Below are positions 1-64,000 of a DNA stretch of 64,000 bases, piece after piece. The DNA is from Marsupella aquatica. Its lineage: Eukaryota; Plantae; Marchantiophyta. The first letter of the stretch is position 1. Every line of letters begins with the position of its first letter. The stretch is taken from assembly GCA_973895155.1 (NCBI GenBank), contig OZ316893.1, positions 22,913,844 through 22,977,843 on the forward strand, given 5' to 3'. A program made the translations under genes and the position numbers. The notes beneath the pieces are model-generated. The model saw only the letters and a program-made list of their open reading frames with translations. It was not told where the DNA came from and searched no databases.

Positions 1-699
1 TATAGGCTAACGTGCAAGAACCAGCCCTCGAATTCAATCAAAATCCAAATAGTTACTTCAGACATAACCTTAACTTGACAATCTGATACCTTGAATAGCA
101 ACCTGGCCTTTCACCAGCGAATTAAAACTACAGGGAATGATAGAGAAGTTGACTACTTGGGTGCGGGAAGACTCGAGTGATGCGATTGTGATTACACTGG
201 GAATACTGCATTCTGTACCTGCCGAATCATTTGCTCAAGTTGAGTCCTCAGAAGAACTTCTCATACTCGAGCTGCACTGGACTCGCGTTACGTGGTCTAA
301 TGTCCTGTTTCCCGTTCCTACATTTCAAATGCCAAACAAGTTTCACAGTCAAGTAACCTAAACAGGAAATGACATACATACAAAACATCAAAAGAATATG
401 TCCCCCAACCTTCAAATTTTCCTAATTGTTTGGACCGAGGGAGCTCGGGCAAGCGAAGCTACTGTAGTTTCGCGGTGAGATCGTTGTTCCTTGATAGAAC
501 CTGCAACAATCTAGCAACTCAAGTTTTCTATTAGACAGATGATCAAAGCCGTTCAAGAGAGAGGAGAAAGCTTGCAAGGAGAAAGTTTCCGTACATATGT
601 CCGAGGAGTTTCCTTCCAAAATCCACATCGAAGAGGGCCTAAATGTCCTGAACTGGACCCAGACTAATTGCTCGAGGCAGGCTACAGGTGAATTCAAAG

Positions 700-3600
700 G
701 ACTGCATGGCATACAATAGTTTTCATGATAACGGCTTTGTTCGGGTTTTCTTACCAAGCATTCTATCAGCATAAAACCCAGTAACCGAAGTCTTGATTGA
801 CACCGATACCACCCGTACCTTCGATCTAAACGTTGAGGAGAATGAAAAATCATTCTTATAATTAATTGACTTCTTCTAAGGGACATCAACTTTGAAACAG
901 ACTTATCAGAAGGCAGGAAAGAACATACAGAATATGAGCACCATACCATGGTGATGACACAAAGATCGGCCTGTTGAGAACTCAGCGCAAGCTGCAGCAC
1001 TAATCTCAGTGGGACCTGATGGAGAAGAATGCTCAAAACCAGCAGCGAGAAAAGATGGGACGGCAATTCTTAAAGTTCAAACTCCAGAAAAGCCACAGGA
1101 AATTCTCCCAAACAGCCGTAATGTGGTTCTTTGAGGCCCAGAGCCAAGCATCTTTCAGCATCTTTTCGCGCTCCGTCTATGTCCTCCAGTAAGAACTTCA
1201 CATAGCCCCGGTGCTTCAAGCATTGATAGTCATCACCGCTGATTTCCAAGGCTGCTGTTAGGTCTTCCAATGCTCCATGGAGTTCGCCTGCCATTCGCTT
1301 CAGTATTTCCCGTTCTTGCAAGACGAAAACCCTCTTATAATAGCCACACACACTGGCGCCGAAATCGTCCCACATTGCAAGGGCTCCCACAAATTCCTTC
1401 TCGTCTACCTTCTTCATGACTCTCTCATGTGAAAACATGGAAATCTTGTCTACCAATTGTTCCCTTCCCTTCAGTCTGAATTCCAAAAATGCTACGGGCA
1501 ATCCTCCCAAACAATTGCCCCCATGCACCACAGGATCCATGGCCATGCATCTTTCTGCATCCTTTCGCGCTCCACTTTTATCCCCCATCAAGTATTTGAC
1601 GTAACCCCGATGCTTGAGCAGCTCATAATTGTTGTCGTCTGTTTCCAAGGCTGCTGTTGTCAGGTCTTCCAAAGCTCCATCGAGATCGCCTGCCATTCGC
1701 TTCAGTAACCCCCTTTCTTGCAAGAAGAAAACTCTATGATGATAGCCACCAACCCTGGCGTCGAAATCGTCCCAAATTGCAAGGGCTCCCAGAAATTCCT
1801 TCTCCTTTACCTTCTCGATCACTGTCTCATGTGAGGAACTCCAAAGATCTTCCTCAAATCCTTCACTTCCCTTCAGTCTGAATTCCAAAAATGCTACAGA
1901 CAATTCTCCCAAACAATAAAACCTATCCACCACGTACAGGATCCATTGCCATGCATCTTTCTGCATCCTCTCGCGCTCCTCTGTCATTTCCCATCAAGTA
2001 TTTGACGTAACCCCGATGCTTGAGCAGCAGATAATTGTCGTCGTCCATTTGCAAGGCTGTTGTCAGGTCTTCCAGAGCTGCATGGAGATTGACTACCATC
2101 GCTTCAGTATTCCCTTTTCTTGCAAGAAATACACCCGCGAACATTGCGAATACACCTTGGCATCAAAATCACACCAGATTGCCAATGCCCCCTGGAAGTC
2201 TTCTTTATTGCTCCAACATATTTTTTGCCTTTCCCCACAACATATTTTTCTTTACAATGGGACCTATCCACTTTTTCACTCACAATCTCACTACAACTCT
2301 TGCCGTAGCTTTTGCCTCAACTCTCATCCCAACTCTCCGTATGGATTAAAACCTTCCATCCGATAGGTACTCTCCATTTGACAATCCCTGCTTTCACCTT
2401 GCAACCATCTAGCACACACTCAATAATCCTGATTTGGTGCAACTGACAACAACATTTTTGCAAGGACACACTTTCCTTGCCAATGACATTTCTGCAACAC
2501 TTTCCGTGTCACTGACAATTCTGCAACGACATCCCAGCTACAATAACAACAAGACCAGAACAACAATTGTGCAATGTACACGCATTAGGCTAGTTTGCAT
2601 TGTATAGACAATCAGCAACCATTGTAGTACGTGAAGTCGGCAATCCAAGCTGGGACAATGATTTCATTGGGACATTTGGTTGCTGATATACTTCCACTAG
2701 GATCATATATGAGTTGGGATGGTTGGTCCATGGATCCCCCATGAAGAGCCCTGTACAGGAGTAGGAGATGAACCTTGTACACCAACGACATTCATTATAC
2801 CCCTGTCTATTCGGGTTTCCTTACCAAGCATTCTATCAGCGTAAAATACAGTAGTTAAAGTCTTGATTGACACTGATACCCGTACCTTAGATCTAAACGT
2901 TGAGGAGCATGAAAATTCATTGTTAAAATTACTTGACTTCTTGGAAGACAATAACTTTGAAACAGGTTAATAATAGGGCAGGAAATAAGACACAGTATGA
3001 GCACCCATACCATGGTGATTACACAAAGATCGGCCTCTTGAGGATTGTTCTGATTCATTTATTCAGCCTGTCTTTAGAAACCAAACTCCAGCCCGCGAAG
3101 TCTGAACCCATTTTAGAAACCAAGTTCACGTAAATCTTATTTGGGCATAGGAACAGATTCAGCGAAAGCTAGCCCTACTCTCAGTAGGAAATGATAGAGG
3201 AGAATGCTCAAAGTTAGTAGCGTGATAAAATGTGGGGGGGCAATTCCTAAAGTTCCAACTCCAGAAAACCTAGAAGAAAATCTCCCAAACACTGGTGTTG
3301 GCTTCTTTGAGGCCCAGAGCCAAGCATCGTTCGGCATCTTTCTGCGCTCCGTCTGTGTCCCAAGTAAGAACTTGACATAGCCCCGGTGCTTCAAGCATTC
3401 ATAGTCATCACCGCTAATTTCCAAGGCTGCTGTTAAGTTTTCCCATGCTCCATGGAGTTCGCCTGCCATTCGCTTCAGTATTCCCCGTTCTTGAAAGTAG
3501 AAAACCCTGTCATAATAGCTACACACCCTGGCGTCGAAATCGTCCAACATTGCAAGGGCTCCGACAAATTCCTTCTCCTCTACCTTCCCATGACACTAAA

Positions 3601-4751
3601 AGATTGTCCACCCATTTTTTCCTTCCCTTCAGTCTGAACTCCAAAAACGCTACGGGCGATGCTCCCAAACAATCTGGCCCATCCATCACAGGATTCATTG
3701 CGGATCTTTCTGCATCCTTTCGCGCTCCACTGTCATCCCCCATCAAGTATTTGACATAACCCCGATTCTTGAGCAACTCATAATTGTCGTCGTGGTCTAT
3801 TTCAATGGCTGCATTCAAGTCTTCCAAAGCTCCATCGAGATCGCCTGCCATTCGCCTCAATAACCCCCTTTCTTGCAAGAAGGAAACCTTATGATGATAG
3901 CCACCAACCCTGGAGTCGAAATAGTCCCAAATTGCAAGCGGTCCCCGCAATTCCTTCTCCTTTACCTTCTCGATCACTTTCTCATGTGAGTACTTCCAAA
4001 GATCTTGCTCCAATCCTTCACTTCCCTTCAGTCTGAATTCCAAAAATGCTACAGACAATCTTCCCAAACAACTACGCCGATCCACCACAGGATCCATTGC
4101 CATGCATCTTTCTGCATCCTCTCGCGCTCCACTCTTATCATCCATCAAGTATTTGACGTAAGCCCGATGTTTGAGTACCTCATAGTTGTCGTCGTCTATT
4201 TCGAAGGCTGTTGTCAGGTCTTCCAGAGCTCCCTGGAGATCGCCTGCCATTTGCTTCAGTATTCCCCTTTCTTGCAAGAAAAAAACCCTATGATGATATC
4301 CACCCACGCTGCTGTCGAAATCGTCCCAAATTGCAAGGGCTCCCAGAAACTCCTTCTCCTTTACCTTCTCCATCACTTTCTCATGTGAGAACCTCCAAAG
4401 ATTTTCCTCAAATGGTCCACTTCCCTTCAGTCTGAATTCCATAAATGCTACAGACAATCCTCCCAAACAATCAGGCCAATCCACCACAGGATCCATTGCC
4501 ATGCATCTTTCTGCATCCTTTCGCGCTCCACTGGCATCCCCCATCAAGTATTTAACGTAACCCCGATGCTTGAGCAGCTCATAATAGTCGTCGTTTATTT
4601 CCAAGGCTGCTGTCAGGTCTTCCAGAGCTCCATGAAGATCGCCTGCCATTCGATTCAATATTCCCCTTTCTTGCAAGAAATAATCTCGACGATATTGGGA
4701 ATACACCTCGGCATCAAAATCACGCCAGATTGCCAATGCCCCCTGGAAGTC
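700..4751. repeat. Partial tandem duplication of the NLR 3' end and 3' flank (~700-2201 vs ~2770-4751)
   Basis: Shared non-coding segments, e.g. ttaccaagcattctatcagc at ~751 and ~2821 and gatctaaacgttgaggag at ~823 and ~2890, collinear with the duplicated TPR-coding DNA. Confidence 0.8.
1070..2201 (-). pseudogene. 5'-truncated duplicate of the TPR-repeat C-terminus of the neighbouring NLR
   Basis: ORFs 1070-1987 and 1923-2144 carry the same units as the NLR (LQERGLLKRMAGDLDGALEDLT...LLKHRGYVKYLMGD...AFLEFRLKG). Homology to 4741-4751 stops abruptly at ~2201, there is a frameshift near 1990-2100, and no upstream domains are present. Confidence 0.8.
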
Positions 4752-4800
4752 TGAAATCCTCACCTTGTCTATCATTTCACAATGTGCTGACCACAATTTT
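3247..4800 (-). repeat. Intragenic ~400-bp (~133-aa) high-identity TPR-like repeat units
   Basis: ttcccttcagtctgaa(t/c)tcc recurs at ~3622, ~4022 and ~4421 (and at ~1466 and ~1867 in the duplicate). Confidence 0.85.
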
Positions 4801-7800
4801 CTCGAGTGCTCATTGCGTTCTGTTTCTCCTGCCAGCCTAAAATTCATATATGTTATTGTTTCTTTCCCGAAACCCGAGGCGAGCCACTTAGAAGGACCGT
4901 CTGCGCGATCTGTGCGAAGAAGTCTTAAGGCATTTGCACCATCATCGTTTGCAGGACCGAGATCCCCCGACAAGAAGTTCACGCAGCCTCGGTACCTCCA
5001 ACACTCATACAGGCTGCGGTACTCACGAGATTCTGCGTCATCAGATGATACTTCCAATGCGGCAGTGAGATCTTCCAAGGCTCCCTGGAGATCTCCCGTC
5101 TGACATCTCATTATGCCGCTCTCTTGCAACAAGTATTTATGCCACCTCGGTTTTACTATAGCGAGGTTTGCGGAACAAATATCTTGCAGGGCTCCCTGAT
5201 AGTCATGTTCCGACACCTTCTCCATCGCGTTTTCGTGGATTCTCGTCATGAGCCACTTTGACGGTATGATTTTGGAGTCCTCATGGGTCAAGGAGAAACG
5301 CTTATCTTGCACCTTAAAGATCTTCCGTGATGTGGCGAGAGGGGCCACACCAGCGTCTCCCAACCAAGCAGGCACATCCTTGACGTATGGGAGGACCGAG
5401 AGCTCCAAAGTGTGCAAACACTGCATAATCTTCCTGAAGTCAGGAATGCTCCTTAAAGAAAGCCGCGAAAGAACGAGACGAGTAAGCGCCTTCAGTTTGG
5501 CAAGTGACTCGGGCAGCTTCTGAATCGGAATCAGACTGTTGTATCCACTGATTTCCAAGTTTTGTAACTGCGTGAGTTCGCAGAAGGGAATGACTGAGAG
5601 GATATTCGAACGACAATCTGTCAGCTCTAGGCGCCTCAAACTGGAGAGTTTTCCAAATGAATTCACGACGGCTTCTAATTGACATCCTTGCAACTTGAGG
5701 TCTTCTAGTCCTTCTAGATGTCCAAAGGAGTTGGGGACTCGTAAGTCGCAAGAACTACGGACTTTGAGGTGCTTCAGGGCTGATAGGTGTCCAAAGGAGT
5801 GGGGCAAATCTTGCAGTTTGTCACAATCAGTGATTTCTACGTGCTTCAGAGCACACAGGTTTCCAAAGGACTCGGGCAGGCCACGCAAGTCGCCACAACG
5901 ACGGATTTCTAAGTGGTTCAAGGCAAGCAGGTGTCCGAAGGAGTCGGGAAAGACTTGCAATGCAGACAAGTGTGTGATTTCTAGGTGTCTCAAGGCATAC
6001 AGGTTTCCAAAGGACTCCGGCAGGGCGCGACAACCACGGAGTTCTTCCCATTGGAAAGACCTCAACGAACGCGCATCACGCCCTGCGTTCCCGGATTCGT
6101 GCGCACCATGGATTTCTAGGTGCGTCAAGGCAGACAGGGTTCCAAATGAAGTAGACAGGGAGTTGAGTCTCGGACAACCATTGAACACAAGACGATCGAG
6201 TGCGGATAGATTGCCGAAGGTGTCAGGAAGGGAACGTAAGTCACCACACCACTCAAATGCAAGATCTTTCAACTTGGATAGAGCACCGAAATTTTCGGGC
6301 AGGATATGAAGAGTATGGCACTCCATGAATTGCAGGTACTGCAACTGCGATAGTTTGCAAAAAGTCTCAGGCAAACTCTTTAGATCGCAATCATTGAACT
6401 CCAAATGTTCCAACCGGAATAAATTGCCGAATTCATCCGGTACACAGTGCAAGTCTGAACCGATGAAGATTCTAAGAGCTGATAATTGTCCAATAGATCT
6501 GGGTAGGACCTCCACACCGTGTACATGCAAAACTACAAGACTATCTTGAAGGGCAAAGTTGAAAGTATCAAGACCTCCACAGCATTTGAGTAGGACAAGC
6601 TTACTCGGGAATGACCTCTCTTCCTCAACTCCATCAATGAAAAGCGGGCCATCCACTTCCAGATACAGCAATTTCTTCAGTTTCTCAAGCGTATGGGTTG
6701 AAACGTGAATATCTTCAGTTGAGGAAGCATCACTTGAGGAAGCATCACTTGTGGAAGCATCCCAATCGTTGGACAACCTCAAGGCATGAATATCCTACAA
6801 TGCCAAAATATACTCACCATTTAGTTCAGATCTCATCAAATCAGCCGCTAGTTGAGTCCAATACATACAAAATCGACTACTGCAAACCCAGCTAAGTAAT
6901 TGTCATTCCTGAAACCCTCCATTACTGCTTTGAGGTAAAATGCTTCGCAATGTTTCATATGCCTCAAACATTGAAGCCCAAAACCAACTTGACACCTCCT
7001 CACTACAGAATTTTATCTCATCAATCTAGAGCTCACCTGATTCGCCAACTCCTCATCGTTTTGTAGTAGCTTTGAGGCCATTCTCCTTTCCCATACTCTG
7101 CACCTTCCACTGTTACTCGGCTCAGAAGCTATTCTTCGTCCCAGACTTAGAAGTTGGTCATGTATCTCAATATTCTTATTGTCCTCCACATGATAAACAA
7201 GAGACCTGTCCACCAAGGTTTGCCATTGTATGGTCTCGTACTCCGTCTCATATGCTGTCCTCCAAGCTGCTTTTGCATCGCGCAAACACCAAGAATGCCC
7301 TTGGAAGAAAGTTGTGGCATCTAGGAACATTTGCTGCTCCTTCTCTTCAAGTCCGTCGTAGCTCACTCTCAACTTTGCCCACAATCTCTTGTCAAGATCT
7401 CGAATACTGTCAGCCTTTATCACAGCTTGCAAAGTTTGCTGCCAAAACTTGCGATCCTGTTTGAATTTTAGGTGATTTCCAAGAACTTCAAGCGTAAGGG
7501 GCAGCCCAGAACACTTCTTCACTATCGAAACCATATCACGTTTCAAGTTTGCGGGTAACGTTTCAGGCTGTGGGAAAGCATGGCTTAGGAACAGCTCTTC
7601 TGAATTTTTTTGGTCCAAAAATGGGACTTTAAAAATATAAATACCGGCCACGCGGTTGAGAATGTCCATATCGCGAGACGTAACAATGAACCGACTGTTT
7701 GAAGAGGGACCATAAACCAGGTGCGATAATACGGTTATATCAAGATCATCACTGATATTATCCAAAACAAGTAGTAGTTCCTTCTCAATCAAAGCAGACC

Positions 7801-9892
7801 AGTCCTCTTTGTCTTCAACCTTCCTTCCAAGGCGGTGCAAATGTTTCCACACTACGTTCTTTACCTCCTCAACACCCCCTCCTTGCACCTTCAGATCAGG
7901 GACAAAACAACTGTACTCGTATGCCGGACTTAGTTCATTGAATACCGCCCGTGCGAGAGTGGTTTTTCCAAGCCCACCCATGCCCACCAAGCCCAGCGTT
8001 GTAAATTTCTGAAGCCTGCTTTTAACCTCCTGTACGAGAACGTCCATATTGACCATGTGCTTTGGCAGAAATTCCCGATTTTGACGAATAGCTTGCCTTT
8101 CAACCACGGCTCGTTCTTCCTAGATTTGCAACAAGAGCAGGTTAGAAAAACAGCAATCCTAAAGTTTTGATATGAATTTTGACGTTTCATTTGAGAAGAC
8201 AGGACACAGGATGTCACTGGAAAACAAGGACATGCTGTTGTTGCATGAAATGACTCGTTAATTAAAGTAACGCCCTTCGCTGAAGTTTGTTTCTGGGCAA
8301 CCTTTGAATTGTCGCAAACGCTGCTGAGGAGTGTTGTGAGGGCGTTGAACCTTCTGGAGGTTTTCGTCTCTGGTCTGCAAACGGAGAAATGGTCCGCGCT
8401 ACTATCAAGATTAAAATTCACCCCATCTCTGGCAGAGGCTTCTGGTACTACAACAATACCTCTGAATATGCCCTGCGTGACCACAGAAACGATGTCAAAT
8501 TGACGTAACGAAAAGGCAAATTGGACATCGCTTTACCACTGCTGAGTTTAATAACACTTCAATAGTTCAGAGACTCAAGGTACAGGCATTTATGTCAACT
8601 ACGGTAGATGTCTTGTTCCCATATATTCATAAAAATACAAACTCTACGAGGTAGATGAATATGCTTAGAAAAGATGATGAAGTTTGTGCTTGAACGAGAC
8701 TTCCTGGCAGTTTAAGCTCATCCAGAAACCACAAGTGCCGAATGTGCATTTGACCAGTCAAACGACTGGCCAAAATTCATGACAAGACATTGTACTATGT
8801 GAACCGAGTAAAAGAAAGATAGATTATGAGATCATCTTCAAGGATAGCAGCTGTACCGTTTTCACAGGGAGCATTTCCCCCAATCCTTCGATTTTCCACT
8901 TTGGGTAACACGTGCACAGATTTTGGAAGTAGGAATTCAGCCGGCTCGTGTCTTTGCTTAAAGTGGTGAAGTAATCAAAGAAAGGGCGGCTCAAGACACT
9001 TCTTGCTCTTCTTATATCAGAACTGCCGTGATGAGGGGTACTATAGTAAAATACCCCTCTCAAGCTATCAAGGAATTTCTTAATCATGGCCGCATTCATG
9101 CTCGACTTGAATGTGTCGTGTGCATGATGACACAGTTCCTTGATGACCAAACCCCCAAACGAGTGGCCCACCAAGACCACTGGGCAGTGAGGCGTCTGAC
9201 CAATGTTTGCCTGCATCAGATCACTGATCAAGTTTTCGCTAATTATATGCATGTCAAAGTTTTCAGCAGAACCCTTTCTCAGGCCTTCAATATAAGAGAC
9301 AACCAGGATGTGAGCGTCAGGGAACTCCTCCGCGAGCCAGACCTTCGGCCAAATACAGCTTTCGTCCCCACTCATCCAGGTAGATAAGTGTGCTTCGGCG
9401 GATTCCCCAAATGGAAGACCGTGGAAGAATAATACTTGTATGGTGGGATCCACCTTCGGCTTGTGAAGCTCGTAGAGGGAGTCATTCACCTGAGATAGCA
9501 AGAGAACAGGAGGGCAAGTACTGATTATTGGTTCATCCTACGTGATCTGGTTTCGACAGAACGCTACAATAGAACAGAAACTCAGACAAGTTAATATCAA
9601 TTTCAGGAAAGCTTTCTCTGACGTTGACGGTTCCAGCAGTTCAGGACGGCGTGTAAAAGTAGTCAATCCATAGACGAGAGAGACAAGAGACCGTATGGAA
9701 GATCACCTGACGAGCTTGCAGATTCCATTGTTGCACCCTTCTGCGGCGTGGTTGAGCGACAACGGGTCGGAGCAAGAAAAAGCCAAGTAGACAGCACAAG
9801 ATCACAATAGACAGTTGGCCTACTTCGTCAGTCGCCACTAGAATCGGAGCAAATATCGCCGAGATTACGGAAACCCAATTGATCGCCTCCAT
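3519..9892 (-). CDS. NLR immune receptor: hydrophobic N-terminus, alpha/beta-hydrolase, NB-ARC, LRR, TPR-like repeats (5 exons, ~1780 aa)
   Basis: Proposed exons 9892-9707, 9489-8857, 8472-8302, 8119-7037, 6794-3519; all introns GT-AG and phase 0 (the exon 3 donor is the weakest). Motifs: FFHGL, VGHSFGG, YYSTPHHGS, ADHFSVCRP (hydrolase); GMGGLGKTT, LLVLDN, SRFIVTSRD, CSGLPL, IHD (NB-ARC); repeated LPxSFGxLxALxxL (LRR); TPR-like units. A frameshift near 3600 truncates the last repeat (ancestral stop ~3247). Confidence 0.88.
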
Positions 9893-12800
9893 GGCGAGCC
9901 TCAGAAGATCGAAAGACGTTATCTTGTGGCCCTCACGCGATGGGCCCTTGCAGACCAATTTATGCACTTAGCCCCAGAGTGAGTCAACTGGTCAGATCCA
10001 TCCTCGTCGTGAGGCCAGACCACCAAAAATCATTCAAGAAGCATTGAAATTCCCTGAAGGCTGGACAGTTTCCATTATAAAGTCTAGCGCCAATTGCTGA
10101 TCAGGTACCTTCATAATGTTCAGCTAGTGATCTCCTATATTTGTTGCACCGTAAAAATCGTCTCAGACTTATCACCGTATAGATAGACGCGGATTAGCCA
10201 ACTCGATTGAATGAGGGAAAGCACATAGTTGTGCTTTGCTCGTCCTAGAACCTTTTCTCTCGCAACTACACTGAGGGCGCAAGCAGGCATATCAGAAATT
10301 GGAAGATAAAGCTACCGTAGTTCGTCTTGAGCGCAGCGCAGTGAAAAATATATGAAAACAAAAGTCAGAAGGAGACTTCAGGCAACCGTAGAACCATCAT
10401 CCGTGCTGCGCACGTACTCATAACTGGTGAGCAGCCAAGCCATTGTTGTGGCCACAACTGACTCTAGCTAGCCGATTTACGAAGGACTGAACTCTCCTCA
10501 GCAGAGTTAGAGGACATCCACGGCGACCTGACGGCAAAACAGATAGAATGAATCAAAGCGGAGGGTTGGCAGTGCAATCCACAGTCAAAGTACAACAGAA
10601 CAAGCTTGTGATGGAATTGTGTCTGTCTCTGTCAACGTGATTGAGTGCCGAGTAGTAAAGACTTATTTCCCATCCTTGTGCCTTCGCTTTCCGAAAACTT
10701 TGAGAGTAACTGGAACGATACCAGTCCGATTCAGGGACCATGTGACAGAACCATGTGAGTTCGCCTGCCAACACACATCAACGCATCTGTACAGAGAGGA
10801 CATACACTACAGCTAGAGCTCACAGAAACAACACAATTGCCTGTACTGAACCAGAGCAAAGAGAACGGTGGAAGTACCTTTCTGGCTGGAAAGTAACAAT
10901 GGCGGTAGTGGATAGATTCAATCTGGGGAGCCTCAATCTCGACCATCTCTCGAGGTCCATTGACTGAGCTATTGGCGATAACTTATACTAGATGTTCAAT
11001 TGTGAAGCACTCAGAAACTCGGCCCTGAATGGTCACTCCCTCGTCGAAATTCACCAAAGCGTGTCCAGCAGAATCTGGTGCGCCAAGAAGTCTTCCAGAT
11101 GGAAGGAATTGACAAAAAAATATGTGGCAATTTTTTGCTAAAAGTGGTGAAGAGGTGGAATGAGGTGAATTTTTGCCACTAAAAAAAATTGTTGTTTGTG
11201 ATAATTTCCAGATGAAGTGAGGAGCCATACTCCGGCCACCCTGTTTAGAGCATATTGTGAACTACAATGCCCAGGTTAAGAGGACTTAATTATACAATTT
11301 ATTCCTTGAAACTCAAGAGCGACGGTCGTGCTAGATTGCAAGTGTGGCTTTGTATGGGAGGGGTCGTAGGTGGTGTTGAGGGCACCAGGTCACTTGCTCA
11401 AGGAGTTTCGTGGAGGCGTTTGGGCACCAAAGACACTTAGGCGTGGGTGCTGGGATTGGTGAGGGCACTGGGTGGCAAGGTCCACCACTCCCTCCTAATA
11501 GGATTGTGCGACCACACCTTGACCCTGCAAAGCCCCAAGGGACCATCGCTTCTCTTACACTCCTTTTCACCCTCCCACGTCCTTGCTCTCCTCAACAATA
11601 CAGCTTTCACAACAAGAACAACAAAGTTTTCCAAAATAAAATAAAAACACAAAAGTGAAAGCGACTATTGCAACATTTTTTCTTCATTTCATTTGTTTTA
11701 CCTTTTGTAGAAAAATGGTCCCAAATTTTGTTATTCCATTTAACCCTCCAACATTCTTTCTAATAACCTTTTCAAAGAATGTTCCTTTAATGAAGGCCAA
11801 TAAAATCAAGCCCCGAACACTTTTTCTCCACAAGACCTGCCTTGTTTGACATGCCCCCTCATCTCTATTAGTCTTGGTCTAATTATTCCCCCAGTTGGGA
11901 GCCCAACTCTTTGCCCGCATTTGCCTTTTTTTTCCCCACTTTTGTTCCATTTTTTGTATCATCAACAATAAAGATAAAGTGTTCGACTCTTATCCATGTA
12001 CTCTGATCACCCATTTGGGCCCTATCCCATTGATGTTTTTGTGTTGACTTGAATTACATAATTTGATGTGCTCTTTTGAACAAGATCTAGAACACAATCA
12101 TTGACAAAAAAATTCATATATTTGTAAGACAAAAAATTATGACAGATCCAATATAAGATATAATTATAGTGTGCAACTTCGTTACCCTAACCATGTCTCC
12201 AACTATATAGTTACATATCGTAACCCTAGACCTAAGAGTAATACGTAATAGTCACCTCTAAGCCTTGAACCCTCCTCTTGCGCAACCCTGAAGTTGGCAA
12301 AAAACATAGCCTAATCTACATTCCTCCCAAATGTGTCAATTATGTCCCAATCACAAAAAGACGCATAGAGTAATATTATAGTGTCGTGTGGAACGCCCAT
12401 ACCTATCACCCTTAGAGAAACTAAGTATCCGCCAAGGAATAATTAGGCTTCCTCCAACATACTGGAAGTTAGCGTCCCCCCCACCAGGTCAGCTATCAAT
12501 ATATTCACCTAACAATGAATCAGCCTCACAAAATGTTCTCCTTTGACTCCCAAACATTTTCAACTACCATAGTAGTCTCAAAATCAAACCATGTGTTATT
12601 GTTACTAAACCTCTTAGTAGACACCATTTATCCAAAGACACATTTTAGATGATGTCACATAAGAATGACACATAAGAATCATCTCATGTACTCTATGTTC
12701 TACTTTAAAGAGAAGTATATCATTTGACACTCCTGGTCAATCAATCCAAGTCAGAGTACACAAAAACTTCAAAAAATCTGAAGGCTCAGGTTGATTCCCT

Positions 12801-13930
12801 TCAATTTTCAATTTTTGGTGGCATTGCATATTATAGAAGTAGATAGATAGTAAGTTGTTAATGATCATGGTGAAAGCTTGATGATCATGAACTCCCAACC
12901 ATACTAATTGCTACACATAGTTGGTAATAATTTTATGAAAACTAAATGTTCTATGGGTCCAAAAGAAATTTAGGCTAGGATGGACCAGGCTCATGTTAGT
13001 ATTAAAAAAATAATGGATTGTTTTTGAAAGACCAAGTGTTTAATACACAATGAGATTTATTGTCATCCAGGCCATCTAAGTTATCTTGGTTATCTACACT
13101 GATTATCGTAATTAGTCTCACACACAGTATTTAGGAACAAAGGTTTTTGAAAGATGTCATCACAATTAATGTGTGTGAGACTATATAAGAAGTGAGACTA
13201 AATTATACATGTTATTCTAAATTAGAGTAAGTGAGATTATTTTAGAGGCCACTTGAATAGTGTGTGATGAACACATAATTAATGTGTATAGCCTATGAAA
13301 AGTACAAATCTTTCCAGTAGTAAAATATATTTGTAAGGGCATATAAAATTTAAAATTTAAATAGAAAATGTCAATTGTAAGTCAAATTTTATTAAATTAT
13401 GATGAAGTGAAATACAACCAAACTAGAACAATAGACTGAACTCTCTACTTGTGCTAATATTAGTGGTCACACCCTTATTAGTGTGTGTGATACTATTTAT
13501 GCAAGGAAACTATAAAAATTATGATACTAATTAGAGTAAACAATGTAGGCATTTTGTCAAACATTTAAGTACATGGGCATTTTAGTTTATTTGGCAATAT
13601 TTTAGAGTTTTTCTAACTTTATCATTTTCATTATGAAATATCCAAAGTACAAGCGTGAGTATAAAGTCTCACCTGACAATCTTACATGAACCATTTCCAT
13701 GGGCATGTCCATGGTCATTCCTATGGTATGTTATTCACATGGTATGTACAATCATGATTATAAAGACCATTGTATTATATTCTAGTAAATACATTATATT
13801 TTATAGTATCATTTGGATAGTTTTCACCAGTACTTTCTCAAGTGTGTGTTTTTTAATTTTTTCTCAAGTTGTGTGTTTTATTCATTACTTTCAAGTGTGT
13901 GATTTTTTTACATCTTTGTGTGTGTACGAT

Positions 13931-14225
13931 CTCGGGGGTCTCATTATATGGATGCCTCCCCATCATCTGTGACGTTTTTAGGCCTTGGACCCCCTAAAAT
14001 ATAATTTTTAAAAATTTTATTGACCGTTATAAAGTTGGAATATTCTTAGAATATTTCAAAAATTTGGTTATAAGGACCCTAATGTTCTTATAAGTCCCAA
14101 AATTGGATTTAAAAGGCCTTATTGTTCTACTCAGAAGATTCTTAAGTCTTCCCTTCGAACCAATCAAATGATCCTATACTTCGTCGCATGTGATATGCCA
14201 TTTTTGTGAAAGTGAAACCCCCAAG
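13931..14225 (+). mobile_element. ~295-bp MITE with 8-bp TSD (hAT-like), copy 1
   Basis: Ends CTCGGGGGTCTCA ... TGAAACCCCCAAG; TSD tgtacgat on both sides. Confidence 0.9.
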
Positions 14226-15208
14226 TGTACGATCATGTACGACATTGCATTTGGATAGTTTTCATTGGTCTTCCTCTGGTTCTATGTTTTTTTTCAATTT
14301 CCTCTCCTTGTGTATTTTTTTCATTTTCTTCTAGTTGTGTATTTTTTATTCATTGTCTTAAGGTGTGTGTTTTTTCATTTTTTTTGTGTGTACGATCATG
14401 TACGGTGGTGTAGAAAAAAACACACAGCAACATATTGGACGCTTGGTACAATATGTTGCCACATGTTTTTCCACCATATTTTTTTTGCGTGCAACTTTTT
14501 TATTGTAATTCTTGAGGGATGTTTTTTAATTAATTCTCAAGTCTAGAATATTTTCTCAAGTGCTAACTTTTTGTATAGAAGTACAGGGAAGATTTGTTTT
14601 GCTACCTGGTTCTAAAGTGTGAACTTTTTGTTGCATATGACTCGGGGTGTGCAATTTTGGGTCATAAATCATGTTCAATTTTTTTTTACAAAAAGTACAA
14701 AATTGGTGAAAAAAAACACAAAACATGGGAAAATGCACAAACAAAAAACCCGTCAACATATTGTACACGGTAGCAGAACAATCATCAGTCTAGTATTTGT
14801 GCTTAGAGTGTACTCATTGGGATATCTGATCAGGCATCTGATCGAAGTAAATTTGATGTACCTCGCCATTATGGCTAAAATGTCTATAGCATCCTATGTC
14901 TAGAGTCTACGCATTGGGACTTCTGATCGGATACATTTTCACCCTTTTGAACATAGTAAGAATGTTGATACATTTTGTTGTAGAGTGTTCCACAAAATTC
15001 AAGAATCAGAGCTTCAGGCTGACACAGTATCTGGCTTGCACAAAACGGGCAGACCTTTGATCTATCCAAGAAGAGAATTTTTGACCAGATTCTTATCTTT
15101 TCAGTTACTTTGGATCACCTCAACGCAATGTCAGCTTCTGTTGGATCGACCCGGAGACATGCTCGCCTTGCTGGTGCTAGAATGCTATTACAACAAGAAC
15201 ATATTAAA

Positions 15209-18200
15209 CACAGTGACGGACCAAATGAGAAGTGTGACCACACTTCTCGTTTTGCCCGCGGCGGAAAATTTTTCTAAGGCAAAAAAGTCTTGGGTACGGA
15301 ATTAGGATTCCCCCTAAAAACTAGTTTTCAGATTTTAAAAAATGGGAAAAATCGACACGAATACGAAGATGGGATACGGCGTATCCCATTTCGGATCCAA
15401 CCGCGGAATTCCAAAAAAATAAAACTAACGCAGTAAAAGTGCCGATATCGGTTTACCCTGTAAGAATATTCCCAAACAATTCTTATCAACGGTAATATTT
15501 AATCGACTGCGATGCAACTGCAGTCAAAAACTAACCACGGTCAGGGAGAAAACTATAAATAGGAGATCTCCGATTGAAAATTTTCCGCTCATTTTTTCTC
15601 GCTCTGCATCCTCTTCCTCTTGTCGAATGCACACCATCTATACAAATTTGTATTCCTTGAAAATCAGATTTGACTAATAGGTGATAATCTTTATGGAAAT
15701 GGCGAGGACGAATCCCAAATGGGATACGGTGTATCCCGTTTGGGATTCAACCTTCAAATGTCAAGTTTTTGTATCTCTTTAGCCAAAAAAGGAGGTTGAA
15801 TGCGAAGTAGGATACGGGGTATCCCATATCGCATCCAACCTCCGAATATGAAGCATCTTAGTTTCCAAATGTCAAAATCTCAACGTTGAATGCGAAATGG
15901 GATACGGCGTATCCCATTTGGGATTCAACCTTCAAATGTCCAATTTTTGTTTCTCTATAGCTAAAAAAGGAAGTTGGATGCGAAGTGGGATACGGGGTAT
16001 CCCATATCGGATCCAACCTCCAAATATGAAGCATCTTAGTTTGCAAATGTCAAAACCTCAATGTTGAATGCAAAATGAGATACCTCGTATCCCAATTAGG
16101 ATTCCACCTGCAAATCACGTGTAACATAGTGACGGACCAAACAAGAAGTGTGGTCACACTTCTTGTTTTGCCCGCGGCGGAAAAAAATTCTAAGGCAAAA
16201 ACGTACTGGATATGGAATTGGTATTCCCTCTAAAAACCCAGATTTTAGATTTTAAAAACGAGAAAAAACAACTTGAATCCGAAGCTGGGATACGGCGTAT
16301 CCCATTTTGGATCCCACCGCGGTTTTCCAAAAAGAAAAAACAACAAACGCAGTAAAAGGGGCAAGGTCATTTTACCCATCAAGAATATTCCTAGAAAATT
16401 CTTTTTAACGGTAACTTTTAACAGACTACGATGAAACTGCAGTTAGAAATTGACCACGGTCAAGGGCAAACTATAAATAGGAAAGCCATGATCAAATATT
16501 TCTGCTCATTTCTTCTCACTCCCGCATCCTCTTGCGCCCCCGAGAATCCACACTCTCTATGCAAATTTATATCCCCCCAAATCAAACTAGAATCTGAACA
16601 AGTGAGAATGATATATCTTTTTGGAAATGATGAGGACGAATCCCAAATGGGATACCATTTGGGATTCAATCTTCAAAAATCCAGTTTGGGTATCTTAAAC
16701 GTGAAAAAATGAGATTGGATGCAAAGTGGGATACCCTGTATCCCACTTTGCATTCAACCTCTGAATATGAAGCATTTAGGTGCAAAATGCAAGAAATTCA
16801 AGGTTGAATGCAAAATGGGATACCGCGTATCCCATTTCAGATTCAACCGATGAATCACATGCATTTTAGAATCAAAAGATAGAAAAATCAATGTTGAATG
16901 CAAAGTGGGATACCAAGTATCCCATTTGGTATTCAACCTCTGAATATCTCACGTTAGGTCTGAAAGGCAGAGGTTGAATGTGAAGTGGGATACTGGGTAT
17001 CTCACAATAAACACAGTGATGAACCAAATGAGGAATGGGAATCCACAAGCCGTAAGTTTAGGAGTTGCATACGAAATGGGATACCACGTATCCTACTTTG
17101 GATTCAATCCAAGGATATGAGGCTTTTGGAATGCACAAGCCATAAATTGAGAAATTCAATCCAAAACTAGTGAATACCGGGTCATTCTTAACTTTGAGCC
17201 CCTAAGCTTTCAATTGTTCTTTCAAAGTCAAATCCAAAGACCCTATCTAGCTGCCTGAGAATCTTGAAATGATCCAAATTCATACTTAACATCTTCATCA
17301 CTAGTTGTGACAAGAATTGATATGAAAACAATGAAAGATGGACTAAGATATGATAAGATTAAGTTCTGGGGTGAAATTATAAAATTACAAAAACTTAAGT
17401 TTGTACCCTCTCACGCTTTGGAAGCCATATCTTTATCGGTATTTATCCAAATTCCTTATAATTGATACCGTTAGAAAGAAGAGCTTGAGATTTTTCAGCC
17501 GCTTTACTCGGCGTTGCAAAAATAGAAAAAGAGAAAAATCTGAAATCAGGCAAAATCTCGCGAAAAAATCAGATTGCATTGTAAAAAGATCACAAATGAT
17601 CAAAACTTCAAGAGGAATACCAAGTGGGATACCAAGTATCCCATGTAGTATTCAAACATGTTATTTCACAAATCTAGAAAGGAAAAAGTCATAAAACCTT
17701 GTATGAATACCAAGTGGGATCCATGGATCCCACATTTGGTATAAGAACATGTTGTTTTATCCCATTTGGTATAAGAACATGTTATTTTACAAATCAAGAA
17801 CTTTACAAAGAGTGATAAGAATTTTACAAAGACCAAATGAAATCCAATTTGGTATTCAAATGTGAAAATGGATGAGTGACTTGTGACCGAGGGCCAATCC
17901 GGAACTTTGAATCTGAGGTGGGATCCACAAACCCACTTGGTATTTGCCTCCATTTTTAGGTAGGTCTGTTGATTGGTCCTACATATTTTGAAAGAGTAAA
18001 AAATGGATGTGATTGGGGTTGTGCTGAGCAAGGAAAAATCCAAAATTGTTTTGGAGTTGAATCAACAAATGGGACTCATGGATCCGTGTCGGTATGGATC
18101 TGTGTCGGTATGGATCTGTGTCGGTATTCAAACCTCAATATTGAGGTGCGAGGTGTGGCAAGGGCAAATTTTGGCGGGTGAATACCAAATGGGATCCGTG

Positions 18201-19289
18201 GATCCGTGTTGGTATTCAAACCTCAATATCAAGGTGCAAGGTGCGGCAAGGGCAAATTTTGGCAGGCGAATACCAAATGGGATCCATGGTTCATCCTTGG
18301 TTTTGAGTGAGTTATTTTGGACTTGTTTAGAAAAATGGGATACGTGGATCCCTATTGGCATTCCCTGATTGGTCCGTACAAGGGTTTTTTTAAAGTGAGT
18401 CTATCTTTTCAAGGAACGCTGAAATTTAAATTGTAGATCTTCGAGGAAGTCGCCGTGGATCCCAGTTGGTCTTCAAACTAGAATATCAAGGTATGCAATG
18501 CAAAAAGTTCAAAATGTAGAGGTTGAATACTAGATGAGATCCATGGATCCCATTTGGTATTCATCCTCCTGTTTTCCCGATGAGTTTTTGGACTTGCAAA
18601 AAAAAATGGGATCCATGGATCTCAGTTGGTATTCATGTCGAAAGATCTCCTGATGCAAAGTTGCAGGTGGAAAACATTGAGGTTGAATACGAGAGTGGAT
18701 ACTTGGATCCCGTCTCGTATTCATCATGCGTTATGGGCTAAAATATTTCCAAAGATATCGTCGGGTTAACTTAACTAACTGTGTGGGTCAACTGTAGTCC
18801 GCGGTCAGTTTTTTGCAGTTTTTGGTTTTACCGCAGTTAAAAATTCAAATATTTTAAACCCGAGGTTAAATGGAAGCGTCAAGAGAATGATTTGGTGCGG
18901 TTTTCGTTCACGTTCAACCGTTGAATCCGAAATGGGATACGCTGTATCCCATTTTCAGTTTGCCATTTTGATTGCAAAAATGAAATCTTGTGTTTTCCTA
19001 GTTTTGTTTGACGCTCGGATTTAGCTTTTAGAAGGATCACGTGAAAAGCATTGTTTTTCTAGGTTTTGGAATTTACTCTTTTTTTAGATGAAGTGTCTCG
19101 GAATTCTGGAATGTAACAATTCTTTGTTTTTGTGTCGATAGTATCTCGATTTGAAATCCGATGTTGGATGCGATTTTGGATTCATCCTCAAAATAGCATT
19201 TTTGATCTTAATTTTAGTGATTTTTTGTCGTTTTTTGCAAAATCAAAAACACACTTCTCGTTTGGTGGTCATACTTCTCGTTTGGTCCG
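15209..19289 (+). mobile_element. Non-autonomous TIR DNA element with CACAGTG ends and internal hairpin arrays (left-arm copy; last 8 nt of right TIR missing)
   Basis: Starts CACAGTGACGGACCAAATGAGAAGTGTGACCAC and ends GTGGTCATACTTCTCGTTTGGTCCG. Many ~40-bp palindromes with GGGATAC..GTATCCC or GGGATCC..GGATCCC cores; no transposase ORF. Confidence 0.75.
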
Positions 19290-22200
19290 ATAGTGTGTTT
19301 ATGGCCTCCCCGACATGTTCTAGTGGAGGATCCGGTACCTCGGCTTCATTACTGGTTGTCCCGGCCTCGGCCTTGCCATCCCCACTTCCTAGGACTGGTG
19401 GATCCACCGCCGTGTCGATGCCGGAGGTTGGTGCCGGGTTTACCTTCTCGGTCACAACGACTTGAGAAGCTGTATAACTCCCAGACCCAGAAGGTTTTCG
19501 CTTCTTCTTCTTCCCTATTTCGACAGCTGGTTCCTTCTCCTTGCCACTTACCTCCGGCACCAAGGTGAGTGTCTCGACTTATCCTGCGGCCAGTACTACC
19601 CCTGGCAACTGGGTTGCCCCAATTGGAGTTGGACCTGATGAAGCCAAGCATTTAAATACTACGGCTTGTTTCTTCAGCCGCTCTGTTTGGTTGTCGGCCC
19701 GCCGCTGTAGGTTCTCCATCTTCCTCGTGATTTCCTCCAACTCCTCCTCGGTCTCGTCCAGGTCCTTGCACGCCTCCTCCAGCTCCACTTTGGCTTCCTC
19801 CAATTCTTTCTGGGCTTCCTCCAATTCCTTCTTTAAGGTAGCCCTCTCCTCCTGGGTTTCTCTTAGCTCCTTGTCGAGCTCCGTTACGACCTCAGACTCC
19901 ATCTTATTCATCTTGGCATAAGTCTGGTCGAGCTGGTTGTCTTTCTCCCGCATGTCGGCCTTGAAGCTGACCGTCAGGGATGTAAGCTCCTGCTGCAGCG
20001 CAATAATCCCTTGATAGGATTTCCCTAACTCGGCCTCCTTCTGTCCTAGGGCTCCGCGGATATCCTCGAGTTCCCCCTTCAACGCCCTCTCCCTTCTCTA
20101 AGTCTCCGCCATGGCCCGGTTGTTGGATGCTATGTGGGCCTCCTCTGCGTCTCTCAGCTCTCGCTTCCACTTCTCCCTCTCTTTGACCGCCTCGGCCAAC
20201 TCTCCTTGGGTCCGAGTCAGTTTATCTTTGATAATGTGATTGTCAGACTGCGCGGTATCCAACTGCCCCTGCATGATGTTTAGCTCATGCCGCTTGATCC
20301 GTAGCTCATCTTGGGCTTTCTTGGCCGTCTTCAGGTCTTCCACCTCGGCTTCCATCTCCCTAAGCCGCCGGATGACCTCGTCCTTCTTGCTTCTCTCCAA
20401 AGCCACCGCCTCTTCTAATCGGCACTTCTCCAACATCTCCCTCTGGAAAAAGGGTCCCTGATCCAACTCCTCCCCAAAGATGCTGAGCGCAAGTTCCCCA
20501 CACATTTCTCCGTACTCCATGGCTCTATCTTTAGCATAGGTGGAGTAAGTCGAAGTCATCGGCATCAACCACCGCGGCCTCTGTTCCCAAACCGTCTTGC
20601 GGATCTCTTCTATGGTGGCAAGAGGGTTGCTTCTTCTTTTGGCCAGCCGCCTGATGTCCTCCAGCCAATCTCCTCCTGGCAAATCTTTTTCCCTAGCCAG
20701 GGCTGCCTTCTCTTCCTCCCTAAGTCGCTCCTCAAACTCTTGTGCGGTCTGCTTTATGCCGTCAAAGCTTGGGGAAGCGACATCTGGTGGGGGAGACTCG
20801 GGGCTACTCTGCTGGGTGGGGTCCCCTCGAACTACTCTTGGAATCGTGGGCATAAACCGGCCACAGGTCCTTACTCCTGGAACATGATGATCCGACCCAT
20901 AGCCGGAGTTATCATGGCTGTAGTCCTCCACCACCTCCTCCACTGCTTGGACTCCCGGGTTCCCCCTCTCTTCTCCGCGGGTAGGAGCCTTAGGCTGTTC
21001 TGCCTCAGATTCAGAGCTTGAGGCTCCCACATACATTCGAACTCCCGGCTCGTGTTCCGGCCTCCTCCTCTCCTTGGCTCTGGTAAAGGGGTTTTCCTTC
21101 ATGAGTCGTCTTAGGCCTACCTCTGGGGCAGCGTCATGTACCGGTGGTGTTGCCATTGCCGGTGCTGGTGCCATTTGCTTTTCCTTCTCTAGCAATTTCA
21201 GCAGATTCTGCATGCCTGGTTGCTGCATCGGCAAGTCTTCTTTTCTTGGCCTAAACACCTGTTCAATTGTAGGACTAGCAAGCTGGTTGGGCTTCTCTGC
21301 TACTGGCCTCTGTTCCGGAACTTCCTCTGGTGCCCTTACCTGTAGGGGAAGTACTGGGGCAAAGGTCTGACCTCTTGCATACCGGCATAACAGCGGCATA
21401 TGATAGCCAAGCTGGGACACGCTTCCCATGCCGATCACCTGTTGTTCCTCCTTCAAGATCTTCTTCAGTTGGTTGAGGAGGTACCCGTTGTAGTCCCGGC
21501 TTGGGTCTGGCCTCTCTACCAGGTAGACCTGTGCCTTGCCGATCTCTGCTCTCGGCAAGTTGCAATGCATGGTCACCCGCAAGAAATCGATCATCTCCCC
21601 AATGTGTGGGTTGGTGCAGGTGTTCTGGAAGAAGCCATTCTTCATTGATGGCCCTGGGAACGACCGGAACTCCTTGTCCGACAAGGTCTTCCTGGTATCG
21701 ACCTTGGTTTTATTGCCCATCGGCAAGCCAAACACTTCGGCGATCAACCGGGGAGTGAGATAGAAATCCTTCCCATAGACCCTCGTGGAATTGGTCTCGG
21801 GCTCCCATGATCCCACGAATTCTAATAAGTCTGAGTCCGGCACCTCCGGCTTCAGCCATGGTAATTTTACGAAGGCTTCCAAGCCGGATCCGGCCTTGAA
21901 GCCCTGGTACTTCTTGGTCTACATGGCCGTAAAGCATGCATCCTCCTCGCGTGCAAAATGTAGTTGCACTTCCTCTGGTAGGGTCGCCGCCCAACCTTTC
22001 CAGGTGTCATCCTTGGTTGGAATGACATTGATGGGGTCGACCTCCTCCTCTTCGGCTTCTGCTTGCCTCCTGTTCTGCTGCTCTGCTGGCTTCCTTGGTG
22101 CCGTCGACCTTGTTCTTTTTGTCGGGGTGGCCTCTTTGTTGTTTCCTTTCCTCTTCATTTCGGCTGCCCTGGATGTTTCACCTAGCATGGTTGCCTTGGT

Positions 22201-22400
22201 CCACCTCTCTATGCTACCCTTCAACTCCCAGTGTATGTCGTTGCAGCTCTTGATGGCTTCCCGGATGCCGATGATTCTGTTTTCGCAAAACAGAAGGTCG
22301 TCGAGCTAATTGGCAGTAGGAGTCCACAAGAACTCGGCCTTGATGAGTTCTCCTCCTAAGAAGGCAGATTTCTATAGCTCCCATAGTCGAGTGAGCTCCT
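19290..22400 (-). pseudogene. Long retroelement-associated extra ORF (plant-mobile-domain-like N-part plus coiled coil), broken by in-frame stops
   Basis: ORFs 21919-22224, 20098-21882, 19579-20082 and 19243-19563 share one frame, separated by single TAG/TAA codons. FVGSW...RVYGKDFYLTPRLIAEVFGLP resembles FVKNY...RLRGRNISLTEERLKMIFGLP at 52501. The natural end appears to lie at 45494 after undoing the inversion. Confidence 0.7.
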
Positions 22401-25400
22401 GCCATACTCGAGCTGCTCTTTCTGATTCTTGGTCCTCGTAGGTCCCAATGTACTCAGTTGCCCGTTCGAACAGGCATCCCCAAAAATGTGCCGCTTGATT
22501 GACGTTGCTCATATCCTCCTTACGTCAATCGTCTGTATCTACTCCCGCCCAGAGTGCTTGCCTAAGCAGCTGACAGTAGTTGGCCTCCCGTAGTTGTCTA
22601 CCCAGTTCATGCTTGCAAATGAGCCACCATTCCTCGTGAGCGGTCCTTACCCCTCTCCCTGCCTGGTCTTCCCTCCCGTTGGTTACCCCTAGCCGCCGAC
22701 ACTTAGCGTGCCCTAACCCTAATCGTGTTCTCTCCCCCTGCGTCCTGACTTCCGGCCTCGGCCCGGGTTCCATAGTCACCCTTAATTTTTTATACTTTCC
22801 TTGTTTTGTTACTATCCTAATGTGTTTCCAGGGTACACTCCCGTTTTTACCTTTGGCTGGCCTAGTGATTCCTGGCTAGGCATCACAAGATTACATTGAA
22901 AGATCAGATGCAAACTCTGCTGTGCGGACTGTGCAATCGGAAGTTTGTTTCGTGTCGATTGAGTTGGCGACGGCTCGTGGAAATCGTTTGAAGCTGTTGC
23001 GTGGATCCGTGGTAGCTTGGATCATACTGAATAGATTGTTAGTATTTTGATCTGCTGTCGTTTGTATCTCATTGCCGGGCTGTTTTGAGAAGAGAGATCA
23101 CAGATCGTTGAAGATCTTGCCAGATTTGCAAGGAGACAGAGTGTCGATCTGGGATGTGCTGCCATTTGACAGACAGTATGCTGCTATTTGCATTTGTCTG
23201 TAGTAGATCAGGCTTGTTGAGGTGTGGATGTTGATAGATCGGGCCTACATCGTCATCGTATGTTCTTCTGTTTGGCCGATCTGCTATTTTCGCAAGAGAA
23301 ACAGCCGCGGATGTTGCTGAATCGCGCAATGACACCGCCTGTGTAGCATTTTGCAGAACTTGCATGTCAACCTCTGCGTTTTGTTGAAGAAACAGAACTT
23401 TGAATGTTGTTGTTTTGGTAGCGGATGACTGTGCGGAGGCGGGCTGCTGCTGATCAGTAGCGCGGAAGCATCGCTTGCGTGTTTGCAAAGGGAAACGTCT
23501 CAGGAATGTTGCCCATTTCAGACGGGTGGATCGCGGATTCGTCGGCGCCGTCCACGAAGGAAACTCAAGGCCGAAGTCTGAATGTTGCCGAATCCGGAAC
23601 TCGATTCTGCATAGCAAAGCGTTGTAGGCGTGAAGGGCTCACTCTTTGGCTCATCTCGGCGTTGGCATGAAGGGCTCACTCTTTGGCTCATCTTGGCGTT
23701 TAAAGGCTTTGAGGCAACTCGTGGTTACTCGGGACGAGGGGCGTGAGGGCGGAGCGGGCCAGCAAGCCAGCTTGCTGGTACGTGAGGAGAATTGCAAGTG
23801 CTGCCATTTTGGAGTGGCAGATTTGGTGCATAACTACAAGTGAGAGGTCACCCATCCCAAAGCTATTTCCTTCCCCACGCGCTTAACTATGTGGTTCTTA
23901 AGTGCTCTTGTGTACACACACTCCTTTCCACTTTGATGTTAATGGGATGAGCACTTAGGCATTTTATACACATACTAGTTTGTTTAGATTGCCATTTTGG
24001 GGCAAATCATAAGCTCCCTTAAGGTTTTTGATGCTTCTGAATCCATCTAGATGCATGGATTGAACCAATTGTGCATGGATCCTTAGCTACAACATTGAAC
24101 ATTGAGAGGCCTATTATGAAGGCCCCACATTGAACATTATGAACATTGTTTGATTGATGTATGATCACTATTGATGTGGAGAGTTATTGTGGATCTCTTC
24201 TTGTTGATTGGATCCTCTCCACATATGCTTCCTATTTATGCGCCATGTTAGTTTGGCGTGGGCGCTTGATTCTATAGGAGTGATCCGGGTTTGCAACCGG
24301 ACATTCTAGTTGTGCTACGTATTTCTCTCCTGGTGATGTTGGAGTGATGCCCAACACACCATGGTGAGTGCTTGTGTTGCTGACAGGAACAGATTGCCCT
24401 TAGGGTTAGCATATAGATTAGGTTAGGTTGGTCACCACAGATTCTTCTGGTGCTGCTGGGTTACCCGATGGACGATGGACCGGTTTCACTCGGAGTGGGG
24501 CGCAGTTTTGGCCAGCGACATTGGTAGCAGTCAGTAGCACAGCTTCAGACAGTGATTCTGATGAGGACTCTGTGAGCAGTTCTCCTCGTCATCAGGTGAT
24601 TGCACCTTTGTTGTGGGATATGGAAGAGATGTACGGGGCTACAAAGGGCCCATGACGATACTCTGGTGCAGTTGGCATGATTGATCTGGATGACTTCATC
24701 CAGGAGTTTGATACGTGGTGCGATATGCAGACATTGCGTAATGCCACATTGTTTACCCCTTTCATAGCATGGAAGGGATTATTTCAGCATTTATAGGGGC
24801 CACCCATGGATGACTACCATGAGTTTTGGAAGGCTCATTTGGTTGAGATTGAGACATGGAGGCAGCATTGGTCACCTAATTACGTGTCCATTACCTATGG
24901 CACTAGTGCGGCTGCCCAACCCATTGCCACAGCTGCTGTTTCTTCTAGCAGCACTAGCCAGAGTGGCACCATCCACCACCAGCACTCCAGCAACATCCAC
25001 CGCCACTCCTGCCGGTGTGATTGTGATAGGGACTGGAGTTGCACCAGCATTTAATCCTATGGTGGAATTCTTTGAGGTACTGAAGCAGAACTATTAGGGT
25101 GTGAGAACTGATAAGTTGAAGGGTCTCTAGGAGTTTCAGCGCAAGACTAGAGAGAGTCTACGTGAGGCATACACTCGTATGCACAGGTTGATCACTGTCA
25201 CCAAGGGAGTGACAGAGGCTCAGGCAGTCTAGTTTTGGTATGCAATTCTGGACAGAGAATTGCGACGCAGAGTGAGAGATGTCACTCTACTTAGGGATGC
25301 AAATCCCACATTAGCACTTGTTTTTACCCTTTCTGTGCGCATTGAGCTCAATATGGTGAATGAGAAGGTGGTGACTTCCGGATTTGCCAAGGAAGCACCA

Positions 25401-27282
25401 AAGGCTGCATCTACATCCACACCACAGCCTACTGCATGAAAGAGCCAGAGGGAGAAGCCTACTGCACGAGAGTTTACCATCCAGAGACCTGTGCCCTCTT
25501 ATGCTGGACAGCAGTCAGGATGTTGGACCTGTGGTGGGGATCATGCATAGAGATATTTCCCAGATCATAGAGGATCAGGGGGAGCATCGGCACCTGATCA
25601 GTAACAGTGGGATCACTGTGGAGCTCCTAGACACACCAAGGATAGGTGTTTCTCACTCCATCCTGAGTTACGGAGAGGAGGATCCCGTACACATGATCAA
25701 GGAAGAGGAGGAGGAGGTAGAGGTGGTGGACGTGGTCGTGGCATGCCACATGCAGGGAGACAGGGAGATGACGCTGCCCCTGCTGTAACCATAGATCCAA
25801 AGGATGCTAAGATTGCTCAATTGGAGCAACAACTAGCTGCCATGGCTAGTTCCTAGGTGAGACCTACTTCTGGTGATGGGGCATCTACATCCTATGGACC
25901 TTCCACATCCCATGGTCCTTCCACATCTTATGGAGCTAATGGAGACCTTGCCACCATGGGATTCATGTGTGGCACTACACATATTGATGCATCAGCAGCT
26001 TTGACACGTGGCCCGGTAGCCAAAGCTCTTGAGCCCCGAGGAGCAGTAGTGGAGCTAGATCCACAGAGGGGGGATGCACGTCGGCAGACAAAGCTTCCTC
26101 AGTCTTTTACATTGTCAGAGATAGTCTAGACTGCCTCTATGAACTCGATTTGGACAAACCCTGGCGTGGGTAAGTTGGCAAAATCAGGTAGTGATGCAGT
26201 AGGGATGACAGGTACCCTGCTGGGGGTGGCTACTGCCATAGTACGCACCCCATTATTTTTAGCGACAGACATGCTACACTTGGGAGTTGGTCCTACAAAA
26301 GTGTTCAGATTGGCAGCTACACTCTATGAGGACACTCCAGTGGTTGCTTCCCATGCAGAAGCAGCTTGCAGTGTTGAAGCAGTAAAGACCATGCCACCTA
26401 CTACTACTAGTGAGATATGGCATGCAGTATCAGCGAGGTTGGTGGATTTACTAGCATCCCCTGCATTTGAGAGGACTAGGTTTAATTAAACCTAGTGTTG
26501 TGTCATTGGATAATCGGAGTGGTATCTTTCGATTAGTTGGGCCTTCTGGAACAGTATACCAGCTAGAGAGAGTTACTGGATAATGGTGCTCAGCCCTTGA
26601 TGTTGGGTAAGTCTGCCATACGTGGATTGTGATTGCGTCCAGAGGATTTGGAGGATTGTCCCTTTCTCATTCAGACTTCATTGGGGGGACCTACACCTAC
26701 ACAACACATTACCAGGAGACCTCTTGATTTGAGGATTCAGGAAGGTCATACCATAGATAGCTCACAGATACAGGTGCGAGCTATTTTGACTAAGGAAGAG
26801 TCATATGATGTGTTGGTGGGATGTACAGTGCTCTACCCCATGGGATTTATTCTTGATTTTTGGGAGGAATCAGTGTCATATAGACCTGATTGGCAGTCAG
26901 GAGATGCTCGATTGAGCAAATTACCAGTGAGATTTAGTGGACCTGTGGGAGGCCCTAAATCCACACCATTGTCTTTGGTAGCATTCAGTGGTGTAATTGC
27001 TGGACCTGATGATTTGATTGAGGGTAATGCGCATGCAGCAGATGTTCCACCATTGGAAGAGTCTCATGAGGAGCACATCATGCGGGGATTACCTATTGGC
27101 AGTGTTGTGCCACCAGTGTGGGGCACTGCACAGGCCTTGCCACAGGCAGCAGCACGATTGGTACATGATGCATGGCGTCATGCTTTTACACCATAGTTAG
27201 GAGCAGAGCAGTCTCTTGCAGATGGACCGGTGACTCTTTCACCATGGGATACCACTCCTATTGCTTGGCATATCCACCAGAG

Positions 27283-28220
27283 GGTATTTGTTTGTTGGAT
27301 CTTTTTGGTGGGATTAGCACTGGATTGGCTGCTGTTCTTCAGGCAAGAATTCTTGTGCGTCGTTATTTGTATGTGGAGACAGATGAGACAGCACGGAGGG
27401 TCTCATTGCGACATGTGGCTATGTTGGTGGATAGATATCCACAATTGCTGCTAGTGGATGCTAGCTGTTCATGGTTATCAGCATGCACTACCTGCTGATA
27501 TTTCATTGTTGGGGGCGGATCATCTGCATCGTGTTGGCCCCATTGATTTGGTGATTGTTGGTTGGCCATGTCAGGGCCAATCTAGAGCTGGCGTTGGGCA
27601 TGGACTTCATGATCCACGCTCTGCATTGTTTTGGGAGATGTTATGGGTGTTGCGTCATCTCTAGCTACATCAGACATAGTCTCTAGCATACATTTTGGAG
27701 AATGTGCCATTGTTAGGTGATGATCGTAGTCGGATTGTTGCCAGTGTTCACCAGGTGAGGTCTTGGATTGGACCTGCTGTGTTATTGAATGCTGCACATG
27801 TGGGTTCTCGTGCACATCATCCACGCTTGTGGTGGACTAATTTGATCCCATGTGAGGCGCTGAAGCGTGCATTTGACAGCATTCCATGCTCACCAGCCTT
27901 AGTGGTGGATGATATTTTGGATCTAGGGCGTCGTGCACAGGGTGTGACCCAACCTGATAGACCTCCATTGGTAGTGGTCAATGCAGTTGGATGCCCACGT
28001 TGTGCATTACCCACTCTTGTAAGCCACTCTGCTTCATATGCATTCAGAGCAGGTGGCCCTGGACTTGTGTGGGACACAGCTCTCCAGCAGTTAGTGGAGC
28101 CTACTGCTGATGAGAGAGAGCGTGCTATGGGATTTTTGACTGGCACCACTATAGTTGCCTCTGTGTCAGAGGGTTTGCGGCGCCAGGTTCTTGGTCAAGC
28201 AATGGATGTGAATTGTTTGA
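27283..28220 (+). pseudogene. DNMT3-like C5 cytosine DNA methyltransferase domain inside the retrotransposon pol
   Basis: Motif I LLDLFGGISTG, II YVETD, IV IDLVIVGWPCQ, VI ENV, VIII SRAHHPRLWWTNL, IX ERERAMGFLTGTT and X RRQVLGQAM in canonical order, across a frameshift (~27470) and stops (~27662-27690). Confidence 0.92.
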
Positions 28221-28651
28221 CTCAGTTAGATTATCAGCTTGGGAGTAGTTGAACAGTTGCGGATGCGCTTTGCTGGAATTACTGATTGTCCATTGGTGAG
28301 CTTGCGGTCCACTGAGACAGTATTGACCACAACTGGGGGCGAGCAGACAGTCCATGGACCTATGGCAGGATTGGCCAAGGCTGGACAGATTGTTGAGCAA
28401 GAAGGGATTGCTCAATCTACTGCTAAATAGCAATCATCGACTATCTCTTCTACCCTACAAAGAGATATTAGGGATTTGGTGGAGAGTTGGGAACCACAGC
28501 TTGGCCCTAAGTTAACAGGGGAGGAGAGACGTCGCATGCATCGATTCCTGAAGAGTTATTGGAATTGTTTTGCATTCAGCATGAGGATTTGGGGATATTG
28601 AAGGGCCCTGGTATTCAGATTGAATTGGCTAGTGATGCGCCAATCTTTCGT

Positions 28652-28948
28652 CTCGGGGGTCTCACTACATGGGGACCTCCCCATCACCTACGACGTTTTT
28701 AGGCCTTGGACCCCCTAAAATGTAAGAAAAAAATATTATTTTTTAACCCCTATAAAGTTGGAATATTCTTGGAATATTCCAAAAATTGGATTAAAAAGGC
28801 CCTAATGTTCTTATAAGTCTCAAAATTGAATTTAAAAGACCCTATTGTTCTTCTACAAAAATTCTTAAGTCTTCCTTTACAACCAATAAAATGACCCTAT
28901 CCTTCGTCGCACGTGATATGCCATTTTTGTGGAAGTGAAACCCCCGAG
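28652..28948 (+). mobile_element. ~297-bp MITE, copy 2, inserted in the gypsy RT
   Basis: CTCGGGGGTCTCACT ... AGTGAAACCCCCGAG; TSD tctttcgt. Confidence 0.93.
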
Positions 28949-31734
28949 TCTTTCGTAGATCATACCGTTATAGTGACATGGAGAGAGCTTTGATTCAAAG
29001 CAAAACTCAAGATTTGTTGGAGGCTGGATTGGTGGAGATTTCATATGGGGAGTATGCATCTGCCATAGTGATGCCAGCCAAGAAAGATGTGCATGGCAAT
29101 TACACAGATAGACGCATGTGTGGTGATTACAGACCTATTAATCGCCAGACAAAATCTGATCGATATGCCATGCCCACACCTAAGGAGATCTTTGATGCTG
29201 TGGGGCATGCAAAAGTTTTTAGTTCATTGGATCTAAGGGCAGGGTACCATGATCAGCTTCCAATTAGGCATGCTGACAGGTCCAAGACAACGTTCTGGGG
29301 GATTGATTTCTATGGCAAAGATTGTTTGTATCAGTGGTAACTATTCTTACCATTTGGGTTGAAGAATGCACCAGCTGAGTTCCAGAGAGTCATGGATCGA
29401 ATCCTTGCAGGTTTGGATTTTGTCAGATGTTATATTGATGATATTTTGGTCTATTCTTCTACAGTGGAAGAACATCAGCAGCACTTGCAGATTGTGTTGG
29501 AGAGATTGAGAGCACATGGGTTGAAGCTCCATCCTGGCAAGTGTAAGTTCTTCCAAGACCAGATTGAGTATTTGGGCCAGTCCACACTATATACCCAGGG
29601 GGATTGGGTGTACAGCAGACTAAAGTGGAGGCCATTACACAGATTCCTTGTCCTACTGATGTGAGCAGAGTTTGTGCATTCTTGGGATTGGCGAGCTACT
29701 ACAGGAGGTATGTAAAAGGATTTAGCCAGCTTGCTAAACCTTTAACCATACTCACTAAGTTGGATCAGGAATGGACTTGGGGTGATGACCAGGAGCATAC
29801 CTTTCAGGAGTTGAAGCAAAGGTTGGCATCATCCCCTATTTTGAGAAGACCCATTTTAGGCAGACCATTTCAGCTACACACTGATTGGAGTGGAGTAGGA
29901 CTTGGAGCAGTGCTAACTCAGAAAGATGATGAAGGGCATGAGTTTGTTGTGGCATATGCCAGTAGATCAAACAATTCAGCAGAGGCTAAGTATAGCTCTT
30001 ATGAGGGAGAGTGTTTGGCAGCAGTTTGAGCTGTGGCACACTTCCGCTGTTACTTGTTTGGTAATCCTTTCACTTTGATCACTGATCACCAGCCGCTCAA
30101 GTGGTTAATGGAGTCTGACAAGCTTACTAGGAAGCTTGCAAGATGGGCATTGTTGTTGTAGGAATATGATTTCTAGGTTGTACATAGACCTGGAAAGGTG
30201 AACTTGGATGCAGATGGGTTGAGCCGCAACCCATGTACCAGTCAGCAGGATGAGACTGGAGCCAGATGGCATGATGAGTCAGATAAAGAGATGGTGCCAG
30301 GATGGCATGCATCTGCCTTTCTTTGTTGGGTGCTAGCATACAGTGGATCTGTGGACTCTACCTCATTGGATGGAGTGGATGATGAGTCTTCAGATGTGGA
30401 TGTTGGTGAGGTAACTGTTGGACAACAAGATATTCACAATGATGTGAGAGTGTTGGAATATCTGCGCAGTGGTTCTATTGTTGGCAGTGTTGATGCCAAA
30501 GAACGTGACAGGGTTCTACAGAGAGCCAAGAGGTTTTGATGGGAGGGAAACCATCTTCTGAGAGTATTGCATGATGGTAGGGTGTTGGTGGTACCAAAAC
30601 CATCACAACGAGTACATTTGGTGCGACATGCACACGAGGAGTTAGGTCACTTTGGTGTGAAGCGCACTTACAGCTTGCTGCAAACACAGTATTGGTGGCG
30701 TGGTATGCACACTCATGTCCAGCAGTTGATAGCTAAGTGTGTGGTATGTGATAGAGTGAGAGCATCATTTAATGCTCCCACTCCCCAGTTGCACCCGTTG
30801 CCGATCATGGGTTTGGGATATCGTTGGAGTTTGGATTTTGCTGGTCCATTACCTCTTACCCAACGTCATAATCGATATGTTTTGGTCATGGTGGAGCACT
30901 TCTCCAAGTGGATTGAGCTAGTGGCGTTGCCAGATAAAACCAGTGGAGGAGTTGCTGCTACATTTTTGGATCGTGTACTCAATCATTTTGGAGCACCAGT
31001 TGAGGTGTTGACTGATCAGGGAACTGAGTTCCGTGGAGAGTTTGAGAGTTTGTGTGAACAAGCTTTGATTGATCATCGTACTACCTCTCGTGATCATCAT
31101 GAGGCAGATGGATTAGCTGAGAGAGTTGTGCAAACTGTGAAGAGAGGATTGCGTAAGTATGGCTTGCAGGTTGGTCATCTGGGAGATTGGGATCTCCAAC
31201 TACCTTGGTTAGCTATGGGCTACCGTTTCAGTCGGCAAGCATCACTTGCATCCTTCTCACGGACCTTACTTTTTGCTCTATGGTAGAGACCCAGATTTGC
31301 CACCAGCTATTCATCGTGATGCTGCACCAGTTGTGAACTTGGATGATCCTTATGTTTGGGTCAAGGTGTGTTCAGAGAGAGCATGGGTATTTCAGAGAGT
31401 GATGCCCATGGCTTCTGACAACCTTGCCATTGCCCAACATCGTGATACTTTGAGGTATGCCACTATTCGTGGAGGAGGTTACCGTGCAAGCATTCGACGA
31501 TTTCACCCTGGTGATTATGTTTATTTGCAACAGACAGCACCCACAACACTTGATGTGACCGCAGGCCGGACAATCTTACGTGTTCGGGAAGTGTTGCCTT
31601 CTGGTGTCCTGATGTTGGAGGGACGCGATGGTATGGTTTGGAAGGATCATGTGCGCAACTGTGCACCATGTCACCTTCCCAACATTGATGGTACAGTAGA
31701 TCCAAGCTTGGCACATGTTCGTGCTGGCTTGAAA

Positions 31735-31875
31735 TGTATGTTGTGTGGATCTGCTCAGGGAGCAGCTACTATGTTGATTTGTGATAAGTGTTCTAGAGGA
31801 TGGCACATGTCATGTTTGACACCACCATTACAGGTGATTCCTAGTGGATCATGGTTGTGTCCTCAGTGTCGGTGA
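31735..31875 (+). other. PHD finger at the integrase C-terminus
   Basis: CMLC...MLICDKCSRGWHMSCLTPPLQVIPSGSWLCPQC is a C4HC3 PHD pattern with the conserved W before the last CxxC. Confidence 0.93.
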
Positions 31876-32050
31876 AGCCGACTAGTTATCATTGGTGTTC
31901 TCTTGGCAGATATGGATTGTAGGTAGGTGATCGATGGGGCTCACTTGCACCCGGCCTCCTGATCTTCACACTTAAAAAGGTGTATATCAACCTTGTAGAA
32001 CTCATGGCTAGCTAGAGTCAGGGGACCTTACTCCCAGCTAGGGGGGCGAT

Positions 32051-32962
32051 TGTGGGTTTTGGACATGTGTGGACATGAGTTTCACTTGTATTCCATTCTC
32101 TTGTGTTTGAGATGTGGCAGTGTGACTATGTCTGGATGTATGTGACAAGCGATGTATGTTGTGTAGCGATGTGTATGCGCACGATAGCTGTCACACCATT
32201 CTAGGTAGTGTTAGAGTGTATCATACTATCTAGATCCGTATGTTTGGTATGTGTGCTATATGAGCCGATAAGGTTCCGTCAGGTTTGTGTGAGAGGGTAC
32301 TTCTCACTTGTGAGGCATTGAAAGGTCATCTTTCAATGTTGAGCCTTGGAGAGAGAGGAGCTTGAGTATGGCTATGGTGGCTGTGAGCTCCGCTTGTGTA
32401 ACGTGGATTCCTTGAGTAGTGCAAGGTGCGTTGGCTTGACATACGTGTGTGATCGGATCAGTGCGGGATCGATGGGGTATTGTTGACCGGGATCGTTGTG
32501 CCGATTGTATTGAGATTATTGTGGGTTTTGGACATGTGTGGACATGAGTTCCACTTGTATTTCATTCTCGGGGGTCTCACTATATGGGGACCTCCCCATC
32601 GCCTGCGACGTTTTTAGGGCTCGGACCCCCTAAAATGTAAGAAAAAAAATTTATTTATTAACCCCTATAAAGTTGGAATATTCTTGGAATATTCTAAAAA
32701 TTGGATTAAAAAGGCCCTAATGTTCTTATAAGTCTCAAAATTGAATTTAAAAGACCCTATTGTTCTTCTACAAAAATTCTTAAGTCTTCCCTTACAACCA
32801 ATAAAATGACCCTATCCTTCGTCGCACGTGATATGCCATTTTTGTGGAAGTGAAACCCCCAAGATTTCATTCTCTCGTGTTTGAGATGTGGCAGTGTGAC
32901 TATGTCTGGATGTATGTGACAAGCGATGTATGTTGTGTAGCGATGTGTATGCGCACGACACA
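32051..32962 (+). repeat. Two ~140-bp TGTG...CACA direct repeats (32051-32195; 32520-32962 with MITE) at the 3' end of the DNMT retroelement
   Basis: tgtgggttttggacatgtgtggacatgagtt...gatgtgtatgcgcacga occurs twice; the first copy follows a polypurine-like tract. Confidence 0.8.
32567..32863 (+). mobile_element. ~297-bp MITE, copy 3
   Basis: Same TIRs; TSD atttcatt. Confidence 0.93.
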
Positions 32963-33055
32963 TGGGTAAGATTCTGTCACCTTTCTTTGAATGATTGTTT
33001 GAATTCATTTAATATTTGGAATCCTTGTTTCTAATTGTAAGGTTCCCTTTTGTAG

Positions 33056-34197
33056 AAAGATACCACCTCCTGGAAAAAGAAGGGAGATGAGGAAGGCAAA
33101 GATCTCAAGTCATTCCCGGACAAATTCAATGCGCATATTGTGCAAGCGCAAAATTGGCTATCCATGAAGACTTCTAGTTGGCAAACCCAAGAGGGGGAAC
33201 TTCATCCAAATTCTTTTGAGCATCCAGAGTTTGGTGATGTGCACTATGATATTTTTACTCATGATGCACAGCAATTACACGAGGTGGTTCCAGGTCGGGC
33301 TTACACATTAGCTTTAGTGGATATTCCCTACGGGTTTGCATTGCCTGGATGTCTTCATGAGGACACTATTGGATGGGGAATTGAGGAGATCACAAAAATG
33401 GTCCAATCTTTCAAGGTGGCTACTACTGCGAAGTTGTGGCATATTATCATTCACCACAGCCTTGACCAATATGAGGCCATCAAGACCGTTTTGAAAGCGG
33501 AGTGTAATGGAGGGTTCCAGAATTGTGTGTGGTAAGAAATATTTATTTTTGAAAAAAACAATTATTAGTTATTCATGATTTCATGAACCATGTTTCTAAG
33601 TTTAAATGACTCCTTGACTTTTTGTGACTTTTCAGGGTTAAGGATAATGTGAAGAATGCTGGTGGGCCAAGATTGAACAGCAATTTTGAGTGCTTTACAA
33701 TTGGCTTTCACAGTCAAGATGGTAAACGGTCATTGGAGCACTTCAATTTTGACACAAATGAATCAAGGAACAATATGGTTGTATGCGCAGCTGTGACTAA
33801 GAAGCTGAAACACAATGGGGATAACAAGGCAGTGAATGTCTATCAGAAACCACGTGCATTGTTAGATTGGGAAGTGAGTCATTTTAGTCAGGTTGGAGAC
33901 TGGGTTTTGGATATTTGTTCAGGATCAGGGACTGGGACAACCTCCTCCTTGGCCATGGGGAGACATTGCGTTGCCATTGAGATTGACGAGCGACAGAGCA
34001 GTGTGTTGAAAGGGAGGATTCTTAACCTTGCAGATAACATTGAAGAGGAAGATGGACAGGGGGAGACGGATGAGGAGAGTGAGGAAGACATTCCTCAGGC
34101 CGGAGAGGATAGCGTGGTTGACGATGCCACAATTGTTCCAGAATTGACGACAGGGACTTCCAGAACCGAGGAAGGGGAAGCGGTCCCTTTGGATTAG
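33056..34197 (+). CDS. Beta-class amino-DNA methyltransferase (N4-cytosine/N6-adenine type); last two exons, 5' part missing
   Basis: Exons 33056-33531 and 33636-34197 joined by a GT-AG intron (TG|gtaag...ttcag|G restores NCVWVKDN). Motif IV LALVDIPYG precedes YQKPRALL and motif I GDWVLDICSGSGT..AMGRHCVAIEID, which is the beta order. An upstream intron gtaag(32966)...tgtag(33055) is also visible. 345 codons with no stop; acidic tail. Confidence 0.88.
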
Positions 34198-34668
34198 ACT
34201 AGGTAAATAGAGGGACTCGTAGCATTTGAAACCACTTGGGGTTAAGTTGGGTTATATTTTGTAAAACTTTGAGTTTGACTTAAACTCTAATCGATGAGTT
34301 TGATTTTGACTACTTTTATAAAGTGCATATTTCAAGGTTTATACAATTGTGAGAATATCATATAAGATATGCTTAGATTTTGGTGGTAAAATTCTCTTGA
34401 GTCTAGTTTGGAAAATACATACCATTTTTTGGTACACATTTTTGAATATCATGAAGATTTTGAAAAGAGAAATAAGGCTTTGGACTCATCCCTTAAGGCT
34501 TCTTGTTAAGTGCCTAGTGTACGTAGCCAGGAGAGTCCATGGCCACTCTGTTTCTAAGTAGTTGTGTATCGTCTATGCTATTGCAGAGAATGTAGTAAGG
34601 AAGGAAAAGATAGTAAGTATCGTAATCAGAAATAAGACTTCTGGGGCCACTGCTGAGAATACTAATAA

Positions 34669-37600
34669 CACAGTGACGGACCAAACGAGAAGTATGACCA
34701 CCAAACGAGAAGTGTGTTTTTGATTTCGCAAAAAACGGCGAAAAATCACTAAAATTAAGATCAAAAATGCTATTTTGAGGATGAATCCAAAATCGCATCC
34801 AACATCGGATTTCAAATCGAGATACTATCGACACAAAAACAAAGAATTGTTACATTCCAGAATTCCGAGACACTTCATCTAAAAAAAGAGTAAATTCCAA
34901 AACCTAGAAAAACAATGCTTTTCACGTGATCCTTCTAAAAGCTAAATCCGAGCGTCAAACAAAACTAGGAAAACACAAGATTTCATTTTTGCAATCAAAA
35001 TGGCAAACTGAAAATGGGATACGGTGTATCCCATTTCGGATTCAACCGTTGAACGTGAACGAAAACCGCACCAAATCATTCTCTTGACGCTTCCATTTAA
35101 CCTCGGGTTTTAAATATTTGAATTTTTAACTGCGGTAAAACCAAAAACTGCAAAAAACTGACCGCGGACTACAGTCAACCCACACAGTTAGTTAAGTTAA
35201 CCCGACGATATCTTTGGAAATATTTTAGCCCATAACGCATGATGAATACGAGACGGGATCCAAGTATCCACTCTCGTATTCAACCTCAATGTTTTCCACA
35301 TGCAACTTTGCATCAGGAGATCTTTCGACATGAATACCAACTGAGATCCATGGATCCCATTTTTTTTTGCAAGTCCAAAAACTCATCGGGAAAACAGGAG
35401 GATGAATACCAGATGGGATCCATGGATCTCATCTAGTATTCAACCTCTACATTTTGAACTTTTTGCATTGCATACCTTGATATTCTAGTTTGAAGACCAA
35501 CTGGGATCCACGGCGACTTCCTCAAAAATCTATAATTTAAATTTCAGCGTTCCTTGAAAAGACAGACTCTCACTTTAAAAAAACCCTCGTACGGACCAAT
35601 CAGGGAATGCCAATAAGGATCCACGTATCCCATTTTTCTAAACAAGTCCAAAATAACTCACTCAAAACCAAGGATGAACCATGGATCCCATTTGGTATTC
35701 GCCTGCCAAAATTTGCCCTTGCCGCACCTTGCACCTTGATATTGAGGTTTGAATACCAACACGGATCCACAGATCCCATTTGGTATTCACCCGCCAAAAT
35801 TTGCCCTTGCCACACCTCGCACCTCAATATTGAGGTTTGAATACCGACACAGATCCATACCGACACAGATCCATACCGACACGGATCCATGAGTCTCATT
35901 TGTTGATTCAACTCCAAAACAATTTTGGATTTTTCCTTGCTCAGCACAACCCCAATCACATCCATTTTTTACTCTTTCAAAATATGTAGGACCAATCAAT
36001 AGACCTACCTAAAAATGGAGGCAAATACCAAGTGGGTTTGTGGATCCCACCTCAGATTCAAAGTTCCGGATTGGCCCTCGGTCACAAGTCACTCATCCAT
36101 TTTCACATTTGAATACCAAATTGGATTTCATTTGGTCTTTGTAAAATTCTTATCACTCTTTGTAAAGTTCTTGATTTGTAAAATAACATGTTCTTATACC
36201 AAATGTGGGATCCATGGATCCCACTTGGTATTCATACAAGGTTTTATGACTTTTTCCTTTCTAGATTTGTGAAATAACATGTTTGAATACTACATGGGAT
36301 ACTTGGTATCCCACTTGGTATTCCTCTTGAAGTTTTGATCATTTGTGATCTTTTTACAATGCAATCTGATTTTTTTGCGAGATTTTGCCTGATTTCAGAT
36401 TTTTCTCTTTTTCTATTTTTGCAACGCCGAGTAAAGCGGCTGAAAAATCTCAAGCTCTTCTTTCTAACGGTATCAATTATAAGGAATTTGGATAAATACC
36501 GATAAAGATATGACTTCCAAAGCGTGAGAGGGTACAAACTTAAGTTTTTGTAATTTTATAATTTCACCCCAGAACTTAATCTTATCATATCTTAGTCCAT
36601 CTTTCATCGTTTTCATATCAATTCTTGTCACAACTAGTGATGAAGATGTTAAGTATGAATTTGGATCATTTCAAGATTCTCAGGCAGCTAGATAGGGTCT
36701 TTGGATTTGACTTTGAAAGAACAATTGAAAGCTTAGGGGCTCAAAGTTAAGAATGACCCGGTATTCACTAGTTTTGGATTGAATTTCTCAATTTATGGCT
36801 TGTGCATTCCAAAAGCCTCATATCCTTGGATTGAATCCAAAGTAGGATACGTGGTATCCCATTTCGTATGCAACTCCTGAACTTACGGCTTGTGGATTCC
36901 CATTCCTCATTTGGTTCATCACTGTGTTTATTGTGAGATACCCAGTATCCCACTTCACATTCAACCTCTGCCTTTCAGACCTAACGTGAGATATTCAGAG
37001 GTTGAATACCAAATGGGATACTTGGTATCCCACTTTGCATTCAACATTGATTTTTCTATCTTTTGATTCTAAAATGCATGTGATTCATCGGTTGAATCTG
37101 AAATGGGATACGCGGTATCCCATTTTGCATTCAACCTTGAATTTCTTGCATTTTGCACCTAAATGCTTCATATTCAGAGGTTGAATGCAAAGTGGGATAC
37201 AGGGTATCCCACTTTGCATCCAATCTCATTTTTTCACGTTTAAGATACCCAAACTGGATTTTTGAAGATTGAATCCCAAATGGTATCCCATTTGGGATTC
37301 GTCCTCATCATTTCCAAAAAGATATATCATTCTCACTTGTTCAGATTCTAGTTTGATTTGGGGGGATATAAATTTGCATAGAGAGTGTGGATTCTCGGGG
37401 GCGCAAGAGGATGCGGGAGTGAGAAGAAATGAGCAGAAATATTTGATCATGGCTTTCCTATTTATAGTTTGCCCTTGACCGTGGTCAATTTCTAACTGCA
37501 GTTTCATCGTAGTCAATTAAAAGTTACCGTTAAAAAGAATTTTCTAGGAATATTCTTGATGGGTAAAATGACCTTGCCCCTTTTACTGCGTTTGTTGTTT

Positions 37601-40600
37601 TTTCTTTTTGGAAAACCGCGGTGGGATCCAAAATGGGATACGCCATATCCCAGCTTCGGATTCAAGTTGTTTTTTCTCGTTTTTAAAATCTAAAATCTGG
37701 GTTTTTAGAGGGAATACCAATTCCATATCCAGTACGTTTTTGCCTTAGAATTTTTTTCCGCCGCGGGCAAAACAAGAAGTGTGGTCACACTTCTTGTTTG
37801 GTCCGTCACTATGTTACACGTGATTTGCAGGTGGAATCCTAATTGGGATACGAGGTATCTCATTTTGCATTCAACATTGAGGTTTTGACATTTGCAAACT
37901 AAGATGCTTCATATTTGGAGGTTAGATCCGATATGAGATACCCCGTATCCCACTTCGCATCCAACTTCCTTTTTTAGCTATAGAGAAACAAAAATTGGAC
38001 ATTTGAAGGTTGAATCCCAAATGGGATACGCCGTATCCCATTTCGCATTCAACGTTGAGATTTTGACATTTGGAAACTAAGATGCTTCATATTCGGAGGT
38101 TGGATGCGATATGGGATACCCCGTATCCTACTTCGCATTCAACCTCCTTTTTTGGCTAAAGAGATACAAAAACTTGACATTTGAAGGTTGAATCCCAAAC
38201 GGGATACGCCGTATCCCATTTGGGATTCGTCCTCGCCATTTCCATAAAGATTATCACCTATTAGTCAAATCTGATTTTCAAGGAATACAAATTTGTATAG
38301 ACGGTGTGCATTCGACAAGAGGAAGAGGATGCAGAGCGAGAAAAAATGAGCGGAAATTTTTCAATCAGAGATCTCCTATTTATAGTTTTCTCCCTGACCG
38401 TGGTTAGTTTTTGACTGCAATTGCATCGCAGTCGATTAAATATTACCGTTGATAAGAATTGTTTGGGAATATTCTTACAGGGTAAACTGATATCGGCACT
38501 TTTACTGCGTTAGTTTTTTTTTTTTTTTGAATTCCGCGGTTGGATCCGAAATGGGATACGCCGTATCCCATCTTCGTATTCGTGTCGATTTTTCCCATTT
38601 TTTAAAATCTGAAAACTGTTGTAACTCATACTTGAGTTAAGTCTACCTTTGGGATAACTACCTATGTAACTACCCTAACTACTTAGGCCGTAGCCACATG
38701 TACATATCCTACCAAGAGTAAAGATGGAACCAACTCTTTGTCTCATTTCTCCCACAACACGTTATCAGCACGAGCCTAAGACTGGCTGAATTTTTTTTAG
38801 GCCATGACTAATTCACTCTAAGACCTGAAGAGGCCGAGCCATGACGGAGCTTTGTTAGAGGGGCAGCGAGAGGTATGAACAAATTTGGCGATGTATCGCT
38901 GGAAAAAGCTGAATGAACGAGAGAGAGATGGCGGAATTAAGGATTGTGATGTGATGGATAAAGAATTGCGTCATAGCGTGCACAAAATTTGTGGATGAGA
39001 GAGTCCTATAGTGATGCGAGGTGAGGTCATGTCAATCAAGGAAAAAGGGATTGTTATCTCTGAAGGCGGAAGCGGCTAGCTAGAGAAGTCGAAGAGTTTT
39101 CATCAGATTCTACTAATTCCCTATCTCCACATCGACATTCCTTTCATGTGCATCCATGTGCACAACGTGGGCCTGGCGATGGTGAACTGAACCTTCAAAG
39201 TTTTTCCCGCGTTCCGAGGATTATGAACCGAATGGATTGTTTTCACGAATGCAAGTGAACGCCCTGCTTGATCTGACCTAAAGGAATGACAAAATCATAC
39301 GCACTAGCTGAGATTCAAAGCGCATTCCAATGAATTTCGAAGAAGGAAGAACGACAAAGGCGCTTTGATGAAAGAGAATTTTCCGTTTGAAATTGACCAG
39401 ACGACCCAATCTTGAACAAGGGCCCTCACACAGAGCAAGACTTACCGACCGGGCCACCGACTACCTTGAAGTCCACCTGATTCAGAGACACACAAAACTG
39501 ACTACAGAGAAGAAGGATCGGACCCAAATACAATTCGGCACACAATGATAAGGACAGGGGAGAAGGAGGCCCGAGTCATTCGAGTACGATACCACATCCA
39601 GAACGATACAAATGCCGTATCGATTTCGGCAATAAGGATAACAAGGCAGTGACATCGACGGCATTTAGTATGAAATATCGAGGAGGCCCCAGAGATAAGA
39701 ACCAGAATGTCACATCATAGGTAGAGAAGACGGCACAATTCACGGGACACAAACAGACCACCACAGAGCGAAATAGTGATGCGATGTGGAGGCGTTGAAA
39801 TTCGGAAATGAATATGAAGGAATGCAGCAAGACCACAATAAGCGAGTGAAGCAGAAGATTCAGAGGATTTCCCCTTGTCGAAGGAAGGATTGGGACCAAT
39901 AACAGAAGATAAGAGAGAGCGCAAACCGGAGAATTATACTGTCGACAACCATGACCAGGCTCAGATGGAGTGAAGGACGATAGATAGAGCAGAGGACCAC
40001 AAAGAAAGAAGGCATACTTGACGTTTAGAGAGCACGAAGGGAACGCCTGCAGCTGACGAACAAATCTCGCAACAAAGAACTTCAAAACTTTGAGAAAACC
40101 TTGAGAAAATGCGCTAAGTGAAGAACCCTCCTTAAGTGCACAACCCGTCAAAGAGATTTGTGTTTACAAAGGAAATTGTGCAGTTATCCAGGGAAATACA
40201 CTTCAAACAACCTAAACACTAAACCAACCCCAAATTCCAAATTGTTTTTAGCAAAATACAAACTTAACAAAAAGCACCTTTCTTTACAAAGGAAACATTG
40301 CCATGCAATATTGATTTCAGAGTTATTAAAAGCCAATGCGACAATGTTGATTTGCATTAACATTCACAAGAACATTTCATGCCATGCCAAAACTATTTAA
40401 GGCACCTACACAAACACTTATTGAAAATGTTAATGATGGTTACTTTCACCAATTAATTTCACAAATTCCAGAGGAGATATTTTCCCCAGGTTACCTACTG
40501 CACATAAAAGCCCTGTGCCTACTGCACATGGAAGCAAATGAGTGCCTACTGCACATGGAAGTAAATGACAAATTGAGGGGGAGACCTCAAGGCCAATGAG

Positions 40601-41728
40601 TGCCTACTACACACCCAGCCAGAAATAAAAAATATTTGACAAATTGAGGGGGAGATCTCAAGAAAGACTTGACTCCCAGAAATCGAACCCATGGGATGTG
40701 CCTATTGCACAAGTGCCTTTCGCACCAATGAATACCTAAAAATGGAACTTTATTCCATGCATATAGCAAATCATGAAATCTAAGGAATTTTTATAAATGA
40801 TTGAACATGGTGTTAACACAATCACTTACCAATACTTGATGAGGTATACTGGATATTAAAGTACCATATGATAATATGAGGTACAGTACCAGGTCATAAG
40901 GTACCATAAGGTGAGACATGGCATGGTAAGGCACCATAAGAGATGGTGCGCCATACCCCAATATGATAACCCTATGTTGTGGATATGATACGTGATGTGG
41001 TGCAAATAGGTTATGCCCACACCAAATCTAGGGTTGGACACCCAATCCAATTCCAAGGCCATGGATTACACCATATCATCTTCATTTTGTACTAATACTT
41101 TGCTTTGTCATGGCATGTAATCGGAGAAACAATCAACCAAGGAAGATCTTCAACAAGCCTATAGTGCACATACACTATATGCTTAAACCCAAATATGTTA
41201 CACCCATGGGGATGGTAATACTCTTTCCTCCCACAAAGAAAGTAGGGGAGGTTTTAATGAGGTTACATCCCCCACTTACACTCTACCATGCAACATGAAT
41301 TATAAGACATCTATTAGGAGAAGCTTTACATTCATAGTAGACTTGAGATGGCTACACCATTTATAAAATAGGCTAGACATAAACAAAACCTATTGTATAC
41401 CACTGAATATACCCAAAGTAGACTCTTGATTGTAACATTTCAACCCCAATGTTACAAAGGGGGAGTGTTGTAACTCATACTTGAGTTAAGTCTACCTTTG
41501 GGATAACTACCTATGTAACTACCCTAACTACTTAGGCCGTAGCCACATGTACATATCCTACCAAGAGTAAAGATGGAACCAACTCTTTGTCTCATTTCTC
41601 CCACAACAAAAACTAGTTTTTAGGGGGAATACTAATTCCGTATCCAAGACTTTTTTGCCTTAGAAACTTTTTCCGCCGCGGGCAAAACGAGAAGTGTGGT
41701 CACACTTCTCATTTGGTCCGTCACTGTG
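34669..41728 (-). mobile_element. CACAGTG-ended hairpin-array element, right-arm copy with both TIRs intact
   Basis: CACAGTGACGGACCAAACGAGAAGTATGACCAC at 34669 and GTGGTCACACTTCTCATTTGGTCCGTCACTGTG ending 41728; contains the 3-kb LTR insertion. Confidence 0.8.
38617..41608 (+). mobile_element. Non-autonomous copia-type (Bianca-like) LTR element / large TRIM
   Basis: Identical 143-bp LTRs TGTTG...CAACA (38617-38759, 41466-41608); TSD aaaac; PBS cgttatcagcacga; PPT aaagggggag; absent from the left arm; no intact ORF. Confidence 0.95.
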
Positions 41729-42712
41729 TTTAATATGTTCTTGCTGTAATAGCATTCTAGCACCAGCAAGGCGAGCATGTCTCCGGGTCGATCCAACAGA
41801 AGCTGACATTGCGTTGAGGTGATCCAAAGTAACTGAAAAGATAAGAATCTGGTCAAAAATTCTCTTCTTGGATAGATCAAAGGTCTGCCCGTTTTGTGCA
41901 AGCCAGATACTGTGTCAGCCTGAAGCTCTGATTCTTGAATTTTGTGGAACACTCTACAACAAAATGTATCAACATTCTTACTATGTTCAAAAGGGTGAAA
42001 ATGTATCCGATCAGAAGTCCCAATGCGTAGACTCTAGACATAGGATGCTATAGACATTTTAGCCATAATGGCGAGGTACATCAAATTTACTTCGATCAGA
42101 TGCCTGATCAGATATCCCAATGAGTACACTCTAAGCACAAATACTAGACTGATGATTGTTCTGCTACCGTGTACAATATGTTGACAGGTTTTTTGTTTGT
42201 GCATTTTCCCATGTTTTGTGTTTTTTTTCACCAATTTTGTACTTTTTGTAAAAAAAAATTGAACATGATTTATGACCCAAAATTGCACACCCCAAGTCAT
42301 ATGCAACAAAAAGTTCACACTTTAGAACCAGGTAGCAAAACAAATCTTCCCTGTACTTCTATACAAAAAGTTAGCACTTGAGAAAATATTCTAGACTTGA
42401 GAATTAATTAAAAAACATCCCTCAAGAATTACAATAAAAAAGTTGCACGCAAAAAAAATATGGTGGAAAAACATGTGGCAACATATTGTACCAAGCGTCC
42501 AATATGTTGGTGTGTGTTTTTTTCTACACCACCGTACATGATCGTACACACAAAAAAAATGAAAAAAACACACACCTTAAGACAATGAATAAAAAATACA
42601 CAACTAGAAGAAAATGAAAAAAATACACAAGGAGAGGAAATTGAAAAAAAACATAGAACCAGAGGAAGACCAATGAAAACTATCCAAATGCAATGTCGTA
42701 CATGATCGTACA

Positions 42713-43007
42713 CTTGGGGGTTTCACTTTCACAAAAATGGCATATCACATGCGACGAAGTATAAGATCATTTTATTGGTTCGAAGAGAAGACTTAAGAAT
42801 CTTCTGAGTAGAACAATAGGGCCTTTTAAATCCAATTTTGGGACTTATAAGAACATTAGGGTCCTTATAATCAAATTTTTGAAATATTCTAAGAATATTC
42901 CAACTTTATAAAGGTCAATAAAATTTTTAAAAATTATATTTTAGGGGGTCCAAGGCCTAAAAACGTCACAGATGATGGGGAGGCATCCATATAATGAGAC
43001 CCCCGAG
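42713..43007 (-). mobile_element. ~295-bp MITE, mirror of copy 1
   Basis: Same element and TSD (atcgtaca) as 13931-14225, copied with the arm. Confidence 0.9.
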
Positions 43008-46000
43008 ATCGTACACACACAAAGATGTAAAAAAATCACACACTTGAAAGTAATGAATAAAACACACAACTTGAGAAAAAATTAAAAAACACACACTTGA
43101 GAAAGTACTGGTGAAAACTATCCAAATGATACTATAAAATATAATGTATTTACTAGAATATAATACAATGGTCTTTATAATCATGATTGTACATACCATG
43201 TGAATAACATACCATAGGAATGACCATGGACATGCCCATGGAAATGGTTCATGTAAGATTGTCAGGTGAGACTTTATACTCACGCTTGTACTTTGGATAT
43301 TTCATAATGAAATGATAAAGTTAGAAAAACTCTAAAATATTGCCAAATAAACTAAAATGCCCATGTACTTAAATGTTTGACAAAATGCCTACACTTGTTA
43401 CTCTAATTAGTATCATAATTTTTATAGTTTCCTTGCATAAATAGTATCACACACACTAATAAGGGTGTGACCACTAATATTAGCACAAGTAGAGAGTTCA
43501 GTCTATTGTTCTAGTTTGGTTGTATTTCACTTCATCATAATTTAATAAAATTTGACTTACAATTGACATTTTCTATTTAAATTTTAAATTTTATATGCCC
43601 TTACAAATATATTTTACTACTGGAAAGATTTGTACTTTTCATAAGCTATACACATTAATTATGTGTTCATCACACACTATTCAAGTGGCCTCTAAAATAA
43701 TCTCACTTACTCTAATTTAGAATAACATGTATAATTTAGTCTCACTTCTTATATAGTCTCACACACATTAATTGTGATGACATCTTTCAAAAACCTTTGT
43801 TCCTAAATACTGTGTGTGAGACTAATTACGATAATCAGTGTAGATAACCAAGATAACTTAGATGGCCTGGATGACAATAAATCTCATTGTGTATTAAACA
43901 CTTGGTCTTTCAAAAACATCCATTATTTTTTTAATACTAACATGAGCCTGGTCCATCCTAGCCTAAATTTCTTTTGGACCCATAGAACATTTAGTTTTCA
44001 TAAAATTATTACCAACTATGTGTAGCAATTAGTATGGTTGGGAGTTCATGATCATCAAGCTTTCACCATGATCATTAACAACTTACTATCTATCTACTTC
44101 TATAATATGCAATGCCACCAAAAATTGAAAATTGAAGGGAATCAACCTGAGCCTTCAGATTTTTTGAAGTTTTTGTGTACTCTGACTTGGATTGATTGAC
44201 CAGGAGTGTCAAATGATATACTTCTCTTTAAAGTAGAACATAGAGTACATGAGATGATTCTTATGTGTCATTCTTATGTGACATCATCTAAAATGTGTCT
44301 TTGGATAAATGGTGTCTACTAAGAGGTTTAGTAACAATAACAGATGGTTTGATTTTGAGACTACTATGGTAGTTGAAAATGTTTGGGAGTCAAAGGAGAA
44401 CATTTTGTGAGGCTGATTCATTGTTAGGTGAATATATTGATAGCTGACCTGGTGGGGGGGGGGACGCTAACTTCCAGTATGTTGGAGGAAGCCTAATTAT
44501 TCCTTGGCGGATACTTAGTTTCTCTAAGGGTGATAGGTATGGGCGTTCCACACGACACTATAATATTACTCTATGCGTCTTTTTGTGATTGGGACATAAT
44601 TGACACATTTGGGAGGAATGTAGATTAGGCTATGTTTTTTGCCAACTTCAGGGTTGCACAAGAGGAGGGTTCAAGGCTTAGAGGTGACTATTAGGTATTA
44701 CTCTTAGGTCTAGGGTTACGATATGTAACTATATAGTTGGAGACATGGTTAGGGTAACGAAGTTGCACACTATAATTATATCTTATATTGGATCTGTCAT
44801 AATTTTTTGTCTTACAAATATATGAATTTTTTTGTCAATGATTGTGTTCTAGATCTTGTTCAAAAGAGCACATCAAATTATGTAATTCAAGTCAACACAA
44901 AAACATCAATGGGATAGGGCCCAAATGGGTGATCAGAGTACATGGATAAGAGTCGAACACTTTATCTTTATTGTTGATGATACAAAAAATGGAACAAAAG
45001 TGGGGACAAAAAAGGCAAATGCGGGCAAAGAGTTGGGCTCCCAACTGGGGGAATAATTAGACCAAGACTAATAGAGATGAGGGGGCATGTCAAACAAGGC
45101 AGGTCTTGTGGAGAAAAAGTGTTCGGGGCTTGATTTTATTGGCCTTCATTAAAGGAACATTCTTTGAAAAGGTTATTAGAAAGAATGTTGGAGGGTTAAA
45201 TGGAATAACAAAATTTGGGACCATTTTTCTACAAAAGGTAAAACAAATGAAATGAAGAAAAAATGTTGCAATAGTCGCTTTCACTTTTGTGTTTTTATTT
45301 TATTTTGGAAAACTTTGTTGTTCTTGTTGTGAAAGCTGTATTGTTGAGGAGAGCAAGGACGTGGGAGGGTGAAAAGGAGTGTAAGAGAAGCGATGGTCCC
45401 TTGGGGCTTTGCAGGGTCAAGGTGTGGTTGCACAATCCTATTAGGAGGGAGTGGTGGACCTTGCCACCCAGTGCCCTCACCAATCCCAGCACCTATAACC
45501 TATTTTATTTTATAAAAAATATATATTAGAGAATATTCTATAAACATGAGTTTATAATACCTTCTTTTGCCTCCTACGCTTTCTAAAAATTTAGTTAATT
45601 TCTATCAAAAATACCTATTTTGGATCGCACGTGGTTCCTAAGATTTTTGATAGTCAACCCCCCGAGGGGTGGACCCAATCAGGCCGATGAAGAGTTGACT
45701 CGGTCTGGGGCAGGTAATCTGTCAGAGGACGGACCAACGGCAGTGGCTGCGGAGGAAGCGTTGGGGGCGTCCATTGAGGACCAGCCACCGGTGTCGTGAC
45801 GGTGTAAGGGCGCCGTCCCTTTTAGGGAGGGCGGACGTGGAGGTAGGAGGCGTGAGTGGGCAGGGCAGGCGCTGATCTCCAAGTTTAAACTTAGGATCAA
45901 GACCAGGAGACGGCCCTGACACTTGGATTATGGGATTGTGGATCCACGGGTAAGGGCGACACTTGTGCTCCTGCCTTGCTGTACATAGGTAGATTACAGT

Positions 46001-47676
46001 TAGATAGATTACAGTTAGCTAGATTATAGATAGGTGGATTAGGCTTACGCTGCAAGGAATCAGGCGGATCCACCGCCAGGGTAAGTACCTAGGCTGCGGG
46101 GAGTTCAGAGCCTCTTCTTTAGCAAGTTTTTAGTTGCACCAGCAGGGCTGGGATCAAGTAGTAAGAGAAGCTCTCGGTTAGTTATACAGTGACCCTTGTG
46201 TATATTCATGTTTCCTCATGCCTAAGAGCTGAATAGAGTTGGCCTCACGGCTTAGTTCACAGAGCTTGTGTATGAGATGTACTGTTTGTGGCAAGTGCAT
46301 GGTATATGTGAGATGGTACTTATTTCTTAAAGAGAGAAAAGAAGAAAAGTCTTGAAGTTTTTACTGTTTAAATGTTTATAATCCTACTTTAGAGACATCC
46401 AATGCAACTTTGAGACAATTAAGGAAGCTTAACTAGAAATCATTGTGTTCTAAATTTTAGTCGGAAACAATGAGGCTGGTTCAAAATGACAAAACTGGTT
46501 CAATCTCCCTAATCCATTTGGAAGACTTCCCGATGTTTTCAATCCGAGATATTTTTATGAGAGAATGACATCACACCAAAGATCTGAAGAGTAAAACCAT
46601 AAGTTTAGAATAGACTCATAGTCTAACCAAGAGACCAAAAGAGGTTGAACCGGCCAGAACCCGGTTGAACCGGAAACTGAACCGGCCTGAACATACCACC
46701 CGGTAGTAAATTGACCATAACTCTCAAACCGTTTATCGAAATCAAGATCTGTAAAGTGTGTTGGAAAGCTCTTTCTGAGGCAGTTAAGATATATATATAA
46801 AGAAGTCTGAAAATGGATTCGAAATGACCCACTTAATATTATGAGACTCCAACCGGTGCAACCAAGAGATATCTGAGATTTCCGGACAAAGATTGTAATG
46901 AAGATTTTGAAGCGACACTTCCATATAAGACCTTCAAGATAACTCTAGACCAATAGGAAGTATGATCCATGGCAATGGACCTTAACCAATCAAAATGGTT
47001 AACTAAGTTTGAAAGGATACTATGAAAAGATGTACCCATTCATTTGAAGATGAAGAGATTCCATCATCATTCTGATTACTCTTGCACTCCTACATTTTAC
47101 CTACACGGATGAACCGGATTCTGTAAAAACAGGTTCAACCAGAATTTATATTCAAAAGGAGGTTGAACCGGAAATTTGATTTCCGCCTTTGTTCCGACCA
47201 TTTTCCATGTTTTGTAGGAAAGGAAGGAAGTGATATGACCTCCTCTTTCACACAGTATAGTTATTTTTATCTAGTTAACCTTATTAGTTTTTACATAATG
47301 AAAAGGCATGTCTTTTCATCTAGTTTTTCAAGCGGATCTCTCTTATATATAAGGGAGAGATTCTTCCTTGAACCTCAGACTTAATATGACTTTCATGAAA
47401 TTAGCTTTCAACTTTAAGTCTCCTTCTCTTTGAAGTAATAGACAGTGGACTGGAGTCAGCCGATGAGGTACGATGGCTAGAATGCCTCGCCGACCAAACC
47501 GAAGAAAGTGTCTTTGGACCAGAGGTATCCCCCAGCGGACTATGGCAAGAACCTATGGAGAGTGACTTGGAGGAGTGTGAAGATGAAACCGAGGACTGCT
47601 TTGCCATAGAGTCCACCTTTTTAGCTTCAATTCCGGAGGAAGCACAAGAAGTAAGCCAGTTGGATGAAACGGCTAA

Positions 47677-50013
47677 GTGGGGAGCTATACCCGAGATGGT
47701 GGATTTTCCTCAGGCGTTGTGGTAGAGCCGGCAGGATCCACAACGCCATCTATCATCGGCAAGGAGTTAAATACCAAGAGATCGGCATACAAGCCAATTA
47801 CGAGGGCAGAACAAATTGAGGCCCTATTAGAAGCCGGAAGAGCACAGCGGCCTGACCCTCAGGAGGAAGAGGCGGATGAGATGCACAGACACAATCCACG
47901 GCCGAGGCAGGAATGGAAGCCGACTACCAATTCAAAACCGAATAGACCGGCAAGGGGACAGTCTGTGGACACCAAGGGAGAAACCGACTCGGCTAGTACA
48001 GCCAAGATTCCAGTTTATGGAGGTATGAGACTGGAAAGGCTGGAAGCCGAGCTGGACCCGAATTTGAAGAAGCAGATTAATATGATCCAAGCACGGCAAT
48101 ACCGAAAGCTCGACTTAGGAGAAGGAAGGGAACTGAACTTAGGGAGGGACCTAGCACCTGAGCTTGAGAAAGAGATCAGTGACTTACTGAGTGAATTTCA
48201 GGATGTGTTCGCATGGAGTCACCAAGATCTAAAGGGAGTAGACCCAACCTTAGGGGAACATCGAATTGATCTCATGTTAGGAGCCAAATCATTTCGACAA
48301 CCAATTCGAAGGATGAATCCTAAGTATTCCCTGATGGTCAAAACGGAAATCGACAAACTAGTGGAAGCCGGATTCATCACTCCAGTCCTGCATTCAGACT
48401 GGGTGTCTCCAATTGTGATAGTTCCCAAGAAAGCTGGACCCGATGGTAAACCCAAGATCCGGGTTTGTCAGGATTACAGGAAGCTGAATGAAGCGACGTT
48501 AAAAGACCATTTTCCTTTACCCTTTACTGATATGGTACTAGACATGGTAGCCAGTCATGAACTATATTCATTCATGGATGGGTACTCTGGTTATAACCAA
48601 ATCAGGATTAGGCAGGAGGACCAAATCAAGACGGCCTTCATCACGGAATGGGGGATCTATGTCTTCAATCGTATGCCGTTTGGACTCTGTAACGCACCAG
48701 CTATGTTTCAACGATTGATGGTGAACATTTTCCATGATTACTTGAGAAAGTTCATGGAAATCTTCATTGATGACTTTGCAGTATTCGGGAAGGCATCGAA
48801 ATATGCTAAATATCTAAGGAAGACCTTCATGAGATGCAGAGAGGTCGGTCTCAAGTTACACCCAGATAAATGTTTCTTTGGGGTAACAGAAGGTGTGCTA
48901 CTAGGTCACAAGGTATCAAAGAAGGGCATTGAGATTGACAAAGGTAAGCTAGCAGTATGGCTTGACATCATGCAACCTAAGAACATAAAGAATGTGAGAT
49001 CCTTCTTGGGCTGCATTGGGTATTATCGCCGGTTTATTAAAGATTTTGCCAAGCTAGCTTTACCATTAACCAACATGCTCAAGGCAGGCGTAGACTTTGA
49101 ACCCACACCAGAAAGAGTAACAGCTGTGGTGGAATTAAAGAAAAAGTTAGTAGAAGCCCCAGTTATGATAGCACCAGACTGGAACAAGGAATTTCATGTC
49201 TTTGTAGATGTCTCAGGCTTCTGTATCGGCTTAGTACTAAGTCAGTTGGATGAGAAAGGGAGGGACCATCCCATATACTTTGCAAGCCGTCAGCTTGCCA
49301 ATGCCGAACGGAACTACTCCACCATAGAAAGAGAAGCATTAGGAGTCATTTATTCATGTAAAAAGTTTAGGCATTATTTGCTAGGGTACAAGGTAATCTT
49401 TCATACCGATCATGAAAGTTTGAAGTACCTAGTAAATAAGCCGGACCTTACAGGCAGGGTAGCAAGATGGATTTTGCTATTACAGGAGTTTGACTACAAG
49501 CTAAAGATCAAACCGGGGAAGCTACATGCCAATGCCGACTTCTTTTCAAGGATCATAGGTGAACCAGCCACGGATTGCATCGATGATCAATTTCCCGACG
49601 AGGAGCTATTCGTTGTGGAAATAGCTGATACATGGTACCCGAAGATTTTGCAATTTCTCAGCACGTCCAGATTACAGCTAGGGCTAACCCGAGAACAAGC
49701 CGCAGTCTTTCTGCGGAAGGTCAGACAGTATCAGTACATTACGGGTGTGCTACACAGGTATGGAATCAGCGGCACTATCCAAAGGTGTTTAGAAAAGGGA
49801 GAGGTAAAATGAGTCCTACGGGCTATGCATGGAGAAGAGGCCGAAGGACATTTTGCTCCAGTAACCACGTCTAAAAAGATATTAAATGCCGGTTACTGGT
49901 GGCCCACCTTGCACAAGGATGTCTATCAGTTTATCAAAAAGTGTGATCCTTGTCAGCAAGCAGGAGGACCAAGGGCGTCTACAAGACATCCACTGCACCC
50001 TATTCTACCTCTG
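47677..50013 (+). mobile_element. Ty3/gypsy pol fragment (RT-RNase H-start of integrase)
   Basis: WVSPIVIVPKK, RVCQDYRKLN, MDGYSGYNQI, MPFGLCNAP, FIDD, FHVFVDVSG, IYFASR, HTDH; integrase H..GH..CDPCQ; cut off at ~50013. Confidence 0.93.
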
Positions 50014-52705
50014 TGTCACATCGTCGGCTTCGGCCTTAACTCGGGCTTTGGCTTAGACGGGCACATCCTTCGTAACAATGAGGGTTCGGTAGGGAGGGAA
50101 GCACGTAATGCACCTAATTCGTGTAAACTAGCGCTAAGTGCGCCTACTGTTAGATACGGACACATCCTAGGTATGGTTTGTGTTCCGCCGCCGGAACGTA
50201 CCTTAGTCGATAGTAGGATCGACCCCAACTTAAGGGCTTCTAAACCTTTGTGCTGTCCGCCTTCGATCCGGATTCGATGATACAGGTCCTCAACCCGGGC
50301 TCGCAACCACTTACCCGCAAGCTGCACCCCGTGCACGACTCGGGTAGTGCGTTCGGCCCAGCGTTGCCGCCTATACACGAGATTCACACTTACACATCCA
50401 CGCACAAGCATACAATCTCGATTTACACGAAGGAAATAGTGGGAAAGGATTTTACTACAAAGGGGACATGCGTACACTTGATTGACCCGACAGCCCTAGA
50501 GTGAACAGGTTCAAGGCCGAGGGTGTACACTACAACGGAGCCCGGCTCCGCACTCGCCCAGTGAGCTTAGTCCTACCCCCTCCCCTTGATACTCTTCCAC
50601 TCCTAGAGGTCGGGACTCCTCGCACATACCGCGGATGTCCAAGTTGAGACTAAAAACCCCCCTGCCTCTACCGAGGGGTGCACTAAATACTAAGGGCCGA
50701 GGAACGGGGTGGCCTCCCGTCCGAAGATTCGCTGACAAGGTCCTAACTAAGCTGACTATCAGACCGAAAAATGGCTGTCTTATTAGAAGATCCTAATCTA
50801 TGCAGGCTGGACAGCATGGCAGTGCTGCCGTAACTAAGGCAGGTGCCTGTCCCAATAGCCTGACTTAGCTATTCCTAACCCTATTCTATTCCTACTCCGC
50901 CGCTAATGTCTGGCACGCTTGCCAGAGCCGCCCGAGTGGGAGCGGTCATCCCGCTGCTTGCGAAGTCTGTCGTTGTTTGACTTGAGGAGCCGGACTTGGT
51001 CTAGCAGAGATTCGTTCTCTCGCTTTGCCAAGTCTGTCTCCTCCGCTGCCTCCTGGCATGCCTCCTCCAGCTGTTGGGCGTCGCTCGTCAACTTGCCCAC
51101 CAACTGGTCCTGCTTCTCGGCTTCAGTTTGAAGCCGTGCTACTTTGGCTTGTAGCGTGGCTATCTCCGCAGTGTCCCGCTGGGCCCGTTCTTCGGCCTCT
51201 TCCAGGTCTTTCTGCTAGATGACAGTTTGATTCTTCAAACTGTCAATCTAGGACCGGAGCCGTGAAATCTCAGCCTCATTCCCAGCCTTGGCCTGTTCGG
51301 CTAGGGCGGTAAGGGTGTGCGCCTTTGCTAACAACTCATCGGCGGCTGCAACCTTGCGTTGAAGTTGTAGAAGCTTAGCCTCTTGAGCCGCCACTTCGTC
51401 CTTTAAGTATACGGACTCCACCTGGTACCGCTCTATCCTCTGAAGGGCCTCTGACTGGGCCCGACCTGCCTTTACTGCGGCAACTAACTCCTGATTGAAG
51501 AAACAGGCTACCTTCCGGGCCATGAACTCCCCGGTATCCCGGGCAATCTGTTGAGAGAAATCTCCCAAAAGCCCGTTCAGAAATGTACCTGGTACGAAGA
51601 GTTCTGGGTGGTCCAGGTTGTGTCTGTCCGGATTTGGGCACGGGCAGACGTCAACACGTGCGGGGGCCGGGGTAGTGACATCTAGCCCTGGAGACGTAGT
51701 GTTGGAAGGGGCTGGAGTTTCCTCCTCCAGCAACGTTCGGTCCTCCGGAATAACCCCCAGTGGATCTTCGGGAAACCCGGGCTCGGGTAAGGCCTCCGCG
51801 GTCCCGACTTCTGTACTTGGCCCGGCCTGGTTGATCGTATCTATGGCTGGGATTACCGACTCATCCGGTACCTCCTCGGCCACGGCTACAGCTACTTGAG
51901 GGGGTGGGGTGGGTGAAGCATGCGTGGCCGTTGGACTTCGGGCCTCGGGTTGGGGCCGTCTCTCCAAGGCCGGGAAAACCCACCTAGCTGGAACCAATTT
52001 AGTTACGTTGACATAGGGAAGGGTTCGTCGATCAAACCGGGCGTACCACTCAAGAATGATCTCGATGTGGCTTGCAAAATATGCCTTCCCGCCGATGTAT
52101 AACGTCTTTCTTTGCCGCTCCATCTCTTCATGGAATTTCTTAGCGAAGTACGATGCCCACCTCCTAGGTCGATAGTTCTCGACCTGGATAACCTGGGCAG
52201 CGGAGATCTCACCCCGGGGTTCCATCATGTGGAGGGCGTACCGTTGGAACTCCAATCGCTCAGCTATCTTGGGGATGAGGCAAGTCCTCATCACGAACCC
52301 GTTGTCCACTGCCCCTTCGGAGGGAAAACCTGAGGATTGGTACTTGGCTCCCTTGCCCCCAGGAGCCGGTGATTCGACGCGGTAGTCACCTTCGGGTAAC
52401 CCAAAGATCATCTTGAGCCTTTCTTCCGTGAGGGATATATTCCTTCCCCGTAGCCGAGTTTGTTGACGGGCATCGTCATAATTCTTCACAAATTCCGTCA
52501 TATCACCTCGGGTAATGGTCTTTTCGGGTCACGTCGTTCAGCTTACGATAGTCCTGACAGATCCGGATTTTAGGTTTTCCATCCGTACCTCCCTGTTTTG
52601 GTACAATGACAATGGGAGAGACCCAGTCGCTGGCCATTACCGGGTAGATGATATCTGCGGCGAGAAGACGGTCAATTTCCTCCTTCACTAAGATGGAGTA
52701 CCTCG
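50014..52705 (-). mobile_element. Deleted gypsy element: RT fragment, extra coiled-coil ORF and possible LTR
   Basis: 52503-52705 encodes MDPRYSILVKEEIDRLL..WVSPIVIVPK..DYRKLN, next to the 417-aa ORF (51248-52501, continuing to ~50903). 50014-50737 has TGTCA...TGACA ends, but no TSD or clear PPT. Confidence 0.65.
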
Positions 52706-54512
52706 GGTCCATGGATCCCACTTGGTATTTGACCCATGGAATTTGGTACTGAAGGAGACGAAATAGGCAATTCGCGTTCACCGTTTCTCAACATTCAAGT
52801 AGGGAATACCAAGTGGGATCCACGGATCCCACTTGGTATTCGACCCACCAAATTTGGCTTCGAGGCTGCCCCTCCCTGCAATTCTGGCACATTTGGACTC
52901 CTCATTCGCTCAAACTGTGATTGAACACTAGACACAGCTATCTTCACTCCTGGAGAATGAGCCATTGGAAAAACCAATGGAGATCTTCGGGCGGGCCTAC
53001 ATAGTAACGTTGTTCTTGGCATTAAAAACCGGGGCCTTCGTCTTCAAAGATCTGTCGGGGTTCGCGGAGAACTAGGTGTCTCTATCGTAGGAACTACATT
53101 AGGCTTTTTTACAAGTAGACGTCGTTTAAGAGGTTTACTTGGAGAGACATAGTATGAAATTGGAGCACCCACAATACTCCTACAAGACTCTGAATCAGAC
53201 TCTGATTTCTCAGATTCTGAGGAAAATGAAATCTCTGGCACTACTCTCTGTGAGGCTGGTAATTCATTCATCAAACGAGATGGAATAAATTTTTGACAAC
53301 ATCTAGCAAAGATGCATCTGAACTGTAAATTGACTCATCACTTGAAGACGCCATAGAGAAGCAAACAAGGGTTGTATAGGAGTACGTATTCCTATCCAAC
53401 AGAGATAATTCAGATTATAGTATTCTATGAAAACAACTACTCAGTACTGAACGAACCTCAAAGTAATCGCGAGAAATGAAGATGAAAAGCAGATGCGAGC
53501 TCTTCCTTTTATAGTTTTCGGGGGGATTGTACACGTGGCATTCCCTCATTGGTCCGTACGAGGGTTTTTTAAAGTGAGAGTCTGTCTTTTCAAGGAATGC
53601 TGAAATTTAAATTGCAGATTTTTGAGGAAGTTGCTGTGGATCCCAGTTGGTCTTCAAACTAGAATATCAAGGTATGCGATGCAAAAACTTCAAAATGTAG
53701 AGGTTGAATACTAGATGGGATGGATCCCATCTGGTATTCATCCTCCTGTTTTCCCGATGAGTTTTTGGACTTGCAAAAAAAATGGGATCCATGGATCTCA
53801 GTTGGTATTCATGTCGAAAGATCTCCTGATGCAAAGTTGCAGGTGGAAAACATTGAGGTTGAATACGGTAGTGGATACTTGGATCCCGTCTCGTATTCAT
53901 CATGCGTTATGGGTCTCGTATTCATGGTTATGCGTCTCGTATTCATCATCTTTGGAAATATCATGCGTTATCATCATCGGGTTAACTTAACTAACTGGTG
54001 GGTCGACTGTAGTCCGCGGTCAGTTTTTCACAGTTTTTGGTTTTACCGCAGTTAAAAATTCAAATATTTTAAACTTGAGGTTAAATGGAAGCGTCAAGAG
54101 AATGATTTGGTGCGGTTTTCATCCACGTTCAACGGTTGAATCCGAAATGGGATACGTCGTATCCCATTTTCAGTTTGCCATTTTGATGGTGAAAATGAAA
54201 TCTTGTGTTTTCCTCGTTTTGTTTGACGCTCGAATTTAGCTTTTAGAAGGATCACGTGAAAAGCATTGTTTTTCTAGGTTTTGGAATTTACTCTTTTTTT
54301 AGATGAAGTGTCTCGGAATTTTGGATTGTAACAATTCTTTGTTTTTGTGTCGACAGTATCTCGATTTGAAATCCGATGTTGGATGCAATTTTGGATTCAT
54401 CCTCAAAATAATGTTTTTGATCTTAATTTTAGTGATTTTTTGCCATTTTTCGCGAAATCGAAAACACACTTCTCGTTTGGTGGTCATACTTCTTGTTTGG
54501 TCGGTCACTGTG
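52706..54512 (+). mobile_element. Third, partial and more diverged copy of the CACAGTG element (right end)
   Basis: 53537-54512 aligns with 18357-19289 and ends GGTCGGTCACTGTG; GGATCC hairpins at 52706-52850. Confidence 0.8.
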
Positions 54513-55132
54513 TTTGTTACGCTTTGGACTCTTTTTTTCAGACATTGTGGTTCATCGTGGGTTTTAGGTTTTGGTAAAAGTTGTGAGGAGAGGATCATCC
54601 AGCATTGTGAAGTGTTCAGTAATTTCACTGGAGACAGCAAAACTCTGTAATGGCTGTGGTGATGGCAGCTGCATGCCCAAAAGATAAGTGATCAAACACC
54701 AAAGCGGACTGCAGGGGGAGCAGAAAACAAAATCCAGCTGTCATATGTTTAATTCAGGCATTTTTTGGCACTCTTGAGCAAAAGCTGAAAGAGTGAAAAA
54801 AAAGTTGTCCAAAGGGGCAATTTATCATGTGTGATTGGGGGGGGGGACCAAGAGAGGTATGGAGTAAGTTGCTAGGAGGTACATCATGGAGAGATGTTGT
54901 GGGGGCTTTGAATTTTTGCTTGGGTTTTTTTCTATAACTCTTTAGTTTTGCTTTCTCCTCTCTTCTTTTCATCGTGTTGGAGGGAAAGGGGGGAGGGGGG
55001 GTATATTTTGGTTTCTATGTCTATTTGGGGGGTGGGGTGAATTGATGGGGCCAACTTGAATCCCTGTGCGCCCCTCCCACATTAATGCCTGTGTTTTGGA
55101 GGTTGGCTTGACATGAGAGATAACCAACAAGT

Positions 55133-55462
55133 GGCATGATTAGTTCCACAAAGTTCACTGCACTGGCTATAGTAAACAACCTCTTGTTTAATAAAAATGG
55201 AAGTCTGATTCAAACGACCAGGTACAACATCACATTTTACACCTAAGGAAGGTACAGCCCAACTATGAAGTACATCGATGGAAGTAATAATCATACATAG
55301 ATGAGTTTTTGCTGGTACAACCATCCAATTGTCCACTTCTAATAAATGTAATTGACCCAATTCTAGATCATCCTTTGGAATCATATAACTGTCAAAAGTT
55401 AGTGGCTGTTCATCAGAACTGTTATATATAGTCTGAATACTCATAGGTCCAATACCATTGAT
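55133..55462 (-). pseudogene. cox2: Mitochondrial cox2 fragment (NUMT)
   Basis: [33 protein letters not shown]...[23 protein letters not shown]...[10 protein letters not shown]; truncated and frameshifted. Confidence 0.93.
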
Positions 55463-55867
55463 CTACAGTTAATCTAGACCCCAAAATTGTCTAAGTATGG
55501 AAGGAATCAAATATCTTTTACTCTTGACTTGACTGTTTTCCCTTGTTGCAACTTTCAAAAGTTGTCTAAGTGTGAAAAAAAGACACCATGAAGTCAATCA
55601 TGACGGGAAAATTTTGCTAGTGTGCAAGAACTAGATTAAATGTTGTACAAACCCACGATCATGTAGCGGTGGATCCTTGAAGACTCTTTAATCATGTGAA
55701 ATCATAATCCATTATGCCTTCAAGAATAGACGTACTCTATAATCATGTGAAGACAAGCATAGACAAATAAGCAGTAGACTGTGACCCAACATGCGATGGA
55801 TTGCAATGAGAAATGTATGGTGTAAGGTACCGCAGAAGAACTAAGATGTGACATACGGAACCTATGT

Positions 55868-55980
55868 AGGGGGCCTAGTTAATAAGGGGCCTAGTTAATA
55901 ACACTGTTTTTGTGGGGGGCTTAGTTAATAAGAACATTTTTGTGGGGGGCCTAGTTTGTAACAAAATTTTAGACGGGGCC
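55868..55980. repeat. Short degenerate repeat cluster
   Basis: ggggcctagttaataa-like unit present about four times. Confidence 0.6.
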
Positions 55981-57798
55981 TCTCCCCATAAATCATATAC
56001 GTTGAGCTTAATGCAAATGCGTCTTGTTGCTCTTCCTAGGTCCTTGTTTTGAATGGGGAGGTTTGATTCTAGTCAACTGGCTCTCTAAGTGTCCGGCCAC
56101 TGCACCCCAATCTCCCTGCAGCTTCCCTCTTGTCTTTTGTCGGGACTTTTCTCCAGGCTACCGCTGCCATCCACTTCAGTTTTGCCCAACAGATTTTGGA
56201 TGCAGCTGTCCAGTTTAATTGTTCATGGACATCTCTTCCACTAGATTGATGTTACGTACATTTGTTGCTGTCACTTGTCCTCTCAAAATGAGCCCAGACA
56301 AGTTATTCCTGAAAATGAACATTTTATGGAAATTTTATGAATTTATTCCTCTCATAATTTTGTTGCTGTCAATTATTCCTTTGTTCACTATTAATCTAGA
56401 TCGCGACTAAGCTTAGCTGATTCTTGATTGAACAAAGCTCTTCAATTCCACTTGGTTGCTTGCATTTCCGAGTTGCCCATCAATGCTACTATTGTATTTT
56501 CATTTAACTGGCTTAGTTAGCTACATGCCTAGCAATTGGTTGATTCAAACTACAGCAAATGGCCTGTGGCCCCGTTGGTTGTCGTTGGCCATAGCAAGGC
56601 TTTGCAGGGCTCGACAACGAGCTAGGAATAGATTGGGTTGACTGCATTCCGAGTCTATGAAGCTTCTTTTGGCTTCATATTAAGCTCTCAAATCACTTAC
56701 CTGCATCGACGCGCAAGTATTGAATACTTTTGTCTGACTGATCTCCTCTTTCAGCAAGTCAGTGCAAGTGTATTTTGAATCAAGATTTCCCATCACGCTC
56801 TTTGAAAACTTTTTGACCGGGTACATTGCTCTCATCTCAGTGGCTTCATCGACAGCTCAGTCTTCCTATTTCTCAGGGCAGATTTGGGCTTACTTCCATT
56901 GAGCGTCTTGCACCTTTGGCCTTTTTGGGCGCGTGGGCAGCCGCCTTCTCATTGATGGCAGATCGATTTTTACTGAGGATCGACCTTTTTTACTCTCGTC
57001 TCTCATGGAGGTAGAGGAGGGTTGTGGCATCACAAGTCAAGAAGGAGGTTGTGGCATCACAAGGCCACAACTGTCCATCTTCTTCGGTGTAGTTTGGGCG
57101 GCGAAACCATTTTTGTTCACGATGTTGTGAGAGATGTGTGATACCATGGTTATAACTAAGGAAATTAAAAAGAAAAATTTGAAAATTTGAGTGTACTGAG
57201 ATCGGAAAGGACCATAAAAAGTAAATTGTAGTATGAAATCTGGAAATATCCGGATAGCACCCTTTTTGGAACTTGAAAGTAACGGCACCATTGAGCCATG
57301 AGAGAAGGCATGGGAGAATGAATATTAAAACCATAAGTCTGACATCCGACCAGAGACCGGAAGTTGGCAACCGAGTTCTTAAGACCAAGCCAGACCGAGC
57401 ATTCCTCACACCACCAAACTGCTGCGGAAATCTTTCGTGAGAAGTCACAAGAGTGAATAGAGCCGGACGAGGCTACTGATTTGAGGCATTAGGCATGAGG
57501 AACTGGTTACGAGGGAAGTGGGTGATCGTTTGATTGAGTGGGGAAGTGATGATTTGATTCCAATTTCTGGATTTGAGATTTCCGGACTTTTGTGAAGGGA
57601 TTTTAATTTGGTTTCTTTCTCTTCCTCGTTCATCATGGTGAAGAGAAAGGATCTGGATTTTGCCCCAGACAAATCCGGAATCCGGACGCTTCCAAAGCGA
57701 ACGACTAAGGAGCGAACAGTCATTGTTAACGATCGGCCGCTGCATCCGGAGATTCCTACGGATCCGGAAAGGAAGGACCGTTTACAAAACAACCTTGA

Positions 57799-58087
57799 GG
57801 GGGTATGACATGCGTGACAGTAAACAGGAAACAGGTTTACTGGTACCAGCAAAAATTTACTATGACCAGAAAAATGACATGTAAAAATATTTCCTAAAAA
57901 ATCACATTTTTCAAAAAAAAAATTGTCGACAACTTTTTTTGGCTAGCTTTGGGCGCTAGCAAAAAAATATTTTCGGCCAAAAAAAAAAATTAAAAGAAAA
58001 TTTCAAAAAAACTACCACTCATTTTCCTGTTACCAGTTTTTGTTTCTTGTTATTGTTTGTTGTTTCTTGTCGTTTGTAAATACCCCC
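57799..58087. mobile_element. ~289-bp MITE with 5-bp TSD
   Basis: GGGGGTAT...ATACCCCC; TSD cttga; removal restores the host reading frame. Confidence 0.75.
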
Positions 58088-58141
58088 CTTGAGGCCATGG
58101 GCTGTGCAAAGTTGATGGAGTTGTCTTGGGGATATCAGAGT

Positions 58142-58775
58142 GGCCTCATTCACAATTGGGTGTACCTCGCAGGAACCACTTTCAGGACTCAAAAACATGT
58201 TTTTTTAGTGAAAAATGACTTTCATAACATGGAAAAAGCTTCATCATGATTTTATCTCAAGACATTTAAGTCTAACTTTTTCACAAGACTACTTTACATG
58301 GTGTAACCTACCTCACCATGTAGATAAATCAAGTTTTTAACTTTTTTAAGGGATCCTTTTATTGATGGCCCTAAATAAGCCAAAATTACTTATTAGTTTT
58401 GTCCTATACATAAAGGTTTAGTGTGTGTCAATATTTGAGTTTTGAAATATAAGTTTATTCTATTAGTATGCATGCCTTGGCAAAATTTCATTATCTAAAA
58501 TGCAAGTTTTAGAGTCCTTTCTAGTCCTGAAATGATGTGACTCATTGCATGACAAGTCATTCGATATTTGAAAGACATATAAGGAAAGCTTCAAAATCTC
58601 AAATGCTAGATAGTTTAATGAATGTTACCAACCTACAGGATGTTTATTACGTATAGTACATCAAATTTTGCATATCATCTCATTACACCTTACAAATGAT
58701 GTCCTAAAGCATCATAAACTATGGTCACTTTTGAGTGTGACGTTCCTTTTGGGTCCTCCAATTGTGAATGAGGCC
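58142..58775. mobile_element. 634-bp TIR element with 4-bp TSD
   Basis: Perfect 18-bp TIR GGCCTCATTCACAATTGG...CCAATTGTGAATGAGGCC; TSD gagt; removal restores the frame. Confidence 0.88.
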
Positions 58776-58910
58776 GAGTGCAGTGTTTGTGAAGGAGGTC
58801 CGGAATCGTGCCACCCTTGCTTTGGATTTTCCGGATTCTATCAGAGGAAATCCGGAAAAGTGGACTGCGGCTGTCATCTCGTCATTGCTAGATGTGCCAT
58901 TGAAGGGAGA

Positions 58911-59205
58911 CTCGGGGTTTCACTTCCACAAAAATGGCATATCACGTGCGACGAAGGATAGGGTCATTTTATTGGTTCTAAGGGAAGACTTAAGAATTTT
59001 TGTAGAAGAACAATAGGGTCTTTCAAATTCAATTTTGAGACTTATAAGAACATTAGGGCCTTTTTAATCCAATTTTTAGAATATTCCAAGAATATTCCAA
59101 CTTTATAGGGGTTAAAAAATAATTTTTTTTCTTACATTTTAGGGGGTCCGAGCCCAAAAAACGTCGTAGGCGATGGGGAGGTCCCCATATAGTGAGACCC
59201 CCGAG
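58911..59205 (-). mobile_element. ~295-bp MITE, copy 5
   Basis: Same family as 28652; TSD aagggaga. Confidence 0.93.
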
Positions 59206-62200
59206 AAGGGAGAGAGTTTTCTGACTTCGAAGGAGAATTATGCTGACAATTACTTTGATGGTGAGGTTGATCCGAAGGATGGCTGGAAGATGTCTCAGTG
59301 CCTGAATGAGGAGACATCAAAGAACTCATTCCTGTTACTCATTCTATCCCCTGCCAAACCTCGTCGAGTGACAATCCGGATTGACAATACGATTGCTGCT
59401 TCCTACGTAGGGGAGAAGAAGATTTCTTGGGCAAAGGTGTTGGAGGAAGTCATTGCTAAGGAAGTCCATAATCTTCACTTAAAGACTCCCACCTCCCTTT
59501 CGTGCTACCTAGCGAACCTGTACTCCATGGACCGGGTTCTGACAGGTGAAGAGGCAGAAGATACGAGAACCAAGCCATGTTGGCTCAGCTCGGAGATCCA
59601 TCGACAACCATCTAAGGGGACTGAGTCAGAAGAGGAACCTGTCATTGAAGTCCGACCCCCTAGGACCCGGAAGCGGTTCGTCCAGAGTCCGGAACCGGAT
59701 CCTGTTGAGGATCCGGAACCACCTGTCCGGAGACCGAAAAGCAAAGAAAGTCTTCCGAGCATGACATCAAGTTCAAAGTGGACGGCGCGCATCGGCAGAG
59801 TTGGAGCATGTCCGGATTTTTGTAGAAAGTGCCACCGGCAAGACGAAGCAACTAGAGGATCTTGTTGGAAAGGTTGTTGAGATGCTCAACTGCAGTCCAG
59901 TTGTCATCATTTCCACTTTGGATATGGTGATTAAAAGCCAGGCCAAGAAGAGGATTTGGGACTTGGAGGATCAGGCAGTCAAGGATAGACAGAAGATTGA
60001 TTCCTTGGTGGACCAGTTGGAAGTTGCACAGAAGAAGTTGGAGGAGCATTTGAAAATCCGGAAATTATTGAATGCAATAGTCGCCAGTGTTCAGGAAGCG
60101 CTTCATGTACCAGCCTTGGACTTGGTTGAGACCAACCTGATCGATAAATACTTAGCGACAGCCAACCCAGGCACTCTTGCCAAGGTTATTGAGTGCAATA
60201 ACCGGTTTGCTAAGAAGATCACGGGAGCTTTCGACCAGATGGAGAAAGTTATTTCGGATGTGAAGTCAACGCTTGCACCTGCTTGAGTCCGGATTCCGGA
60301 TTCCGGAATGTCTGATATAGAGGGCACTCCACCCAAATTTGAGAAGGTTGAGTTCCGTTTTCCGTCCGTATGGCCTTCGACTATCAGTCCCACACGCAAC
60401 TTTACTTTGGATTTGAAAGATGCGGAAGCTACTACGAGTTTAGGAACACCTACTTCCCAGAAGCCGACTAGTCCGGTTGATGGCACACATGAGTCAGTTA
60501 GAGTAGAGGTAGAAGATGATTCTCCAATAGCTTAGTAGTTTTTAGTTAGTTAGTTAACATTTTTGGATCCGACTAGGATCTAAATCCGGATTTAGTAGTA
60601 GAACCGGAAATCAATATCCGGATTTTGCTTTACATCCATTTCCGGATTTTCCTTTGTTCTCATTTCCGGATTTTTGCCTCATACTCATTTCCGGATTTTT
60701 GTTGTGGACGGAAATCTATTTCTGGATTTGTCTTATTTTCAGTTAAGTTTAGCAATTACAGTTTTACCATGAAACAAGGAGGTGTTTCCTCTATGACTTT
60801 TTGGATCCTTCCTTTGTGCATCTTGAGGAGGAAAATAGATCCCTTTCCTTCAGTTCTCAGTTGCTGTTGGAAGCATAGAAGCTCCTCCTCAGGTGCTCCT
60901 GTTGAGCCTTCAAGACCTGTTGTGAGTAGAACTGCAAACTCCTTTTCCTGTTGAGAAGTTAATACTTAGAAAATTTGACATCATACTTTGAAATTTGATT
61001 TTGATTTGAATTACTCATATGGATTCTTGGTAGCATTGAACTCCTGTTGTTCCAGTAGTTGAAATGGAATGTTTCCTTTCCCATGAGTAATCATCTAAAT
61101 TTGATTGAGAAGTTATCAATTTGACAATCTAGAAATCCTTGTGTGAGAAGATACCAATTCAAGCATTCTAGTACCGTCACCATTTGTTGACCAGAAAGAA
61201 TTCTTGTTTTGATAACTAGATCTCCATGTCAATTTCTAGTTAATGTTTGATGTCTATTCTAATTCGACCATGTTATGAGCTCTGTTGCATTCTGAATCTT
61301 AAAAATCCAGGATCCTATTGATCTGCTGGGGATCGTCATTTTCCATCATCTCTTCTCATGAGTCAATTGAAAAGACATTCTTACTAGTCCTTTTCCATGG
61401 CTTTCTTTAATTATTAGTTTTTGTGCATTGATTACTATCAATCCTCTGGAGAGAGAACTCCCTGGCGAGGTTATGCCGAATCAACATCTTATTTGTTCTT
61501 TTCGGTACCAATTCGCTTTTCATTAACTCTTACAGGGAACGAATTCATGTCTTTAGAAGTTAAAGTGTTATTTAACAATCTACCACTCTACCACAAGATG
61601 CGACTACTCAAGTTCACTCTGGCTCTTTGGTCAGCGTGCGGCGGGAGGTGGTGCTTGAGTTACCTGGTCCTCCATCACAGAGGTTACGGGTGGATCTTAC
61701 CATGGTCCGTGAGGATCAACATACCTTGGCAGATGTAGTAGTGGCAAATCCATTGTGCCAAGACATCATTGGGAAAACGGCAACAACGGCAGGGGCAGGG
61801 GCATCACGATCTGCAACAACAAAGGAGGCCAAATATGTTGCCCGAGCTTCATCTGATAGCTTCCTCCCCCTTGCTCTTGAGATATTTGGGCATCTCCATC
61901 ATCAATTCGACGGGCTTCTTCGACAAGTTGCTCAGGATGTTCATGGCCGGATGGGTCCCACCGGACCCTCGCTATCTGTTTTGACCACACACTTTTGCCA
62001 ACACATTTCAGTCACCTTACAGCGTGCTCAAGCTCGGGCCATCCATCGTCGATCTCTGATAGTGGGTGCTAATGTGCCTCCGCAACGGCTAACCCCCCTA
62101 GATCGAGTACATTCCAGTCCCACTTGCCGATTTAGTTTTGACACTTGATGTGGACCATTAGCTATTAGCCACATTAGCTAGGAATGATAAGGACCTCGGT

Positions 62201-64000
62201 CCATTTGCGGTAGTTTTAGTTCCCCTTTCTTGGTTCTTAGAGGTTTCCTTTTGTTCACGTCTTTTGCATTTGGTTTTGCCCACTTGGGACCTCTTTTGTT
62301 TATTCTTTGGTACTCTGTTTTGCCCTTTTCTATAAAAAGTTTGTGTGTATTTCAAATTTTTGGCCTTGTACTACTACTCTTATGCATTTTTTGAAATGAT
62401 GGTTCTACATGTAGACTAGGTTAAGCATGGAAAATGCAATCGTCATCGCCCTATGTCCATCTACGTGTCATATTTTTGCTGTCGGTCAATCTCAAAAGCT
62501 TAAATGATTGCAGCTTTGCAATTTTCAATCTCAAAAGTCTTTATCACGGTACTGTGGGGGAAGGTGGGACCGCGAAGATACTATGGTGCCGCGGAGAGAT
62601 GGAGAGTTGCCAGGACCAGGTCTGGTCCGTGGTCGGTCTCCTGCTGTTTGTGTGGTTCTGGTTGAATACTCGATTAGTTTAGGTCCTATGGTTCTCTCCC
62701 TGGGCCCTCACTCTTACTATATTAAGTGAACCCCCCTGAGAACAGACACCCCCCGTGTACCCCTTCTTAATATTTTTGTTCACAAAAAAAAATCCCTTGT
62801 TAATGTAAAAACATTATTTTTTCCTATAAAAATTTATCCTTTTGTAAATTATAACAGAGTTTTTCAAGGAATTAAAAAAACCCTTGAATTTTTAAAAATT
62901 GTAAATATCATACTGAAACATAAAAGATTCTATTTTGCATAGGGGAATATTATGTTACGCTGATGTTCACGGTACATATTTTATGTAGATCATAACAAAA
63001 TTAATACTAAAGATTTATAGTTCTTCCTAGAGTATATGACTATAACTCAGGCAACTTGTAGACCTCATAGAGATAAACTGAACTAGTACAAAGGCATTAT
63101 TATGCTATGCTATATCCTTAGTCCAGCAGGAATAATTGCATATATACTACTTATGTAAACTCCAATTGCTAAATTATTCTATCTTGACTAAGAATGGTAT
63201 GACATCAACCATTAACACCAAATGATAAGTAGAGTTTTTGGCAACTTCTTTCATGCAACCTGACACATCAAACCACACATTAATCATATATATTCTAGAC
63301 ACAAAGTACTAATAATACAAAAAATGACTACTGAAATTTGTGGAGAGTAATACCATCAAATCTCCTTTGGCTGAAATTGTTACTTAGACATGGTGGGTAA
63401 TTTTCCTGCCATATCTGCAATCAAACAACTGTGAGCACCGGGTACCCCCCCCAACCCAATGATCAAGGGAGTTCACCACCCCACACACAAACACACCTGG
63501 CCTCATACCTGGCCATTTGATTCGAGGGAATTCAAAAGTAATCTTGTTTGTCTATGTGGGATTGATTCATGGGTCCCCATCAATCCCAAAACCCAAACGA
63601 GTTGGGCCCCAAAATCCTGGCCCAACATTTACTTAACTCCCAACTTAACACATGCGGGTAAACAAGTCTACCATGCAAGCCCATGAAACCAAACTTGCCT
63701 TAAGAGGATAAATAATTAAATGTCTGATTTACTATATGGACATGTGTGCCAATGAAGTGATGACATGTGTGCCAACCATATAGTGACACGTGTCCTTGGC
63801 ATTTTAGGTACCCTTGCATAAGATTAATGTGACATGTATTTGATAAGAGCCTTATTACTAATATTGTGATGAATGTATATACATGGATGTTGCCTACTTT
63901 AAAAAATATTATAAAAATTAGTTTGCATTACATTAAAAATACCCTTGCGTTGTTCGCACGTCCTCCCTGCATTAGTAACGCTGAGGGCCCAGGGGGTTCT

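Follow-up and report, generated by a model that had tools for sequence, protein, structure and literature searches.

A decayed Ty3/gypsy element with a DNMT3-like methyltransferase, a conserved stop codon and rearranged terminal repeats

The element and its coding regions

We analysed a 64-kb stretch of DNA (the window) and found at 22888-32960 a decayed Ty3/gypsy element encoding Gag, protease, a DNMT3-like C5-methyltransferase (DNMT), reverse transcriptase (RT), RNase H, integrase and a C-terminal PHD finger (Table 1). An earlier, sequence-only reading had bounded the element at 24430..32962; its 3′ end was nearly right (32960), whereas the start lies ~1.5 kb farther upstream (22888). That reading had also taken the copy to be dead, and we indeed observed many in-frame stops, frame changes and a 298-nt MITE inside the RT N-terminus. 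Contigs from three of the four sequencing runs join across this MITE, and five of the stops (excluding the TAG at 28428) read otherwise in most sequencing-run contigs.

Table 1. Features of the element, in window coordinates
Feature	Position	Strand	Basis or remark
5′ repeat A1, remnant (last 5 nt)	22888..22892	+	17-nt string, once in 64 kb
Predicted self-primer site	22893..22904	+	12-nt complement of 3′ hairpin arm in repeat A
Likely 5′ leader, possibly with nested insertions	22905..24430	+	Spacing like A1-to-gag of L050/L054
Gag region of ORF1, stop-broken	24430..26486	+	tblastn with P0002; no Pfam match
Retropepsin-type protease	26555..26890	+	P0001 comparison
DNMT3-like C5 cytosine methyltransferase domain, motifs I-X	27271..28222	+	Pfam, profile and fold comparison
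Conserved in-frame stop TAG, then CAA TCA (CARYYA context), end of ORF1	28428..28436	+	
RT (YIDD 29431) and RNase H, start of ORF2, with frame breaks	28437..30218	+	Pfam, sequence comparison
298-nt MITE in RT N-terminus	28652..28948	unassigned	Apparent 8-bp target duplication
Integrase: HHCC finger, DDE core (30828, 31011, 31110), GPY-like stretch (31261), C-terminal region	30540..31700	+	
C4HC3 PHD finger closing ORF2	31732..31875	+	Pfam E 1.5e-11, PDB matches, alignment
Polypurine-tract-like run immediately ahead of B1	32040..32048	+	
Repeat B1	32049..32186	+	96-98% identity to B2
Internal head-to-head junction: B end, 2-nt spacer, A start	32180..32193	+	One base decayed here
Repeat A2	32189..32517	+	Hairpin at 32316-32338
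Repeat B2, CA at the element's 3′ terminus	32518..32960	+	Second MITE copy (32566-32863) inside

The domains follow each other in the order protease (26573), DNMT, RT, RNase H, integrase and PHD, and Pfam recognized DNA_methylase (E 7e-08), RVT_1 (E 1e-28), RT_RNaseH (E 3e-35), Integrase_H2C2, rve and PHD. The Gag-PR-RT-RH-IN order, together with RVT_1 and a DDE integrase, is that of Ty3/gypsy elements. The element is not a chromovirus, as a PHD finger occupies the place where a chromodomain is expected and Pfam gave no chromo match in the window or in the intact relative L041. Neither is it of the DIRS order, given the rve and Integrase_H2C2 matches; L041 has no tyrosine recombinase. Two degenerate Cys/His knuckles were seen in the Gag region (25521 and 25647). 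The P0001 model resembles retroviral proteases (Z 9-12), and the protease of L041 showed a weak Asp_protease_2 match (E 2e-4). Contig depth over 22905..24430 was far below that of the coding part. The 64-kb window has no tRNA genes, and a 5S-like stretch near 23840 was unsupported because Rfam gave no match above the gathering score in 19000-35000.

The complete set of C5-methyltransferase motifs was found where it had been read earlier: I at 27298, II at 27370, IV (GWPCQ) at 27560, VI (ENV) at 27692-27706, VIII at 27812, IX at 28112 and X at 28178, in the unpermuted order and with the catalytic Cys and Glu of the DNMT3 family. In the window, motifs I-II are read in one frame and motifs IV-X in another; the break lies at ~27463-27500, is absent from the relative P0001, and is followed by stops at 27662 and 27677. 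The His in motif VIII is a lesion of this copy, since that column is Arg in 122/130 domains. The proposed likeness to DNMT3 held by profile (DNMT3A 101 bits, DRM-type 49-56, M.HhaI 41, DNMT2 35) as well as by fold, where the best Foldseek rows were all DNMT3 (TM-target ~0.8) and comparison with VIA gave Z 28.1 (rmsd 2.7, 279 aligned). The DNMT tree is unrooted and does not include host DNMT3 sequences, and kinship with DNMT3 is thus one of profile and fold ranking. The family retains the catalytic residues (Cys in 127 and Glu in 128 of 130 domains). The element-borne DNMT is under purifying selection: dN/dS was 0.09-0.23 in 14 of the 15 unsaturated pairs (21 pairs in total), with L016-L026, two decayed sister copies, near 1 for DNMT and the RT rows of L016 distorted by a frame break.

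The PHD finger, also proposed earlier, was confirmed at 31735-31869 and is present in 25 of the 27 loci having sequence beyond the integrase. The best 60 of its 92 PDB matches include CHD4, KDM5-PHD1, PHF21A, UHRF1 and AIRE, and none of these 60 is named ING, BPTF or TAF3. PHD fingers of the CHD4/KDM5-PHD1/PHF21A/UHRF1/AIRE type read unmodified H3 and lack the cage Trp two residues before the His; this position is Gly in 35/36 fingers listed. The earlier reading had placed the pairing of DNMT and PHD in a land-plant element. It is not a land-plant invention, because both also occur in elements of the chlorophyte type, whose DNMT sits at a different position.

A conserved stop between methyltransferase and RT

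The TAG at 28428-30 is a family-wide stop and not a product of decay. Among 46 anchored sequences (81 examined), 43 have a stop 16-24 codons ahead of the RT-start motif, and three have none nearby. CAR-YY follows 41/43 of these family stops, compared with 175 of 17,706 TAA/TAG triplets overall. CARYYA directly 3′ of UAG is described as a readthrough motif (PMC4132726), and the full motif follows the stop in six of the 43 cases (the window, L008, L041, L042, L044 and L072). CAA-CCC is found at 33/43 stops, followed by an ATG that could permit separate initiation. P0001 ends at the codon preceding the window TAG. The 28421-28436 region shows no variant of at least 5% in four sequencing runs, although a 16-nt variant-free stretch alone is not beyond chance. 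The lineages of P0050, P0109 and P0110 have no stop at all, and in P0109 DNMT and RT share one open frame.

As the conserved stop separates DNMT from RT, ORF1 is Gag-PR-DNMT. The DNMT does lie between protease and RT, as first read, but not within a continuous Pol: in this clade it closes ORF1. Similarly, the expected intact copy exists in L041, not with one ORF but with two open frames of 1369 and 1047 codons, in the same frame and split by the stop. It is likely, judging from this sequence context, that RT-IN-PHD is made through readthrough of the conserved stop.

Terminal repeats and the internal junction

Sensitive self-alignment revealed no conventional 5′ LTR. Two full and equal LTRs around the coding region are lacking; the layout is A-ORFs-B-A-B with TG..CA termini, the 5′ end having A only and the 3′ end B-A-B or B. 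A-B-A-B was also seen in L050, L054 and L065, and A-internal-B copies exist as well (in five, B is preceded by the purine tract; in L031, the duplication is exact). The window itself keeps the 3′ terminus only, and the evidence for TG..CA ends and target duplications comes from relatives: 4-bp duplications were found in 6/6 loci with both ends (five exact), all of them in one Sphagnum-like family where several loci resample one insertion. A self-repeat in L011 is unrelated to B. The A1 remnant is bordered on its left by an LTR-like terminus that belongs to a different, likely nested, element, and the remaining A1 is absent from the window.

Within the element, CA-NN-TG brings integrase-type ends head-to-head. 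This junction motif was also found after the PHD in the far-diverged L020, L041, L044, L068 and L076; the pattern additionally matches a recurrent site within the DNMT coding region of Sphagnum-like copies, and those rows were left out. The A2|B2 joint is precise in every copy read.

The 17-nt string, in which the A end is followed by the hairpin-arm complement, has a single occurrence in the 64 kb, and a 10-nt match at 24090 was dropped as primer site in its favour. The same arrangement is present in L050/L043 (17 nt), L041 (16 nt) and L068 (12 nt), and the complements differ in sequence among the four families (z −4.4 for L050); a 12-nt complement alone is modest, as 10/200 shuffles reach 11 nt for L068. 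A putative primer site thus follows the 5′ repeat and a G-rich purine tract precedes the 3′ repeat, and the two form the outer borders of B+A. The rearranged ends probably point to insertion from a circular DNA copy.

Proposed life cycle and related elements

We lean towards a model in which this dead Ty3/gypsy copy descends from an element whose ORF1 ends in a DNMT3-like enzyme, whose RT-integrase-PHD would be produced by readthrough, and whose cDNA would have its two ends joined and then be cut open again by integrase ahead of insertion. Occasional readthrough of the TAG would leave the DNMT at Gag level, with many copies per particle. Self-primed (Tf1-like) reverse transcription would yield a linear B-A-internal-B-A molecule, the ends of which would be joined; integrase would then cut the B|A junction, discard 2 nt and insert the DNA. 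In the genome, copies read A-internal-B-A-B or A-internal-B; they have TG..CA termini and 4-bp duplications, and the same two ends recur head-to-head inside with a 2-nt spacer. The packaged DNMT may methylate cytosines, likely CG, of the new cDNA. In the weakest step, the PHD finger might read unmodified H3 tails and steer insertion away from H3K4me3 promoters.

It is possible, though we regard it as unlikely, that no covalent circle is formed and that an extra template jump at the plus-strand end (or RNA extending through B2) produces a linear A-internal-B-A-B, which integrase merely trims. The precise A2|B2 joint is more readily explained by templating than by end-joining in the host. Also, the A-B-A form was absent among 15 5′ ends (14 distinct flanks, none with A-B-A-internal-B); as the two junctions of a symmetrical 2-LTR circle are equal, this absence counts against a simple circle. 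However, the purine tract and the self-primer site border B+A exactly, and ordinary reverse transcription would therefore place B at the left end. The A-internal-B copies are also what one-LTR circles would yield, but B x B recombination gives the same product.

We consider it improbable that the DNMT is retained for a structural, nucleic-acid-binding or self-restraining role and leaves the cDNA unmethylated, with the stop setting Gag:Pol stoichiometry alone. Motif IV Pro is replaced by Glu in 15/130 domains and motif VI Asn by His in 10/130, and CG depletion is uneven (0.33 in the window; 0.55-0.80 in L041, L044, L050 and L068); we dropped such depletion as a sign of self-methylation because it is non-specific. 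The KnitGypsy-Dnmt3 enzyme of Klebsormidium nitens gave no methylation in yeast, a result that its authors deem inconclusive, whereas SymbioDIRS-Dnmt3 enzymes are reported to methylate CG (PMC5890265). Against a purely structural role also stand the complete DNMT3-like fold and the motif VIII arginines, which like the catalytic Cys and Glu are nearly invariant across the 130 domains.

It is very hard to credit that decay or misassembly created this layout, through a single DNMT capture, a chance nonsense mutation and LTR pieces lying in tandem or nested: the window copy is strongly mutated, nested and truncated, but dozens of loci and the intact L041 share the architecture, so that the DNMT belongs to the family, and the conserved stop, conserved ends and target duplications already contradict such an origin.

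PAT, Ngaro and TOC1 are DIRS-order elements with split direct repeats. SymbioDIRS-Dnmt3, of the same order and also with split direct repeats, shares the A-coding-B-A-B layout and a DNA methyltransferase with the window element; DIRS-order elements have a tyrosine recombinase, whereas the integrase here is of the DDE type and is accompanied by TG..CA ends and target duplications of 4 bp. KnitGypsy-Dnmt3 (de Mendoza et al. 2018, PMC5890265) is likewise a Gypsy element, with a methyltransferase domain that is related to DNMT3 and keeps the catalytic residues, and its figure legend gives DIRS-like repeats (A-coding-B-A-B), as here. Its DNMT is described inside the Pol ORF, unlike the window clade with its in-frame stop before RT, and the window element likely comes from a bryophyte host; the text of that paper makes no mention of a PHD, of duplicated target sites, of an internal junction, of self-priming or of a mechanism, and its Fig. 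4c may show more (PMC5890265). PHD fingers in Gypsy elements are already published: in Chlamydomonas Gypsy-7a_cRei and REM1 the finger is proposed to guide insertion, the available parts of these sources mention no DNMT, and the left and right LTRs of Gypsy-7a are near-identical, unlike those of the window element (bioRxiv 10.1101/2022.06.16.496473, PMC6673714). Tcn1 and Tf1-sushi chromoviruses are self-priming, use no tRNA primer and are known from moss and club-moss; they carry a chromodomain and a regular pair of LTRs, and are set apart here by description and not by RT kinship (PMC6317226). Prototype foamy virus integrase, of retroviral type, cleaves the palindromic LTR-LTR junction of 2-LTR circles; that junction arises from ordinary LTR ends and the provirus has two normal LTRs, whereas here the repeat itself contains the palindrome and integrated copies are permuted (PMC1180852). 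The EpiLTRs of Cymbomonas and Euglena also combine a methyltransferase with a chromatin reader, but these are a DNMT4-sister enzyme with Dam and a chromodomain, and their authors set them apart from streptophyte Gypsy-DNMT3 (bioRxiv 10.64898/2026.05.21.726589).

Apparently new here are the bryophyte occurrence, the conserved stop and the integrase-end junction; Gypsy-borne DNMT3 itself has been known since 2018 (KnitGypsy-Dnmt3). Bryophyte DNMT-gypsy elements, as suggested by the sequence-only reading, do exist, and a search of the main text of open-access papers and preprints gave no account of them, the readthrough-type stop or the junction.

More tentatively, and with somewhat less confidence than in the life cycle above, we propose an ancient green-lineage Ty3/gypsy clade, ranging from chlorophytes to bryophytes, that abandoned linear-end integration, keeps head-to-head ends in its repeat and has its cDNA circle opened by a DDE integrase (IS3-like copy-out), and whose bryophyte branch would load DNMT3 at capsid stoichiometry by readthrough and pre-methylate the circle, possibly including CG within the integrase end itself. 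The conserved stop predicts the amount of packaged enzyme, and from the permuted ends one would expect a DDE integrase to act on a circular substrate, a route that to our knowledge has long been dismissed for retroviruses. Surveys requiring two equal LTRs and a target duplication (e.g. REXdb) may overlook or mis-delimit this abundant family.

No relatives were found in the viral contigs searched. Relatives are present in Marchantia, Calypogeia, Sphagnum, Klebsormidium and chlorophytes, in hundreds of protein clusters, so that DNMT3 carried by Gypsy elements, previously recorded from one alga, now also includes cases in liverworts, peat moss and chlorophytes. Marchantia polymorpha is included, and its methylation mutants and genetics make the role of a transposon-borne DNMT testable. 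The K. nitens protein P0099 is a homologue (E 7e-26) on a distant branch of the unrooted tree.

The methyltransferase family and its PHD finger

The feature is real. Three-frame translation and Pfam matches recovered the anatomy claimed by the sequence-only reading, namely protease, C5-methyltransferase, RT, RNase H, DDE integrase and PHD finger. This copy is dead, as that reading also held, with stops and frame changes all along the element and two insertions of a 298-nt MITE. Five copies of this MITE lie in the window (84-98% identity, short inverted ends), the one at 28652 having an apparent 8-bp target duplication. In contigs of four runs, the summed depth, which does not equal copy number, was similar over gag, DNMT, RT, IN and PHD, and in two of the four runs the coding part was far deeper than its flanks.

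Coordinates of the element's parts and of neighbouring features in the window
Feature	Position	Strand	Remark
Hydrolase-NB-ARC-LRR gene	422-9537	-	repeated TPR-like modules
Inverted duplication	11446-19299; 34667-45493		arms ~7.9 kb, 98-99% identity
MITE copies	13930; 28652; 32566; 42712; 58908
Other Gypsy pieces	19300-22887; ~46000-53500		long antisense ORFs, alike in both
Protease	26573	+	three-frame translation
C5-methyltransferase motifs I, II, IV, VI, VIII, IX, X	27298-28207	+	three-frame translation, Pfam
Stop TAG-CAA-TCA	28428-36		in frame with RT start
C4HC3 PHD finger	31735-31869	+	three-frame translation, Pfam
B1	32049-32186	+	3' end; followed by 2-nt spacer
A2	32189-32517	+	3' end
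B2	32518-32960	+	3' end
N6/N4-methyltransferase gene	32961-34197	+	intron-containing; Pfam N6_N4_Mtase, E 1.8e-08
~3-kb element	38617-41608		identical 143-nt TG..CA LTRs
Further end of repeat-rich element	53536-54515

Among named organisms, Marchantia polymorpha, Calypogeia fissa and Sphagnum have the closest relatives of the DNMT (52-73% identity); with the neighbouring gene, which matches only Calypogeia, they point to a liverwort or moss as the likely host. Searching for longer proteins returned 108 homologues, of which the closest, P0001 (85%), shows no break where the DNMT of the window copy changes frame. Against PDB entries, the family profile scored DNMT3A (101 bits) above DRM-type enzymes (49-56), M.HhaI (41) and DNMT2 (35). 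The predicted structure of P0001 (mean pLDDT 78.6, >90 over most of the DNMT domain) had DNMT3A/B/C as its best Foldseek matches, and VIA-align placed DNMT3B first (Z 28.1, rmsd 2.7, 279 aligned), followed by M.MpeI (Z 25.5). By this profile and fold ranking the enzyme is DNMT3-like, as originally proposed, the trees being built without any host DNMT3.

The catalytic Cys is retained in 127/130 DNMT domains and the motif VI Glu in 128/130. Of 21 pairs, 15 were unsaturated; 14 of these had a dN/dS of 0.09-0.23, and the last, two decayed sister copies, gave ~1. A profile search among 50%-identity representatives yielded 623 clusters at E<=1e-30, a count that may include host enzymes, and the best 150 matches comprised 136 new proteins, 90 of which also carried RT or IN. 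The domain is family-wide, not a single capture.

In the DNMT tree (63 rows, midpoint root, LG+G4) the window sequence groups with P0001, Calypogeia, Marchantia, Sphagnum and the metagenome locus L008 (support 100/100), nested in an 18-row clade with loci L041 and L044 (100/99), and the Klebsormidium protein P0099 forms a far-off branch. The RT tree (48 rows, quick method) agrees. A second architecture, RT-RH-DNMT-IN-PHD, was observed in P0070, P0111 (Hariotina), P0127 (Cymbomonas), L068 and L073, which form one clade on both trees. Since the elements in which the DNMT stands between RNase H and integrase include those of Hariotina and Cymbomonas, the pairing of DNMT and PHD is green-lineage-wide and not special to land plants. 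A related DNMT was also seen between Gag knuckle and protease in P0129, a Copia-type polyprotein (gag_pre-integrs, rve, SH3).

Of 27 loci whose sequence extends beyond the integrase, 25 have the PHD, whose nearest fingers are those of CHD4, DPF3, KMT2C/D, ATXR5, KDM5, PHF21A and UHRF1. From the ligand data of these fingers, we take it to be a putative reader of unmodified H3. PHD fingers have been reported in Gypsy elements of Chlamydomonas, of which REM1 is treated in PMC2774666.

For both the DNMT cargo and the repeat layout there is a precedent from one alga, KnitGypsy-Dnmt3, as described in PMC5890265 (de Mendoza et al. 2018). There the DNMT3 lies within the Pol ORF under purifying selection, whereas in the window element a conserved stop splits the DNMT from RT; the KnitGypsy-Dnmt3 repeats are called 'the same as that of a DIRS retrotransposon'. 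Streptophyte Gypsy-DNMT3 receives brief mentions in later papers (PMC12344493; bioRxiv 10.64898/2026.05.21.726589), and the excerpted REXdb criteria (PMC6317226), two LTRs and a target duplication, mention neither PHD nor methyltransferase. Searches of the literature, subscription journals and Repbase aside, turned up no description of the stop, of the junction with its target duplications or, as the sequence-only reading had supposed, of members in bryophytes. What appears undescribed is the occurrence in bryophytes, the stop of readthrough type, and the evidence from sequence for self-priming and for an integrase junction inside the element.

The stop between DNMT and RT

We surveyed 80 metagenome loci and the window for this stop, and the RT-start motif served to anchor 46 of these sequences. 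A stop lies 16-24 codons upstream of the motif in 43/46 and is absent in three; CAR-YY follows it directly in 41/43 (background 175/17,706). The anchored sequences are not independent, most representing one Sphagnum-like family and some resampling a single insertion, and the distinct lineages with the stop number ~5 (window, L008, Sphagnum-like, L041/L042/L072, L044). Full CARYYA follows in 6 sequences, and CAA-CCC then ATG in 33. Among 37 rows listed from four runs, no variant of at least 5% was found at 28421-28436; at five other stops of the window copy, most contigs have a different reading.

An intact copy, which had been sought as one ORF, was found in L041, but there 1369 codons of Gag-PR-DNMT and 1047 codons of RT-RH-IN-PHD, in a single frame, are split by an in-frame stop (TAG-CAG-TTA). 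P0002 and P0004 (Marchantia), P0005 (Calypogeia) and Sphagnum-like loci terminate 98-100 residues past motif X. Further lineages, P0109 among them, keep one frame open throughout, with no dividing stop. UAG-CARYYA is a readthrough context known from plant viruses (PMC4132726), and we infer that the conserved stop would be read through and the DNMT hence made at Gag level.

Permuted ends and their possible origin

The full layout A-ORFs-B-A-B was observed in L050, L054 and L065. Each of the 15 5' ends found (14 distinct flanks) starts with A alone, at TG, and 3' ends terminate at B's CA. A 4-bp target duplication flanks each of the 6 loci that have both ends; it is exact in five and has one mismatch in the sixth. 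Inside the element, the end of B and the start of A meet head-to-head with 2 nt between, which the outer ends lack. After the PHD, the B|A junction (CA-NN-TG) is found again in L020, L041, L044, L068 and L076, all far diverged. Full B-A-B is present in L017, L035, L050, L054 and L065, and L011, L018, L020, L031 and L058 end at B1, without A2-B2. Directly downstream of its DNMT element, L020 carries a second family that has a PHD finger and B-A-B ends (16106-18730).

A G-rich tract lies immediately 5' of B1. The hairpin arm of A has its complement directly 3' of A1, in the Sphagnum-like family ~30 nt downstream of a TATA-like box. Self-complements differ in sequence and were seen in L050/L043 (17 nt), L041 (16 nt) and L068 (12 nt); none of the shuffles was as long as 15 nt, and the L050 region folds with a z of -4.4. 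Prediction of the self-complement located the window element's own 5' part at 22888, just past another element's LTR-like end, where the last 5 nt of A are joined to a 12-nt complement, a combination unique within the 64 kb.

B+A is bounded by two predicted primer sites, and ordinary reverse transcription would then give B-A-internal-B-A, whose ends would not be the integrase ends. The genomic form would correspond to this product after joining of its two ends and cleavage at a B|A junction, and A-internal-B to the expected product of a one-repeat circle; a palindromic LTR-LTR junction can be cut by a retroviral integrase (PMC1180852). We consider the whole chain of readthrough, joined cDNA and active DNMT somewhat probable. 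Against joined cDNA stand the precise A|B joint and the occurrence of A-B-A-internal-B, expected from a symmetrical circle, in 0/14 distinct 5' ends; B x B recombination would yield A-internal-B too. A templated linear route in its place is conceivable, though doubtful.

That the DNMT does not methylate seems to us improbable. KnitGypsy-Dnmt3 had no activity in yeast, a result described as inconclusive (PMC5890265). CG depletion was considered as a sign of self-methylation and dropped: observed/expected CG is 0.33 in the window element and 0.67 in the adjacent Gypsy that lacks a DNMT, but four relatives have 0.55-0.80, an unevenness by which self-methylation is not demonstrated.

Neighbouring features

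The 3' end of the DNMT element lies 5 nt ahead of the splice donor of the N6/N4-methyltransferase gene, whose 5' part is outside the window. This gene matches only Calypogeia (C. fissa P0371, 61-66% identity from residue 104 onward) and may be transposon-borne. Of the other Gypsy pieces, the right-hand one has RT and RNase H matches and no DNMT match. The Hydrolase-NB-ARC-LRR gene resembles the bryophyte HNL immune-receptor class.

The inner edges of the inverted duplication coincide with the terminal motif of a repeat-rich element, likely a non-autonomous DNA transposon, and alternative transposition is the likely cause of the duplication. The ~3-kb element in its right arm inserted after the duplication and is very young.

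What the first reader, a model, noticed from the sequence alone, without database searches (positions are those of the whole stretch)
33056..34197. Intron-containing bacterial-type beta-class N4C/N6A DNA methyltransferase gene in TE-rich DNA
Seen: DIPY (DPPY-like) catalytic motif, then W.K, then QKP..LL, then VLDICSGSGT...GR..VAIEID. This is the permuted beta arrangement of restriction-modification amino-MTases, here split by spliceosomal introns and free of stops. Known: eukaryotic 4mC writers of bacterial origin are rare (bdelloid N4CMT, Marchantia DN4MT1). Inference: a DN4MT1 relative or a separate, possibly transposon-borne amino-MTase family that could deposit 4mC or 6mA. DIPY and the Cys in motif I deviate from consensus, so base specificity and activity cannot be read from sequence.
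Basis: partly seen in the sequence, partly recalled or inferred. Interest (0 to 1): 0.85.

Follow-up and report, generated by a model that had tools for sequence, protein, structure and literature searches.

The report
Plant transposon's ParB-methylase gene, broken copy
This is the broken rear half of a bacterial-style DNA methylase gene that sits at the end of a many-copy mobile element in a probable moss or liverwort, and intact relatives, found from stoneworts to Ginkgo, fuse it to a ParB-fold domain and likely use it to bind and methylate (most likely on adenine) their own DNA.

Summary
The methylase is real: two open exons (33056-33531, 33636-34197), GT-AG introns, Pfam N6_N4_Mtase above cut-off, beta motif order. 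It is not DN4MT1-like (DIPY, not TSPPY), and this copy is not a whole gene: a Gypsy LTR ends 5 bases before the upstream intron and the 5' half is not in the window. Relatives (Calypogeia 66%, 11 Riccia sorocarpa paralogues, Chara, Ginkgo, plant-type metagenome contigs) carry an N-terminal ParB/Srx-fold domain and evolve under purifying selection (dN/dS 0.05-0.11). DIPY and the motif-I Cys are family consensus, not decay. The gene lies 310 bp inside the sharp end of a repeated element with many different flanks; related elements in two further contig groups also end in TGTT or a one-base variant, and one relative lies head-to-head with a Cys-rich, possibly transposase, gene. This matches the ParB-methylase accessory gene of the Ectocarpus Sola1-1 transposon (CGGTT end), described in algae but, in my searches, not in land plants. 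Activity, base specificity, the transposase and the left end are untested.

The parts
32961..32965 (+). 5-base remnant of the upstream exon of the methylase gene
   Evidence: Two contigs of X1 and one of X4 continue upstream of 32960 with a different sequence that extends the reading frame and matches the Calypogeia and L007 proteins
32966..33055 (+). Intron 1 (90 bp, GT-AG, phase 0)
   Evidence: same position in L007
33056..33531 (+). Exon: end of helical linker, start of methylase with catalytic motif IV (DIPY, 33320-33331)
   Evidence: 64% identical to Calypogeia CAM6129466
33532..33635 (+). Intron 2 (104 bp, GT-AG, phase 2, inside the Trp of W.K)
   Evidence: same position in L005, L006, L007
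33636..34197 (+). Last exon: QKP, motif I (DICSGSGT, 33910-33933), acidic tail, stop
   Evidence: Pfam PF01555 35 bits; PDB hits CcrM, MboIIA, RsrI
34198..34507 (+). 3' non-coding part and right end of the carrier element, ending TCTTGTT
   Evidence: Depth falls sharply here and contigs leave with different flanks; end homologous to the end of contig L005, 0 of 1000 shuffles as high
32051..32960 (+). 3' LTR (TG...CA, after a polypurine tract) of the Ty3/gypsy element that interrupts the gene; holds a 298-bp MITE at about 32567-32863
   Evidence: 62 contigs of X1 leave with unrelated flanks behind 32960
24600..31875 (+). Decayed Ty3/gypsy internal region: gag-like and protease-like stretches (read by eye), C5 cytosine methyltransferase (about 27250-28250), RT, RNase H, integrase, PHD finger
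   Evidence: Pfam DNA_methylase 30.3 bits, cut-off 22; RT (weak), RNase H, rve, PHD; stops and frameshifts

Best explanation
The stretch is the 3' half of a ParB-fold plus amino-methyltransferase accessory gene lying inside the right end of a many-copy mobile element, likely a Sola1-type DNA transposon, and this copy is cut off from its 5' half by a Gypsy LTR and so likely dead. Shown: methylase domain, introns, truncation, sharp element end with many flanks, ParB/HTH-fold N-terminus and purifying selection in relatives. Inferred: intact elements carry a transposase head-to-head with this gene; the ParB/HTH part binds palindrome arrays inside the element and the beta-class domain methylates nearby DNA of the element itself, marking it against host silencing or licensing it for transposition. 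My odds for intact copies: N6-adenine 0.6, N4-cytosine 0.2, inactive or another substrate 0.2.
For: Mobile: contigs leave the window sequence at 34507/34508 with unrelated flanks (X1 6+2 contigs, agreement 0.44/0.58; X6 2+2). Contigs nearly identical to the gene have depth 577-5175 against about 10-90 for MITE-flank contigs in X1, X3, X4 (a rough sign of tens of copies, not a count). 11 distinct Riccia sorocarpa locus tags on 5 large contigs, many of them fragments. Common end: of 17 ends (16 loci picked from BLAST boundaries, three adjusted by eye, plus the window), 17 have TG at -4/-3, 15 have T at -2, 16 have T at -1, and the base after varies (T8 A5 C2 G2). Sola1-1_Ec32 has AACCG-CGGTT termini, a 4-bp TSD and a ParB-plus-N4C/N6A gene opposite to its transposase (PMC12477816). 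A non-coding element 160 bp further on has AACAC...GTGTT ends, 35-bp TIRs (33 of 35 alike) and a 4-bp TSD, so TIR elements with such ends exist in this genome. ParB fold: model pLDDT 84.8, Foldseek ParB/Noc E 4e-5, VIA-align Z 9.2 PadC (rmsd 3.2, 99 aligned) and 8.7 KorB (rmsd 11.8, 175 aligned); this domain is upstream in 22 of 25 plant-type loci with at least 2.1 kb upstream (many are near-copies, about 13 distinct groups). Divergent partner gene in L007 with 4 relatives ending in a conserved Cys-rich region. dN/dS 0.05-0.11 in 6 of 6 pairs. Profile hits in PDB rank adenine enzymes first (DpnA 7e-15, CcrM 5e-14, MboIIA 7e-12) over N4CMT 2e-6 and PvuII 8e-4; DPPY marks bacterial N6A and SPPY N4C enzymes (PMC8885841). 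Palindrome arrays upstream of the gene in L021 (at least 7 perfect copies about 41 bp apart) and pairs in L006 and L007.
Against: No left end, TIR or TSD of the carrier element was seen; the contigs are too short. The partner gene has no Pfam or PDB match; only its first exon is available and its likeness to Sola-type transposases is recalled, not tested. Head-to-head layout was seen in one locus only. Many of the ends have a subterminal hairpin and a TT pair, which would also fit Helitron2-type elements. Sola1-1_Ec32 shares only GTT with these ends. The N6_N4 domain has switched specificity repeatedly (PMC8885841); 11 of 34 locus hits have DIPH. The ParB-like motif reads GG(N/S)HS without the arginines of ParB CTPases (recalled), so clamp-like behaviour is doubtful. 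Palindrome arrays were not seen in the 310 bp held in the window, and differ between lineages. dS is near saturation in 5 of 6 pairs.
Confidence: 0.62

Rival explanations
1. Same gene and same truncation, but the carrier is a rolling-circle element of the Helitron2/Helentron type that ends in TGT and inserts between two Ts.
For: Subterminal hairpins in two contig groups; T at -2 and -1 in 15 and 16 of 17 ends; HLE2 elements insert at T-T, have a right-end stem-loop and occur in land plants (PMC11417382); FoHeli3-5 end in CTCCTGT (PMC5148889).
Against: The partner gene's first exon has no Rep or helicase hit; the hairpin at the window's own end is weak (-4 kcal/mol); a neighbouring element with the same GTGTT end has true TIRs and a 4-bp TSD; HELIANO's captured-domain passages name no such methylase (passages only).
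Confidence: 0.12
2. The carrier is a cut-and-paste transposon of another superfamily (EnSpm/Plavaka, Mutator, KDZ or an unnamed DDE group) that picked up the same mobile accessory gene.
For: ParB and PF01555 accessory genes move between Plavaka, Mutator and Zisupton elements in red algae (10.1101/2025.02.11.637652); earlier AI notes report them beside Mutator-, hAT- and Academ-like transposases (unchecked).
Against: Ends are not TAGTG or CTRR; GTT ends agree with Sola1-1_Ec32.
Confidence: 0.15
3. A host 4mC writer related to Marchantia DN4MT1, with pseudogene copies.
For: Same Pfam domain and beta arrangement; closest named relative is from a liverwort.
Against: DN4MT1 has TSPPY and is a tandem pair; no SPPY among 34 locus hits, and among stored proteins only 3 multi-domain bacterial-type ones have it; ParB fusion; repeated element with many insertion sites.
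Confidence: 0.04
4. The protein is kept as a DNA-binding or scaffold partner of the transposase and the methylase is catalytically idle.
For: Ile replaces the first Pro of DPPY and His often replaces Tyr; DIRS-borne N6A methylases are judged inactive (PMC4738411).
Against: D, P, W.K, QK, D and G-x-G stay at 90% or near it across 18 diverse relatives; bacterial-type proteins in the hit list carry DLPY and DMPY.
Confidence: 0.2

Closest known systems
ParB-like plus N4C/N6A methyltransferase accessory gene of Sola1-1_Ec32, Ectocarpus (PMC12477816; passages and one supplement row read)
   Same: Same domain order, carried by a DNA transposon, on the strand opposite a partner gene (seen here in L007); element ends in GTT.
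   Different: Streptophyte and land-plant clade with conserved introns; 650-900 aa against 1104 aa; TGTT against CGGTT; transposase and TSD not confirmed here; no direct sequence comparison was possible.
Plavaka accessory genes PAG2 (PF01555+SET) and PAG3 (ParB+2OG oxygenase) of red algae (10.1101/2025.02.11.637652; passages read)
   Same: Transposon-borne PF01555 and ParB domains beside arrays of inverted repeats; self-modification proposed.
   Different: There the two domains are in separate genes with other partners; here they are fused.
MpDN4MT1a/b of Marchantia (10.1101/2021.02.12.428880; abstract and passages read)
   Same: Beta-class amino-methyltransferase of prokaryotic type in a bryophyte.
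   Different: TSPPY, tandem host genes, sperm 4mC; here DIPY, ParB fusion, dispersed mobile copies.
N4CMT of bdelloid rotifers (PMC8885841; passages read)
   Same: PF01555, permuted, intron-containing.
   Different: SPPY and C-terminal chromodomain; targets transposons for the host rather than riding in one.
Prokaryotic ParB_N plus N6_N4_Mtase proteins (L041; ParB-terminase loci in PMC4738411, passages read)
   Same: Same two-domain order; profile match 99.4% over 201 methylase columns.
   Different: No close prokaryotic relative: 27-43% over the motif-I region in 20 GTDB loci; the ParB parts did not align.

Membership tests
Beta-class amino-MTases (PF01555) | Pfam N6_N4_Mtase above gathering score | tested here: met
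   35 bits vs 26.7
Beta-class amino-MTases (PF01555) | Catalytic motif IV before SAM-binding motif I | tested here: met
   DIPY 33320, motif I 33910
Beta-class amino-MTases (PF01555) | Methyl transfer to N6A or N4C | not testable with these tools
   needs an assay
MpDN4MT1 | TSPPY catalytic motif | tested here: not met
   DIPY here; no SPPY in 34 locus hits
MpDN4MT1 | Phylogenetic grouping with DN4MT1 and N4C enzymes | not tested
   DN4MT1 sequences were not obtained; tree lacks them
MpDN4MT1 | Expression in late spermiogenesis | not testable with these tools
   no RNA holder listed
Bdelloid N4CMT | SPPY motif and C-terminal chromodomain | tested here: not met
   DIPY; acidic tail without a chromodomain hit
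ParB-MTase transposon accessory genes (Sola1-1_Ec32 type) | ParB-like domain fused N-terminally to the methylase | tested here: met
   In relatives; this half is missing from the window copy
ParB-MTase transposon accessory genes (Sola1-1_Ec32 type) | Lies inside a multi-copy mobile element | tested here: met
   Sharp end, many flanks
ParB-MTase transposon accessory genes (Sola1-1_Ec32 type) | On the strand opposite a transposase | tested here: inconclusive
   Divergent gene in L007, identity unproven
Sola1 DNA transposons | Termini like AAC...GTT of Sola1-1_Ec32 | tested here: inconclusive
   Right end fits; left end not seen
Sola1 DNA transposons | TIRs and 4-bp TSD | not testable with these tools
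   Left end absent from window and contigs; met only by the neighbouring non-coding element
Sola1 DNA transposons | Sola-type DDE transposase | tested here: inconclusive
   Only first exons available; no library hit
Helitron1 | 3' CTRR end | tested here: not met
   End is TCTTGTT at 34507
Helitron2/Helentron | T-T insertion, right-end stem-loop, asymmetric TIR, RepHel | tested here: inconclusive
   Hairpin and TT present in many ends; RepHel and left end not seen

The most novel reading that the evidence does not exclude
Land plants from liverworts to Ginkgo, and Chara, harbour an old, vertically inherited clade of DNA transposons that carry their own active ParB-guided adenine methylase and write 6mA on their own sequence as an anti-silencing or licensing mark: an unrecognised enzymatic source of 6mA in plant genomes, still multiplying in this genome.
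Probability: 0.35. Interest if true: 0.78.

Novelty: new member of a known kind. Interest (0 to 1): 0.52.

Why it matters
ParB-methylase cargo has been proposed, but not shown, to let transposons modify their own DNA in algae. This finding extends the design to streptophytes and land plants (not found in print by paper searches), gives near-identical recent copies and intron-conserved relatives to clone, and warns that PF01555 hits in bryophyte genomes are not automatically DN4MT1-type 4mC writers. If active, it is a concrete enzyme and target set for the disputed question of plant 6mA. The window's own copy is probably a pseudogene.

Tried and rejected
No genome is held for the window, so paralogue flanks could not be read directly. 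The 5' half of the gene and the partner gene were not found in the window. First structure model (Riccia protein, 5-row alignment) was poor, pLDDT 40, and was not used. Viral contigs: 4 distant methylases at 28-34%, nothing for the ParB part or the partner. Partner gene: no Pfam or PDB hit; the ESM Atlas did not complete. CACTA (TAGTG at 34519) and Helitron1 (CTAG at 34517) ends were considered and rejected, as the repeat stops at 34507. Replitron-like direct terminal repeats were considered for the neighbouring non-coding family and withdrawn once TIRs and a TSD were found. The motif-I census failed (53 of 61 alignments stopped inside the motif) and was replaced by the 18 rows. The tree is the quick version with only 7 bacterial-type rows, so it cannot place the origin. 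CpG depletion of the exons (0.43) is no stronger than in L007 (0.39) and is not used as evidence. Three papers asked for by id were not held, among them the original Sola description and a review of horizontally acquired methylases; reference 50 of PMC12477816 (green-algal cases) was not read, and bioRxiv supplements were not seen; any of these could already mention plant members. DUF7869 gave no paper.

Full report
Observation. Two exons, 33056-33531 and 33636-34197, are separated by a 104-bp GT-AG intron and preceded by a 90-bp GT-AG intron; spliced they give 345 codons without a stop. The second exon passes Pfam N6_N4_Mtase (35 bits, cut-off 26.7) and its best enzyme hits in the PDB are beta-class methylases. 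Motif IV precedes motif I, as in the beta class.

The copy is broken. Five bases upstream of the first intron a Ty3/gypsy LTR ends (TG at 32051 after a purine tract, CA at 32960). In contigs of public runs that hold the stretch, 62 contigs of X1 leave at 32960 with unrelated flanks, marking the LTR end, while 2 contigs of X1 and 1 of X4 enter at 32960 from a sequence that continues the exon and agrees with the Calypogeia and L007 proteins. Nothing of the family's N-terminal half is in the window. The only in-frame Met before DIPY is at codon 37, so a short product cannot be excluded but would lack the ParB part. Some differences from other copies look private and of CpG type: at 33071 all covering depth in X1 and X3 and nearly all in X4 reads CGG (Arg) where the window has TGG, and 33179 behaves alike.

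The family. A word-indexed search gave 4 longer relatives: Calypogeia fissa CAM6129466 (66%), Riccia sorocarpa R1sor_009704 (45%) and two unnamed. A profile search gave 10 of 10 hits from R. sorocarpa, many of them fragments. The exhaustive search found 426 proteins at E 0.001, 150 listed; of 10 long ones looked up, 3 are Chara braunii, 1 Ginkgo, 1 Riccia, 5 unnamed or generic. Full-length members have 650-900 residues: a GG(N/S)H domain, a helical region and the methylase. The N-terminal 363 residues of L006 fold with pLDDT 84.8 and match ParB/Noc (Foldseek E 4e-5) and PadC, KorB, SerK and sulfiredoxin (Z 7.5-9.2), with the KorB DNA-binding domain weakly covering the helical part (Z 4.9). This domain lies upstream in 22 of 25 plant-type loci with at least 2.1 kb upstream (near-copies included). 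DIPY is the consensus (21 of 34 locus hits, DIPH 11) and Cys occupies the Phe position of motif I in 12 of 18 aligned proteins. dN/dS is 0.05-0.11 in all 6 pairs among the window and L005-L007, with dS near saturation in 5. A quick tree puts the window next to Calypogeia (support 89) within land-plant rows, with Chara rows outside; with the hydrolase-NLR gene nearby the host is probably a bryophyte (inference). Prokaryotic relatives are distant (27-43% over the motif-I region in 20 loci), but a prokaryotic ParB_N plus DPPY methylase matches the family profile at 99.4% over 201 methylase columns.

It is cargo of a mobile element. Near-identical contigs over the gene have depths of 577-5175 where MITE-flank contigs have about 10-90 (the tool warns that depth is no copy number). 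The repeat stops at 34507, 310 bp after the stop codon: depth drops from thousands to tens, and contigs leave with different flanks (X1 6+2, X6 2+2; 20 of 28 loose ends shown). Contigs of X1 and X4 with no difference bridge this end, so those runs share the insertion. In the 80 kept of 108 metagenome loci, diverged copies in two groups of plant-type contigs share a terminal segment roughly 0.7-1.2 kb after the stop where measured, with unrelated flanks. Over 17 ends the consensus is TGTT followed by any base, and the end of contig L005 is homologous to the window's end (0 of 1000 shuffles). In L007, 67% identical in the methylase core and with the same introns, a second gene starts 1 kb upstream on the other strand; its 4 relatives end their first exon in a conserved Cys-rich region that recalls Sola-type transposase N-termini (recalled; no library hit).

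Comparison with what is known. [quoted passage not shown] Its supplement gives AACCG-CGGTT termini, a 4-bp TSD and a moss Sola1 as best transposase match. Red-algal Plavaka elements carry PF01555 and ParB accessory genes beside inverted-repeat arrays. A non-coding element next door in the window has AACAC...GTGTT ends, 35-bp TIRs and a 4-bp TSD. Together these favour a Sola1-type carrier over a Helitron2-type one, although hairpins and TT at the ends keep the latter open. DN4MT1 (TSPPY) and N4CMT (SPPY, chromodomain) fail on their defining motif.

Mechanism. Shown: domain content, truncation, mobility signs, selection. Inferred: an intact element makes a transposase and this protein from a divergent promoter; the ParB/HTH part binds internal palindromes such as the 41-bp array in L021; the methylase marks the element, probably with 6mA, given D-x-P-Y and profile hits led by DpnA, CcrM and MboIIA. 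The purpose, anti-silencing or licensing, is a hypothesis taken from the algal papers.

Verdict. Real feature, dead copy, new land-plant member of a recently noticed kind of transposon cargo. Paper searches found no description in land plants; most subscription papers are outside the library. Interest 0.52.

Noticed in passing
window 24600-32960: Decayed Ty3/gypsy element with a C5 cytosine methyltransferase between protease-like region and RT (Pfam 30.3 bits) and a PHD finger after the integrase. Such Dnmt-bearing Gypsy elements are described from Klebsormidium (PMC5890265, passages); those passages name no land-plant case. Its LTR is abundant in the laid runs and begins and ends with the same 134-bp repeat; no 5' LTR in the window.
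   Followed up: partly
window 34667-41730 and 15207-19299: Non-coding element with 35-bp TIRs (AACAC...GTGTT), 4-bp TSD TAAT and many internal palindromes; a truncated 90% copy at 53536-54514.
   Followed up: partly
window 11446-19299 vs 34667-45493: 7.9-kb inverted duplication (98-99%) whose inner edge falls exactly on the transposon end at 34667/19299, suggesting a transposon-end-driven rearrangement.
   Followed up: partly
window 38617-41609: Small LTR element without long ORFs, identical 143-bp LTRs and 5-bp TSD AAAAC, inserted after the duplication.
   Followed up: no
window 13930, 28651, 32567, 42713, 58914: 298-bp MITE in 5 copies, ends CTCGGGGGT...ACCCCCRAG, 8-bp TSDs (my note calling them 9-10 bp was wrong).
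   Followed up: no
window 1073-9537 (minus): Alpha/beta-hydrolase, NB-ARC, LRR and repeated TPR-like stretches: a hydrolase-type NLR immune receptor; typical of non-flowering plants (recalled).
   Followed up: no
window 19246-22305, 50906-52528, 59170-60283: Three unannotated ORF groups with coiled-coil tails and no Pfam hit, resembling accessory ORFs of LTR elements (recalled); Gypsy pol at 47677-50277.
   Followed up: no
window 23845-23900: Short stretch resembling 5S rRNA in reverse (recalled likeness, read by eye).
   Followed up: no
window 55085-55462 (minus): cox2-like fragment, probably an organellar insertion (read by eye).
   Followed up: no
P0004, P0084: Family members with a PHD-like Cys-rich domain after the methylase (weak Pfam hit in P0084), a possible chromatin-reading variant.
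   Followed up: no
L021 650-1030: Array of the palindrome TTCGATAC-N3-GTATCGAA every 41 bp upstream of the ParB-methylase coding region, a candidate binding array.
   Followed up: partly
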